Below are positions 1 to 64,000 of a DNA stretch of 64,000 nucleotides, in pieces. How positions within the stretch are numbered: position 1 is the stretch's first letter; each line of letters begins with the position of its first letter. The notes below the pieces were generated by a model. The model saw only the letters and a list, made by a program, of their open reading frames with translations, made no database searches and had not been told where the DNA came from. The stretch lies in assembly GCA_964187785.1 (NCBI GenBank), contig OZ076411.1, positions 8,122,001 to 8,186,000 of the forward strand. The letters run 5' to 3'. The DNA is from Amphiscolops sp. MND2022 (taxonomy: Eukaryota). The position numbers were made by a program, and so were the translations under genes.

Positions 1-1494
1 AACGCGACAATAACTTTCAAATCGGCGCCCGCTCAAAGTTCAAAAAGCGCAGTTTCTCAAATATGCTAAAAAGCGGCTACGAGAAAACTCAGAAATCTGA
101 CAGAACTGGAAATAATCGTTTCGGCGTTTCAAGTTTAAAACCACCAAAATTTGTGAAAAAAATAGCCTACCCAGTATGCAAAATTGAAAATTTTGTTTCA
201 GTTGGTAATGTTGCGTCACAAACTTTGTTACGAAGATGGATATCAACTGCGACGACGCTCTAACCTGACAGTACACCGAGAAGTCGAAAAATTGACAAAA
301 TTTTGGCAATTTTTTCAAAGTTTCATTTCTCCACAAATAGTCGCAGCTCAAACCGGTTTTCTGTTCCTGAAAGCCCTTTACCTAACCTTTCAAATGCACA
401 CTAGTTAGGTCGCGAGTTGGCGCCACTTGTTGGGGTGAGCGCCACAGTTGCCGGTCAAACACATAACTGAATCTTCATTGAAAAAACTTCTATATGCGAC
501 TTCAATGGTGGCCTGCTGTATTATTAGAGTGGGACAGTAACTTAGCAAACAGTTGCTCAGTTATTGAGAAAAAAACGAATTTTCTGAAAGGTACTTTTTT
601 GCAATTTTTCACTTTTTTCAGTTACTTTTTTGCCAGTGGCTCGGAAAAAATCTATATTGACACAAATAACAATTCACACCAGATAGTCCAATAGATTGTC
701 GATAAGAAAGACAATTTCTCGTTTTCCTCTATGCTTTTTGCGTGTCGTAATTTATTGATTTTGAAAAAATCGGTCCTCATTTGAGGACGAAATCACTGTC
801 GAGGCTAAGGAGATAAAACTACGACTGTACATTACTAATTCTTTGAATGATAAGTGAGTGATTTTTATCATATGTGGTTGTTTATTAGCAAGAACGATCT
901 CAAGAAACCATATGAGCTTCAAGTAAGAATGTGCCACTTCGGGCATCTTAACAATTCAACTACTACAGACAACGAAACTTTTAACTATGAGAGTCGGACA
1001 CTTGTTCTTACAAAAAGCGCTCCAATAAATGGAACCCAATCAGTGAATTGTACACGTTACGTGATACACAACAGGATACACGATTTTTTGCTTTTTTTAT
1101 ACACAAATCTACACGATACACTATTTTTGAAATATACACAAAATTACACCATAATTAAATTGAGCGCGTGAGTGTGGGTGGTACTTTTAGCCATTCCAGT
1201 AAGCTCAGGAGCAGTCGAAAGTCTATTTTCTCAATGTAACATACGATGCGCAAATAGAAGAAACCGTATGTCGCGAAAAAACTTCGAAATTTTGGTTCAA
1301 ATTGTTCTTTATAATGAATAAATTGAAATTCAAACTTTCGAAGTTCTTTTATTTTTCAAAAACAATACACGAATACACGTAACTGTTTTTGCAAATACAC
1401 GAAAAACTTGATACACGACAATTCACTGAACCCAATACGTTTCCACAAAAAATGCACAATGAAATTCTCATCAACAGCCAGTACAAACGTGTAC

Positions 1495-3527
1495 CTCTAC
1501 TGCACCAGTTGTATTTATTCTCTAACCGACTAGGAGCCCTTCTGGAAGGCTCGGGGGTGGCAGATCTGGATGATTGGGTCTTGTTCAGACTGGCCAGGGT
1601 GCTGGGTGTGGGAACGGGGACATCCGGTCGCTGGGGCAGGGGTCTCTCCCGGAGGGTGAACGAGTTGGCCCGGGCGTGGGTGTGTGCATCCACGACGTAG
1701 TTGGGCGGATCTGTGATCATTGAAGTACTTGGCACGTGACTGAATGGAGGAACGGGTGGCGGAGGGGGCGGGGGTAGCACTGGTCTCGATGAAAGAGTGC
1801 CGAACTCTGTCGGCATTTGGCGAGTGTTGTAACCTATGATGAAATTAAACTTAATTAACTATTTAATTAAAAGTCTTTCCAACTATAAAATTACACAAAA
1901 ATACAATCTCTTTGAATTTCTCGTCCCCGTTTTTCTTAAATGACCAGGTGCAACAAAATTCATACGTAGGAAAATTTTAAAAATCATTAAAATTTTAGAA
2001 CATTGCAAAGGTAAAAGAGTCCAGTTGCTTTGGTGAATATATCTATTTATGAATCATTTTTGGCATCGTTGTGTTCAACAGGCAGCAATTTATGACATGT
2101 GATATCTTTTTCGAACATTTTGCCACGGTCAGAAGTGGAAGAACCGGTTAATAAGCCAATTAAACAACTGATGTTGGTTTGCACAGTAGTGATATTATTA
2201 TTAAAAGCAACGTAAGGCAAATCTCAAGATCAATTATCTCAAAAACGGCAGCGATTTTTGACAAATGGTAAAACTAAAACTTTTAGATTTTTATCTAGTT
2301 TACGAATATGTTTGTTTACGACATTTAGGGCACTAGGGGTATGTGAACATAGCTGACTAGGGGAAATTGAAAAACTCATTTTTTCATCTTTGAACGGACT
2401 TCGTTACGGTTCGAACCCGTTAGCCAATCAGATTGCAGAGAATTATACAGTGCTAAGTATTTTTCGGTGAAACCTTTTGTTTTTTTTCGGCGAAGTGGAT
2501 ATTCGGCCAAGTGGGAAGCTCCCAATCCGCCTAATTCGTATCGCTAGAGACTGAATAAAACAGTACGAATAATGCGAAATACGAATTAGTCGGATGAAAT
2601 TACTTCGGTCATTGCGAAATGGGGGTCTCAGATACTTACGAATAAAACGAAGATCCGAATTATCCGGATACGAATTAACCGGAATGGACTGTATCACTAC
2701 TTTAATGGAAGCAGAATGTGTAATTAGAAATTATAGATACCTGCAAATGTTGCAATATGCGACTTCGAATGCCTGTGATAGTTCACTGGAAGAGTCTTAA
2801 TTGCACTTGGAATTTGCTGCTGCTGCTGAGAGAAGTCCACTGCTTGCTCAGCACTGCTTCCACCGGAATGAGGAGGAGAATGGTAAGATGTCGCAACGTC
2901 AAAACACACAGAATTGTTCACATCCGACTCGAAAGCAGTTGTACCACCGCCACCACTACTGCTGCCGCCGCTGACAGGACACCGTCTAAACACCTTCAAA
3001 CTTGTGTTGCTCCCGGAATTCTGCAGATTCTGACCCCCGTAAGTGCCGCTGTTGGTGGGTGTGGTGGGTCCATTCGAAGATACGGAACTTGTCTGCTTCT
3101 TAGCTCGACTGCTGGGCAACGGGTTTATCATCAGCGGAACCCGCCTGCACGACCCATTTTCAGCCGGCGAGTCCCGTTTCATCTTCTCATACTCGTCGTA
3201 AATGATCTGAGCGTAATACACTGACGTCTGCGAGCTGCTATGGTTGCTAGTTTCGTTGCTGTTGTTGTTTTTATCGTCCTTCTTCTTGCCTTCTGTGGTC
3301 CAACCATTTTTGTCAGTGGGACTTCCTGTTTCAGAAGGTGAGGAAAGAATCGGATCCGAGCTCCTCATTTTCGGCGATTGCGACAAACTTGCTTCGTGGT
3401 CTGAACCTCCATATACGGAAGTTTCTTGGACGTTAGCAGCCGAGTTGAGTGAAAGTTGGTCCAAGGAGGCCGAAAGCGGAGATCCGATCTCCAGAACGTG
3501 GTAAAAAGGCTCGGTCTGCTCAACCAT
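1495..3527 (-). CDS. Spliced gene for a Ser/Pro-rich low-complexity protein, unidentified. Exons 3527-2741 and 1833-1495; further 3' exons not resolved
   Basis: ORFs 2724..3527 and 1349..1816 join in frame (phase 1) using donor GCAG|GTAT at 2741/2740 and acceptor TCATAG|GTTAC at 1834/1833 (…IATFAG-YNTRQMPTEF…). Second donor AGAG|GTAC at 1495. No recognisable domain. Confidence 0.6.
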
Positions 3528-4072
3528 TGTGACAGTTACTTGATCATCTGGTTTGGGTGGAATTGTTTAGTGTGGTTGGCACGTAAAACTAATAACTACT
3601 TCACATAATAAATTACTAAATCTGAAACAGACAAAACTAATATTACCGCGTGAAATACAAGCATGCAACAAAAGAACGGTGACGAACACGATATAATTAT
3701 TGAGATACAAGTCGTCCGTTCACAACAATTTTAAATTGCAAAATGAGATTGAAACTATAACTAATTTCAATCACACATAAGTAACTTTGAAAAATTTACA
3801 ACAAAACAGTTTCATGCAAATTCGCAAGAGTTTCATGTTGCGTGAAATGAGATAAACAGTGAACCATACTTCGTGTGACAATGTTCGTTTGCTAGATTGA
3901 CTAGCTCGCAACGACCGCGATTCTTGAATCTGACCGCGTCTGTAATTTTCACAAGCATCGCTTCGTTAAACACGGCGGCGAAACTCGCTTCATCATCTTG
4001 TCTCAGATGAGCAAACATTGCGAGGATTTGATGGTTTAATCATTTGACACTTCAAATAAACTTCGGATCAAA

Positions 4073-4972
4073 TCATGTTTGACCATGTTTCTTGCAAAAG
4101 GGAAACTTGCGAAGAATACCTCTCATCTCTTCTTGTTCCTTGCCTTGGAAACTCTTCCAAAGTTCAAAGAAAAGCATAATATCATTAACTAGAACGGCTA
4201 ACTGGTCCAAATCTACCGCGGTGCAATCCGCAAACCATGTTTTGTGTTCGCTAGATAAAGACCCAAGTCCTGCGCCGTTCATAACTTCCAATGTTGATAT
4301 GGTATTGTGCGTAATAGCCCCGCTGCTTTGTTTTCTGTAAGTACATGCCGCAATTAACAGGGCAGCAAATGCAAGCATGAAAGGCGGTTGGGTTAAAATG
4401 AGGTCTGATTTCAAAATATCGTTGATAACAAGCCAAGACGCTTTCAGCAGCTCGTTGTTATGGTCTCCGATATCTTCGCAAAACTGGGCCAGAGGTCTAT
4501 AGGGCTGGAAAACTATGAGACAACAGTCGAGAACTTCCATAAGGAGAAATTCACAGTCATGGATATCGCTCACTTTGTAAGGGTACTCTTCGAAACCGAG
4601 AACGGGTTTAAAGTAAGCAGACTTCAGAACCGCCGCGCATTTTTCTATCAAACGACTGTTTGGAGAAGCGCCAACCTCTTCTACTTTAGAGGCCAGGAAA
4701 AGACACGATGGACACAGCAGTAAGGGGTCAATGTCCTTTAGCGAATACTTGTAATAGAATCGTTTGAAGTATATGATGGCAGTGGCAATAACCTGCTGTC
4801 TGACTTTCAATTCTTCGCCGATTGCTTGAATAAGTTGACCAAAGAAAATGTGAACTTTCTGATACTCTTCTGATGTTAGCTTCTGTAAATCACCTTGTCT
4901 ACCAAGAAGCATGTCTTCTTTGTCAAACAACCATTGTCGAAAATGAGAACTCTTCCAAAAGTTTCCAGACAT
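4073..4972 (-). CDS. CCNC: Cyclin C, intronless; true start is MSGNFWKSSH at 4972
   Basis: N-terminus MSGNFWKSSHFRQW, cyclin box RQQVIATAIIYFKRFY, DPLLLCPSCLFLASKVEE, CCLIVFQPYRPL match the cyclin C family. Confidence 0.95.
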   Translation of the reverse strand: MSGNFWKSSHFRQWLFDKEDMLLGRQGDLQKLTSEEYQKVHIFFGQLIQAIGEELKVRQQVIATAIIYFKRFYYKYSLKDIDPLLLCPSCLFLASKVEEVGASPNSRLIEKCAAVLKSAYFKPVLGFEEYPYKVSDIHDCEFLLMEVLDCCLIVFQPYRPLAQFCEDIGDHNNELLKASWLVINDILKSDLILTQPPFMLAFAALLIAACTYRKQSSGAITHNTISTLEVMNGAGLGSLSSEHKTWFADCTAVDLDQLAVLVNDIMLFFELWKSFQGKEQEEMRGILRKFPFCKKHGQT

Positions 4973-5134
4973 TTTCAGAACCGGAAAAAAAACAGCTACA
5001 TAATTGCCACATTCATAAATTTTCTGATAAATCGAGCAGATCTCATAGTTTATATTAACAGCCAAGTTTGAAGAAAGCATACAAAAGCCACAAAAATAAG
5101 TTTCACGAACGATATTTAAAATATTTGATATAAA

Positions 5135-6598
5135 CTAATCATGATTTAAAGGCCACTCTAAATTAACATTAGCAACATCAAGTTGAACAATATCAATTTT
5201 CCGCCCTAGAATATCAGAAACAGAGGGTTTTGTTCTCCCCAAATCGCCATGCACCCATTCTTTGATGTAAGTTCCAGCTTCAGATGCTAACTGTAATTTC
5301 ATATAATGAGGATTGTTTTCAACCAAGCAAGGTTCACACCATAAAATCTTCCGTTTCCTGTTTAATAAGGCTCGTCGATGCAAGACCCGCAGCGGCGTTT
5401 TCTGACAAATTTCTACGTCACAAAGTTTCAACTTGTGCAAATCGGATTCTGAAAATGGAGAATCTTTGCAAAACAACAGTGCCAGATATTCTTTAGATTT
5501 CTCCTTTTCACCGTCGCGTAAATGAATCAAATTTTGCTTGGGTACTAAATGCAAAACTCGTACTTCAACTTGAGATAAAGCTTGAGTATTAATCACACGT
5601 TCGATATTTTCCAATTCATGCTTCTCAAAAGAAAACTTTCGAGGTTGCACTAATTCAACCACAAAGGGTCTTCCATTACCCAACATTTGAACATCGACAT
5701 CTTCGCGTCCAGATGACCGGAAAAAAGAATTCTCACATTTGCAAAAATCTTTGAGAGGCTGGGAAATAAGTTCTTCAACAGACAAATCGCCCTTGCGCTT
5801 TCCATTGATGAACCACGGCGTTTGGCTCAAAGAGCGACTGAACTTCAAATACCGTCCTCCTATGAAAATGGAGGGAATGTGAACGCTCAGTTGGAACTGA
5901 ACTTGGCCACTACTGGCCATGGATTTGAGGAGCAAAGATACAATTTGTTCACGTGGTAAGGACTGATGTTGCAAAACAGAATTGACAGAATCGATGAAGC
6001 ATTGACGGTCAATATCGTTGCCATTTTCCACAGAGATCTTCATTTTCTTCGCAGAAGGCTTCAGGGCTGCTTTTTCTGGAAGCAAAAAACTGTAAGTGTT
6101 GGGCTTTGGTGGAATTATCACAACCTTAAGTGAGGGTCCGTTGCTAACCCCACTGTCATCCGTGAATACATCCGGATGTGTAACATTCAGCGCATCACAC
6201 AGCATTTCCCTGAAGTAGTCTTTGACTGGATACCTTTTGGTGTCGACAAAAAATTGAACATTTGCTGGAAGTTTGCTGTCATCGATGGAATCGCCAGTTG
6301 AGAGCAGCTGGTCCCAGAGGAAATAATTCAGAAAGACCACGTCAGGTACATGTACGCTAACAAAAAACTGTTTATGACCCCCCACTTGGAATTCTTTCAC
6401 GCATCGAAACGCAGCCTCGAGCAGGGATCCGTTGCTCTGCAAGACCCCGTAACACAAAACACATGTCAAGTCATTGTTACCTTCTTTTATTTCATAGACA
6501 GGCAGAAACGAAGAAGGCGAATTAGTCGTGAGCACTTTATTCAAACACACTGAACATATACTCATACCATCGTGGTCAACGTCGCCTTTTTCGTCCAT
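5135..6598 (-). CDS. PUS10: tRNA pseudouridine synthase Pus10, intronless
   Basis: GGRYLKFSRSLSQTPW, SSGREDVDVQMLGNGRPF (catalytic Asp), QKTPLRVLHRR, AGTYIKEWVHGDLGRTKPS, plus N-terminal Cys pairs. Confidence 0.95.
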   Translation of the reverse strand: MDEKGDVDHDGMSICSVCLNKVLTTNSPSSFLPVYEIKEGNNDLTCVLCYGVLQSNGSLLEAAFRCVKEFQVGGHKQFFVSVHVPDVVFLNYFLWDQLLSTGDSIDDSKLPANVQFFVDTKRYPVKDYFREMLCDALNVTHPDVFTDDSGVSNGPSLKVVIIPPKPNTYSFLLPEKAALKPSAKKMKISVENGNDIDRQCFIDSVNSVLQHQSLPREQIVSLLLKSMASSGQVQFQLSVHIPSIFIGGRYLKFSRSLSQTPWFINGKRKGDLSVEELISQPLKDFCKCENSFFRSSGREDVDVQMLGNGRPFVVELVQPRKFSFEKHELENIERVINTQALSQVEVRVLHLVPKQNLIHLRDGEKEKSKEYLALLFCKDSPFSESDLHKLKLCDVEICQKTPLRVLHRRALLNRKRKILWCEPCLVENNPHYMKLQLASEAGTYIKEWVHGDLGRTKPSVSDILGRKIDIVQLDVANVNLEWPLNHD

Positions 6599-7801
6599 AA
6601 CGTGATCTTTAAAGGCAAATGAAAATTAAGTTATTAGAGTAACTTTATTTGACAAATCGGTTAAAAAGTCCAATGGTTAAACGCTTAACAATAACCATAT
6701 GGTTGAACCATAGTAGGGGTTGTTAAATTCAGCAATTTTTCAACAAATGGTATTCGGTCGAAAATTGTAAAATTGAAAAAGATTTGAGAAAGCGAAAACT
6801 TTGTTGTGGAATACAGGAATTCTAAAACAATTCACAATCTGAAGAGGGAAGGACAATTCGAAAGCCCTTCAAACTTTTGGCAATTGGCGTATTAGCAACA
6901 GATCATTCCGGAAAGATTGCTAATTCCCAGTGGTTGAATAACTACTTTAGCGTCGAAATCGCTCAACCATAACATATTTTAAAATTTTAATGATGGTTAA
7001 ATGGTTGAACGTAGTTGAATATTCAATCAACAAGGAAAGACGGAAAACGGGGTTCTATTTGATATCTCGGGAATAGTACCGAACGTTTTACCGAACATCA
7101 CTGACACGAGACATGAACATGTAACACCGGAAAAACTCAACACCCACTGAACAGCAGGAAATTTCCCGCCCGGACTTATTTCTGCAACGACATACTTTTA
7201 GGTTTCAAGCGTAGTCAATAAACAACTAACTTGCAGAAGTTCGGATGAATTTAAAGATTTGTCCGAACAAGACTATGCTAAATAGCTAATTTTGTTGTTG
7301 AGCAACGTGAAAACTCCGAAAGACAAACGTCCGAAAACTACAATTTCCACAAAAACGGTCAGAAACTGTTACACTTTTTACATTGTTTGCTGGATACTCC
7401 TCACAATAGGATACGGCACCATGTTTATAGCCAAATGGTTACAAAAGATCGGCTTTGGTTACAAAAGAAGCTGTGATCTCGAAGTGACTTACTCAAGGTC
7501 TGACTGATCGCCAATGCTTTTTTTCTTCGTCGTTTCTTTATCATGACCACTGAACTATATGGGCAAGAGATGCCCAAAAACGGACATGAGTGAGTTAAAG
7601 AAGATTTGAAACTTATTCTAGCAGAGGCCTGATGTTTTAACCACTACACCAAAAATGATTCCCAAGAACTGAAACTTTGGGGTACGGAAAACTCAACACA
7701 TTCAATTCAGTTAACTTCAGTTAACACCACAATTGAGTTTAATTTTCAAAATTGTTTAATCCGTATATTTTCCGTTTACACTTCGTCACGATTGCCACTC
7801 C

Positions 7802-8630
7802 ATGGATTTAGTTGAACTTTCTAAAAGCCAACGAAACAGACCAATTGCTATCAGGCTTGGTTACATCTATAATTTGCACAGAGCCTCTAACGAGAAGCAA
7901 GATTGGTGATGTAAGGAATACTTTAAAAAGAAATGCCCCTCAACCATTCAGACGAAAGGCGATATTTTGATTAAGTCAAAATACATCCACAATCATTCCC
8001 ACGATCCTGATGAAGCGAGCGCTCACATGGCCTATTCAAAAATGAAAGATTGGGCCAAATCAAGGCCAAGTGAATTCCCTGGTCAAATAATGGAAATTTT
8101 TCGATAGAATTACAAGATGAAACAATATCTAAAATGCCAGCTTCAGATCATTTGAAAAAGACCACAAAAGAGCGAATTTGCCGCCTTTCCCAGTCAATTT
8201 AGGATGTCACATTCCCGGATAATTTGATTTCCTGTGAGTACGGAGATCACCAAAAAAACATGTTGATATTTGATTTTTGTTCAGTTTTCGTGTGTTGAGT
8301 TTTCTGGTAATCGAAACTTTAGATACTTTCTGATCATTTGACACTTTTCCGATTTCTTGAACAAAAAATCCAAAAATTCTTTGAAAACGTGCGCTGAGTA
8401 GCCTAAGGAGCTAATTGTTTTACTTCAACTCCGTGGATCTTCATATACATGGAAAATCCAAAAGTTGCACAAACACTTCAATTGTTCGAAAATTGATTTA
8501 TTGGTTCATCTAAGCTCGAAAATTGATTTATTGGTTCATCTAAGCTTTTTTCGGAAAAAACTACTCAATTTCTCTTCGGGAAGTATGCTAACTTTCATTT
8601 ACGTGGTATTTCATACTCACCAAAACATCC
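7802..8630 (+). pseudogene. Decayed FLYWCH-domain Mutator-like (MULE) transposase relic
   Basis: Manual translation from ATG 7802: MDLVELSKSQRNRPIAIRLGYIYNLHRASNEKQDW*CKEYFKKKCPSTIQTKGDILIKSKYIHNHSH. This is the FLYWCH pattern W-R-C…C…HNH with a TGA at the Arg position, followed by frameshifted MULE-like segments (…NMLIFD…, …LRGISY…). No TIRs found. Confidence 0.65.
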
Positions 8631-10128
8631 AGAAATGAGACAAACAATTCATGGAGCCGTCAAAAATTATGATACCATACCTTTGGTTAATCTTCAGGCA
8701 AATTTTTTGATTTTTTTCCTCTTCTCGTCTACTTCTTTCTATTTAATTGAAATAGTTTTTTTAAAAATAAAGGGACCGTGCGAATTGAAACCCGTTTTTC
8801 ATGTTGGGACAAATATGAAAGAAGCCCGTTGCTAAAAGGAGGGCGAAAAGAAAAAAGTTGAAGAGGGTGTCGTGTACGCTGCAAGCTGCAGAGCCTCCTT
8901 TCGAACTTTTGATTGAGAAAACGTAACGATCTACGGAACAGTACACATAAGTTTTGAATAAAAAACCTCAAATTTCTTGCTCAGGGTCTTGCTAATAAAA
9001 AGGTCCTAAGTAAAAAATCTGTGTATGGTAAGACCGATTGAAAAATTTTTGGTAAGACCGATTGAAAAATCCAAAATTTGATGAAAAGTTTCGAAATTTG
9101 TTATCAAAATTTCCGAGATGCCTTGTCGCTTTTTTTGCGCAATCATATATTCAAACCTAGAATTTTTCCCTTAAAAAGTATGCTCAGTAAAGACTTATTC
9201 TATCTCGCTGCACAGTAATGTCCACCAAAACAACCATATCTTGAACAAAAATTGCATAAAAACAAGCAAAATTGAAAAACTTTGCTCTTTTTGGGCATTT
9301 TTGAAGGACGACTGTCGGATTGCTTCAATAGAAGGTATCTCAAACAAGTGAATGTTCTGTTTTGGTAGATGTTCATTTTTACAGAAAAAAAATGAAAAAA
9401 GTCCAGAAATTTATTAAAACAATTGATAGTTTTCGATTTTTGACCTTTTTTGAACAAAAAACATCAAATTTCTCTCGTGTTAGGTAAGATGGCTTGTGGT
9501 TTTGTAAATCGGTGGACATTCCTTACTTGGAGACAATCAAAAACTATACAAAAATAGCATAAAAAAGTCAAAAATATGCAAATTTCGCCGTCATTTTCCA
9601 AAAAAAGTTAAATATCTTTATATATAAAAATTTATCTTATGAACCTAATTTTATGACAGTTGAATTCTGTGGAACATTTTTTTGTATAATAATTGAACAT
9701 GGCAATATTTGAAAAAAAAACGTAACTGAGTTAGTAACATTCCTTCCCAATCTACGGGCGGAAAAAAACTAATACCTTTCATACATGGATCAACTAGTAA
9801 CGGCAACCAAATAATTTTTTTCAGCGATACATCCTTCGTCAAGATTGCTCTACAAATGAAGCCCGTTATAAATTGGGAACATTAAAACCCTAAACAGCGA
9901 CAAGCTTTACACCTGCAGAGAGAATTCATTAAAACTAGGATGCAAAATTAAATGCAAATTCAAGATAACAAAGTTTTAAAGAAACAATGCGATTGAAATT
10001 CATTAAACCAAGTTCATTAGCAATCGTATAAAAATACATTGATGAAGGCATGCAAAAACCATGCAGTCATTATTACAAATTAAGATCAAGAATTGAAAAA
10101 TATATCAAAAATAGAAATTATTTTTAGA

Positions 10129-11250
10129 CTACTTGGCACTGCTCGAAGATTCTGCTCGCAGTTTGGGCATGACAATGAAACTTTGACTGACGAAAGTCTC
10201 GTTTCCGTCATGCTTCAACTTCCGATGTTCCGTCAAAAAATCTTTGCGATAGAAACTCTGGCTGCAGAACTCGCAACTGATTGTCTGCAACTTTAGATGC
10301 TTCTGTAACAGATGACGCTTCATAGTAGACTGGACATTGAACTCCTTTCCACAAATATTACAAGGAAAACTTAATTTGGTGCACACTGTTTCGTTAACTT
10401 TGAGGTCATTAGCTTGGTCCCCTCTAAGATTGATGTCAACAGACTGTGAGTTTTCAGGATTCGACTGGTCTCTTACCTCTGTGTTATCTCTGGAATACTC
10501 AATAAATTCCAGTCCCGAATGCTTCGGTTTTTGTAAGAACACAACGGGCGCCTTTCCATCAACGAGGCCATTCATATCTGCTTTAACAACACATTTCGTC
10601 TTATGGTCCTCTGATTGCTTTTTGTTGTTTTCAGTCTGACAATTTCCATTGACAGCCACTTTCAAATCAACACTTTGGCAAAAATTGAACCACTCATTGA
10701 GCAAGTCTCCGTTTTCATTTTCAAAAAATTTTGAACTGGAGCCTCTTGATGACAGAATAGCTGAAACCTTTTTTCCTTGCTGTGAAGACAAGGAGAGCAC
10801 AATGCAATGCATATTGAATCCCGTGAATAAAAAATCTAACGTTTCAGAAAGCAATGCAAAGCATTTGTAGAAAGAAGTTGCAACAGACGGGTCTTGGTCA
10901 CTCGTACTTCCTGAATTGCCATTCTTGATATTGCAGTGAAATGCTGCACAATCAGACACTTCCGAAAAGCTGAGCATTGATCGTGACAAGAAATAACTTT
11001 CGCTGATGACATCTGGAAAACAAAACTTCTTAGAAAAAGCGTCCCAACTGGATAAAATTTTCAACCGGAAAAACTCATTGGATAGAAATCCACCGGCAAT
11101 CCCAGGCGAAGTGTACGCAATCACTGAATTTTGAGGAACAGATTTGAAGGATGACAAAACGACAAAATGTATTTTGTTTTCAGCGTTTAGAAACTCGATT
11201 GTTTCCTTCAGCAGCAAAAAACCACTCCCATTCCTGTGTCCGACCACCAT
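10129..11250 (-). CDS. C2H2 zinc-finger protein (two C-terminal fingers)
   Basis: CNICGKEFNVQSTMKRHLLQKH and CEFCSQSFYRKDFLTEHRKLKH. A pyrimidine-rich TTTTCAG acceptor lies just upstream of the ATG. Confidence 0.75.
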   Translation of the reverse strand: MVVGHRNGSGFLLLKETIEFLNAENKIHFVVLSSFKSVPQNSVIAYTSPGIAGGFLSNEFFRLKILSSWDAFSKKFCFPDVISESYFLSRSMLSFSEVSDCAAFHCNIKNGNSGSTSDQDPSVATSFYKCFALLSETLDFLFTGFNMHCIVLSLSSQQGKKVSAILSSRGSSSKFFENENGDLLNEWFNFCQSVDLKVAVNGNCQTENNKKQSEDHKTKCVVKADMNGLVDGKAPVVFLQKPKHSGLEFIEYSRDNTEVRDQSNPENSQSVDINLRGDQANDLKVNETVCTKLSFPCNICGKEFNVQSTMKRHLLQKHLKLQTISCEFCSQSFYRKDFLTEHRKLKHDGNETFVSQSFIVMPKLRAESSSSAK

Positions 11251-12214
11251 TCATTGGACTGAAAACAAAACGAAGCGTGGATCGCAGATTACAAGCAAAG
11301 TATCAGTGAAACATATTTTTAGAAAATATTCAACGCCAGAAACAAACAATTTACACACAAAGAAAGTGATAACTCGCGAAAACTCTCCGATGGCAGGTAA
11401 CGAAAAAGACACTAACGAAGAAGGTATAAACTTCTTTTGATTGAGAACATTCAAGATCACCTGCTCCTAGAAAAACAGGCCTGGAAAAATCTAGGTAACA
11501 AAGCCTGATTGATCGCACAAAGAATAATAAAAAGATTTATCGCAAAAAGAAGAATCACAATCATAATAAAATATACGTTAAAACGAAAGAAAATTATAGA
11601 ACCACAAAAATAAGTTTCTGTTGTTGTTTTCTGGATTCCCATTTCTGATTCATTAAACACTCATTCAGGTGTTGCGGCAGTTTTGGCTGTCACACGCGAT
11701 TGTCCAAGAGCAAATCAAACTTTCATTGTAGAAATTTCTTATGTAGCTCCACATAGTCTAACAGCCGATTTTTGAGACCATCTGAATTAAAGAAGTCCAC
11801 ATAGTGGGGTGGATGATTTACAACTCTGCAAGTCCTGAAACAAAATTCAGAGCGAGCCCGTTCTGTTCGCAAGGTGGAAAGCTTGAAACTTGTGTGTCTG
11901 CGATTGTTTTTCAGTTTCATAAAGCTTTCTTTCGCCTGTATTTTGATGCCAAGGTCGAAGGCACGGGATCGAAAATCAGAGTTAGTCCTCAGGTCGACAT
12001 ACCAAATTTTTGAATGGGATCGAAACAACTCGCATCGAAATTTTTATAACGTAGTCAGATATGTTCACATACCCCTAGTGCCCTGAATGCAGGAGCGAAG
12101 CGAAGCGGAGCGACGTACCATATGGCCATGCCTCAATGTTGCTACTTGCCGAAGGGAGCGAAGCGATCGAGCCATACAACAAATACGATAAAATTCGACC
12201 GCATTCCATTCGAT
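10970..12214. repeat. Segment A of a ~1.7-kb tandem duplication; second copy at 34757-36024
   Basis: Near-identical sequence from ctgagcattgatcgtgac to gcattccattcgat at both loci. Includes the ZnF gene 5' part and an old CR1-like 3' fragment. Confidence 0.9.
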
Positions 12215-12399
12215 GGCTTCGGGCAATAAGTTCGATTTACTAAGTTCGAATGTGAACTAGTGGAATAAGTTCGAATAGGAATAGTTTCGAGACACCAAGT
12301 TCGAATTTTCATATCGGGCATATTCGGTGTGTCAAGAAAAAATTATTACCGCTTTTCCCCTGCTCAAATTCAACGCAACCTTCGACGTTACGCCTTCAT

Positions 12400-13203
12400 T
12401 TCCGTAGATCAAATATTGGATTAAGGTGTCCTGATATCAAAAGATTTAAAATGGAAAGATCACATCCTAAAAGCAATCCAAAAAGGGATCAAAGTGTTTC
12501 AATTTATCAGACGTGTGTTACCGTTTAGTCTCTCAACTGGAAAGAAGTTAATGTTGTATAAAACTTTAGTTCTGAGTATTCTTTTGTATGCTTCACCTTG
12601 TTGGGCCCCTTGTTGTTTTAGCCTACAGTGCTTGGAAAATTTCCAGAAAAAGTGCCCCGATGGATCTGTCCTGGCCTGGATTATAAATGTACCTTGGAAA
12701 GATTGGATCTCCTTCCAATTTGTTATCAACTTGTTCGGGCTGATGTCATTCTTCTCTGGAAAATAGTGAACAAGCGTGTCGATTTCGATATTACGATGCC
12801 TCTTAAGCAAAAATGCAATCCAACCAGAAATTCACGTTTTGATCTTTTTGAAATCAGCTACTCCTCAAAGTGGAAATCCATAGAAAAGTTTTGTCTTCGT
12901 GCTCCTTGGATAAGCAATGTGTTACTTACAGATAAAATCATTGACTTCAATTGGCCGTTGGAAAAATTCAAACATGCACTTTCTGAATATTTGAAAAATC
13001 TGACTAGAACAAAGTTTAACTACAATAACATGTGTACCTATCATGTGAAATGTACATGTTCTGTGTGTCGTTCCTGATATCGTATTTCTTCCTGAATATA
13101 AATCTTTCAAACATGTAAATGGAGCATTTATACGTATTGTTGTTTACGCTTCCTGTCTTCAGTGAATTGAGTCTTTTACTACTACTACTACTACTACTAC
13201 TAC
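12400..13203 (+). mobile_element. 5'-truncated CR1/L2-like LINE 3' end with (CTA)n tail
   Basis: …DLKWKDHI…LYKTLVLSILLYASPCWAP…LENFQKK (frameshifted ORF2 C-terminus), ending in a microsatellite tail at 13176-13203. Confidence 0.8.
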
Positions 13204-13357
13204 TTACCTTTCGTAAATGTCTCAGAAAATTTTCGATACTTTTCCTTTCTAATGTGGGGCAAATCCGGTGTATGCACGCTCGCCCTCACTGTCACGAAGA
13301 CCAACTCCCACTACGATCGCTTCGCGGTCTCCGTTCCCGCTAGGTTTTTGATCCTGT

Positions 13358-13677
13358 TTTCAAAACAGGTTGGGTAGGAATGAAGAACTGAATTGACATT
13401 GATTAGTTATGATCGGACTTGGTTTATGTATTTACAATTGCAATTGATGGTAGAAGTGGTTCAGCATCGGGTATATATAGCACCTCGACAGGTACCTGTC
13501 AGTCAACAAAAATTGTGCGGTATCAAGAGTTGTCTGTTGTTTCGCACAAACAGGTACATCAATGTGCGGCATCAAAAGTTGTGTGAGCGATGTCATCTGG
13601 CAGGTACTTGAACCTTAGGGGTCGTGGCTCATTATTTGATCGTTCCCGCCTTGCGAGCAGGATGGCAAACCTTGATA
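13358..13677 (-). repeat. Copia 3' LTR (320 bp)
   Basis: Direct repeat of 19647-19965 and 26892-27210; flanked by TSD CCTGT. Confidence 0.92.
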
Positions 13678-16600
13678 CCACCGCATTGCCGACAGCCGAG
13701 CAAGGTGTTGTTGCGTCTTTGTCTTACCCAGTCCCTTCATGAAAATGTCAGCGCAATTGTCACCACTTGCAATAAACTTCAGATCAATCGACTGATTCTT
13801 CACTGTCTCCCGCACATAGGCCATCCGAGTTGCAAAGTGTTTCGTCTTTGCGCTGTTGTCATCTCTGGTTGCTAATGCTAGGCACGATTGACTTTCCGTG
13901 AACAAAGTCGCTTCCTTTACGGCTTCGCTCAAGGCATGAAGTTCTGCCTCAGTGGTTGAAGTCGCTACACATGTTTGTCGTCTAGCAGCCCACGATATTG
14001 CCCCACTACCCACGTTGAAGCAGAAACCAGTGATGCTTCGTCTATCGTTCTTGCAGCTGGCATAGTCTGAATCCGTGTATCCATTTGGGCCTGTATCATC
14101 GCACTTCATGAAAGTGATGCCCACGTCAGCTGTACCTCTGAGGTAGCGTAACACGTGCTTCGCTGCTTGCCAGTGAGCAAATCCAGGGTTGCTAAGAAAT
14201 CGAGAAAGTAGGTGGGCCGGGAATGCCAGGTCAGGTCGAGTGGACAGCGAGAGGTAAGCAATGCTACCCACCAGGCCTCTGTAGTCATGTCTCAACATTT
14301 GCTGTTGCTCATCTGATCCGTCTTCTGGCATCTGATCCTTCGTCAGATCCAGCTGTTCTGCGAGTGGTGTTGAAGCTGCCTTGCAATCGCCCATACCGTG
14401 TTTGCGAAGTAGGTTGCTCACATACCCCTGATGCTTCATTGTCAGCGAACCGTCACCCCACTTGAAGGAAATTCCCAAGAACCACGTCAGAGGACCGCTT
14501 TCGCCAATGTTGAACCGCTCGCTCATCTTGTAATTTGAACCACGTGGTAAATTGTCTGTCAGTTGACCCGTAAAGAAAATCATCCACCCAGATCACTATC
14601 CAGCACTTGTGACCATTCCTCGTCAGAGTCAGCAAGCAAGGGTCGTGAAGTGATGCCTTGAAGTTGAGCTCAAACAGATGGGAAGAGAGACACTCAAACC
14701 AATTGCTCCCCGATTGCTTTAGTCCATAAAGTGACCGCTTAAGCTTGCACACCATCTGCTTGCCCTTTTGGTACCCCTCTGGCTGCTCCATGTAGATGTC
14801 TTCTTGAATTGGTGCGTTCGGGTATGCTGTCTTTATGTCCATCTGATTGAAATGCATACCCAGCTTCACCCCACATGCCAGGGCAGTTCTGAGTGTAGAC
14901 AGCTTCGCCGTTGGCGAGTAGGTGTCGTGAAAATCAATGCCTGGCGTCTGAGTGAATCACCGTGCCACGAATCGCGCCTTGTACTTTACCACGTTTCCTT
15001 CGTCATCTAGTTTATGAGCAAAATGCCACTTTCCGCTGATGATGCCTTGTCCTGATGGTGGCTTGACAAGCTCCCAGACACCATTTTTTTCCAAAGATTT
15101 GAACTCACTGTCCATCGCTGCTTTCCAGTTGGGATCCGCCAGGGCGTCTGCGGTATTGCTTGGAAGGCCGCTTGAAATCAAAGCATCACAGTGAAGTGCA
15201 AGGTTCTCCAATTCTCTCCCTGTCACATAGTCGCCGAAGTGTTGAGGCGCCCTTCGAGTCCTTCCCGAACATCTGGTTGTCGTCTGCTGCACTGCTGTTG
15301 TACTGTCTGTAACATTGGGTGTCCCTTCATCTGGATTGATGTTATCTTCTGATTCGCCTTGGATTGCATGGGTTTTCGTAGATGTGGTCTCTCATTGTTC
15401 ATCTGACCCCGATTTCAGATCATCAACATCTGATTGAGATGCATCATCGTCCTCGCTCTCCCCTTGGGTGACTGCAGAACCACGTTGGTAAGGAAATGCA
15501 TCATCGTTGAAGTTGACGTTTCGTGATACCCAGACCTTTGGTGCCCTTGTCTCTGACCCGTCTGTTGAGGCTACTACATATGCCTTAGAATTTCCCGAGT
15601 ATCCCAGTAGAATAGCTTCCCGTGCCTTGCTGTCCAGCTTCTTCCTGACTTCGTTGAGCACAAACGACTGGCACCCAAACACGTGAAGATGTGAAAGGTC
15701 AGGCTTGCTTCCGTGAAACATCTCAAAAGGCTGTTGTCATCTCTGGTTGTTAATGCTAGGCACGATTGACTTTCCGTGAACAAAGTCGTCGCTATGGATT
15801 CTCCAAGAGTGTCCAGAATCCCCCGCAAATGCACCGCTTCCTTTACGGCTTCGCTCAAGGCATGAAGTTCTGCCTCAGTGGTTGAAGTCGCTACACATGT
15901 TTGTCGTCTAGCAGCACACGATATTGCCCCACTACCCACGTTGAAGCAGAAACCAGTGATGCTTCGTCTATCGTTCTTGCAGCTGGCATAGTCTGAATCC
16001 GTGTATCCATTTGGGCCTGTATCATCGCACTTCATGAAAGTGATGCCCACGTCAGCTGTACCTCTGAGGTAGCGTAACACGTGCTTCGCTGCTTGCCAGT
16101 GAGCAAATCCAGGGTTGCTAAGAAATCGAGAAAGTAGGTTGGCCGGGAATGCCAGGTCAGGTCGAGTGGACAGCGAGAGGTAAGCAATGCTACCCACCAG
16201 GCCTCTGTAGTCATGTCTCAACATTTGCTGTTGCTCATCTGATCCGTCTTCTGGCATCTGATCCTTCGTCAGATCCAGCTGTTCTGCGAGTGGTGTTGAA
16301 GCTGCCTTGCACTCGCCCATACCGTGTTTGCGAAGTAGGTTGCTCACATACCCCTGATGCTTCATTGTCAGCGAACCGTCACCCCACTTGAAGGAAATTC
16401 CCAAGAACCACGTCAGAGGACCGCTTTCGCCAATGTTGAACCGCTCGCTCATCTTGTAATTTGAACCAAGTGGTAAATTGTCTGTCAGTTGACCCGTAAA
16501 GAAAATCATCCACCCAGATCACTATCCAGCACTTGTGACCATTCCTAGTCAGAGTCAGCAAGCAAGGGTCGTGAAGTGATGCCTTGAAGTTGAGCTCAAA

Positions 16601-19600
16601 CAGATGGGAAGAGAGACACTCAAACCAATTGCTCCCCGATTGCTTTAGTCCATAAAGTGACCGCTTAAGCTTGCACACCACCTGCTTGCCCTTTTGGTAC
16701 CCCTCTGGCTGCTCCATGTAGATGTCTTCTTGAATTGGTGCGTTCGGGTATGCTGTCTTTATGTCCATCTGATTGAAATGCATACCCAGCTTCACCCCAC
16801 ATGCCAGGGCAGTTCTGAGTGTAGACAGCTTCGCCGTTGGTGAGTAGGTGTCGTGAAAATCAATGCCTGGCGTCTGAGTGAATCCCCGTGCCACGAATCG
16901 CGCCTTGTACTTTACCACGTTTCCTTCGTCATCTAGTTTATGAGCAAAATGCCACTTTCCGCTGATGATGCCTTGTCCTGATGGTGGCTTGACTAGCTCC
17001 CAGACACCATTTTTTTCCAAAGATTTGAACTCACTGTCCATCGCTGCTTCCCAGTTGGGATCCGCCAGGGCGTCTGCGGTATTGCTTGGAAGGCCGCTTG
17101 AAATCAAAGCATCACAGTGAAGTGCAAGGTTCTCCAATTCTCTCCCTGTCACATAGTCGCCGAAGTGTTGAGGCGCCCTTCGAGTCCTTCCCGAACATCT
17201 GGTTGTCGTCTGTTGCACTGCTGTTGTACTGTCTGTAACATTGGGTGTCCCTTCATCTGGATTGATGTTATCTTCTGATTCGCCTTGGATTGCATGGGTT
17301 TTCGTAGATGTGGTCTCTCATTGTTCATCTGACCCCGATTTCAGATCATCAACATCTGATTGAGATGCATCATCGTCCTCGCTCTCCCCTTGGGTGACTG
17401 CAGAACCACGTTGGTAAGGAAATGCATCATCGTTGAAGTTGACGTTTCGTGATACCCAGACCTTTGGTGCCCTTGTCTCTGACCCGTCTGTTGAGGCTAC
17501 TACATATGCCTTAGAATTTCCCGAGTATCCCAGTAGAATAGCTTCCCGTGCCTTGCTGTCCAGCTTCTTCCTGACTTCGTTGAGCACAAACGACTGGCAC
17601 CCAAACACGTGAAGATGTGAAAGGTCAGGCTTGCTTCCGTGAAACATCTCAAAAGGGGTCTTGCCATGCGCCGAGTGGATTGATCGATTCTTCAGGTAGA
17701 TGGCAGTTGAAAGAGGAAAAGGCCAAAACTGCTTTGGGACCCCTGCAGTTGCCATCATGCATCGCGTCATGCCAGTCACAGTGCCCAATGCTCGCTCGAT
17801 TTTGCCGTTTTCTTCGGGTGTGTAGGGAGCAGAGAACTCCTGTTTGATGCCATTGGATGTGCACAAGTCACTGAATTGCTTTGACTTGAACTCGAGAGCC
17901 CCGTCTGAAACCAAGGTGCCAGCAGGCCAACATCGATGATGAATCGTTGTAACTTTGCGGTGACCTCATCTTTTGACTTCATTGGGTAAACTGCCCCGAA
18001 ACGGCTGTAACTGTCGATGAAACCCACTGCATAGCGAAAACCCTCATGGGACTCCTGCTGAATGGGCCCGAACACGTCTGTGTGAACGATAGCCAGTTTC
18101 GTTTTCGCTCGAGTGCCCCACGTCTTCGGAATGGATGCCCGCTTCGCCTTCTCGGTGCAGCTGATGTTGCAGTTCGTCTTCTTTTCGGAGCCAGAGATGT
18201 TCACGCCCACAACCTCTTGCTGCAACTTTGCCACATCGTGCCAGTTGTTGTGCCCCATCACTCGATGCCAGTGCTTGATAGAGTGAGACATCAATGCTAG
18301 TGACCCGTCTCCACAGGTTGAGCCATCACAGTGAAAAGTTCGTCGTTTGTCATCATTGGCACAACAGTTCCATTGGGCATCTTGATGGTTGGGTCGTCAT
18401 TGAACTGGATCATTGCCCCCTTGTCCGTCAATTGCTTGACCGACACCAGATTCCTCGCGTAGGATGGTACCCAGAAGGCATCCTTCAGTTCCAGCAGACA
18501 AGAACGGCCCGTATTGTCCTTCACAAAGCATCGCACTGTCCCACGTCCTCTGATCTCTGAACGACTGCTGTTAGCGTTGCATAGGTCCGCCAGAAAATCC
18601 TCGTCCAGATCAGAGAAGAGCTCTTGTTCTTGATCATGAAGCCGTTGCACCCAGAGTCAATGAGAAGCTCAATGCTCCCCTTGTCGTAGCAACCAGCCCT
18701 GAAAGCCCCGAAGCTGAAGAAGTCCGCTGATGAATGGTTGCTGGATTGACCCGAGCCACATCCTCCACTTGAGCTCTTTTGCTGTCCCTTCCTGCAAGTT
18801 GAAGCCAGAGGCCCCTTCTGACCACTGTTGAAGCAAGTCCTCGTCTCCCGACTGTGGCAGTTTTTAGCTCGGTGCCCCATCTTTCCACACTTGAAGCACT
18901 TTGAAGGCTTCCTCCCGGCTGAGTGAAATGCTGTCATCGATGTCTCGCTGGAAACACAGAGACCCCTGGTTGCTGCGAAGTTGACCAAGTCCTGCTTCAT
19001 CTCGTAGTACCCCTTTGCTGTGCCGAAGTTGAGGACTGCCACCACACTGTCGAAGTCACTTGGAAGACCCTTGAGAATCATGGCTGTGAAGAGAGCATCT
19101 GAGACCACTTCCCCCGCTTCAGCCAGATCCAGTTTGAGCCCTTCTGCTTTGGTGAGGTAGTCAGTCACCTTCTCCCCTGATGTCATCTTGAGACCAGTAA
19201 GCTGTGTCATCAGTGATTGAACACGAGGCCGCTCAGTTGATTTGTGGAGCTTCGTCAAAGCTGCCCAGGCTGCAGTCCCATTCGGCTTGTGCCCTCTGAT
19301 GAAGTTGATGCTTGCCTTGTCAAGGCACTGAACCAGCTCGCACCACACCATGTACTGTAGTTTGGCTCGATCTGCTTCTTCCCCCTCTCGCTTGACACGT
19401 TCATCATTCGTCTCCACATCCTTTTGAGGTGTTGTTTTGATTCTGTCCAGAAGGCAGTCAGAAAGTCCCAGGGCATAGACTCTTGCTTCGAACTGCTCCA
19501 GAAAAGTGGGGAAGTCATCCTCTCGTCCACTAAACAGCAGCTTCTCTTGTCGAGAGTGTCGTGGTGCCTTCATCGTGATCTGCGCTGGTTAGGCTGTGAT

Positions 19601-19646
19601 CAGCTAAGTAGATGGCGTCGTCTGAGAAGCTGCTGGGCCCAAAACC

Positions 19647-19965
19647 TTTCAAAACAGGTTGGGTAGGAATGAAGAACTGAATTGAGATTGATTAGTTATG
19701 ATCAGACTTGGTTTATGTATTTACAATTGCAATTGATGGTAGAAGTGGTTCAGCATCGGGTTATATAGCATCGCGACAGGTACCTGTCAGTCAACAAAAA
19801 TTGTGCGGTATCAAGAGTTGTCTGTTGTTTGGCACAAACAGGTACATCAATGTGCGGCATCAAAAGTTGTGTGAGCGATGTCATCTGGCAGGTACTTGAA
19901 CCTTAGGGGTCGTGGCTCATTATTTGATCGTTCCCGCCTTGCGAGCCGGATGGCAAACCTTGATA
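19647..19965 (-). repeat. Copia shared middle LTR (319 bp)
   Basis: Preceded in element orientation by a G-run PPT (gcggggg) and followed by a PBS at 19633-19646. Confidence 0.92.
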
Positions 19966-22900
19966 CCCCCGCATTGCCGACAGCCGAGCAAGGTGTTGTT
20001 GCGTCTTTGTCTTACCCAGTCCCTTCATGAAAATGTCAGCGCAATTGTCACCACTTGCAATAAACTTCAGATCAATCGACTGATTCTTCACTGTCTCCCG
20101 CACATAGGCCATCCGAGTTGCAAAGTGTTTCGTCTTTGCGCTGTTGTCATCTCTGGTTGCTAATGCTAGGCACGATTGACTTTCCGTGAACAAAGTCGTC
20201 GCTATGGATTCTCCAAGAGTGTCCAGAATCCCCCGCAAATGCACCGCTTCCTTTACGGCTTCGCTCAAGGCATGAAGTTCTGCCTCAGTGGTTGAAGTCG
20301 CTACACATGTTTGTCGTCTAGCAGCCCACGATATTGCCCCACTACCCACGTTGAAGCAGAAACCAGTGATGCTTCGTCTATCGTTCTTGCAGCTGGCATA
20401 GTCTGAATCCGTGTATCCATTTGGGCCTGTATCATCGCACTTCATGAAAGTGATGCCCACGTCAGCTGTACCTCTGAGGTAGCGTAACACGTGCTTCGCT
20501 GCTTGCCAGTGAGCAAATCCAGGGTTGCTAAGAAATCGAGAAAGTAGGTGGGCCGGGAATGCCAGGTCAGGTCGAGTGGACAGCGAGAGGTAAGCAATGC
20601 TACCCACCAGGCCTCTGTAGTCATGTCTCAACATTTGCTGTTGCTCATCTGATCCGTCTTCCGGCATCTGATCCTTCGTCAGATCCAGCTGTTCTGCGAG
20701 TGGTGTTGAAGCTGCCTTGCAATCGCCCATACCGTGTTTGCGAAGTAGGTTGCTCACATACCCCTGATGCTTCATTGTCAGCGAACCGTCACCCCACTTG
20801 AAGGAAATTCCCAAGAACCACGTCAGAGGACCGCTTTCGCCAATGTTGAACCGCTCGCTCATCTTGTAATTTGAACCACGTGGTAAATTGTCTGTCAGTT
20901 GACCCGTAAAGAAAATCATCCACCCAGATCACTATCCAGCACTTGTGACCATTCCTCGTCAGAGTCAGCAAGCAAGGGTCGTGAAGTGATGCCTTGAAGT
21001 TGAGCTCAAACAGATGGGAAGAGAGACACTCAAACCAATTGCTCCCCGATTGCTTTAGTCCATAAAGTGACCGCTTAAGCTTGCACACCATCTGCTTGCC
21101 CTTTTGGTACCCCTCTGGCTGCTCCATGTAGATGTCTTCTTGAATTGGTGCGTTCGGGTATGCTGTCTTTATGTCCATCTGATTGAAATGCATACCCAGC
21201 TTCACCCCACATGCCAGGGCAGTTCTGAGTGTAGACAGCTTCGCCGTTGGTGAGTAGGTGTCGTGAAAATCAATGCCTGGCGTCTGAGTGAATCACCGTG
21301 CCACGAATCGCGCCTTGTACTTTACCACGTTTCCTTCGTCATCTATTTTATGAGCAAAATGCCACTTTCTGATTGAGATGCATCATCGTCCTCGCTCTCC
21401 CCTTGGGTGACTGCAGAACCACGTTGGTAAGGAAATGCATCATCGTTGAAGTTGACGTTTCGTGATACCCAGACCTTTGGTGCCCTTGTCTCTGACCCGT
21501 CTGTTGAGGCTACTACATATGCCTTAGAATTTCCCGAGTATCCCAGTAGAATAGCTTCCCGTGCCTTGCTGTCCAGCTTCTTCCTGACTTCGTTGAGCAC
21601 AAACGACTGGCACCCAAACACGTGAAGATGTGAAAGGTCAGGCTTGCTTCCGTGAAACATCTCTCTACCCCTGATGCTTCATTGTCAGCGAACCGTCACC
21701 CCACTTGAAGGAAATTTCCAAGAACCACGTCAGAGGACCGCTTTCGCCAATGTTGAACCGCTCGCTCATCTTGTAATTTGAACCACGTGGTAAATTGTCT
21801 GTCAGTTGACCCGTAAAGAAAATCATCCACCCAGATCACTATCCAGCACTTGTGACCATTCCTCGTCAGAGTCAGCAAGCAAGGGTCGTGAAGTGATGCC
21901 TTGAAGTTGAGCTCAAACAGATGGGAAGAGAGACACTCAAACCAATTGCTCCCCGATTGCTTTAGTCCATAAAGTGACCGCTTAAGCTTGCACACCATCT
22001 GCTTGCCCTTTTGGTACCCCTCTGGCTGCTCCATGTAGATGTCTTCTTGAATTGGTGCGTTCGGGTATGCTGTCTTTATGTCCATCTGATTGAAATGCAT
22101 ACCCAGCTTCACCCCACATGCCAGGGCAGTTCTGAGTGTAGACAGCTTCGCCGTTGGTGAGTAGGTGTCGTGAAAATCAATGCCTGGCGTCTGAGTGAAT
22201 CCCCGTGCCACGAATCGCGCCTTGTACTTTACCACGTTTCCTTCGTCATCTAGTTTATGAGCAAAATGCCACTTTCCGCTGATGATGCCTTGTCCTGATG
22301 GTGGCTTGACTAGCTCCCAGACACCATTTTTTTCCAAAGATTTGAACTCACTGTCCATCGCTGCTTTCCAGTTGGGATCCGCCAGGGCGTCTGCGGTATT
22401 GCTTGGAAGGCCGCTTGAAATCAAAGCATCACAGTGAAGTGCAAGGTTCTCCAATTCTCTCCCTGTCACATAGTCGCCGAAGTGTTGAGGCGCCCTTCGA
22501 GTCCTTCCCGAACATCTGGTTGTCGTCTGCTGCACTGCTGTTGTACTGTCTGTAACATTGGGTGTCCCTTCATCTGGATTGATGTTATCTTCTGATTCGC
22601 CTTGGATTGCATGGGTTTTCGTAGATGTGGTCTCTCATTGTTCATCTGACCCCGATTTCAGATCATCAACATCTGATTGAGATGCATCATCGTCCTCGCT
22701 CTCCCCTTGGGTGACTGCAGAACCACGTTGGTAAGGAAATGCATCATCGTTGAAGTTGACGTTTCGTGATACCCAGACCTTTGGTGCCCTTGTCTCTGAC
22801 CCGTCTGTTGAGGCTACTACATATGCCTTAGAATTTCCCGAGTATCCCAGTAGAATAGCTTCCCGTGCCTTGCTGTCCAGCTTCTTCCTGACTTCGTTGA

Positions 22901-22972
22901 GCACAAACGACTGGCACCCAAACACGTGAAGATGTGAAAGGTCAGGCTTGCTTCCGTGAAACATCTCAAAAG

Positions 22973-25538
22973 GCTGTTGTCATCTCTGGTTGCTAATGCT
23001 AGGCACGATTGACTTTCCGTGAACAAAGTCGTCGCTATGGATTCTCCAAGAGTGTCCAGAATCCCCCGCAAATGCACCGCTTCCTTTACGGCTTCGCTCA
23101 AGGCATGAAGTTCTGCCTCAGTGGTTGAAGTCGCTACACATGTTTGTCGTCTAGCAGCCCACGATATTGCCCCACTACCCACGTTGAAGCAGAAACCAGT
23201 GATGCTTCGTCTATCGTTCTTGCAGCTGGCATAGTCTGAATCCGTGTATCCATTTGGGCCTGTATCATCGCACTTCATGAAAGTGATGCCCACGTCAGCT
23301 GTACCTCTGAGGTAGCGTAACACGTGCTTCGCTGCTTGCCAGTGAGCAAATCCAGGGTTGCTAAGAAATCGAGAAAGTAGGTGGGCCGGGAATGCCAGGT
23401 CAGGTCGAGTGGACAGCGAGAGGTAAGCAATGCTACCCACCAGGCCTCTGTAGTCATGTCTCAACATTTGCTGTTGCTCATCTGATCCGTCTTCTGGCAT
23501 CTGATCCTTCGTCAGATCCAGCTGTTCTGCGAGTGGTGTTGAAGCTGCCTTGCACTCGCCCATACCGTGTTTGCGAAGTAGGTTGCTCACATACCCCTGA
23601 TGCTTCATTGTCAGCGAACCGTCACCCCACTTGAAGGAAATTCCCAAGAACCACGTCAGAGGACCGCTTTCGCCAATGTTGAACCGCTCGCTCATCTTGT
23701 AATTTGAACCACGTGGTAAATTGTCTGTCAGTTGACCCGTAAAGAAAATCATCCACCCAAATCACTATCCAGCACTTGTGACCATTCCTAGTCAGAGTCA
23801 GCAAGCAAGGGTCGTGAAGTGATGCCTTGAAGTTGAGCCCAAACAGATGGGAAGAGAGACACTCAAACCAATTGCTCCCCGATTGCTTTAGTCCATAAAG
23901 TGACCGCTTAAGCTTGCACACCATCTGCTTGCCCTTTTGGTACCCCTCTGGCTGCTCCATGTAGATGTCTTCTTGAATTGGTGCGTTCGGGTATGCTGTC
24001 TTTATGTCCATCTGATTGAAATGCATACCCAGCTTCACCCCACATGCCAGGGCAGTTCTGAGTGTAGACAGCTTCGCCGTTGGTGAGTAGGTGTCGTGAA
24101 AATCAATGCCTGGCGTCTGAGTGAATCCCCGTGCCACGAATCGCGCCTTGTACTTTACCACGTTTCCTTCGTCATCTAGTTTATGAGCAAAATGCCACTT
24201 TCCGCTGATGATGCCTTGTCCTGATGGTGGCTTGACTAGCTCCCAGACACCATTTTTTTCCAAAGATTTGAACTCACTGTCCATCGCTGCTTCCCAGTTG
24301 GGATCCGCCAGGGCGTCTGCGGTATTGCTTGGAAGGCCGCTTGAAATCAAAGCATCACAGTGAAGTGCAAGGTTCTCCAATTCTCTCCCTGTCACATAGT
24401 CGCCGAAGTGTTGAGGCGCCCTTCGAGTCCTTCCCGAACATCTGGTTGTCGTCTGTTGCACTGCTGTTGTACTGTCTGTAACATTGGGTGTCCCTTCATC
24501 TGGATTGATGTTATCTTCTGATTCGCCTTGGATTGCATGGGTTTTCGTAGATGTGGTCTCTCATTGTTCATCTGACCCCGATTTCAGATCATCAACATCT
24601 GATTGAGATGCATCATCGTCCTCGCTCTCCCCTTGGGTGACTGCAGAACCACGTTGGTAAGGAAATGCATCATCGTTGAAGTTGACGTTTCGTGATACCC
24701 AGACCTTTGGTGCCCTTGTCTCTGACCCGTCTGTTGAGGCTACTACATATGCCTTAGAATTTCCCGAGTATCCCAGTAGAATAGCTTCCCGTGCCTTGCT
24801 GTCCAGCTTCTTCCTGACTTCGTTGAGCACAAACGACTGGCACCCAAACACGTGAAGATGTGAAAGGTCAGGCTTGCTTCCGTGAAACATCTCAAAAGGG
24901 GTCTTGCCATGCGCCGAGTGGATTGATCGATTCTTCAGGTAGATGGCAGTTGAAAGAGCAAAAGGCCAAAACTGCTTTGGGACCCCTGCAGCTGCCATCA
25001 TGCATCGCGTCATGCCAGTCACAGTGCCCAATGCTCGCTCGATTTTGCCGTTTTCTTCGGGTGTGTAGGGAGCAGAGAACTCCTGTTTGATGCCATTGGA
25101 TGTGCACAAGTCACTGAATTGCTTTGACTTGAACTCGAGAGCCCCGTCTGAAACCAAGGTGCCAGGCCGGCCAACATCGATGATGAATCGTTGTAACTTT
25201 GCGGTGACCTCATCTTTTGACTTCATTGGGTAAACTGCCCCGAAACGGCTGTAACTGTCGATGAAGCCCACTGCATAGCGAAAACCCTCGTGGGACTCCT
25301 GCTGAATGGGCCCGAACACGTCTGTGTGAACGATAGCCAGTTTCGTTTTCGCTCGAGTGCCCCACGTCTTCGGAATGGATGCCCGCTTCGCCTTCTCGGT
25401 GCAGCTGATGTTGCAGTTCGTCTTCTTTTCGGAGCCAGAGATGTTCACGCCCACAACCTCTTGCTGCAACTTTGCCACATCGTGCCAGTTGTTGTGCCCC
25501 ATCACTCGATGCCAGTGCTTGATAGAGTGAGACATCAA
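22973..25538 (-). pseudogene. Copia integrase-RT-RNase H, disrupted; partial copies also at 13678-19646 and 19966-22972
   Basis: In-frame TGA at 24561 between IN and RT, a +1 frameshift after WVDD, and the RNase H end replaced by a duplication junction. Confidence 0.9.
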
Positions 25539-25540
25539 TG

Positions 25541-26818
25541 CTAGTGACCCGTCTCCAAAGGTTGAGCCATCACAGTGAAAAGTTCGTCGTTTGTCATCAT
25601 TGGCACAACAGTTCCATTGGGCATCTTGATGGTTGGGTCGTCATTGAACTGGATCATTGCCCCCTTGTCCGTCAATTGCTTGACCGACACCAGATTCCTC
25701 GCGTAGGATGGTACCCAGAAGGCATCCTTCAGTTCCAGCAGACAAGAACGGCCCGTATTGTCCTTCACAAAGCATCGCACTGTCCCACGTCCTCTGATCT
25801 CTGAACGACTGCTGTTAGCGTTGCATACGTCCGCCAGAAAACCCTCGTCCAGATCAGAGAAGAGCTCTTTGTTCTTGATCATGAAGCCGTTGCACCCAGA
25901 GTCAATGAGAAGCTCAATGCTCCCCTTGTCGTAGCAACCAGCCCTGAAAGCCCCGAAGCTGAAGAAGTCCGCTGATGAATGGTTGCTGGATTGACCCGAG
26001 CCACATCCTCCACTTGAGCTCTTTTGCTGTCCCTTCCTGCAAGTTGAAGCCAGAGGCCCCTTCTGACCACAGTTGAAGCAAGTCCTCGTCTCCCGACTGT
26101 GGCAGTTTTTAGCTCGGTGCCCCATCTTTCCACACTTGAAGCACTTTGAAGGCTTCCTCCCGGCTGAGTGAAATGCTGTCATCGATGTCTCGCTGGAAAC
26201 ACAGAGACCCCTGGTTGCTGCGAAGTTGACCAAGTCCTGCTTCATCTCGTAGTACCCCTTTGCTGTGCCGAAGTTGAGGACTGCCACCACACTGTCGAAG
26301 TCACTTGGAAGACCCTTGAGAATCATGGCTGTGAAGAGAGCATCTGAGACCACTTCCCCCGCTTCAGCCAGATCCAGTTTGAGCCCTTCTGCTTTGGTGA
26401 GGTAGTCAGTCACCTTCTCCCCTGATGTCATCTTGAGACCAGTAAGCTGTGTCATCAGTGATTGAACACGAGGCCGCTCAGTTGATTTGTGGAGCTTCGT
26501 CAAAGCTGCCCAGGCTGCAGTCCCATTCGGCTTGTGCCCTCTGATGAAGTTGATGCTTGCCTTGTCAAGGCACTGAACCAGCTCGCACCACACCATGTAC
26601 TGTAGTTTGGCTCGATCTGCTTCTTCCCCCTCTCGCTTGACACGTTCATCATTCGTCTCCACATCCTTTTGAGGTGTTGTTTTGATTCTGTCCAGAAGGC
26701 AGTCAGAAAGTCCCAGGGCATAGACTCTTGCTTCGAACTGCTCCAGAAAAGTGGGGAAGTCATCCTCTCGTCCACTAAACAGCAGCTTCTCTTGTCGAGA
26801 GTGTCGTGGTGCCTTCAT
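25541..26818 (-). pseudogene. Copia gag-protease; second copy 18297-19573 is frameshifted
   Basis: Two CCHC knuckles and DSGC protease motif; frame break to integrase at about 25540. Confidence 0.9.
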
Positions 26819-26877
26819 CGTGATCTGCGCTGGTTAGGCTGTGATCAGCTAAGTAGATGGCGTCGTCTGAGAAGCTG

Positions 26878-26891
26878 CTGGGCCCAAAACC
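26878..26891 (-). promoter_or_regulatory. Primer-binding site GGTTTTGGGCCCAG (half-tRNA-iMet type)
   Basis: Abuts the 5' LTR; one mismatch to GGTTATGGGCCCAG known from Drosophila copia-type elements. Repeated at 19633-19646. Confidence 0.8.
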
Positions 26892-27210
26892 TTTCAAAAC
26901 AGGTTGGGTAGGAATGAAGAACTGAATTGAGATTGATTAGTTATGATCAGACTTGGTTTATGTATTTACAATTGCAATTGATGGTAGAAGTGGTTCAGCA
27001 TCGGGTTATATAGCATCGCGACAGGTACCTGTCAGTCAACAAAAATTGTGCGGTATCAAGAGTTGTCTGTTGTTTCGCACAAACAGGTACATCAATGTGC
27101 GGCATCAAAAGTTGTGTGAGCGATGTCATCTGGCAGGTACTTGAACCTTAGGGGTCGTGGCTCATCATTTGATCGTTCCCGCCTTGCGAGGCGGATGGCA
27201 AACCTTGATA
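26892..27210 (-). repeat. Copia 5' LTR (319 bp)
   Basis: Direct repeat; adjacent PBS and outer TSD. Confidence 0.92.
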
Positions 27211-27751
27211 CCTGTTCGACCTCGCTTAGCAAGATGGGAACAAAAGCGGCCCCAAGGGGCCGCGGGGCACTAGATGAATTGGGGAATTATCAGAGGTAAG
27301 TTTTATTCTTACGGCGGTTTGTTCAAAATTCGAACACAGTGATTCGAACTTGTTGCGGTTTTTGGAAAATTCGAACTTAGTCCATCCGAAATTAAAATTC
27401 GAACTTATGCGTTCGAACTTATTACCGTGCCCTCATTCGATCCCTGCAATTCGATCAAAAGGTTCGACCTCTGTCCTTTCGACCAGAAAAATTCGACATA
27501 TTTACAGCCACCCAATTTTTGAGAGGTAAAGATTATTTAGTTGCCAGAACATTGCAAGCGGAAAAACATTGAGTTTCAGCATAAGGGAACAATAACATGA
27601 GTGATAATATGCAGCTATCCATTTCAAGACGCTTTTTTGGAAAGATTCCAGTTTTTTATCGAAGCTCTGGAGAGAGAAATTGAGGGAGCTGCTAAAGTGA
27701 TTTTGGACAGTGGTAAGGATTTGAAAACGGCTAGATTTGCATCATAATTCA

Positions 27752-30700
27752 CAGGTTCACAGGTTCACAGGTTCACAGGTTCGTTTCTGATCTTCAGGCC
27801 ACAGCCTCAGTCGATCAGCTCTTTCATGTGAGTCCATTTCTCACAAGGAACTCGGTGTTGAACATTTCATGTTCCCAGTTTCTGTCTAAACTTCTTTTAA
27901 AAGCGTTTACGTTGTCACAGCGCACAACTGTTTCTGGCAATGAATTCCAATCCGCTACTGCAGCGACAGCAAAAAAAAATTTCTAATTGCTAGTCTCGGT
28001 TTCTTTGTCTTCAGCTGGTAAGGGTTACCTCTGGTCTCTCTTTCGTTCAATTCGAATAACCCTTCAGTCGCTTTCCTGTCGTAACATTCATTTACTATTT
28101 TGTATACCTCAATCATTCTACTGCGCCGTCTTCTGTACTCGAGAGTTGGAATATTCAATTCTTTTAACCTGTCTTCGTAGCTAAGATTACCAATGCCGGG
28201 TACGAGTCTGGTTGCTCGCCTCTGGACACTTTCTAACATCAATGTATGTTTCTTCAGATACGGTTTCCAGGACTGGTTGGCACACTCTAGATGAAGTCTA
28301 ATGAGAGTTTTGTACTGTGTTTTGAGGATTTCTGCATTAATATTCAGGAAGCACTTTTTAATGATCGCTAATATGCCATAAGCTGTTTTTGTTTTCTTTG
28401 AAATGTGTTCGTGAAAGGAAAATTTTGTATCGATTATAATTCCGAGGTCTTTCTCACTGTTAACCCTTGTCAAGGGTGTTGTACCATCCAGGGAATACGT
28501 TCTATTTGATGATGTTTTTAGACTCAGTGTGAGCTGGTGACATTTTGTCAGATTGAACTCGAGATCACCGCCATTTGACCACTTCTTCAACTTGTAAAGA
28601 TCCTTTTGTAGTTCTTCCTGTTCTGCTAGGTTGGTGATTGCTCTGTAAATTTTCGCGTCATCTGCGAAGTAGAACATTTTGGATGTTACGCCATTTGACA
28701 TGGAGTTGATGTAAAGAAGGAAAAGTATTGGTCCCAGGACTGACCATTGGGGCACTCCACTTGTCACTACTGCCCACTGTGAGTGGTTCTCGTTTACTAT
28801 GGTTCGCTGTTTCCTTCCCGGCAAAAAGGCAGTTATCCTATCAAAAGTTTTTCCTCGAAAGCCATAAAACTCAATGATTCTCAGTAGGCGTTTGTGGGGG
28901 ACGCTGTCAAAAGCCTTCTGGAAATCGATAAAGATAATATCGACTTCATTGCCGGAGTCCAATTCTGCTGTCCAATCTTCAAGTGCCCTGAGCAACTGTA
29001 AGGTTGTCGAGCGTCCGGGGACAAAGCCAAGCTGCTGGTCCGAGATGATATGGTTCTGAACTAGGAAATTGATGATGTGCCTTTTGATTATCCTCTCCAA
29101 AATTTTGCAGCAGATTGCTGTTAGACTAATGGGTCTGTAGTTGTTAGGATGGTTTTTCGAACCTTTCTTGTGAATGGCAGAAAAATTGGCAAGTTTCCAG
29201 TCTCGGGGAAGTTCTCCAGACTGCCAAGATTCCGTGAGAACTCTGGTCAATATGGGAGTTATCTGCTGGCGTGTCTCGTGTAATACTCGAGGATTCAGGT
29301 TGTCTGGCCCCATTGATTTGGTAATGTTCAGTGACTCCATTTCTTTTAGAATTATCTCCTCAGTGATCACGAGATCATCTGAGATCTGAGTTGGTCGCCA
29401 ATCAACTGGATTCCAGTCCCCATGTGATTCTTTAGTGAAGACGGAGCTGAAAAATCCGGAAAGAGCCTCTGCTTTATCAGTGTCTGTCATTGCACAAGTT
29501 CCGTCTTTAAGATTGACGGTAGGTATTGTTTCAGTTAGTTTCAGTTTACTATTTACATGGTTCCAGAAAACCTTCGGGTTAGACTTGACTTCGCTAGCGT
29601 TTGCTTTTTCATGCTTCAAAGCATTGGTCCTTGTGATCTTTCTGACTTTATTCCTCATTTTACAGTAGTTTTCGTAGGCGTATTGTGTTCGATCTTTACA
29701 AAAGATTTTGTAGCTTTTCTCTTTCTCTAGGATTGTTTGGAAAATTTCACCTGAAATTGGTGTTCGGTTGTGTCTGTTTTGTTGAATTTTCATTTTTGGT
29801 ACATGGTTCTCTGAGGAGTCATTCATCATATCTTTGAAACAATTCCAGTTGTCTTCTAATGGTTTGGATTCGTCGTATTTAATATCTCGAATTGATTTGC
29901 ACAATTCAGAATTGTTTCCTTTTGAGTAGTTGAGTCGAACTTTGGCTCGACATTTGGTCCAGACGTTGAATTTAACTTTGAGTAAGCTGTGATCGCCTTT
30001 GCCTAGAGGTGGTGTGTACTCAACGTTTGGTTCTAGGGATTTATCGGTGAGTGAAAGATCTAATAATGATGGTTCGCGGTTTCCTCTTGCCCACGTTGGC
30101 CTGTCGATATGTTGTTTCAGGAATGAGTCCTTGATTGCCTCCAGGAACTGAGGTTCTTTGCTGTTTTCATCATGGTTCGTAGTGCAGTTGTCCCAGTCAA
30201 TGTCACGAAAATTCGTGTCACCACAAACAATGTGTTTCTTTCTGTTTCCGCCAATTGCTCTCAAAATTTTGATTAGCTTGACGTTGTTCTCATAGGGTGA
30301 CGAAGGGCTTCTAAATATGGATACAAAAATAATGTTATCTTTCGGCAGGAAAATTTCGTAGGCTTGAATCTCATCGAAACCGAATTCATGAGTCACTTCC
30401 TTGGTTTCAATGTCACCGCGTATAGTAGCATTCCCCTTCCTTTATCTTCTGGGTCCATATTTTTGTCTTTCTTGTGAATGGCAGAAAAATTGGCAAGTTT
30501 CCAGTCTCGGGGAAGTTCTCCAGACTGCCAAGATTCCGTGAGAACTCTGGTCAATATGGGAGTTATCTGCTGGCGTGTCTCGTGTAATACTCGAGGATTC
30601 AGGTTGTCTGGCCCCATTGATTTGGTAATGTTCAGTGACTCCATTTCTTTTAGAATTATCTCCTCAGTGATCACGAGATCATCTGAGATCTGAGTTGGTC

Positions 30701-33700
30701 GCCAATCAACTGGATTCTAGTCCCCATGTGATTCTTTAGTGAAGACGGAGCTGAAAAATCCGGAAAGAGCCTCTGCTTTATCAGTGTCTGTCATTGCACA
30801 AGTTCCGTCTTTAAGATTGACGGTAGGTATTGTTTCAGTTAGTTTCAGTTTACTATTTACATGGTTCCAGAAAACCTTCGGGTTAGACTTGACTTCGCTA
30901 GCGTTTGCTTTTTCATGCTTCAAAGCATTGGTCCTTGTGATCTTTCTGACTTTATTCCTCATTTTACAGTAGTTTTCGTAGGCGTATTGTGTTCGATCTT
31001 TACAAAAGATTTTGTAGCTTTTCTCTTTCTCTAGGATTGTTTGGAAAATTTCACCTGAAATTGGTGTTCGGTTGTGTCTGTTTTGTTGAATTTTCATTTT
31101 TGGTACATGGTTCTCTGAGGAGTCATTCATCATATCTTTGAAACAATTCCAGTTGTCTTCTAATGGTTTGGATTCGTCGTATTTAATATCTCGAATTGAT
31201 TTGCACAATTCAGAATTGTTTCCTTTTGAGTAGTTGAGTCGAACTTTGGCTCGACATTTGGTCCAGACGTTGAATTTAACTTTGAGTAAGCTGTGATCGC
31301 CTTTGCCTAGAGGTGGTGTGTACTCAACGTTTGGTTCTAGGGATTTATCGGTGAGTGAAAGATCTAATAATGATGGTTCGCGGTTTCCTCTTGCCCACGT
31401 TGGCCTGTCGATATGTTGTTTCAGGAATGAGTCCTTGATTGCCTCCAGGAACTGAGGTTCTTTGCTGTTTTCATCATGGTTCGTAGTGCAGTTGTCCCAG
31501 TCAATGTCACGAAAATTCGTGTCACCACAAACAATGTGTTTCTTTCTGTTTCCGCCAATTGCTCTCAAAATTTTGATTAGCTTGACGTTGTTCTCATAGG
31601 GTGACGAAGGGCTTCTAAATATGGATACAAAAATAATGTTATCTTTCGGCAGGAAAATTTCGTAGGCTTGAATCTCATCGAAACCGAATTCATGAGTCAC
31701 TTCCTTGGTTTCAATGTCACCGCGTATGTATAGTAGCATTCCCCTTCCTTTATCTTCTGGGTCCATATTTTTGTCTTTCTTGTGAATGGCAGAAAAATTG
31801 GCAAGTTTCCAGTCTCGGGGAAGTTCTCCAGACTGCCAAGATTCCGTGAGAACTCTGGTCAATATGGGAGTTATCTGCTGGCGTGTCTCGTGTAATACTC
31901 GAGGATTCAGGTTGTCTGGCCCCATTGATTTGGTAATGTTCAGTGACTCCATTTCTTTTAGAATTATCTCCTCAGTGATCACGAGATCATCTGAGATCTG
32001 AGTTGGTCGCCAATCAACTGGATTCCAGTCCCCATGTGATTCTTTAGTGAAGACGGAGCTGAAAAATCCGGAAAGAGCCTCTGCTTTATCAGTGTCTGTC
32101 ATTGCACAAGTTCCGTCTTTAAGATTGACGGTAGGTATTGTTTCAGTTAGTTTCAGTTTACTATTTACATGGTTCCAGAAAACCTTCGGGTTAGACTTGA
32201 CTTCGCTAGCGTTTGCTTTTTCATGCTTCAAAGCATTGGTCCTTGTGATCTTTCTGACTTTATTCCTCATTTTACAGTAGTTTTCGTAGGCGTATTGTGT
32301 TCGATCTTTACAAAAGATTTTGTAGCTTTTCTCTTTCTCTAGGATTGTTTGGAAAATTTCACCTGAAATTGGTGTTCGGTTGTGTCTGTTTTGTTGAATT
32401 TTCATTTTTGGTACATGGTTCTCTGAGGAGTCATTCATCATATCTTTGAAACAATTCCAGTTGTCTTCTAATGGTTTGGATTGGTCGTATTTAATATCTC
32501 GAATTGATTTGCACAATTCAGAATTGTTTCCTTTTGAGTAGTTGAGTCGAACTTTGGCTCGACATTTGGTCCAGACGTTGAATTTAACTTTGAGTAAGCT
32601 GTGATCGCCTTTGCCTAGAGGTGGTGTGTACTCAACGTTTGGTTCTAGGGATTTATCGGTGAGTGAAAGATCTAATAATGATGGTTCGCGGTTTCCTCTT
32701 GCCCACGTTGGCCTGTCGATATGTTGTTTCAGGAATGAGTCCTTGATTGCCTCCAGGAACTGAGGTTCTTTGCTGTTTTCATCATGGTTCGTAGTGCAGT
32801 TGTCCCAGTCAATGTCACGAAAATTCGTGTCACCACAAACAATGTGTTTCTTTCTGTTTCCGCCAATTGCTCTCAAAATTTTGATTAGCTTGACGTTGTT
32901 CTCATAGGGTGACGAAGGGCTTCTAAATATGGATACAAAAATAATGTTATCTTTCGGCAGGAAAATTTCGTAGGCTTGAATCTCATCGAAACCGAATTCA
33001 TGAGTCACTTCCTTGGTTTCAATGTCACCGCGTATGTATAGTAGCATTCCCCTTCCTTTATCTTCTGGGTCCATATTTTTGTCTTTCTTGTGAATGGCAG
33101 AAAAATTGGCAAGTTTCCAGTCTCGGGGAAGTTCTCCAGACTGCCAAGATTCCGTGAGAACTCTGGTCAATATGGGAGTTATCTGCTGGCGTGTCTCGTG
33201 TAATACTCGAGGATTCAGGTTGTCTGGCCCCATTGATTTGGTAATGTTCAGTGACTCCATTTCTTTTAGAATTATCTCCTCAGTGATCACGAGATCATCT
33301 GAGATCTGAGTTGGTCGCCAATCAACTGGATTCCAGTCCCCATGTGATTCTTTAGTGAAGACGGAGCTGAAAAATCCGGAAAGAGCCTCTGCTTTATCAG
33401 TGTCTGTCATTGCACAAGTTCCGTCTTTAAGATTGACGGTAGGTATTGTTTCAGTTAGTTTCAGTTTACTATTTACATGGTTCCAGAAAACCTTCGGGTT
33501 AGACTTGACTTCGCTAGCGTTTGCTTTTTCATGCTTCAAAGCATTGGTCCTTGTGATCTTTCTGACTTTATTCCTCATTTTACAGTAGTTTTCGTAGGCG
33601 TATTGTGTTCGATCTTTACAAAAGATTTTGTAGCTTTTCTCTTTCTCTAGGATTGTTTGGAAAATTTCACCTGAAATTGGTGTTCGGTTGTGTCTGTTTT

Positions 33701-34586
33701 GTTGAATTTTCATTTTTGGTACATGGTTCTCTGAGGAGTCATTCATCATATCTTTGAAACAATTCCAGTTGTCTTGTAATGGTTTGGATTGGTCGTATTT
33801 AATATCTCGAATTGATTTGCACAATTCAGAATTGTTTCCTTTTGAGTAGTTGAGTCGAACTTTGGCTCGACATTTGGTCCAGACGTTGAATTTAACTTTG
33901 AGTAAGCTGTGATCGCCTTTGCCTAGAGGTGGTGTGTACTCAACGTTTGGTTCTAGGGATTTATCGGTGAGTGAAAGATCTAAAAATGATGGTTCGCGGT
34001 TTCCTCTTGCCCACGTTGGCCTGTCGATATGTTGTTTCAGGAATGAGTCCTTGATTGCCTCTAGGAACTGAGGTTCTTTGCTGTTTTCATCATGGTTCGT
34101 AGTGCAGTTGTCCCAGTCAATGTCACGAAAATTCGTGTCACCACAAACAATGTGTTTCTTTCTGTTTCCGCCAATTGCTCTCAAAATTTTGATTAGCTTG
34201 ACGTTGTTCTCATAGGGTGACGAAGGGCTTCTAAATATGGATACAAAAATAATGTTATCTTTCGGCAGGAAAATTTCGTAGGCTTGAATCTCATCGAAAC
34301 CGAATTCATGAGTCACTTCCTTGGTTTCACTGTCACCGCGTATGTATAGTAGCATTCCCCTTCCTTTATCTTCTGGGTCCATATTTTTGTCTTTCAGCTT
34401 GTTGCAGTCAAGTTTAAACCAAATCGGATTCAATTTCAGAATTACAATCATCGGTTTGGCTTCAGTTATAGCTATAATGTGTGGTAAAACGGAGGCTTGT
34501 TGTAGGAGAGTTTTTAGTTCTAAAATTTGTTCAGTTGTCAGGACATCTACATTCCCGAACCAGACGTTGAGTCGATAACACAGTCG
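27752..34586 (-). mobile_element. 5'-truncated CR1-type LINE (APE endonuclease + RT) with a 4x internal 1308-bp tandem repeat
   Basis: APE motifs (AITE, IFRSP, CGDTNF, LDLSLT, GDH), RT (YRPISLT, DFQKAFD, FADDAK), and an (ACAGGTTC)x4 tail at 27751-27782. TSD ATAATTCA at 27744-27751 and 34587-34594; the empty site is seen at about 36325-36335. Confidence 0.93.
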
Positions 34587-34756
34587 ATAATTCAAGTCGA
34601 TAACATTTCGGCGAACACTGTAGAAAGTATTATTTGCTTGCTTAATTCTCTCATCTATTTGGGACAAAGTTCAAATCCGGAGAAATAAGTATTGCCATAT
34701 CTTTAAAAACTTCTGACGGGATGAAATGTTGATTGTTCAGGGGAAAATTCTGTCCA

Positions 34757-36481
34757 CTGAGCATTGATCGTGACAAGAAATAACTTTCGATGATGACATC
34801 TGGAAAACAAAACTTCTTAGAAAAAGCTTCCCAACTGGATAAAATTTTCAACCGGAAAATTTCATTGGATAGAAATCCACCGGCAATCCCAGGCGAAGTG
34901 TACGCAATCACTGAATTTCGAGGAACAAATTTGAAAGATGACAAAACGACAAAATGCATTTTGTTTTCAGCGTTTAGAAACTCGATTGTTTCCTTCAGCA
35001 GCAAAAAACCACTCCCATTCCTGTGTCCGACCACCATTCGTTGGAGTGAAAACAAAACGAAGCGTGGATCGCAGATTACAAGCAAAGTATCAGTGAAACA
35101 TATTTTTAGAAAATATTCAACGCCAGAAACAAACAATTTACACAAAGAAAGTGATAACTCGCGAAAACTCTCCGATGGCAGGTAACGAAAAAGACACTAA
35201 CGAAGAAGGTATAAACTTCTTTTGATTGAGAACATTCAAGATCACCTGCTCCTAGAAAAACAGGCCTGAAAAAATCTAGGTAACAAAGCCTGATTGATCG
35301 CACAAAGATTAATAAAAAGATTTATCGCAGAAAGAATAATAGCAATCATAATAAAATATACGTTAAAACGAAAAAAATTATAGAACCACAAAAATAAGTT
35401 TCTATGTTGTTGTTTTCTGGATTCCCATTTCTGATTCAATAAACACTTATTCAGGTGTTGCGGCAGTTTTGGCAGTCGGACGCGATTGTCCAAGAGCAAA
35501 TCAAACTTTCATTGTAGAAATTTCTTATGTAGCTCCACATAGTCTAACAGCCGATTTTTGGGACCATCTGAATTAAAGAAGTCCACATAGTGGGGTATAT
35601 GATTTACAACTCTGCAAGTCCTGAAATAAAATTCAGAGCGAGCCCGTTCTGTTCGCAAGGTGGAAAGCTTGAAACTTGTGTGTCTGCGATTGTTTTTCAG
35701 TTTCATAAAGCTTTCTTTCGATTGTATTTTGGTGCCAAATTTTTGAGGGTGGTAGGTTGAAGGAACGGGATCGAAAATCAGAGTTAGTCCTCAGGTCGAC
35801 ATACCAAATTTTTGAATGGGATCGAAACAACTCGCTTCGAAATTTTTATAACGTAGTCAGATGTGTTCACATACTCCTAGTCACCTAGTGCCCTGAATGC
35901 AGGAGCAAAACAAAGCGGAGCGACGTACCATATGGCTATGCCTCAATGTTGCTACTTGGCGAAGGGAGCGAAGCGACCGAGCCATACAACAAATACGATA
36001 AAATTCGACCGCATTCCATTCGATCCTTGCAATTCGATCAAAAGGTTCCACCTCTGACCTTTCGACCAGAAAAATTCGACCTATTTACAGCCACGCAATT
36101 TTTGAGAGGTAAAGATTATTTAGTTGCCAGAACATTGCCAGCGGTAAAACATTGAGTTTCAGCATAAGGTAACAATAACACGAGTGACAATATGCAGCTA
36201 TCCATTTCAAGACGCGTTTTTGGAAAGATTCCAGTTTTTTCATCGAAGCTCTGGAGAGAGAAATTGAGGGAGCTGCTAAAGTGATTTTGGGCAGTGATAA
36301 GGATTTGAAAACGGCTGGATTTGCATCATTATTCAAGTCGATAACATTTCGGCGAACACTGTAGAAAGTATTATTTGCTTGCTTAAATCTCTCATCTATA
36401 TGGGACAAAGTTCAAATCCGGAGAAATAAGTATTCCCACAACTTCTGACGGGATGAAACTTTGATTGTTCAGGGGAAAATT
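34757..36481. repeat. Second, uninterrupted copy of the A+B duplicated segment
   Basis: 34757-36024 matches 10970-12214; 36017-36481 matches 27434-27751 joined to 34587-34751. Confidence 0.9.
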
Positions 36482-37400
36482 CTCTTTAGTGCCTCGCATT
36501 TGCAAGACCAAGCTTTTATCCTCGGCCAGGCGCATTTTGTCAACATTGATCCAGTTTCGCAAAGCTGCAAGGTCTGAGATGTTTTCGGTTGACTGCTGAA
36601 TTGCTAGAAACTTTAGATCAGCATAAAGAAACTACGCAGGTGTTTGATTTCTTGAGGTAAGCCATTGTTGAATATACAAAACAGCAGGGGCCCCATAATT
36701 GAACCCTGTGGTACTCCACTTGTAACGGCGAGACAATTAAACTGTGTGTTTCCTGATGTCACATATTGTGATCTTTCCATCACATAATCCTTCAATAAGT
36801 GAAAAAGACATCCACCGATTCCATTTCCACTAAATTTGAATAATAACTGAGGATGCAGACAAGTATCGAATGCTTTCGAGAAGTCGCTATGAAAAGATAT
36901 TACATTAGCTAGTGGATTGTCATCGAGACCATCATGGATTTCGCTCAAGTAGGCTAGTTTATTTGTTACAACCGATCTGTTTTTTTTACAAAACCATGTT
37001 GCTCTTTGGTAACGGCTTCATCAAAGAGATTGTAAACATGTACATGCATCTCTCGAAGACTTTGCTGACCTTGTTGAGAAGTGTAGTCGACCTATAATTG
37101 GAGACAACGGTTTTATCACCTTTTTTATGTATTGGAGAAATTTGACCAGTTTTACATTTTTTGGCAATTTTCTCAAACGCTTAACGTTTTTGAAAAACAA
37201 ATTCAGAATGACGCTCAGCGGAGCCACGAATTGCTTGAAAAAGACTGGATGAATTCCATCCGGGCCCCTTGTTTTGGAGGAGATATCCAAATTTTCCAGG
37301 ATTGCTTTCAATTTCGTCACTGAAAGACTGGATTTTGTAAATTTCCGGTAGAACATACACCATTGATGTTTTGATTTCCTGGAGAATATACTGATTGGAA
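35500..37400 (-). mobile_element. Old degraded CR1-like LINE (RT fragments)
   Basis: SDFSKAFD, SGVPQGSIMGPLLF, KTRGPDGI, LESFQKRVLKWI across broken frames. Confidence 0.8.
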
Positions 37401-39299
37401 ATAGTCGTTCAGCAGATTGACAATTTTTGTGGGGTGTTTGCAGAAATCTCGTCGAAGTACATAGTTTTGTGTGGGTGACCTGAAACAGGTCGAAAAAAAA
37501 CAGTCGAAAACGATCGACAAAACTGCGGTCAAAGGAATCTGATCGAAGTCATCCAATCAAAAATTTTTGATCGATAAAGCGGAAAAATATGCAACCAATC
37601 GAAACCAAATTTGATGAAATCCGATCGAAAAAAGTTAAAATCTCGAAAAAACGAAATTTAATTATTAAACTTTAAATTTTGATATGCCCCCATTTCCTCT
37701 AGTCGTCCGCGGCCCCTTGGGGCCGCTTATGTTTCCTTCTCGCTACGCGAGGTCTAACAGGAGCAAAGACCTACATTAGAGTGCACAGGCAAGCCTTATT
37801 TGCTCAAAGCGCAACATAGTGCTTTCAATATCTCGGATTCCACGACCATACCTTTAACCGTGCAAAATTGGCAAATTACGTCATTTGTCCCGGATTCCAC
37901 AGATTTAGTCGTGGATTCCAGTAACAAATACTTAGCTGTACGAACTGTTGGCATGCAGCGGTGTCCCGGATTCCAAAATCATCACAATCTGCCATTATTT
38001 GATGACCTGCTTTAATTTTGGTACCAGTCACGAGTACCTCTATTCGTACTTTGGGATTTTTCGTGTCAATCAAAACAATTTCCTTTGATATAAAATTGAT
38101 TTAATTCAAGTTCTTTTGCTTTTCTAATAATGATCATGCAAAATGAATATTATATTACACAAATATTCGTATTTTTCAGTTTAGTACCAGTTTTGAAGAA
38201 ACTGCCAGATCATCAAAATCTGCCACTTTTTAATGACATGCTTCAATTTTGGTACCAGTCTCGAGTATCTCATTTCGTACTTTGGTATTTTTCGTGTCAA
38301 TCAAAACAATTTCCTTCGATATAAAATTGAATTATATTAAATTTTTCTACATTTCCAAAAATTTTTACTCAAAATCAGCGGACCAATTAGAGAGCAGCGG
38401 CAAAAGTGTCATTATAGCAGCAGTGTTGGCGTGGAATCCAGGAGAAGCACTGTCGTGGAATCCAAGACACGCTCAACATCAACGGTAAATTTTGTCCTGG
38501 ATTCCACGACTTTTCTCAACTTTCGTGTCCCGGATTCCACGAAAACAGCAAAATAGCTTGCCTGTGCACTGTATTGTAGCGGAAACGGAGATCGGAAGCA
38601 ATCGTAGTGGGAGCTGGTCTTTGCGACGGTGAGGGCGAGCGTGCCTACACCGTATATGACCCCATATAAGGTGAGGAGAAGTGCCTGCAATTTCTATTGC
38701 TTCACGAGTAAAATGGAAGTTCGACCTGATTCATTCGATCCGAGTTCTAGTGTTTTCAATTTGACCTCAGTATTTTTCGACCTTTGGGTAAGGCAGGGAT
38801 GATTCTGAGACGCTTAAGATGTTCGCTTATGAGGTCAGCATTTCGCGAACTCATTAGTTTGTTTTGATAATTAAGTGTGTCAGTAGAGAGATCCAGGCAT
38901 AGTTATTCAACAAACTGAAACAAACAGAATAGGGAGATTGGGACTTAGTGTCTTTGAATGTACTCGTACAGTTGGGTTACGACCGGATGTGTAAGTGTCT
39001 CGGGTAAGTTGTATTCTGATAGTTCCAAGCGACAGCGAATCAAGTTGTCATTTTTTACTCTAGACGAGTTGGGTCCAAACATGAAAGAGAGCGCTTTTTG
39101 GTCGGTGCGAACTTAACCGTGACGTACGTTGCAACTCCGAGAAACGGCGAAAACCTTCCGAGGTTACGCAAAGAATTCAAGAAGACGTTTCAACTGGGAC
39201 GAGTTTTCGGGGATAGGATAATCATTCAGAGTCTTGTTTCAGCTCGGATCAAGGCGTTTAGATCCAGACGATCTAACCCACGATCTGACCCAGCAATGG

Positions 39300-41230
39300 C
39301 ACTGTCTTACAGCAAAAAAGCCACATGGCCTAGTTTAGCGTCAGACCCTCAATCTTGGCCGCTTTTAGGAAGTGCTTCAGGTTTTCTTGGCGTTCTTGCT
39401 CGGAGCTGCCTGCAATGATCACATCATCAAGATATGGATGCATTCGCTTCAGGTAGTACCAGCGCACAAATGCTGTGCTTTCTCGTTGAATGGCCGATAC
39501 AGCGTTTGTGACCCCAAAGGAAAGTATGGTGAACTCAAAAAGACGTCCAATTACTTCACACGCGGTGAATGGCATGTCCTTGCGTTGGAGTGGGATTTGA
39601 TGATACGCAGACTTCAAATTGAGTTTCGAGAAAACAGTGTTCTCAGCTGGTTGATCAAGCAGGTCTTGCATATTTGGAAAAGGAAACGCATCCTTGGACG
39701 TATGACAATTTATTGTCTGCGAATAGTCGATCACCATCCGTGGCTTGGGACCGTCCCTAACGACAAGCCTTGTGCCCGCCAGGGAGACGTTGAAACTTGA
39801 ATGATGCCCTCAGTGAGCATGCTAATGAGTGAACATTGGACTCCATGAAAGCAACTTCTTGCAGTTTGTGCCGGCGCGATTTTGTAGCGATTGGTTTTGC
39901 ATTATAGACTGAACTGGAGAGTATGATCGGAGGGGCGATTTTTATTTCCGGGAAGACCAATTCATTGATCCTGTCACATATAACAGTCTCTGGTCGATCA
40001 CCACCTAACTCCAGTCTGACAGAGTGGTGTTGTCAGAAAACGCCAAGCCCGACAAAAACATCCGCAACAAGGTGTTTTGCGATTGTGAAGGTAACTTGGT
40101 AGGTCAAGACAGTCACCTTGCGTTTCGCGCGGACCTTCAGACCATATTTGGCAGATGTTGAGGCGCTGTGGACCCGGTATCAATCATCGCTTGAACTTGT
40201 TCATCGCTTCCACCAAGTTTGAGGTTCACATTTATATTCTTAGGCGGCAGTCCAGTACTTCACAAAAGATTTGCAGTCTCGAATTTGTCATCAGATGACT
40301 GTTGCAAGTCGGCAGCGGTCGATCCACATACCAACGCCCAGAGTCCTGCTTTGGAGCATTTGTGACAAGTGTCATATGTGGCTGGGCACTTTGAGCGTGG
40401 GTGCTGTTTTAGATCGCAGAACTGACAGCGCAGACAAGGCTTGTTCGCGACCTGTTGGGCAATGGACGTGCCAGTTCGATCAAGTTGTCGCCGTGTTTTC
40501 TGAGAGAACAGCTTGGCCGCAGCTACAAGTGAAGATTCAGCGCTTCGAAAAGTTTTCGAAAAATCACTGGAAAGTTCGATAGCACATGCAAGCGATATGC
40601 AGCTATCGATGTCAGCCTTGGAGTCTTCCAGCTCCAACAGTCTTGTCCGAATATCGTCAGAACTGAGCCCCAATAATAAGGCGTCTCGTACTAGATAATT
40701 TTGATGTGCTTGGACGGTCAGACTGGTGCTTTCGCAGTCCTCAACAAGTCGTTTCAGCCTTCCAGAAAGCTGAACGATGGGTTCGTTGTCTGTTTGACTG
40801 GCACTGAGCATTTGATGACGGGCAAAGAACACTCTAATGGGCTTCAACTCCTGTCTGTCCAACGTTCTCAGTGCGTCTGCAAACGTCGGAGAACTTTTGA
40901 GGAGGGTGAAATAGTCGGTGCTGACAATTTTACGAAGGTAAACTAATTTGTCAGCATCTTCGGTTGTGCCGCTGATTCGTAAACCGTCCTTGAAACATGT
41001 TGTCCGCCATTTCTACTTCTCGCAAGAAGGAGTTGATGGCAACTCGGGTGGTTTGAACTTGATGAGCGACAGAAGAAGGACTACAGCGCTTCAACAATTG
41101 CTACGAGGAACTGAAGAAAGTACGGTAGTAGCCGAATTGACAACTGTTACGAGGAACTTAAGGAAGTAACGTAGTAGCAGAATAGTGAAGTCGCCTCCCT
41201 GAAGACACCTTACGTGACTCAGCGCAGGCA
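39300..41230 (-). mobile_element. Degraded Ty3/Gypsy retrotransposon (gag and RT fragments)
   Basis: Gag with LVRDALLLGL…RTRLLE and Cys/His knuckles; RT …SAYHQIP…FGVTNAVSAIQR…YLDDVII. Confidence 0.85.
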
Positions 41231-41299
41231 GTTCCAATGAACCCGACGCCACTCGTATGTTTGAGGGTGACTTCGTTTGTCAATCTAAGGACAGAAGGC

Positions 41300-41788
41300 T
41301 TTCTGAAGTACTCGATTCTTCGAGATAGAGCGAATTTCGCTGACGGCTTTTGGCTCGAGGTGGATGGCGTCTCTGGAAGTATGCTTTTCGACGCTCTAGA
41401 TGCTTCCCGATATGCCTCTCTAAACCAACCGGCGATCGTTGTTGCTCTCTAGGAGTCGATTTATTTAATCTCTTGGCTTGGTCAGGGATGTCTAGGCGGG
41501 GGAAACCGCGATACCGATGATCCTGAATGCAACTTCGGAGGCTGCTACAGCAAGGTCGGAGATGTTCCTGTCAAGAAATTGAGTTTTCCTGGTTGGTAAG
41601 TCGTTGCCTCTGACGAGGAGCACGATCAGAACGTACCGACCGTTTGCAAGTAAGAAGGGTCTTACTTCTTCAACATGTGCACCTGGCAGGACGAGGATAT
41701 TCGAGTTACGGATTGTCAGGTTCCTTCCTTGCGAATCCGTGATAATCAGGTTACGAGTGGGCGAGGTCTTGAAGTGGTGATCAAGCAT
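41300..41788 (-). pseudogene. SGNH/GDSL hydrolase-like relic
   Basis: IITDSQGR (block I), PGA (II), GNDL (III); manual translation near 41370 gives RDAIHL (block V, DxxH). Confidence 0.6.
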
Positions 41789-41876
41789 GAGGAATTATCA
41801 AATAAATTTAACGTGAAGAAAAACATTACTTGCTGGAAGTTTCTATTTGATAAGCATTCATCTGAAGCATACATAC

Positions 41877-42076
41877 NNNNNNNNNNNNNNNNNNNNNNNN
41901 NNNNNNNNNNNNNNNNNNNNNNNNNNNNNNNNNNNNNNNNNNNNNNNNNNNNNNNNNNNNNNNNNNNNNNNNNNNNNNNNNNNNNNNNNNNNNNNNNNNN
42001 NNNNNNNNNNNNNNNNNNNNNNNNNNNNNNNNNNNNNNNNNNNNNNNNNNNNNNNNNNNNNNNNNNNNNNNNNNNN
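41877..42076. other. Assembly gap (200 N)
   Basis: Run of N. Confidence 1.
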
Positions 42077-43162
42077 AGTTGTTGTGTAATTTGTTCTGAC
42101 GTACCACATTTAACAATTTTTTAAAAACATAAAATTACAGTCTAAGCTATTAGAGTTTGAGTTTGTTGGTAAATCATTTCGATTTTTGGTTACATTACGA
42201 ACTATGTGACCTCTGTCTTTCACAGTTGTTTGTCAAGTAACCCAAATGTTTCTCAACAGGTTATTAACGCTTCCAATGTTCTGCTGATTTTATAGATTTT
42301 CGGGGTTGAGAGTATCTTTTACGAGCTATAAAACTACATTCAGTGGATGGAAGTTCTTCGTTCTGATATACTGACCGGATGAACTGGTGACTCGAAAACG
42401 TTTCGAGGTTCGAGTGCTGGAGGACTTTTGTTTCCGTTTTCGGAATTTGAAGTTTTAAAGGGTTACAATCGCTGTACTACTACAGATATGCCCTCGGATT
42501 ACTGAACTGCATTAACTTTCTTTGTGTAGCCTTGGTATTTCGAGTTTTTCAACGAACTATGATTTCGAGGATTTTTGAAAAAACAACGCGGTGTGATTTC
42601 GATAAAAAACAAGAAACAAAAACGAATTATTTCAATAAAATAACAACGAGATGTGATTTGGAGTATTATCAACGCCATTACAGACACATCCCGGTAACGA
42701 AATAGCAGGATCCCAAAGATAATTCAGCATTTATTGACAAAGGCTACTTTGAAATTTAAACTATCAGCACTAGACAGTCACCGTACCATCTCTTTTTAAT
42801 TAAATGATTTTTCTCACTAACGTGTTGTTAGTTACTTGGTTAAACCAACCATCTGTTAGTTGGTTTACTAAATCAACCAGTAATTGCTTAGATGGTTACT
42901 TAGCCAGGTACAACTTGTTAAAACGTTCCTTACTAATTAGGTGGTTAATTTAGTGAAAGTATAAATAACAGTGCGAGAAACCAAAAAACAAAGCAAGTTG
43001 TTCGTACATAGAAATAAAAGACCCTGCCAATGAAGTTGAATTCTTTTTTTACCCGGTCCATATGTCCCGGGTCGGTCGTTTCAACCATTCGATCTCAAAC
43101 CAACACGACAAATCAGGTGCTGATTAACACACTGTTGCTATTTATATTAACCACATTAACCA

Positions 43163-43444
43163 ATGTCTGAAACTTGCGCTGTCTGTCAAGAGAATTTTTC
43201 TAACGGAGTGTGGATTCTCCACGACCAGCCTAACCACGTCCTGTGCAACGAGTGCCGTCAAGCCAGGATCCGAGTCCTCGAAAAGTAAGTTTCACAGAAC
43301 CCGTTTTAAAAACTGTTTTCGAAGCTGTTTTCACTTTGATGAATAACCATTGTGATTTACAGGGAAACCACTTACCGGGCCTTTCGGGTGGAGTGCCCTC
43401 TATGCAGAAAAGATGACTTCCCACTCATCATAAAGCGGTCATAA
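43163..43444 (+). CDS. 67-aa RING-variant protein, two exons (43163-43284, 43363-43444), apparently intact
   Basis: MSETCAVCQENFSNGVWILHDQPNHVLCNECRQARIRVLEK-ETTYRAFRVECPLCRKDDFPLIIKRS*. 78-nt intron GTAAGT…TTTACAG, phase 2. Confidence 0.8.
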
Positions 43445-43530
43445 ACATCATAAAGGCCAGTTGTCGTGGACTAAACTGTTTGATTCAACTTTTTTAAATT
43501 TGAAATGAATTTGAAATTCAATCTCAAAAC

Positions 43531-44325
43531 AAAAACAACGGGACGTGATTTCGATTGTTTTCAACAAAAACAACGGTATATGATTTAGGATAATTCCGAA
43601 AACAACAACGGGATGTGACTTGGATTTAATTTCAAAAGAAACAACGAGATGTGATTTAGGACAATTACAAAAACAACGGGATGTGATTTCGGATAATTTC
43701 AAAAAAACAACTGGATGTGATTTCGATTGATTTCAACAAAAAACAACGGATGTGATTTCGGATATTTTCAAAAAACAACGGGAATTTTTTTGATTGATTT
43801 TAACAAAAAACAACGGATTTTATATCGAATATTTCCAAAGAACAACGGGATGTGATTTCGATTAATTTCAACAAAAGCAACGGGATGTGATTTCTATTGA
43901 TTTCAACAAAAAACAACGGGATGTGATTTCGAAAATTTCAAAAAATAACAACGGGATGTGATTTCGATTGATTTCAACAAAAAACAACGGGATGTGATTT
44001 CGGAAAATTTCAAAAAATAACAACGGGATGTGATTTCGACTGATTTCAACAAAAACAAATAATGGAGTGTGCTTTCGGATAATTTCAAAAAACAACAACG
44101 GGATGTGATTTCGACTGATTTCAACAAAAAAAACAACGAGATGTGATTTCGAAGAATTTCAAAAAAACAACGGGTAGTAATTTTGATTGATTTTAACAAC
44201 AAACAACGGGGTGTGATATCGAATCTTTTCAAAAAAACAACCGGATGTAATTTCGATTGATTTCAACATAAACGTGATGTGATTTCGGATAATTCGAAAA
44301 CAAAAACAACGGGATGTGATTGCGA
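43531..44325 (+). repeat. Tandem array of motif AAAAACAACGGGATGTGATTTCG with variable A-rich linkers (array 1)
   Basis: About 20 units of about 30-40 bp between the convergent RING and JmjC genes. Confidence 0.95.
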
Positions 44326-44347
44326 GTGTTTTTAACAAAGTCGCGTT

Positions 44348-47300
44348 TCATTGTTGAAGCCATTTCTTGATGTCGGCCCAGCGCAGATCCGTCATTGTCT
44401 CTGAATAATAGTAGAGAAACTCATGCCATGGGTGCGATGTCTGCGATAGGCGATTGATTATTTCAAGCATCTTCCGAAGAGCGACTTTGCTGTTTGGGTC
44501 CGAACAGTATCGGTAAGACCACTCGCGGTATAGATGTATGACTACCAATGGTGCGAAATGAGGAAAGCTGAACTGATGTTTGAAGCCGTCCTTGATCCCC
44601 TTCTCGAAAGCCATAAATATGTTTTTCCACAATGAAATTACATTCAAACGCAATACTTTCCTCAGGGGTATAGACAAAGTGCATCCACCCACTCGGTAGG
44701 AAAAGACAGTCAACTCTTCTGAGCGCTACATGACGAACTGTCACTTGGTGATGGAAGCCAAAAAAAGTAGATGTTTTGAAGTCACTTCGTTGCCATTTGT
44801 CGAAAAGTTTTTGATTGCTTTCATTGTTTTCCAAAATGTAAAAATGTTTTCTGCCCTTGACAACAACGTAAAAAACAGATGTTCCTGTGAAGTCTTGATG
44901 CCAATTTGTTTGCGTTCCAGCCTCTGTCAGAAGCAAGTAATTACTGATTCCCGCTGTGAAATCATATTGATGTCGAAGAAAAGTGGGCAAAGCAGCCTTC
45001 ATGCGATGTCCATAAGAAATATTGCGAACGAGGTCGGGAGAAGAGAATTTATAGGACATATTGTTTAGATGGCCTTCAATGTCCAAATCGATCACGTTCA
45101 TTGGATGATAATCTGCTTGAAGCGTCTGGTTCTCGTTGTGAGTCAGCAGATCCATCAAATCAAACTCGTCCTCGACTTCTTGCAGAGAAGAAAAGCAAAC
45201 GTTTATCTTTCTTGTTAAAGGAAAGCCGTCCAAAACTTGACGAAAGCTCAACTCATCTTGGGGAATTTCAAGGCCAGGGAGAAGGTTTGTTCCATTCCGT
45301 ACCACAGCTGGTTTTAATTGACGAACACGCAATTCTGCTACTTCTTGAGAAGAAACATCTAAATCGTTGGTGGCGTCCTCCACGGCTGAAGATATAAACT
45401 GGTAAAATTGAGTAGAGCCAATTTCTACATCTTCGGGGGCAATCGCTGTGAAGCTTGTGATCCCAAGTTCTTCCTCGCCAGGTTGGATCTGAACTAAAAA
45501 TGATTGTTCTGCTGTTGCAAGTTCTTCCTCGCCAGGTTGGATCTGAACTAAAGTTGATTGTTCTGCTGGTGCAAGTTCTTCCTCGCCAGGTTGGATCTGA
45601 ACTAAAGTTGATTGTTCTGCTGGTGTAAGTTCTTCCTCGCCAGGTTGGATCTGAACTAAAGTTGATTGTTCTGCTGGTGCAAGTTCTTCCTCACCAGGTT
45701 GGGTCTGAAGTGAAGTTGATTGCGTTTGAATGTCCTTGCACTTCGCAGTTACTTGATGGCGAGTCAAGTCATGGCGCCTCGTTAACACAACTCCGCAAAA
45801 CTCGCACACGAACAAGTCTTTCTGTTTTTCTGAAAAAAACTTCTAAATGACCATTGCAAACGTTTTCTCTTCAATAAACAAAGTTACCGGGAGTTCACTA
45901 GATTTGCAAATTTTGTTTTCGACTAGTATTTTTTGAATTTCTAGAAACACACTTTTAGGTATTCAAAAAACTACGCGATAATGATACAGTTGGCTCTACT
46001 CAAAAACTGAAACTTGGTCGAATTGTCACAACAAATGACACGGTGTATTATCAAAACTTTGGATTTACTAGGTGGGGGAGACTCCAGGCTTTTGGGCTCG
46101 ATTCCTTGCCTTTTCGCAGCTTCACATCTCTGCAAGCAAGTCTTCTTAGACAAATGCTGCTTCAGACGTGTGGTGGTTGCGCAAACTAATCCACACTCGG
46201 GGCAAGTACAGTTTAGAACACTCTGGGACTTCCTATTCTGTTGCGCTGAAAAAGCAATCCTCTTTCAGATTTAAAAAAACTGAATAACAATACTGAAAGC
46301 GTACGCTTTTAAGTTTCTTGTTAGATATGTAAAAAGAAATATATTTATATGGACAATGACGTTTTAAAATGACAACTTAAAATCCTTGATGCTTTGAAAT
46401 GTCACAATATCAATTTGAAGATGTTGTGATTCCGAGTCAACGTGGTATGGTTGAGTAAAAAAACAACGTGATGTGATTTATCTTTTCAAAAAAACTTTAC
46501 AAAATGTCAAGTATTTTGAACGAAAAAACAACGGGATGTGATTTCGAGAAAAATTTAAAAAAAAAACAACGGATGTGATTTCGAGTAATAAAGAAAAAAC
46601 AACGGGATGTGATTTCGAGAAAATTCAACAAAAAACAACGGGATGTGATTTCGAGAACGTTCCACAATCGAAACAACGGGATGTGATTTCGAGTAATTCC
46701 AACAAAAAAACAACGGGATGTGATTTCGAGTAATTTCAACAAAAAAAACAACGGGATGTGATTTCGACAAAACTCAATAAAAAACAACGTGATGTGAGTT
46801 CGCAAAACGTTTCACGAAAAAAACAACTGGATGTGATTTCGAGTAATTTCAACAAAAATACAACGGGATGTGATTTTGAGTAATTTCAACAAAAAAAACA
46901 ACGGGATGTGATTTCGAGAACGTTCCACAATCAAAACAACGGGATGTGATTTCGAGTAATTCCAACAAAAAAACAACGGGATGTGATTTCGAGTAATTTC
47001 AACAAAAAAAAACAACGGGATGTGATTTCGACAAAACTCAATAAAAAACAACGGGATGTGAGTTCGCAAAACGTTTCACGAAAAAAACAACTGGATGTGA
47101 TTTCGAGTAATTTCAACAAAAATACAACGGGATGTGATTTTGAGTAATTTCAACAAAAAAACAACGGGACGTGATTTCGAGAAAATTCAATAAAAAACAC
47201 AACGGGATGTGATTTCGCAAAACGTTCCACGAAAAAAAAAAACAACGGGATGTGATTTCGAGTAATTTCAACAAAAAAACAACGGGATGTGATTTCGAAA

Positions 47301-47717
47301 CGTTCCACGAAAAAAAAACAACGTGATGTGATTTCGAGAACGTTCCACGAAAAACAACGGGATGTGATTTCGAGAACGTTCCACGAAAAAAACAACGGAA
47401 TGTGATTTCGTGTAGTTTCAACAAAAAAAACAACGGGATGTGGTTTCGAGAAAATTCAATGAAAAAACAACGGGATGTGATTTCCAGAAAATTCAAAAAA
47501 ACAACGGGATGTGATTTCCGGTGATTCCAACAAAAAACAACGGGATGGGATTACGAAAAAGTTCAACGCAGAAAACGCAGTTTCTAACTTTATTCTGAAT
47601 CGAAAACCTATTTTAAATATAATCAAGCTTACCCTGGCAAGACGCTTCATGTCGATTGTAGTACCATCTTTTGTTGGAGTCGAACTCTTTGAAGCAGTGA
47701 GCACAAGTGTACGTCAT
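44348..47717 (-). pseudogene. 3x C2HC zinc finger - 18-aa repeats - JmjC (KDM2/KDM7-like) gene; exons 47717-47633, 46245-46069, 45829-44348; one frameshift near 44620
   Basis: In-frame phase-1 splices (CAGG|GTAAGC; TTTCAG|CG; CCTA|GTAAAT; TTTCAG|AA). JmjC motifs TNWHQDFTGTSVFY, KGRKHF, LPSGWMHFVYTPEES retain H-x-D…H. The C-terminus continues in ORF 44348..44713 (FSFPHF). Confidence 0.85.
46459..47540 (+). repeat. Motif array 2, filling intron 1 of the ZnF-JmjC gene
   Basis: About 30 units of AACAACGGGATGTGATTTCG. Confidence 0.95.
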
Positions 47718-48699
47718 TACGTTCTGATTTGGAATATCTTGAATGACCAAATGATGGGGGAATGATGACCTGATGACAGTTGCTGTAGGTTGGTCAAAAT
47801 TTAGTTGATTAAACAAAAAGATAGAGGGTTGATGATCTGAAGACAGTTACTCTAGGATGATCAAAAGTTAATTGAATATTGTAAATGAAGGTGAAATGAA
47901 CTGATGACAGTTAGTCGATAGTTCCTTCCAAATAGGAGAGTCCTAGCGCTTCTCCAATTTGTAGTAGTTGTACTAAGTACTGTAAAAGTTTGTTTCAGGA
48001 TTTAATTGAGTTAACACAAAGTTAACGGAGCAAATCTGAAAACGTCTTGGTCGCTTTGAGGACAACAGTCAAATGAACATCGAATTCTTATTGTCCTCAA
48101 TACTTCTTTCCAGAATATTCTAGAACATTCGATTACTTCACAACTTTTCTATTCCGCTGCGCATGACTCAAAGTAGTCCCAATGAAAAGCAACGCGGAGT
48201 GATTTGTTTATTTAATTAACAACTGGTTACCTTTTTCTAGTCAATTTATTTGTTATTTTCGACGTTACTTTTGATTTCTGCTGCGAAGTCCCTGACTTTG
48301 TTCGTTTAAAAGTTAGCAAGAACAGTTTCTAGCATGAAATTAGTTTGCAAAAATTCGTTTGCATCACTAAAGCTTCTAGAACATTGTGTAAACCTTCAGA
48401 CGTAAACCTTTAGGAAATTGTAAAAATTATTTCCCGTTACTAGTTTTTGTTTAAGAATCTGATAGATACTGATAACTATTTCCTGTTTTCTGCTCGTTTT
48501 CTTTGAGGTCTCAGGTGGTTAAGAAATTTAGGGTTAGGATAAGAATGAATTATCGGTATCTGTTTTTAGTTGTTTCCGTCTTTTCGTTTTGGGGATTTCT
48601 TTGTTTCCGTTTTTCTTGTTTGTCCAGGTATCTCAGTTGTTAAACGTGTAATCAACGTGCAACGAAGTACAATGAACAATACATTTATCAAGTGACAAG

Positions 48700-49250
48700 T
48701 TGCATGCAATTACATATTATACACTCACGTCCAATTTGCTTGCGTAGACGAATTTTTACTAATTTCTTCACTCCCAAACATTTCTTTCACTTCAGGAAAC
48801 TGCCTAGTTCTGTATTTGATTTGATGAACTCGTCTATTATCCAGCACGATTCAAACGCAAGTTTGTTAGACGTGAGTGTATATTTGGATTTCCTGAGTTT
48901 TGATATGACTTCTTTCAGACAGACAATTCTGAAGATTCTTGCTTTCTTTGTTTCGGTTCCATGTTTCGGTTCCATGTTTCGTTTCAATGAGCTGTAAATG
49001 TAGAGTTGGGTAATAGAGGTTGAAGAAACCATAAATCAGCCGAAATTGTTGCTCGTGTTGGGCAATGGTGGATGAACACCCGCGAGATATAATTGTAGAG
49101 TTGGGTGATAGAGGATATCTATTGAAGAAACCATAAATCATCCGAAGTTGTTGCTCGTGTTGGGCAATGGTGGATGAACACTCACGAGATACAATGGTAG
49201 AGTTGGGCGATAGAGGGACGACGTAGATGCTTGCAGCCAGGTTGGGTTAT
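48700..49250 (-). pseudogene. Unidentified broken ORF with a ~33-aa tandem peptide repeat
   Basis: PLSPNSTI(V/I)SR(E/G)CSSTIAQHEQQ(L/F)R(M/L)IYGFFN twice, followed by frameshifted coding-like sequence (ORFs 48787..49032 and 48866..49141). Confidence 0.4.
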
Positions 49251-50899
49251 AAGGAAATATTTCGTAAAATAACAGTTCAAAACTTCGGAATCACAGAAAA
49301 TTCTGACATGAAATTCAGTTCACAATACAATAAGTATCACAAACACCTCAGAATCAAAAATGAGTTTTAGACTTCTGGAGAGTGTCTTACAAAAATCAGA
49401 TTGTTGGAAAAAATGTTTTGAATGTACAATTCAATAATTTCATCCCTGGCTGCAATTGTGACCGTCTGTGGGTTTCCTCATTGTTTCCTCAGCACTAACT
49501 GTTTGTAGAAACAAAGAAATGAAATTCAGCCGGGAGTGGCCCAAGTCAAAAACAGAAAGGTTGAGAAAAAATATGTATAGTGTCAAATACACTAAGGTGC
49601 ACAACACCGTTGGAAAAACTGATGCAAAGAAAGTATATAGAATTAGCAATATAGCCAATTAGCGGCCGCGCAATAGTTTTTATTACGACTAGAAAAACTC
49701 CCTTTATTCTCAAAAAGCTTAAACCTTGCAAAAAATCCCGACTTCCTTATTGACCTAATTTAGAGAGGGCTTTGTCCTGTCTCCTGAATACGACAGCGGC
49801 AAGCTTGATCTTCGTGTAGAGTCTGAGGTACTCGTCGTTTTTCAACGTGATTCCGGCCTCCTCACATCTCTTCTTAGTTTCCAACTCAGAGGCAGTCCCT
49901 CTTGTATCTTTGAACAGGGAGCAGGCCTTCTTGGAATCCTCGCTCCATTCGGGAAGACCCTTCCCGACTCTGAAGTTGGACATCGAAGTGTGGAACTTGG
50001 TGACCGCTTTGCCAACCGGTGAATCCCTTGGTGAGTTCCATGAATCCCGTTTTGGTGGGGCGCGAGGTATTTGTTGAGATTGTGACACCAGAGGCGTTTG
50101 CTGCGCACGAGGCAGTTGCTGCGCAGTCGCTGGAGGGGCCTCATGCATCGGGGGTGTCCTTACGGTAGATGTTTGAAAAGAGTCCCCGCCCAGATTAAAT
50201 CTGGCGACAGTCTCGACCTTCTGTAAACTGGGATAGAGTACTGGAAGTTCGGGCGACTCATCTTCCAAATCTGAGTCCAGCCGTTCATCAGGTGGGGCTT
50301 CTGACGATTTCTCGCTAAGACAGTCTTCGTCGTCTCTTCGATTCGCAAGTCGGTCAGAGTAAATGTCCAGCACGAGCGCTCTTTCTTCTTCCGTGCCGTT
50401 CCGATGCAAGTATTTCTCCCTCGCCGTCTTCTCGCTGTGAGCGGTCTGAGCGACGTGAGCTTTTGTGATACCATCGCTCACCTTGCTTTTTATAACGTTC
50501 CAGAGACGCTCCCAGAACTTCCAAATCGAATTAGCGTTATATCGCACTTTCTCGGGATTGTCTCCAAATAATTCCTGGAAACTTTCTTGGGGACCTCGAG
50601 AAATGCTTGTCTCCACCTTGTTGACGGACGATGCAAAAATGTATGAAGGCTCTGTATTGAATTCTTCGATGAACTTTGCCTTCATGGCCCTCAAAAACTG
50701 CCTTTGATCTGGTTGAAGGAAGATATGGACGGTATAATACTTGCCCGTTTTGTGGCTCGTCGTCAGGGCTTTGTCCGTCTTGTCAATTTCCTCAAATTCT
50801 TCCCAATTGAGGTTGAGAATGGGTCCGGATCTAGGTAAAAAGAATTTGTTCAGACAAGTATTTGGGAAAAATATGTTAAAGGTGTCATCTAGGATCGTT

Positions 50900-53800
50900 T
50901 AGGTTTTCAATTCATTTCAGGTGGTTTAACAAAACTGTTAGATACTTTAGTACACTTTCTCTTATGGGGGGGGGTCTTAAGGAGGATTTGGCTGTCAATT
51001 CAAACTTTCAAAAGTATTGAAATTGATTTCATTCAAAAATTTAAACCCCCTTCTGAACTTTCACTGTGAACTAATTCTTTGTATTGTTTTCACTGTTTGA
51101 ATGCTATCCATTGTGTTTTATGAAACTTTCTCCTAACAACCGGTGGCGGGGTGTGGAATAACGAACTGAATATAGATCATAAAACTTTTTGGGACTTCCG
51201 GTAAAACCCCCATTCCCCCCAGCGATTTATCCCCGTTACCAAAAGTCCTAAAAAGTTTCCTTATTGCTTCTAAAGTTCTGAAGTAAGACAATGGAATTTG
51301 TTGTTAAATGTTTGCTGGATTTTGCTTCGTTTTTATTCAATTCATTTCACGTGGTTTAACAAAATTGTTAGATACTTTAGTACACTTTCTCTTATGGGGG
51401 GTCTTAAGGAGGATTTGGCTGTCAATTCAAACTTTCAAAAGTATTGAAATTGATTTCATTCAAAAATTTAAACCCCCTTCTGAACTTTCACTGTGAACTA
51501 ATTCTTTGTATTGTTTTCACTGTTTGAATGCTATCCATTGTGTTTTATGAAACTTTCTCCTAACAACCGGTGGCGGGGTGTGGAATAACGAACTGAATGA
51601 AGATCATAAAACTTTTTGGGACTTCCGGTAAAACCCCCCATTCCCCCCAGCGATTTATCCCCGTTACCAAAAGTTCTAAAAAGTTTCCTTATTGCTTCTA
51701 AAATTCTGAAGTAAGACAATAGAATTTGTTGTTAAAGGTTTGCTGGATTTTACTTCGTTTTTATTCTGAAGTTGAACATCGAAGTGGGGAACTTGGTGAC
51801 CGCTTTGCCAACCGGTGAATCACTTGGTGAGTTCCATGAATCCCGTTTTGGTGGGACGCGAGGTATTTGTTGAGATTGTGACACCAGAGGCGTTTGCTGC
51901 GCACGAGGCAGTTGCTGCGCAGGCGCTGGAGGGGCCTCATGTATCGGGGGTGTCCTTACGGTAGATGTTTGAAGAGAGTCGCCGCCCAGATTAAATCTGG
52001 CGACAGTCTCGACCTTCTGGAAACTGGGATAGAGTACTGGAAGTTCGGGCGACTCATCTTCCAAATCTGAGTCCAGCCGTTCATCAGGTGGGGCTTCTGA
52101 CGATTTCTCGCTAAGACAGTCTTCGTCGTCTCTTCGATTCGCAAGTCGGTCAGAGTAAATGTCCAGCACGAGCGCTCTTTCTTCTTCCGTGCCGTTCCGA
52201 TGCAAGTATTTCTCCCTCGCCGTCTTCTCGCTGTGAGCGGTCTGAGCGACGTGAGCTTTTGTGATACCATCGCTCACCTTGCTTTTTATAACGTTCCAGA
52301 GACGCTCCCAGAACTTCCAAATCGAATTAGCGTTATATCGCACTTTCTCGGGATTGTCTCCAAAAATTTCCTGGAAACTTTCTTGGGGACCTCGAGAAAT
52401 GCTTGTCTACACCTTGTTGACGGACGATGCAAAAATGTATGAAGGCTCTGTATTGAATTCTTCGATGAACTTTGCCTTGATGGCCCTCAAAAACTGCCTT
52501 TGATCTGGTTGAAGGAAGATATGGACGGTATAATACTTGCCCGTTTTGTGGCTCGTCGTCAGGGCTTTGTCCGTCTTGTCAATTTCCTCAAATTCTTCCC
52601 AATTGAGGTTGAGAATGGGTCCGGATCTAGGTAAAAAGAATTTGTTCAGACAAGTATTTGGGAAAAAATATGTTAAAGGTTTCATCTAGGATCGTTTAGG
52701 TTTTCAATTCATTTCAGGTGGTTTAGCAAAACTGTTAGATACTTTAGTACACTTTCTCTTATGGGGGGGTCTTAAGGAGGATTTGGCTGTCAATTCAAAC
52801 TTTCAAAAGTATTGAAATTGATTTCATTCAAAAATTTAAACCCCCTTCTGAACTTTCACTGTGAACTAATTCTTTGTATTGTTTTCAATGTTTGAATGCT
52901 ATCCATTGTGTTTTATGAAACTTTCTCCTAACAACCGGTGGCGGGGTGTGGAATAACGAACTGAATGAAGATCATAAAACTTTTTGGGACTTCCGGTAAA
53001 ACCCCCCATTCTCCCCAGCGATTTATCCCCGTTACCAAAAGTCCTAAAAAGTTTCCTTATTGCTTCTAAAGTTCTGAAGTAAGACAATGGAATTTGTTGT
53101 TAAAGGTTTGCTGGATTTTACTTCGTTTTTATTCAATTCATTTCAGGTGGTTTAACAAAACTGTTAGATATTTCAGTACACTTTCTCTTATGGGGGGGTC
53201 TTAAGGAGGATTTGGCTGTCAATTCAAACTTTCAAAAGTATTGAAATTGATTTCATTCAAAAATTTAAACCCCCTTCTGAACGTTCACTGTGAACTAATT
53301 CTTTGTATTGTTTTCACTGATTGAATGCTATCCATTGTGTTTTATGAAACTTTCTCCTAACAACCGATGGCGGGGTGTGGAATAACGAATTGAATGAAGA
53401 TCATAAAACTTTTTGGGACTTCCGGTAAAACCCCCCATTCCCCCCAGCGATTTATCCCCGTTACCAAAAGTCCTAAAAAGTTTCCTTATTGCTTCTAAAG
53501 TTCTGAAGTAAGACAATGGAATTTGTTAATAAAGGTTTGCTGGATTTTACTTCGTTTTTATTCTGAAGTTGGACATCGAAGTGTGGAACTTGGTGACCGC
53601 TTTGCCAACCGGTGAATGCCTTGGTGAGTTCCATGAATCCCGTTTTGGTGGGCGCGAGGTATTTGTTGAGATTGTGACACCAGAGGCGTTTGCTGCGCAC
53701 GAGGCAGTTGCTGCGCAGTCGCTGGAGGGGCCTCATGTATCAGGGGTGTCCTTACGGTAGATGTTTGAAGAGAGTCCCCGCCCAGATTAAATCTGGCGAC

Positions 53801-54700
53801 AGTCTCGACCTTCTGGAAACTGGGATAGAGTACTGGAAGTTCGGGCGACTCATCTTCCAAATCTGAGTCCAGCCGTTCATCAGGTGGGGCTTCTGACGAT
53901 TTCTCGCTAAGACAGTCTTCGTCTCTTCGATTCGCAAGTCGGTCAGAGTAAATGTCCAGCACGAGCGCTCTTTCTTCTTCCGTGCCGTTCCGATGCAAGT
54001 ATTTCTCCCTCGCCGTCTTCTCGCTGTGAGCGGTCTGAGCGACGTGAGCTTTTGTGATACCATCGCTCACCTTGCTTCTTATAACGTTCCACAGACGCTC
54101 CCAGAACTTCTAAATCGAATTAGCGTTATATCGCACTTTCTCGGGATTGTCTCCAAATAATTCCTGGAAACTTTCTTGGAGACCTCGAGAATTGCTTGTC
54201 TCCACCTTGATGACGGACGATGCAAAAATGTATGAAGGCTCTGTATTGAATTCTTCGATGAACTTTGCCTTCATGGCCCTCAAAAACTGCCTTTGATCTG
54301 GTTGAAGGAAGATATGGACGGTATAATACTTGCCCGTTTTGTGGCTCGTCGTCAGGGCTTTGTCCGTCTTGTCAATTTCTTCAAATTCTTCCCAATTGAG
54401 GTTGAGAATGGGTCCGGATCTAGGTAAAAAGAATTTGTTCAGACAAGTATTTGGGAAAAAATATGTTAAAGGTTTCATCTAGGATCGTTTAGGTTTTCAA
54501 TTCACTTCAGGTGGTTTAACAAACTGATAGATACTTTAGTACACTTTCTCTTATGGGGGGGGTCCTAAGGAGGATTTGGCTGTCAATTCAAACTTTCAAA
54601 AGTATTGAAATTGATTTCATTCAAAAATTTAAACCCCCTTAGTTCTGAAGTAAGACAACGGAATTTGTTTTTAAAGGTTTGCTGGATTTTACGTTTTTAT
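50900..54700. repeat. ~430-bp intronic sub-repeats interleaved with ~1.8-kb duplications of the YR exon
   Basis: Near-identical units at about 50910, 51330, 52700, 53130 and 54500 (last one truncated). Confidence 0.85.
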
Positions 54701-55254
54701 TCAAGAAGTGTTTTCGGAATCTCATGAAGTTAGTTCAGTTATTCAACTCGTCACCCGATAGGATCCCCCCTGTCAGCACAATGTAAATTCTCTGGTAATG
54801 TAAATGGTTTAATTAGGTTGTTTAATACGCGTCACTATGTAATCATTGTGATACAGCGCGTGCAGCACACGTTGTAAAACAATGTAATGTATTATAATAT
54901 GTCTTGCATACAACGTGTATTAGATTGTACGTGCACTTCAATGCGTGCTCACGGTGTATGTTTTGCATATACTGGAAATCACTACTAAATCCAGCGCATA
55001 TGGTTTCAAACACGTAATTTACAATCAGAGTTTTTTCCACGAAATTGCTCAGGTTTTTTTCAATTTTGTGCTTCTTAATCTCCTCACTTCCTTTCGGCAG
55101 AATACAGTTTTCGTTACCAATCAATTTTAGGTCTATAAAAAGACTATTTTTATAGAGACTCTTTTTAAAAAGATGTTATTTAAAAAGTTGCAGTTATCTG
55201 GCTGCTGCTGAGAAGTGGACAGCTTAGTCTTTGGATTTTTTATATACTCTTAAA

Positions 55255-55815
55255 TTAAAACAATGAAAAAAACAGCGAGATGTGATTTCGAGTAGAAATA
55301 ATAAAAAAACGACGTAATGTGATTTCAAGTAGAAATAATAAATACAACAGGTTGTGATTCCGAGTATATTCAACAGAAAAACAACGGGATGTGATTTCGA
55401 GTAAAAACAATGAAAAAAAAACAACGGGATGTGATTTCGAGCAGAAATAATAAAAAAAAACAACGGCATGTGTTTTCGAGTAGAAACGATGGAAAAAACA
55501 ACAGCATGTGATTTCGAGTAGAAACAATGAAAAAAACAACGGGATGTGATTTCGAGTAGAAATAATAAAAAAACAACGGGATGTTATTTCGAGTAGAAAT
55601 AATAAAAAACAACGGCATGTGTTTTCGAGTAGAAACATGAAAAAAAAACAAAAGGATGTGATTTCGAGAAGAAACAATGAAAAAGCTAACGGGATGTGAT
55701 TTCGAGTAGAAAAACAAATTAACGGGATGTGATTTCGAGTAAAAAAAAATAAAAAACAACGTGATGTCATTTCGATTAAAACTAATGAAAAAACAACGGG
55801 ATGTGACTTCGAGTA
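55255..55815 (+). repeat. Motif array 3, inside intron 2 of the SET-YR gene
   Basis: About 14 units of AACAACGG(G/C)ATGTGATTTCGAGTAGAAA. Confidence 0.95.
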
Positions 55816-58800
55816 GAAACGATGAAACGAAACAACTTTACCAACCTTGTATTGATCCGAGCTTGTAGGAGGAAAAAGTTGAGTGCCTGTTGCTTCCTGT
55901 ACGATAGTGTATTTTGTTGCATATTTGTAGTTAAAATTTCCAGCACTTGTCGGTACCTTAACCTGACTTGTTCATTGCTGGGTACAAGAGCTAACATTTT
56001 TTCTGAAGCTTGATGCGCATTCAAAGCTGCTGGACTGAAGGCTTTGCGTGCGGCTGCTATGGCAGCTTTCATCCGGTCAAATCCATCGTCACATTTCGCA
56101 ATCTCCCTGTTGAGGTAGCATTGATCCACGAAAAGCTTGAAAATCGACAGATAGTTCAGCATAGTCTGCGGCTTCAGGTTCTTCGCAGTCTTCATCTCAA
56201 GACACCCCTTGACAAGAAGCTCGGGGGATCTCAGAGAGCGCGTCATATTGAAAATCTGCGCCATCAGTTTCACAATGCCCCCCCTGTCAAGGCTCCACTT
56301 GCGATTCTCACCACTGCACTTGGAAATATCTGTCTGAAATTGGACGAAGCGCTCAGCAACATCCAAGTCTCTCGAGCTTGGCAAAAAGTTTGACTTCGCT
56401 GCCGCTCTGATTTCTGCTGGCAACGAACTTCTGCTCTCCGGGTTGGGCACTTTGACGATAGTGGAACAGTCACACTTGTTGACGTGCTTGTGGGTGATTA
56501 TAGAGGCAAATCGTGTGAAGCACTTTGCACAATCATAAACAACTTTCCTCTGGGTCTTGGCGTTCCTGCATCTATAAAAAGCCAAGCAGAAACGTCGCGG
56601 TCTTTCGTCAAAGATGTCTGATTGCCTTTGAACCAGATGCCTATCGATTCGATTTATCTCTGAATGGCCGCTGTACTTCGCCGTGAATCTTGAGCGGCAA
56701 CCTCAATTTCCTTAGGAAGGGGCAATTGACCCTCCTCTGGTGTTGCTGCAGCAGGGGGGCTTAGTTGAGCGGCCACGTCAAGTTCCTCCGGAAGGGGCAA
56801 TTGATCATCCTCCTGTGTTGCTGCAGCAGAGGGGCTTAGTTGAGCGGCAACCTCAATTGGCGTAGTCTTCTTGGACGCACACGAAGGGCATTTGCAGTCA
56901 ACATTGCCAGGCCCAAAGTAGTCATCTGTGTAGGATACTGTTAGTTCTTCCCCCGCACCAAAGCTCTTTTTGTCTTTATAAAGATAAATGTTGAATTTCT
57001 CTCACCACGACAAATGTACTAGCAATTTGGTTCGCAGTTGTGATTTATGAAACTGTCTGGGCCCAACATAACCATGTCGTTGATTCCCGGTCTTTTGAAG
57101 TAGGAGAACTGGCTGGATCGCGGCAGCTGGTCCTTCTTCACTTTCGCACCGAATCCCTTCATACCCCCTATTTCGGTGTCCTTCTGAATGTCTTCTCTCG
57201 CAACCACTGCCATCTCTGAGAAACTAGTGTAGTTTCCATACGATGGCATATTAACATATTTCACAAACTCCATGCTCTGAATGTAACTTGTGTAAATCAT
57301 AGAATACAATTTTTTGTGCTTTTTGTCGCTCGAAATCAATTGTTCCACATCAGGGTGTTGTTGACAGAGTTTGTGACTTTTTGTGAAAACATCGTCAATG
57401 AGCTGCGCGGTAATTTTTGCATCCAAAAAACCCAGAATCTGCCAGGCTTCGTAGCAATGCTTCGTTATCAAATAGTCCTAAAACATTTCAAAGTTAGGTC
57501 AAAAACGACAATTTTTAATTCCATCACAAGTTTTGACGTTTGCTAATTACAGGTTTGGTTCTCTCGAACTAAGCTTTCCTGAGAAGCAGTATTTGGCAAA
57601 AAAAGAAAAACTACCGTTTTAAAATTGCAGACGTTTACTGCTTACTGAAAACAAAGTGTCTTAAAACAGGGAGCAGAACAATCCCATATTTTCAGATGCC
57701 ATTTTAAAGTCGATGAAAACATACAAAACGTTTAGAAGTTTAATTCTTTGATTTGCCAATGATTACCTTTGTAAATTCCTCCGCCTTGTGGAATTCATTT
57801 TGAACCACGCTCACTGTTGCCCTCTTACACTGCTCATTGTGATTAGGAATCGTTTCCAGGTCAAAAGCGTAATCCATGAAAAGGAAAGTTTCAGAGCTTG
57901 CATAGCTAATGCACTGGACTACTGGGGGTCTTTCAGACGTCAAAACATGGGCGAAGTTTGCCATTGCAAGTAAGACTGGGAGTGGGTCAGTCTTCTCAGC
58001 ATGTTTTCGGCAGTCCACATTTTCTGGCACATCAACAAAAGTAATAGATGGCTCCTTTCTCACATTCTTCGATTGTCTTGGACAGTCTTGCGTTTCCGAC
58101 TGTTCTGCAAAAGTCGAACTTGAGATTGGGAGTGGATCTGTAACTGTGTTGTTTCTTACCCTCTTTGATTGTCTTCGACAATCTTGCGTTTCCGACTCTT
58201 CCGCAAAAGTCGAGTTTAGGACTGAGAGTGGCTGTGTAACTTTTTCAAGGTTGTTAAATATTTTTTTCACGCAAAAGTTTGAACAGGCCTCTCATTGATA
58301 ATTATTGAAAAACACACTACCGTGGAAAGCATTGTGTTATTCACAACGATTTATCATTTTTTGTCAAATTTTTCGTTCTTCAAAATTTCAACAAAGGAAC
58401 ATAAAGCATGAAAGTTATTCAAAGAGTTTGTTTTGGAAGAATGTTTGGAAAAACAGTTTTCAAAATCGTTTTTTTGGCAGTTAATTCAGGTGTTTTTTTC
58501 AACAACCTTGTTCGGATGGCTTCGCATTGTTTTTTGTGGCTATCGGGGAGATTTGAAGTGCTCTTCCTCTCAGTTGACGGGGCATTTTAATGAATTGAAG
58601 TTTGGAATGGGAAACTAAGATAAAAGTGATTGAGAATTTCAAAAGATTGAAGATTCAAAATAGTTGATCGCAGAAGCAAAGTTGGTTCTGTGAAGTCGAA
58701 TTGGTTGAACGATTGGAGAAAAGATTTTCTCTAGTTTTTAGACGGATGTAGTTGTGTTAAGATTGAGAATTTCAAGTGAATGAAGATTCGTAGTTGATCG

Positions 58801-59442
58801 CAGAAGCGAAGTTGGTTTTATGGGTTCTTTCGCGGACGTCTTCGATATTTATACCCTGTTAATTACTTGTTAATCAATAAGTTGGTGTCAAGTACTCGAC
58901 CCTCCTACAGGGCCTTCGGTCATGGTTGATTTATATGGACTTTTTCATCACATCCAAAGATCCCCAAGCGTACTTTTACATTTTAAGTTGTCACTGATAA
59001 TTGCTTCCTTCCTATTATCCTCGTTGTGGCACAAGTCAGTGCTTTAAATTGTTACGCCGAATAATTATAAATTGGCATGTCCTAATCAACCAAACTACTG
59101 CGTAAATGGTGTGGTCACGTGACTAGGCAACAAGTCGAAGCAATGGCGAAATAGTTTTTGAACCCCCAAATAAATATGGCGAAATAATCCAACTTAAGGT
59201 GATTTATGAAAGTCTTTCACGAGTCTTGAGACGAGTTGTCAAAACGATATTCCTATTACGGGTAACCATTTGTCAGATACTTGGTGAACCAAGAAATGAG
59301 AAAAACAAGTATTCTTGCAATTGTACTGTGAATATATCATGGTGAGTTGGCCAGATTGGTAAAAGTGACAATAGGACCCGAAAAATATTTCATTGCTAAA
59401 CCAAACTCATTTTCTGAAGTCGTTACTTATTGAAAACAAAGA

Positions 59443-59575
59443 AAATCACACCGCGTTGTTATTTCTTAGAATTACTCCGACTCACATCGCGTTGTTGTTT
59501 CATTTCAATACACGAAATCACACCGCGTTGTTATTCCATTGAAATACTCGAAATCACACTGCGTTGTTATTTCAC
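59443..59575 (-). repeat. Inverted-orientation copies of the cassette motif (GAAATCACACCGCGTTGTT); another at about 60746
   Basis: Reverse complement of AACAACGCGGTGTGATTTC seen at about 42585. Confidence 0.8.
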
Positions 59576-59752
59576 TGAGATAGCTCTCTGAAAATATTTT
59601 TTAAACTCTAGAAAGCGCTAGTCTTCGACAAGAATTTGCTCATTCAAGATGAAAAAGATGAAAACAATCAAAAATTATTTCTTCATAACTTTTAAATAAA
59701 AAATTAAATAAAAACTAAAAAGGCATAATAGTTTCCAGACACTAAGGGTTTT

Positions 59753-60327
59753 TCAGACACTTGCGTCAAATTTGACACGTCTTGGGTGTTCGCTGGGCAA
59801 ATCGTCGGCTCGACAAGTTTTCTCTATTGCTGCCTTAAGCGGTTTGCTAAAACCAGCTATGGTCACGTGGACGCCGTCTTTTCTAAACCAGTTTCTTTTT
59901 TCGTCAGCTCTGAAAAAGGGGACATCGTTCCTCGCGCAGGCCTTGCACAACTCCTCCTTATGGTTCCCTGGAAGGGCCGGCCGTTTACCGATAACGGTTA
60001 ACATTTCCACGCCTCTTTGCTCCAGTTCACTCCCCACTTTCCGAAGGTGAACTGCTATTTGTTCTGGGTTTTGTCGATACTTCTTTAAACTTTGGAACCT
60101 TGGGTCTTCTGTTGGGAAACTGTTGAGTAAAATATCTGCATAGATAATTATCAGTCGGGGAGACTTTTTAGAGCAAGGGCAAAAGGGTTTTGCCACCTCC
60201 GCGGGTTTTCTTTCTCGTGAAGGGTCCTTGCACCAGAGGCCCAGATGCATTCTGTATTTTTCTCAAAGCCACAGTCTTTGAAAATCCTGCCGTTGGAGGC
60301 AGCCACCACAATAATTTTTGACATCCT
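59753..60327 (-). pseudogene. SGNH/GDSL-like protein with one frameshift near 60165
   Basis: MSKIIVVAASNGRIF…WASGA…(frameshift in A-run)…IIIYADILLNS…RKDGVHVT. The block V DGVH motif is present. Confidence 0.55.
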
Positions 60328-60844
60328 GGCACGGTATTGATAATGAGTGTTTGATTTTAGGAGTATGATCAATTTTATGATTTCAGTGAAAAGTTTGAAT
60401 CAGCGAATGGATAGATTCAAACAATTTCTCTCTGGTGAAGACTCTTTTTTGACTCAATCAAGTCCATGAAAACCAAATGTACGCAAATACTCCGTTTATA
60501 CATTTATACATGGCAGGTATAATATTAATCATTACAATGAACATATAATTTGTACTTTTCCATCCTTGCCGGCTACATTTCCATCGTTGCCAGCATCTTT
60601 GCCAACAAAGTCTGTTTTTCTATTCAGAAGTTCTTTCACTTTAGGTGAAAACTAGAAGCTTGAAGGCTTGAATGAAGATGTTGGAATTTCTCCCCCTAAT
60701 AAAGTTTTTTTGAAAGGGCGGTGCTTGGGAGTTGAAAACACTTGAAATCACACCGCGTTGCTATTTCATTTAATAGTCTCGAAGTCACGATATTGTATCA
60801 TTAAGATATAAAGTTATACATATTTATTACATTCATAAAAGTCT

Positions 60845-61020
60845 CGAAGGACGATGGCAGCTACAACGCTAACCATTTCGCCACCCGCCTAGCCTTGAGC
60901 AAGAACACGGTCAAGTGCAGCGAGCACAGAATTTACTTGAAGTTTGTCTCATCAGCTGACAGCATGGCGAACTAATACCACTGGGGGATTGGGTAGACTC
61001 AAGACGATACAGCATAAGAA
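60845..61020. mobile_element. Possible SINE fragment
   Basis: A-box-like TGGCGAAATGG on the minus strand and a CCTTGAGCAAGAACAC core-like motif; no B box. Confidence 0.3.
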
Positions 61021-62888
61021 ATAACTTTAAGCCATGCACGAGTGTCAGGTTTAGATGACTGAAAGCCGACCAGCTGACCGGCTAGCCCTCCGCCGATTAA
61101 ACGATGAAACGATTGAGGTCGAAATGGATGCCAGACAGTGAACTAAAATGTACTTTTGCTGGAACGCGCTGTAATCTGTAAACATTAGTATAAACATCGC
61201 TCGCAGTTTCAATTTTGTCATTCCAACAATCAATTCAATTATTAATCACTGCATCATTTTTTAGTCAATCCAAGCAGTTGTGACTTAAGTGCTTCAATAA
61301 TTGTTCGTTCCAATTCTGAAAAATATGTTTGTAGTAGGTTTGTAGAGTTTTACAAACTTGCTTTCTACGAACTTTCTACTATAATCCAGTAAATTGTACT
61401 TTCCTACAACATCATAAAGTCAACATCGAGACGGGTTCGAGAACTATCGAGAAGTTTCGATTATTTGTTACTCGAAAAAGTGGAATTGACTTGTTTTTCA
61501 ACATGACAACAACAAAAACATTGTATTTCTGTGAAACGATCTGCGACCCGGCAAAAATTTTGCTAATGTTTTCAAGCGGTTCTAAAGTTTCTGCGTCTCT
61601 CAATTTTGGATTGAAGTTTTGATTACTGCCAAGTAATTCTTCGAATCGCAGAATTCGTCAAAGACCCATGTGAATTAATCAAAATGCAACATCAGCTTTA
61701 TAGATAGTTGCCACCGGTTAATACTGATTGTGTAGTCGGTTGCGGCGCAACTTTTCAAGTAGTCGCTAGTTTACGTAAATAATGTCATTTTCATGTCTGG
61801 CTTAATTTTTAACTCATCCGCAAAAAAACATTTCCGTGAAATTGACGAGGAACCAGTAGAGGAATTTCACACAAATGACGAGAATAAAGAATTCGAGAAC
61901 AGCACGTCCATTGACAGTTTTGTTGATGGTGTACAATAGTTCTTTAGGAGTGCTCAAAAAGAGTTTTTGTTTGAATTTCAAGCCTTCAAGTCTCGGTAAT
62001 ATACCAAGCATAGTCTTCAACTTTTGATATTCTAGAGTTAACGAACCTTCTCTGTCGACGGACCACTCACAAATTGTGAGATAAAACAATTAATATAAAA
62101 AGAATTGTCTAAATATTGTAATTCTCGAATTCAAGAAGCCACTTTGGCTTTGGCAAAACAATATTTACAGAAAACTGCAATAAAACTTCGGAGAGGTTCA
62201 ACAAAATATCAACGTTTTGTCAAATAAGAAATAAACGTTTTTAAGTTTGATTGGCTGCCCAGCAGCGCCTAACAGGTGTGATGTACTGAAAAAATATTCT
62301 TCATTAAATAGGGCATCAAACAGAGCCTAAAATTATTTCATTTACCGATTATCAGCAGAAAGTTTCATTTATAGTTGCTCCAAGATGCTTTCAGTTGTTG
62401 CCGGGTCCAACTTTCTTCCTTTTGACTGAAAACCTTGGTTCGAAATTTCGTTCAAGATGTTTCTTTACTCTGATACTTGCTTCGAAAATTTCTAGAATTT
62501 ACCAGATTCCTCAACAATTGGGAATCACTCAGCGATAGTTCCATAAAATGTATCGGTGCTCTAAGGTAGTTGAGATCTATTCCAGACTGTCATTCAGTAA
62601 AGGAAGCTTTCGTAATTTGGCGATTGATCTATTGAAAACACCGTTCGACGTTTTCACTTTTACAACGCGTACGAATTTGTCGGGTCCGCTAATTTGTCGG
62701 GTCCGCGTTGTTCGACCGAGGGGCCACTGGATTGGATTAACATGATAGGTCAAACATACAAGATCACCGAATCCTTATTTTTCGCTTTCACTTTTCTCTT
62801 TTAGACGTTCTTGCAAGGAAGAAACGTACTCATTTGTCCAACGCTTCGAAAAACTACCCAAAAGATTTTGCAGAACAAACCAACGTTT

Positions 62889-63700
62889 TTAAGGAGAACC
62901 TTTTTTGATGTCAACTGGTACGCTTGATATTCTCCTCAATTGGTATCTGGTACTTGGCATTGAGGCCTCCCAGAGCCCTCCGAAGTGAGGAGCACGTGGC
63001 GGAATCAGAATCCATTTCATGTTCAAGTTGGATGCTTCGGCTTGAAAGGAGTATGCGTGCTCATGTTTCAGAATATTCTGCAACGATTCAGTTTCAGATT
63101 TTGTACCTGCGAAGTTTGATCCGTTTTCAGTGTAAATCAAAGCTGGGCACCCTCGCCTGACAGTAGAGCGACATAGAGCAGCGATACAAGCTTGTGTTGT
63201 TAAATCTGAAATTGGTTCTAGTGCACTGCGCGACAAGCGAAGCAGAGAAAAAGAGCGATGTTTGCATTTAATGATTTTGTATGAGTTCCGTTACAAACGA
63301 AGGGACCTCCAAAGTGTATTCCCTCATATTGAAATACTTTCTTGGGCGTTCGATTATTCGCAATTTGGAAAGGTCTTTCATTAGGGGCAGGTTGGTTTTT
63401 GCTGTAAGTCGACTACACTTCGCACAACTGAGAATAATTTTTCTGAATTTACCACAACTGGCTGGTTCAAAAGTTTGTTCGGATTTGTACAAGGACTTGG
63501 TTTGCTCTTAGTCGTCAAAGTTGATACCTACCTCATCCTTGTAGAACAAACTTGGTTCCTGTTGTAGTAGGATGCACAGAGCTTCAGTCCTTTCATCAGA
63601 TGTTATAAAACTAGGAAATGTTTCATCTTCTCCTTTGAAATGAGAAAAAGCTGGCGCCCCACATGTCGCCAAGTATTATTCACAGGTTCCTGAACTTTAG
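62889..63700 (-). mobile_element. BEL/Pao retrotransposon integrase relic
   Basis: CIAALCRSTVRRGCPALIYTENGSNF…KWILIPPRAPHFGGLWE, with upstream CAKC…PLMKDL. Confidence 0.85.
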
Positions 63701-64000
63701 AAATTCTGTTCGCCACGAAAGTTGACCACTGACTAGGTTCCTTCAAAAACCAAGCTAAAACAACTGTTCAGTCTGTCATTGCGTGTTTTGACTGAGTTTT
63801 TTTATTTTCAGCTTTAAGAGACTTTTAACTATGGCGTCAAGAAGATTCACCCCTAATAGTGCAGCGCACAGTTCGAGTCGAAGAATGGATTGAGTTTTTA
63901 ATGGGGAAACCTTTGATTTACTAGTCATTAGGCTAGATGTAAGGTTTTCTTGTGTGTCACAAGAGACAACATAAACACAGGCTGCATAACTTTTATCCGA

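Follow-up and report, generated by a model that had tools for sequence, protein, structure and literature searches.

A dead copy of a repeated DNA element whose tyrosine recombinase is joined to a SET domain in an animal genome

Is a block of decayed chromatin-enzyme and recombinase genes the remnant of a mobile element, or a set of host genes? This question is raised by a locus in a 64,000-nucleotide stretch of Amphiscolops sp. MND2022 DNA (GCA_964187785.1, contig OZ076411.1, positions 8,122,001 to 8,186,000), which is referred to here as the window. The original prediction, made from the sequence alone, was that positions 42580-60770 hold a decayed copy of a large tyrosine recombinase (YR) element that carries SET, JmjC, RING and SGNH-like genes tied together by a motif of about 20 bp. 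We find that these features are indeed present and that the interpretation is supported, although the boundaries, the nature of the motif and the SGNH label needed to be revised. The features of the locus are as follows.

42077-60803, minus strand: decayed copy of the repeated element, cut short by about 790 bp at the ORF190 side (60803), with its left limit hidden by the N run 41877-42076
42585-42662, plus strand: two subterminal copies of the minisatellite core
43163-43444, plus strand: RING-like gene of 67 aa in two exons (43163-43284 and 43363-43444) separated by a GTAAGT...CAG intron
43528-44339, plus orientation: minisatellite array 1 (36/71-bp period)
44351-46242, minus strand: zinc finger (ZnF)-JmjC/Cupin_8 gene, with an upstream C2H2-like exon near 46155-46242, the main ORF 45815-44610 holding 54-bp (18-aa) repeats, and a C-terminal part 44614-44351 in another frame
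46337-46414, minus strand: a 75-bp module that recurs, in direct orientation, just inside the outer terminus of complete copies
46523-47567, plus orientation: minisatellite array 2 (37/75-bp period, about 28 units)
49750-50898, minus strand: YR catalytic exon, copy 3, which includes a C-terminal helical domain
51753-52685, minus strand: YR catalytic exon, copy 2
53556-54478, minus strand: YR catalytic exon, copy 1
55258-55836, plus orientation: minisatellite array 3, inside the intron that splits the codon of the first catalytic Arg
55841-57477, minus strand: exon for the SET (SUV4-20-like) domain, linker, C2H2-like fingers and YR N-terminal domain
57762-58291, minus strand: upstream exon of the SET-YR gene, containing 96-bp repeats and followed by the GT..AG intron 57761-57478
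59443-59573, minus strand: short inverted-orientation minisatellite cluster
59753-60324, minus strand: ORF190, a 190-aa-class ORF of unknown function (the gene predicted to be SGNH-like)
60742-60803, minus strand: last inverted motif copies and the junction at which this copy departs from all complete copies

The shared motif, with the core AACGGGATGTGATTTCGA, has 64 matches at up to 3 mismatches, all of which lie within 42585-60759, whereas shuffled sequences give 0.07 expected. Rather than being a scattered motif, it is the core of a 36-37-bp minisatellite. The motif copies at 42585 and 60742 are not the termini of the element. Homology with other copies runs left to 42079, the edge of the N run, and not to 42580. 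On the right the limit is 60803, and this is a truncation point rather than the end of the element, since other copies continue 600-790 bp beyond the matching point.

The decay of this copy is real. The SET exon is broken by an in-frame TAG at 57021-57019, a 1-bp deletion near 56954 and a 133-bp deletion near 56669. The YR catalytic exon has been triplicated as a 1796-bp unit, and all three exon copies lack the second catalytic Arg. Copy 1 has a stop at 54112-54110 at this position as well as a 1-bp deletion near 53652, and is truncated. Copy 2 has Trp at this position and an in-frame stop at 52409-52407, and is truncated after about aa 294. Copy 3 remains open, but Trp again replaces the Arg. 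The JmjC gene has an 11-bp deletion near 44614 and ORF190 has a 1-bp deletion near 60171. Only the RING-like gene reads through without a break.

To establish whether the block is repeated, related sequences were collected and clustered. Clusters at 90% identity hold 11+7 members for the N part of SET-YR, 16+8 for the YR exon, 18+4 for JmjC and 15 for ORF190, spread over roughly 30 contigs of one assembly (ENA assembly ERZ25074608). JmjC and SET-YR share at least 10 contigs. The window copy is colinear at 94-95% with the copies designated L001 and L003, at about 88-93% with L007 and L009, and at 98.5% with L002, which has the same flank. Exon 1 of the RING-like gene is found at 95% identity in L001/L003 and at 78% in L016, and nucleotide matches to the exon 2 region lie at the end of L007. 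L016 also has the small motif cluster corresponding to 42585-42662. The array matching array 1 spans at least 17.6 kb in ctg185902.

Notably, a young subfamily consisting of L007, L009, L012, L013, L014 and L015 has every ORF that lies within the fetched DNA in a single open frame, at 96-100% protein identity to L007. Four of these copies (L007, L009, L012 and L013) converge at one exact terminus, (TA)n followed by ATATCGATGACAATTTAAAG, with unrelated flanks. In contrast, older copies end at different points on this ORF190 side. L016 is an internal-deletion derivative without the YR, and Maverick-like, BEL/Pao-like and Gypsy insertions are nested in L014, L015 and L009. BEL/Pao elements, which are known only from Metazoa, sit inside or beside copies, and the host is thus an animal. 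The original prediction would have failed had the genes been single-copy, or never linked elsewhere, with no common boundary, and these results came out in its favor.

The core gene (58291 down to 49750) encodes one spliced protein of roughly 1,150 or more residues. Its parts, in order, are an N-terminal extension, a SUV4-20/KMT5B-type SET domain (Pfam PF00856), two C2H2-like fingers and a tyrosine recombinase with N-terminal, catalytic and C-terminal helical domains. The splice junction within the codon of the first catalytic Arg is inferred from intronless relatives. Assignment of the recombinase rests on conserved positions and on predicted fold. Among 26 relatives down to 16% identity, R23, K50 (in HKTG, H49-K50-T-G), R126 (in NSIRK), H154 and Y163 (in GHS..Y) are invariant or at least 90% conserved, although the His of HxxR is mostly Asn. 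An AlphaFold model of the L007 exon has a core pLDDT of 86-98, and the top 15 Foldseek PDB matches are all tyrosine recombinases or YR-like proteins, including an S. aureus integrase (probability 0.96), XerA, lambda Int core (TM 0.47), Tn1549 Int, Flp, XerD and XerH. Target TM values reach 0.47, but the E-values of the fold search are weak (0.06-1). Only 1 of 26 relatives hits Pfam Phage_integrase (PF00589, E 1.8e-4), and a profile search of PDB sequences found no recombinase.

The SET domain of the intact L007 version, which reads as one ORF, is closest to KMT5B/SUV420H1 (E 5e-13), with which it shares INH.C.PNC, GEE...Y and C.C..C motifs, including the post-SET cysteine cluster. KMT5B and KMT5C (SUV4-20H1/H2) are host H4K20 di/trimethyltransferases. 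The best solved relatives of the L007 JmjC protein are PHF8 (E 3e-24), KDM7 and KDM2A. The H.D...H iron ligands and the 2-oxoglutarate-binding lysine align with those of PHF8 (WHQDF against FHIDF, KGRK against KGEK, GWIHFV against GWIHAV). These demethylases carry an N-terminal PHD or CXXC reader domain that directs substrate choice, whereas Pfam finds only Cupin_8/JmjC in the protein of the element. Its N-terminal part instead holds C2H2-like fingers and a run of 18-aa acidic repeats.

The two smaller genes are less well defined. The RING-like gene shows the pattern C-x2-C ... H-x4-H-x2-C-x2-C ... C-x2-C, but Pfam RING families hit at E 1e-4 to 4e-3, and seven RING-type models at E 1e-4 to 1.6e-2, all below their cut-offs. 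ORF190 is intact at 190 aa in young copies. The SGNH label has no support beyond loose motif resemblances (AASNG, SGART, DGVH), as there is no Pfam hit at E up to 10 for the family members and no PDB sequence hit, and the AlphaFold model has a pLDDT of 40.

Between subfamilies, Ka/Ks is 0.20-0.28 for the YR N-domain and 0.30-0.37 for JmjC, and because one partner in each comparison is a dead copy, the ratio is inflated. The values for SET (0.53-0.96) and ORF190 (0.43-0.79) are only weakly below 1, on small counts.

The fusion of SET to YR is old, since it persists at 27-56% YR identity in other datasets. It is kept in L004 (49% YR identity), L005 (42%, from another sample), L006 (27%), L017 (a GenBank WGS contig, intronless) and P0041 (one 895-aa ORF). 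KMT5B/C proteins are again the top hits for the SET domains of L017 and P0041. However, JmjC, RING and ORF190 are missing within +-10 kb of the diverged SET-YR genes L004, L005 and L006. These genes are cargo of this lineage rather than of the family, and could be passengers with no role in the life of the element.

The best explanation for these data is that 42077-60803 is a dead, end-truncated copy of a multicopy DNA element at least 18 kb long, to which we assign a probability of about 0.7. No reverse transcriptase, DDE transposase or Rep/helicase was found among the called genes of L007, and no other long ORF lies within the element. It most likely moves as Cryptons are proposed to, with the recombinase excising the element as a circle and reinserting it by site-specific recombination, here next to (TA)n tracts. 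That the YR is the mobilizing enzyme is still an inference, because L001, L003, L007 and L016 all stop within about 0.5 kb of the point matching 42079, and the one long contig that was followed runs into the satellite of at least 17.6 kb. With the RING-side terminus thus not reached, no terminal repeats, flanking direct repeats, empty sites or circle junctions were seen.

Other scenarios are possible but less likely. The mobile unit might be only a simple SET-YR element, with JmjC, RING, ORF190 and the arrays belonging to adjacent repeat or captured host sequence amplified by some other route, such as satellite-associated or segmental duplication. The absence of these genes from L004, L005 and L006 is in keeping with this view, as are the compact intronless SET-YR genes of L017 and P0041 on 3.3- and 6.3-kb contigs, contig 13723 with three JmjC fragments but no SET-YR, the 75-bp module of the outer end that recurs just upstream of JmjC, and the capacity of the neighboring array to grow. 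Nevertheless, we consider it unlikely. The order ORF190, SET-YR, JmjC, RING is the same in two subfamilies about 88-93% identical in DNA, in every copy long enough to show it, and in the deletion derivative L016. JmjC shows the Ka/Ks noted above and stays intact (578-651 aa) in many young copies, and the exact shared start of four copies places ORF190 inside the unit. An 88-bp inverted repeat around JmjC is a duplicated zinc-finger exon that is missing from the older subfamily, so it is not a transposon end.

A host gene cluster with a domesticated recombinase, multiplied by segmental duplication, is more doubtful still. Tandem duplication is rife in the window, domesticated Crypton recombinases are common in animals (PMC3212892), and neither a second terminus nor a target-site repeat or empty site was observed in the contigs read. 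Against this stand the copies on roughly 30 contigs, four with unrelated flanks starting at one exact base, the many copies pseudogenized in different ways while others are 99-100% identical and intact, the deletion derivative and the nested transposons. Moreover, domesticated Crypton genes have lost the catalytic residues (PMC3212892), whereas the young copies keep R, K, R, H and Y. Least likely is a YR retrotransposon (DIRS/Ngaro/PAT type) or part of an integrated virus whose remaining genes lie outside the part seen. A Gypsy-like gag/RT fragment does lie just left of the N run, and some Ngaro elements may carry an SGNH-type hydrolase ORF. However, this fragment matches an unrelated Gypsy-type element next to L006 at 82% and is absent from every other copy, and ORF190 could not be shown to be an SGNH hydrolase. 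No RT, RNase H, capsid or polymerase family appears in the 17 kb of L007, and the pPolB in L014 is an insertion absent from the other copies.

Among known systems, Cryptons (groups CryptonA/I/F/S; PMC3212892, PMC13465315) resemble the element in having a YR as the only recombinase candidate, no reverse transcriptase, fused or accompanying accessory domains, introns, multiple copies with nonautonomous deletion derivatives, and no long terminal repeats, as judged here at the one end that could be read. The YR differs in giving no hit to DUF3504, the CryptonA signature, at E up to 1 in any of 26 relatives. The accessory domain is a SUV4-20-type SET, whereas known Crypton accessories are C48 peptidase, GCR1_C/HTH and a DDE gene, and the size is at least 18 kb with four genes and satellite arrays rather than a few kb. 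Starships of filamentous fungi (PMC10104507) are likewise large YR elements with accessory cargo that varies between lineages. However, the host here is an animal, the YR does not match DUF3435, ORF190 precedes the YR gene at the known end, the element is far smaller, and the cargo consists of chromatin-enzyme homologs rather than metabolic or adaptive genes. Mobile elements that carry an epigenetic factor are already known, as in DIRS elements with a methyltransferase domain (PMC13465315). No element that combines a histone-lysine methyltransferase fused to its recombinase with a histone-demethylase gene turned up in the transposon papers that could be searched in full text.

Several functions can be inferred for these genes. 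The SET domain may target or mark H4K20 chromatin at integration sites or on the element, the JmjC enzyme may remove repressive methyl marks from the chromatin of the element itself, and the minisatellite arrays may be binding platforms for its zinc fingers. A bolder reading, which we regard as tentative and somewhat less likely than not, is that these copies belong to an undescribed superfamily of YR DNA transposons, at least one lineage of which lives in an animal genome and whose recombinase has long been fused to a SUV4-20-type H4K20 methyltransferase domain. One lineage would have grown to at least 18 kb by adding a PHF8-like demethylase, a RING protein and zinc-finger-bound minisatellite platforms. 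The element would then write and erase histone marks on itself or at its targets, in a host genome that shows no sign of CpG-methylation decay.

The window is eukaryotic DNA with a G+C content of about 40%. Apparent host genes lie at its left end, and a run of transposons extends from 13.6 to 41.9 kb. These comprise a Copia-like element, a long interspersed element (LINE) with endonuclease and reverse transcriptase (RT), and a Gypsy-like fragment. A run of unresolved bases follows, and the repeated element of interest lies to the right of it. Scans of the window for Rfam families and tRNAs gave no hits. The relevant features are as follows.

2724-11250: apparent host genes, including a cyclin-like ORF (4073-5080), Pus10 as one uninterrupted 487-aa ORF (5135-6598) and a C2H2 zinc-finger ORF (10129-11250)
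13600-26800 and 28000-34700: the Copia-like element and the LINE
41495-41794, 40263-41012 and 39333-39809, minus strand: the Gypsy-like gag/RT fragment, preceded by a 100-aa ORF with GDS-like and GxND-like strings and no Pfam hit
41877-42076: N run
43163-43444, plus strand: two-exon RING-like gene of 67 aa
43528-44339: minisatellite array of 0.8 kb
46242-44351, minus strand: ZnF-JmjC gene
46337-46414: 75-bp module also found just inside the known terminus
57477-55841, minus strand: SET-YR exon carrying a SET domain (Pfam PF00856), a linker with 75-bp repeats, two C2H2-like fingers and the N-terminal domain of a tyrosine recombinase (YR), followed by a long intron holding a minisatellite and then by the recombinase catalytic exon
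58291-57762, minus strand: upstream exon of the SET-YR gene, separated from the next exon by a GT..AG intron
60324-59753, minus strand: ORF of the 190-aa class (ORF190)

The intronless Pus10 suggests an intron-poor animal. The motif of roughly 20 bp that was noted in the original prediction is the core of a 36-37-bp minisatellite. It has 64 matches at up to 3 mismatches, all between 42585 and 60759, whereas 0.07 are expected by chance. The inverted copies of this motif at 42585 (plus) and 60742 (minus) are not the ends of the element, because homology between copies runs past both.

Comparison with intact natural copies reveals that the window copy is dead. The SET exon carries an in-frame TAG at 57021-57019, a 1-bp deletion near 56954 and a 133-bp deletion near 56669. 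The YR catalytic exon is triplicated as a 1796-bp tandem unit at 97-99% identity. Exon copies 1 and 2 carry stops and are truncated, whereas exon copy 3 is open. Notably, all three exon copies lack the conserved second catalytic arginine, which is replaced by Trp in two and by a stop in one. The JmjC gene has an 11-bp deletion near 44614 and ORF190 has a 1-bp deletion near 60171. The RING-like gene alone reads through. An allelic or very recent sister copy (L002; 98.5% identical, same flank) has two exon copies instead of three. Similar internal tandem duplications are present in two other transposons of the window, where the Copia-like element has a 1926-bp unit repeated five times and the LINE has a 1308-bp unit repeated four times, both at 99-100% identity. 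This pattern could reflect a biological tendency or an assembler artefact.

An exhaustive HMMER search with the catalytic exon identified 109 cluster representatives. Cluster look-ups and retrieved contigs show the same block on many contigs of one ENA assembly, ERZ25074608. Clusters at 90% identity hold 11+7 members of the SET-YR N-part, 16+8 of the catalytic exon, 18+4 of JmjC and 15 of ORF190. These members are spread over roughly 30 contigs, and JmjC and SET-YR share at least 10 of them. The copy number is approximate, since some copies are allelic or duplicate contigs. For example, locus L003 is 100% identical to L008 in the flank.

The copies form two subfamilies. The older one, which includes the window copy with L002, and the locus L001/L003/L008, is decayed. 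In the younger one (loci L007, L009 and L012-L015), every ORF that lies within the retrieved DNA is in a single open frame, with 96-100% protein identity to L007. Four young copies converge on one terminus on the ORF190 side, which reads (TA)n followed by ATATCGATGACAATTTAAAG..., and the flanks upstream of this point are unrelated. In addition, locus L016 is an internal-deletion derivative that retains ORF190, part of SET, part of JmjC and then RING, and L014, L015 and L009 carry nested Maverick-like, BEL/Pao-like and Gypsy insertions. These are the hallmarks of a transposon family, not of a host gene cluster. BEL/Pao elements inside and beside copies, given the established distribution of such elements, place the host in Metazoa.

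The window copy departs from all complete copies at 60803. Those copies run 600-790 bp further, and five loci share this additional sequence. The window copy is therefore truncated at this position rather than ending there. A near repeat of 16 bp (AGTCTCGAAG..CGAT, 14 of 16 identical), which resembles a degenerate minisatellite unit, lies on both sides of the junction at 60771-60787 and 60836-60851. The known terminus (L007 5336-5440; also L012 and L013 from 8692) carries nested inverted repeats (GACAATTTAAAGTCC / GGACTTTAAGTTGTC and CGATGACAATTTAAA / TTTAAAATGTCATCG). It also carries the string ATATCG(A)TGAC, which recurs at the truncation junction of the window (60793) and is a possible recombinase site. 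The 75-bp module just inside this terminus recurs in direct orientation upstream of the JmjC gene. In L013, an inverted 180-bp fragment of the terminal region (7794-7971) lies 0.7 kb outside the terminus, and a different SET-encoding gene (1-487, minus strand) lies 8 kb upstream of the young copy and has no DNA similarity to it.

On the other side, homology with L001/L003 continues to 42079, which is the edge of the N run, and the Gypsy-type fragment to the left of this run is unrelated. The gag/RT fragment is 82% identical to the pol gene next to locus L006, a diverged SET-YR relative. However, the terminus on the RING side was not reached, because L001, L003, L007 and L016 all stop within about 0.5 kb of the point matching 42079. 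In a 1.05-Mb contig (ctg185902; L010 11500-20888 and L011 3050-20687), the minisatellite array that is 0.8 kb long in the window runs for at least 17.6 kb. L003 has a 100% identical flank over 2948 bp but only 0.8 kb of array, which is either extreme length polymorphism or an assembly difference.

Assignment of the recombinase rests on conserved positions and on a predicted fold. Twenty-six relatives, down to 16% identity, keep R23, H49-K50-T-G, SIR126-K, H154 and GHS..Y163. An AlphaFold model of the L007 exon has a confident core, and its top 15 Foldseek matches in the PDB are all tyrosine recombinases or YR-like proteins, although the E-values are weak. In contrast, the Pfam integrase model is hit by only 1 of 26 relatives, and DUF3504 (animal Cryptons) and DUF3435 (Starship captains) are not hit at all. 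The intron splits the codon of the first catalytic Arg, whereas intronless relatives read straight through that point. No RT, DDE transposase or Rep/helicase was found in the 17 kb of L007.

The closest solved proteins to the SET domain are KMT5B/SUV420H1 and H2 (E 5e-13), with which it shares the SET core and the SUV4-20-type post-SET cysteine cluster. The JmjC domain is closest to PHF8, KDM7, KDM2A and PHF2 (E 3e-24 to 4e-16), and both the iron ligands and the 2-oxoglutarate lysine align. The JmjC protein has no PHD finger. Instead, its N-terminal part has C2H2-like fingers and an acidic repeat of 18 aa (54 bp) that is present in about 10 copies in L007 (19098-19618) and 4.8 copies in the window (45464-45722), and ORF lengths among young copies range from 578 to 651 aa. 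An 88-bp inverted repeat around JmjC in L007 is a duplicated zinc-finger exon that is absent from the older subfamily, and thus does not mark the ends of a nested transposon. An additional ORF fragment in L007 (17307-17600, plus strand) ends in a C-x2-C...H...C finger (CAYCFKEFDSNKKWYYNRHEASC) just before the second minisatellite array and may be an exon of an unrecognised gene. The RING-like gene has weak matches only. For ORF190, Pfam, PDB sequences, a homologue search and AlphaFold gave nothing usable, and it is not similar to the GDS-like ORF left of the N run. Nothing beyond motif resemblance supports the SGNH label that was given to it in the original prediction.

The SET-YR pairing is conserved far beyond this element. 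It is found in loci L004 (49% YR identity), L005 (42%, from another sample) and L006 (27%, with the SET ORF directly upstream). It is also present in L017, a GenBank WGS contig with an intronless SET-YR reading frame broken by one stop, and in protein P0041, a single 895-aa ORF from a JGI sample. The SET domains of L017 and P0041 are again KMT5B-like. When other collections were searched, a closer alignment gave only L017, and a word search with P0041 returned only itself. A related YR protein, cluster P0220 (41% identity to the L017 protein), has 71 member sequences at 90% identity or more in an ENA assembly, which points to a high-copy relative in some other genome. JmjC, RING, ORF190 and the minisatellite are absent from L004, L005 and L006, and are acquisitions of this lineage. 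Between the two subfamilies, Ka/Ks is 0.20-0.28 for the YR N-domain, 0.30-0.37 for JmjC, 0.30-0.67 for the YR catalytic part, 0.53-0.96 for SET and 0.43-0.79 for ORF190. One partner in each pair is a dead copy, which inflates these ratios, and the counts are small.

The data establish a repeated multigene unit at least 18 kb long that has one defined end, intact young copies and a YR as the only recombinase candidate. By analogy with Cryptons (PMC3212892; PMC13465315), we infer that the element is excised as a circle and integrates by site-specific recombination, here beside (TA)n, although only one of its two ends has been observed. It might further be inferred that the SUV4-20-like domain ties the recombinase to H4K20-marked chromatin or marks the element, that the PHF8-like enzyme strips repressive marks from the element, and that the zinc fingers bind the 37-bp arrays. 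In the window and in loci L007, L008 and L012, CpG observed/expected is 0.96-1.0 in the element, its flanks and the host genes, and it is 0.8 in the other transposons of the window. With no sign of methylation-driven CpG decay, germline CpG methylation seems not to act here, and we infer that histone marks would then be the relevant silencing layer.

In the operational sense of a DNA transposon with a YR, this is a Crypton-type element with Starship-like cargo, but it fails the sequence signatures of CryptonA and of Starship captains. Full-text literature searches found no element with a SET-recombinase fusion or a JmjC cargo. The Crypton accessories listed in 2026 are C48 peptidase, HTH/GCR1_C and a DDE gene. 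The family is also absent from named protein records. All 22 relatives found by word search come from unannotated ENA assemblies. Standard annotation therefore misses it.

If the SET-YR protein is the transposase, then a histone-methyltransferase fold has been recruited into a transposition enzyme. This would be a new way to couple integration to chromatin state, comparable in spirit to chromodomain integrases. A transposon that carries both a writer-like and an eraser-like histone enzyme would give a direct handle on how mobile elements fight or exploit histone-based silencing in animals, especially in a genome with CpG observed/expected near 1.0. It would also extend cargo-carrying YR elements, known so far from fungi, to animals.

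Follow-up and report, generated by a model that had tools for sequence, protein, structure and literature searches.

The 64,000-nucleotide stretch of Amphiscolops sp. MND2022 DNA analysed here (assembly GCA_964187785.1, contig OZ076411.1, positions 8,122,001 to 8,186,000; hereafter the window) contains a gene that joins zinc fingers to a JmjC domain, along with a SET domain. A first-pass annotation, made from the letters alone, interpreted these as a sequence-targeted demethylase ("eraser") sitting next to a methylase ("writer") on the same element. The question raised by this locus is whether the JmjC gene belongs to the host or to a mobile element, and what a histone demethylase would be doing there. 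The ZnF-JmjC gene is encoded as follows, with positions given in window coordinates:

47633..47717, minus strand: exon 1 (85 nt), with the ATG and finger 1 (CxxC-x14-H-x3-C); also in families B and C (see below)
46069..46245, minus strand: exon 2 (177 nt), with finger 2 (CxxC-x12-H-x5-C)
44348..45829, minus strand: exon 3, with finger 3, an acidic repeat linker, a KDM7-type JmjC domain and a helical C-terminus
45464..45722, minus strand: coding 54-bp tandem repeat, 4.8 copies of an 18-residue acidic unit; longer in sister copies

The earlier proposal of three in-frame exons with one C2HC finger each is borne out by the splice sites, the intron phases and the reading frame. GT/AG sites join the three exons, introns 1 and 2 are both phase 1, and the spliced frame reads MTYTCAHC...RHEASC / CPEC...QHLSKKTC / CEFC...RHQVTAKC. 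The distant families B and C agree, keeping three fingers, one per exon, and the junctions printed for them are GT/AG and phase 1. The iron triad was likewise correctly described as intact, and was located in the window copy (H-Q-D at 44900-44892, distal His at 44681-44679). Pfam scans of exon 3 returned Cupin_8/JmjC and a weak C2H2 match and, consistent with the initial description, neither PHD nor CXXC. Exons 1 and 2 encode short C2HC fingers, and Pfam links finger 3 to zf-MYST very weakly (E 0.099); C2HC fingers with long linkers are a different layout from a canonical tandem C2H2 array. A frameshift had also been placed at about 44620. The break is real, and comparison with the sister copies (family A) identifies it as an 11-nt deletion near 44614, upstream of the C-terminal helices, which rules out a sequencing or homopolymer slip. 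The missing segment is held by 10 of the 11 family-A sisters at the nucleotide level, and the eleventh, L004, shows it in the protein. Exon 3 is uninterrupted from finger 3 to the stop in five of these 11 sisters, and several sisters are also broken.

The JmjC domain belongs to the KDM2/7 type, as first suggested. Among solved structures, the window copy matches PHF8 best (E 5.8e-19), and all 14 PDB sequence matches are KDM2/7 proteins, with an intact sister reaching E 3.9e-23. The alignments matched 12 of 12 PHF8 positions (N189, I191, Y234, L236, T244, H247, D249, F250, Y257, K264, H319 and N333). These include the 2-oxoglutarate (2-OG) residues T244, K264, N189 and Y257, present alongside the H-x-D...H iron triad, and all three residues of the methyl-lysine pocket, Y234, F250 and N333, whose roles in PHF8 are described in the available portion of PMC13632499. 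When the intact domain was modelled (pLDDT 85), the structure matched PHF8 (1.8e-23), KDM2A (9.7e-21) and JMJD6 (5.1e-12) in Foldseek; this fold match is dependent on the sequence match, because the alignment used for the model contained canonical KDM2/7 rows. Clustering with non-histone JmjC hydroxylases, which the first-pass annotation had named as a competing placement, was also considered, and the element JmjC lies far from them in both fold and PDB sequence matches. A hydroxylase of the JMJD5/6/7 kind was rejected, as all 14 PDB matches are KDM2/7 and its fold matches are 5.1e-12 or weaker versus 1.8e-23. No Pfam match to a KDM2-type CXXC, PHD, F-box or LRR follows the JmjC, and in intact copies the ORF stops ~95 residues past the JmjC core.

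This gene could nevertheless have been the sole host orthologue of a conserved JmjC gene. The search for a separate host KDM7 located a multi-exon KDM7-like gene at C4:53.015-53.037 Mb, with the canonical FHIDFGGTSVWYH motif and the only Pfam JHD match in the genome; the element JmjC has no Pfam JHD match. With an exon of the C4 gene as query, the self-match reached 140 bits and none of the other 147 scored matches exceeded 52, so that the host gene is single-copy and separate from the element JmjC. A genome search with the window JmjC gave 1544 first-look candidates, and 150 of the 150 scored are matches, at 46-100% identity, 12 of them belonging to family A. The separate C4 gene and the multicopy element JmjC rule out the sole-orthologue explanation, and the original view of an element-borne gene distinct from the host orthologue stands.

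To place the element proteins, a quick tree was built after removal of 29 of 149 candidate proteins for short coverage and subsequent thinning of the canonical rows, and a careful tree was built from 34 rows. Element proteins and seven to nine PHD-less proteins cluster apart from canonical KDM2/7 (support of 100 in the quick tree). In the careful tree, the element proteins and seven PHD-less proteins form a clade (100/99) in which long branches meet, attached among KDM7-like rows (90/94). Capture of the host KDM7 by families A, B and C alone was rejected, since a clade with the host gene only has a p-AU of 0.0003; a joint clade allowing an older origin near the host KDM7 lineage is compatible with the data (p-AU 0.098). 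Scans of viral contigs with the PHD-less protein P0031 and the intact family-A JmjC, and of a metagenome with P0031, gave no confirmed match, and a homologue search with P0031 gave P0031 itself and P0033 only. As a separate observation, a phase-2 intron of families B and C sits a single codon away from an intron of the host KDM7 gene, which is suggestive, not identical.

The element that carries the gene is a transposon copy with the following features:

~42077..60807, minus strand: copy of a family-A SET-recombinase transposon, collinear in blastn with those on C3, C5, C6 and C12
49747..50830, minus strand: likely catalytic exon of the recombinase, copy 1, with Trp in place of the second catalytic Arg (Atlas match of the sister exon)
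51750..52626, minus strand: likely recombinase catalytic exon, duplicate 2, with a stop, Arg changed to Trp and the C-terminus cut
53558..54419, minus strand: likely catalytic exon of the recombinase, duplicate 3, with a stop where the Arg codon was
55846..57477, minus strand: Suv4-20-like SET followed by a linker, a zinc-finger-like region and the recombinase's N-terminal half
57740..58291, minus strand: probable upstream exon of the SET-recombinase gene, with acidic repeats and a putative splice
59753..60262, minus strand: tentative GDSL/SGNH-hydrolase-like ORF, whose open frame is longer in the sister copies

Family-A elements are ~19-20 kb long, and the sisters end in an inverted repeat of ~20 nt within (TA)n. 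The 20-nt inverted-end pattern has 12 exact matches in the genome, compared with 0 for a reversed control, and a TA run lies directly outside eight of the 12, with target-site duplications unreadable within microsatellites. The left end of the window element lies in or by an N gap (41877-42076), and its 5' end is cut at 60807, where sisters extend ~0.9 kb more, to the inverted end. In the sisters, the region at 55846..57477 is a single ORF (SET, zinc-finger-like region, N-terminal recombinase) that splices to the catalytic exon; in the window copy it is interrupted by a stop following NHNCEPNC and by a frameshift. The second catalytic Arg is missing from all three catalytic-exon copies in the window. 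Together with the 11-nt JmjC deletion and the truncated end, these lesions mark the window copy as dead. The first-pass annotation had overlooked both this and the fact that the whole unit is a transposon.

The family-A recombinase is likely a CryptonV-like tyrosine recombinase (YR), judging from its sequence. Its catalytic exon matched, at an Atlas score of 0.92, a cluster in which 48% of members carry Phage_integrase, and the R, K, R, H and Y positions are conserved in the family. Pfam and NCBIfam gave no match to it, its fold model is poor (pLDDT 58), and the fold search with this poor model gave a best Z of 5.5, with TelK at Z 4.6 tied among unrelated helical matches. PHROGs gave weak unknown-function matches on four family-A ORFs, and the sister ORF of the GDSL-like kind matched a cluster at Atlas 0.94 with Lipase_GDSL_2 on 30% of its members. 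No reverse transcriptase was seen in the elements, and inspection by eye of the ORFs listed for the three families A, B and C revealed no capsid, packaging ATPase or DNA polymerase B.

The other two families, B with ~38 kb and C with no less than 44 kb, are very young, with copies on different chromosomes being 99.2-99.6% identical, and their right ends lie within (TG)n. They carry the three fingers and the JmjC, at 50-58% identity to family A across the main exon, followed by a different SET and recombinase. The latter matched XerA at E 1.7e-4 and 6.3e-5, both below the cut-off. Between A and B/C, tblastx matched the ZnF-JmjC gene, the motif arrays described below and one conserved block, and detected no likeness of the SET-recombinase; profile comparison of the recombinases gave a probability of 1%, from shallow profiles. 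The cassette is under purifying selection across the three families: dN/dS is ~0.09-0.17 between families, only where dS is measurable and with synonymous sites otherwise saturated, and 0.11-0.29 within family B. For the window copy versus its nearest decayed sister, dN/dS is 1.0.

Ten stretches were also taken around family-A-type recombinases (40-70% identity). All 10 contain a SET, eight have no JmjC match and the remaining two have a more divergent JmjC, from which it follows that the SET-recombinase is the core of these elements and the ZnF-JmjC an add-on. Five of the JmjC-free relatives are whole elements of 8.4-10.3 kb with inverted ends in (TAG)n, and at the six relatives with ends printed the flank is (TAG)n or (TAT)n in every case. 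Taken together, the comparisons indicate that the ZnF-JmjC cassette has moved between recombinase lineages with different SET types.

The Suv4-20-like neighbour proposed by the first-pass annotation is partly confirmed. The family-A SET has Suv4-20 as its best PDB match (E 2.5e-12), and it shares with Suv4-20 the LGPA.FINH.C.PNC pattern and a Cys-rich post-SET. It is not, however, an adjacent stand-alone gene: the SET ORF (57022-57477) lies ~9-10 kb from the JmjC gene, makes up the N-terminal end of the ORF that encodes the recombinase, and is broken in the window. With numbering mapped by motif register, Phe160-Ser161, Ala178, Ile181 and Tyr217 of Suv4-20 are kept, and Met and Tyr stand at Trp174 and Phe191 (register inferred). 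In Suv4-20, the pocket formed by Trp174 and Phe191 demands a monomethylated substrate, and the equivalent Phe191 to Tyr change abolished Suv4-20h1 activity, according to the available portion of PMC3874154. The SET of families B and C found no match among PDB sequences and Pfam returns SET only.

The elements also share a repeated DNA motif, SCGTTGYTDTT, which forms the following arrays in the window (strand unassigned):

43528..44339: array of 36-bp units with the motif, 23 copies, just downstream of the JmjC
46523..47566: array of 37-bp motif units, 28 copies, within intron 1 of the ZnF-JmjC gene
55258..55836: array of 37-bp motif units, 15.5 copies, within the recombinase intron
59443..59573: short motif array, 3.7 copies, in opposite orientation

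The motif, which was defined after inspection of A, B and C, has 48 occurrences in the window element and 55 in a second A copy; B has 33 and C has 20. Shuffled sequence gives means of 0.15-0.35, four control stretches have none, and none of the 10 SET-recombinase relatives has more than one. In A and C the motif makes up arrays of 36-38 bp units; in B it is scattered over 17 clusters and is the most repeated 8-mer. The clusters include the recombinase intron and both element ends. Among 119 genome matches to a 24-nt version of the motif, the 100 listed all lie at family-A ends or genes. The two relatives with a divergent JmjC have neither the motif nor a strongly repeated 8-mer, and family C has a second motif, repeated equally. 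That the motif tracks the cassette lends indirect support to the first-pass idea of a sequence-targeted JmjC. Its abundance in A, B and C and near-absence from 10 relatives lacking this cassette suggest a self-targeted, anti-silencing eraser.

The reading towards which we lean, with modest confidence, is that a three-finger KDM7-type cassette rides on microsatellite-flanked transposons with a likely YR and keeps them expressed. In intact copies, the fingers would bind the short motif repeated across the element, and this binding would bring the KDM7-type demethylase onto it. The enzyme would then remove repressive mono- or dimethyl histone marks, most likely H3K9me1/2, letting the recombinase gene be transcribed and the element stay expressed. 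The demethylase activity and substrate are predicted from knowledge of the KDM7 family; finger-to-motif binding and the anti-silencing effect are likewise proposals, and the motif might be a hitch-hiking sequence, or serve some host protein or other element as a site. The usual mark on animal transposons is H3K9me3. KDM7 enzymes act on H3K9me1/2, H3K27me1/2 and H4K20me1, with trimethyl excluded (PMC13632499, available portion), and their inactivity on the usual transposon mark counts against the anti-silencing reading.

Another explanation, which we consider rather unlikely although deserving of attention, is that the JmjC is active as an element-borne demethylase whose fingers bind nucleosomes or partners, so that it acts untargeted or on excised circles or insertion sites, with the motif bound by something else or a passenger. 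The fingers may indeed bind nucleosomes or proteins instead of DNA, because they are C2HC fingers with long linkers and a very weak zf-MYST match, and the divergent JmjC-bearing relatives have no motif. Harder to reconcile with untargeted action are the many separate motif clusters across three families with unlike recombinases, and the near-absence of the motif from close recombinase relatives without the cassette. The original suggestion of a writer and eraser acting on one residue, here extended to a pair that acts on H4K20 or on the recombinase itself and switches element or transposase states, appears improbable. It draws on the presence of a SET on every JmjC-bearing element examined, on the Suv4-20 match of the family-A SET and on the SET of B and C, which presumably resembles SET8, and PHF8 does remove H4K20me1 (PMC13632499, available portion). 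The SET, however, is fixed in the recombinase ORF and occurs without a JmjC in eight of the 10 related stretches, which leaves the same-residue pair unsupported. In addition, the cassette appears to have moved between different SET types, the B/C SET differing from that of family A; the Trp174 and Phe191 positions are altered in family A; and the Suv4-20 product, H4K20me2, is absent from the KDM7 substrates reported in the available portion of PMC13632499. The SET probably belongs to the transposase, and a dedicated role as partner of the JmjC is unlikely.

There is very little to recommend the view that the cassette is a captured gene evolving neutrally, or what is left of a degraded endogenous virus, and has no function for the element. 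The window copy and several sisters are broken, and giant-virus insertions carry a reader-less KDM4-like JmjC (10.1101/2024.01.08.574619, available portion), yet purifying selection over three families, conserved exons and catalytic residues, the lack of capsid or polymerase recognised by eye in the A, B and C ORF lists and the tree test that rejected capture of the host KDM7 by the three families alone all oppose this explanation.

Compared with known systems, the element protein shares with the KDM7 family (PHF8/KDM7B, KIAA1718/KDM7A and PHF2) the JmjC fold, the iron triad, the 2-oxoglutarate and methyl-lysine pocket and the helical C-terminus. It differs in that an acidic linker and three C2HC fingers take the place of the PHD, and in being a mobile, multicopy gene in a separate long-branch clade outside the Pfam JHD match. 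The family-A SET keeps the motifs of Suv4-20 (KMT5B/C), including Phe-Ser, but is recombinase-fused, with the two pocket substitutions noted above. CryptonV elements are YR transposons that insert in microsatellites (PMC8869645, available portion). The elements here resemble them in their likely YR, in the lack of any reverse transcriptase seen and in microsatellite insertion, and differ in the ZnF-JmjC cassette, motif arrays, GDSL-like ORF, HDV-like ribozyme and length (19 to >44 kb). Classical (fungal-type) Cryptons have 4-6 bp direct repeats and no inverted ends, according to the available portion of PMC3212892 (a classification list is given in PMC5753468, also available in part), whereas the elements here have inverted ends of ~20 nt.

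Two anti-silencing systems offer closer parallels. VANC of Arabidopsis VANDAL is a transposon-encoded protein with proposed targets in tandem arrays inside its element (PMC5735166, available portion); VANC induces loss of DNA methylation, whereas the protein described here has its own histone-demethylase domain and putative DNA binding. No VANC-like match was found in the element. The KDM4-like JmjC genes of Amoebidium giant-virus insertions are also mobile-element-borne, stripped of reader domains, intron-bearing and proposed to counter silencing (10.1101/2024.01.08.574619, available portion), but they are KDM4 genes of a virus, with no added zinc fingers, and those here are KDM7 genes of a transposon, with fingers. 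By analogy, the element protein would work like VANC and the Amoebidium genes while being a member of neither. In the literature searched, with Repbase Reports and most subscription journals outside its scope, no transposon-borne KDM2/7 JmjC or SET-fused Crypton was found, and JmjC, SET domain and Crypton are absent from the main text, as available to us, of a 2026 preprint on transposon-encoded regulators (10.64898/2026.08.24.746577).

More broadly, and more tentatively than the reading favoured above, animal YR transposons may trade a portable anti-silencing module, consisting of a three-finger KDM7-derived demethylase and its own DNA address arrays, that is part of a wider mobile JmjC clade. 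If true, the module would amount to a natural epigenome editor programmed by sequence, an animal counterpart of plant VANC with its own enzyme. Gene content and intron structure suggest that the host is indeed an animal. Escape of animal transposons from chromatin silencing is poorly documented, and the sequence-specific cases found in the literature searched are from plants. Should binding and activity hold, these elements would encode a targeted histone eraser of animal transposons, with cassettes shown to move between unrelated recombinase lineages. The system is compact, comprising one small protein, a candidate 11-nt motif, very young cassette copies and cassette-free relatives as natural controls. 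Finally, the HDV-like ribozyme candidate, for which Rfam gave no significant match (CPEB3 at E 2.8), is conserved in sister copies of the element.

A block of about 80 nt, about 80% conserved, is present in family A (the ~19-20 kb SET-recombinase transposon found in the window), in the larger families B and C that carry the same three-finger JmjC cassette, and in 10 of 10 stretches surrounding related SET-recombinases. The window copy of family A lacks this block; in sister copies it lies about 0.3-0.4 kb past position 60807, the truncated 5' end of the window copy. On one strand, the block can be parsed in an HDV/CPEB3-like ribozyme layout, into P1 (first pair G-U), P2, P3, P4 and a candidate catalytic C.

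L023:9012-9100, plus strand: HDV/CPEB3-like candidate ribozyme block, with 15 further distinct copies

Across 14 of the 16 copies, 99.4% of cells pair in the HDV-like fold. P1-P3 are invariant among copies, and P4 displays two compensatory changes, both supplied by one sequence. A search of Rfam returned a CPEB3 match at E 2.8 only, and the orientation of the block relative to the element genes differs from family to family.

In the window copy of family A, the recombinase catalytic exon has been triplicated along with intron repeats of 427-429 bp (window 49747-54635). The element also contains an additional reading frame, for which no match was found in the 10 related stretches.

Window 59753-60262: GDSL/SGNH-like ORF

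In another family-A copy (G000 C5:5.443-5.473 Mb), the array of the repeated motif SCGTTGYTDTT appears to be expanded across about 22 kb. In family C copies L054 and L056, an internal (TAG)n tract hosts nested family-A-type SET-recombinase elements or remnants.

In the tree, the clade of element JmjC proteins is joined by the PHD-less KDM7-type JmjC proteins P0029, P0031, P0033, P0034, P0037, P0039, P0047, P0060 and P0147. More divergent zinc-finger JmjC sequences (36-38% identity) were observed on or beside SET-recombinase elements of 40% identity, and the two loci listed here are devoid of the motif.

G000 C8:46.853-46.865 Mb (L154-L155): divergent zinc-finger JmjC locus
G000 C4:70.217-70.219 Mb (L153): divergent zinc-finger JmjC locus

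Other features lie elsewhere in the window.

4073-6625, minus strand: adjoining long ORFs with likeness to cyclin C and to a pseudouridine synthase of Pus10-like type
10129-11250: C2H2 zinc-finger ORF
13600-26900: pieces of a Copia-like LTR retrotransposon, themselves repeated in tandem several times
27955-34670: LINE endonuclease-RT ORF
34651-35196: partial duplicate of the N-terminal part of the C2H2 zinc-finger ORF, 24 kb from the 10129-11250 ORF

In the LINE ORF, the endonuclease block is tandemly repeated within a single frame of 1317 aa.
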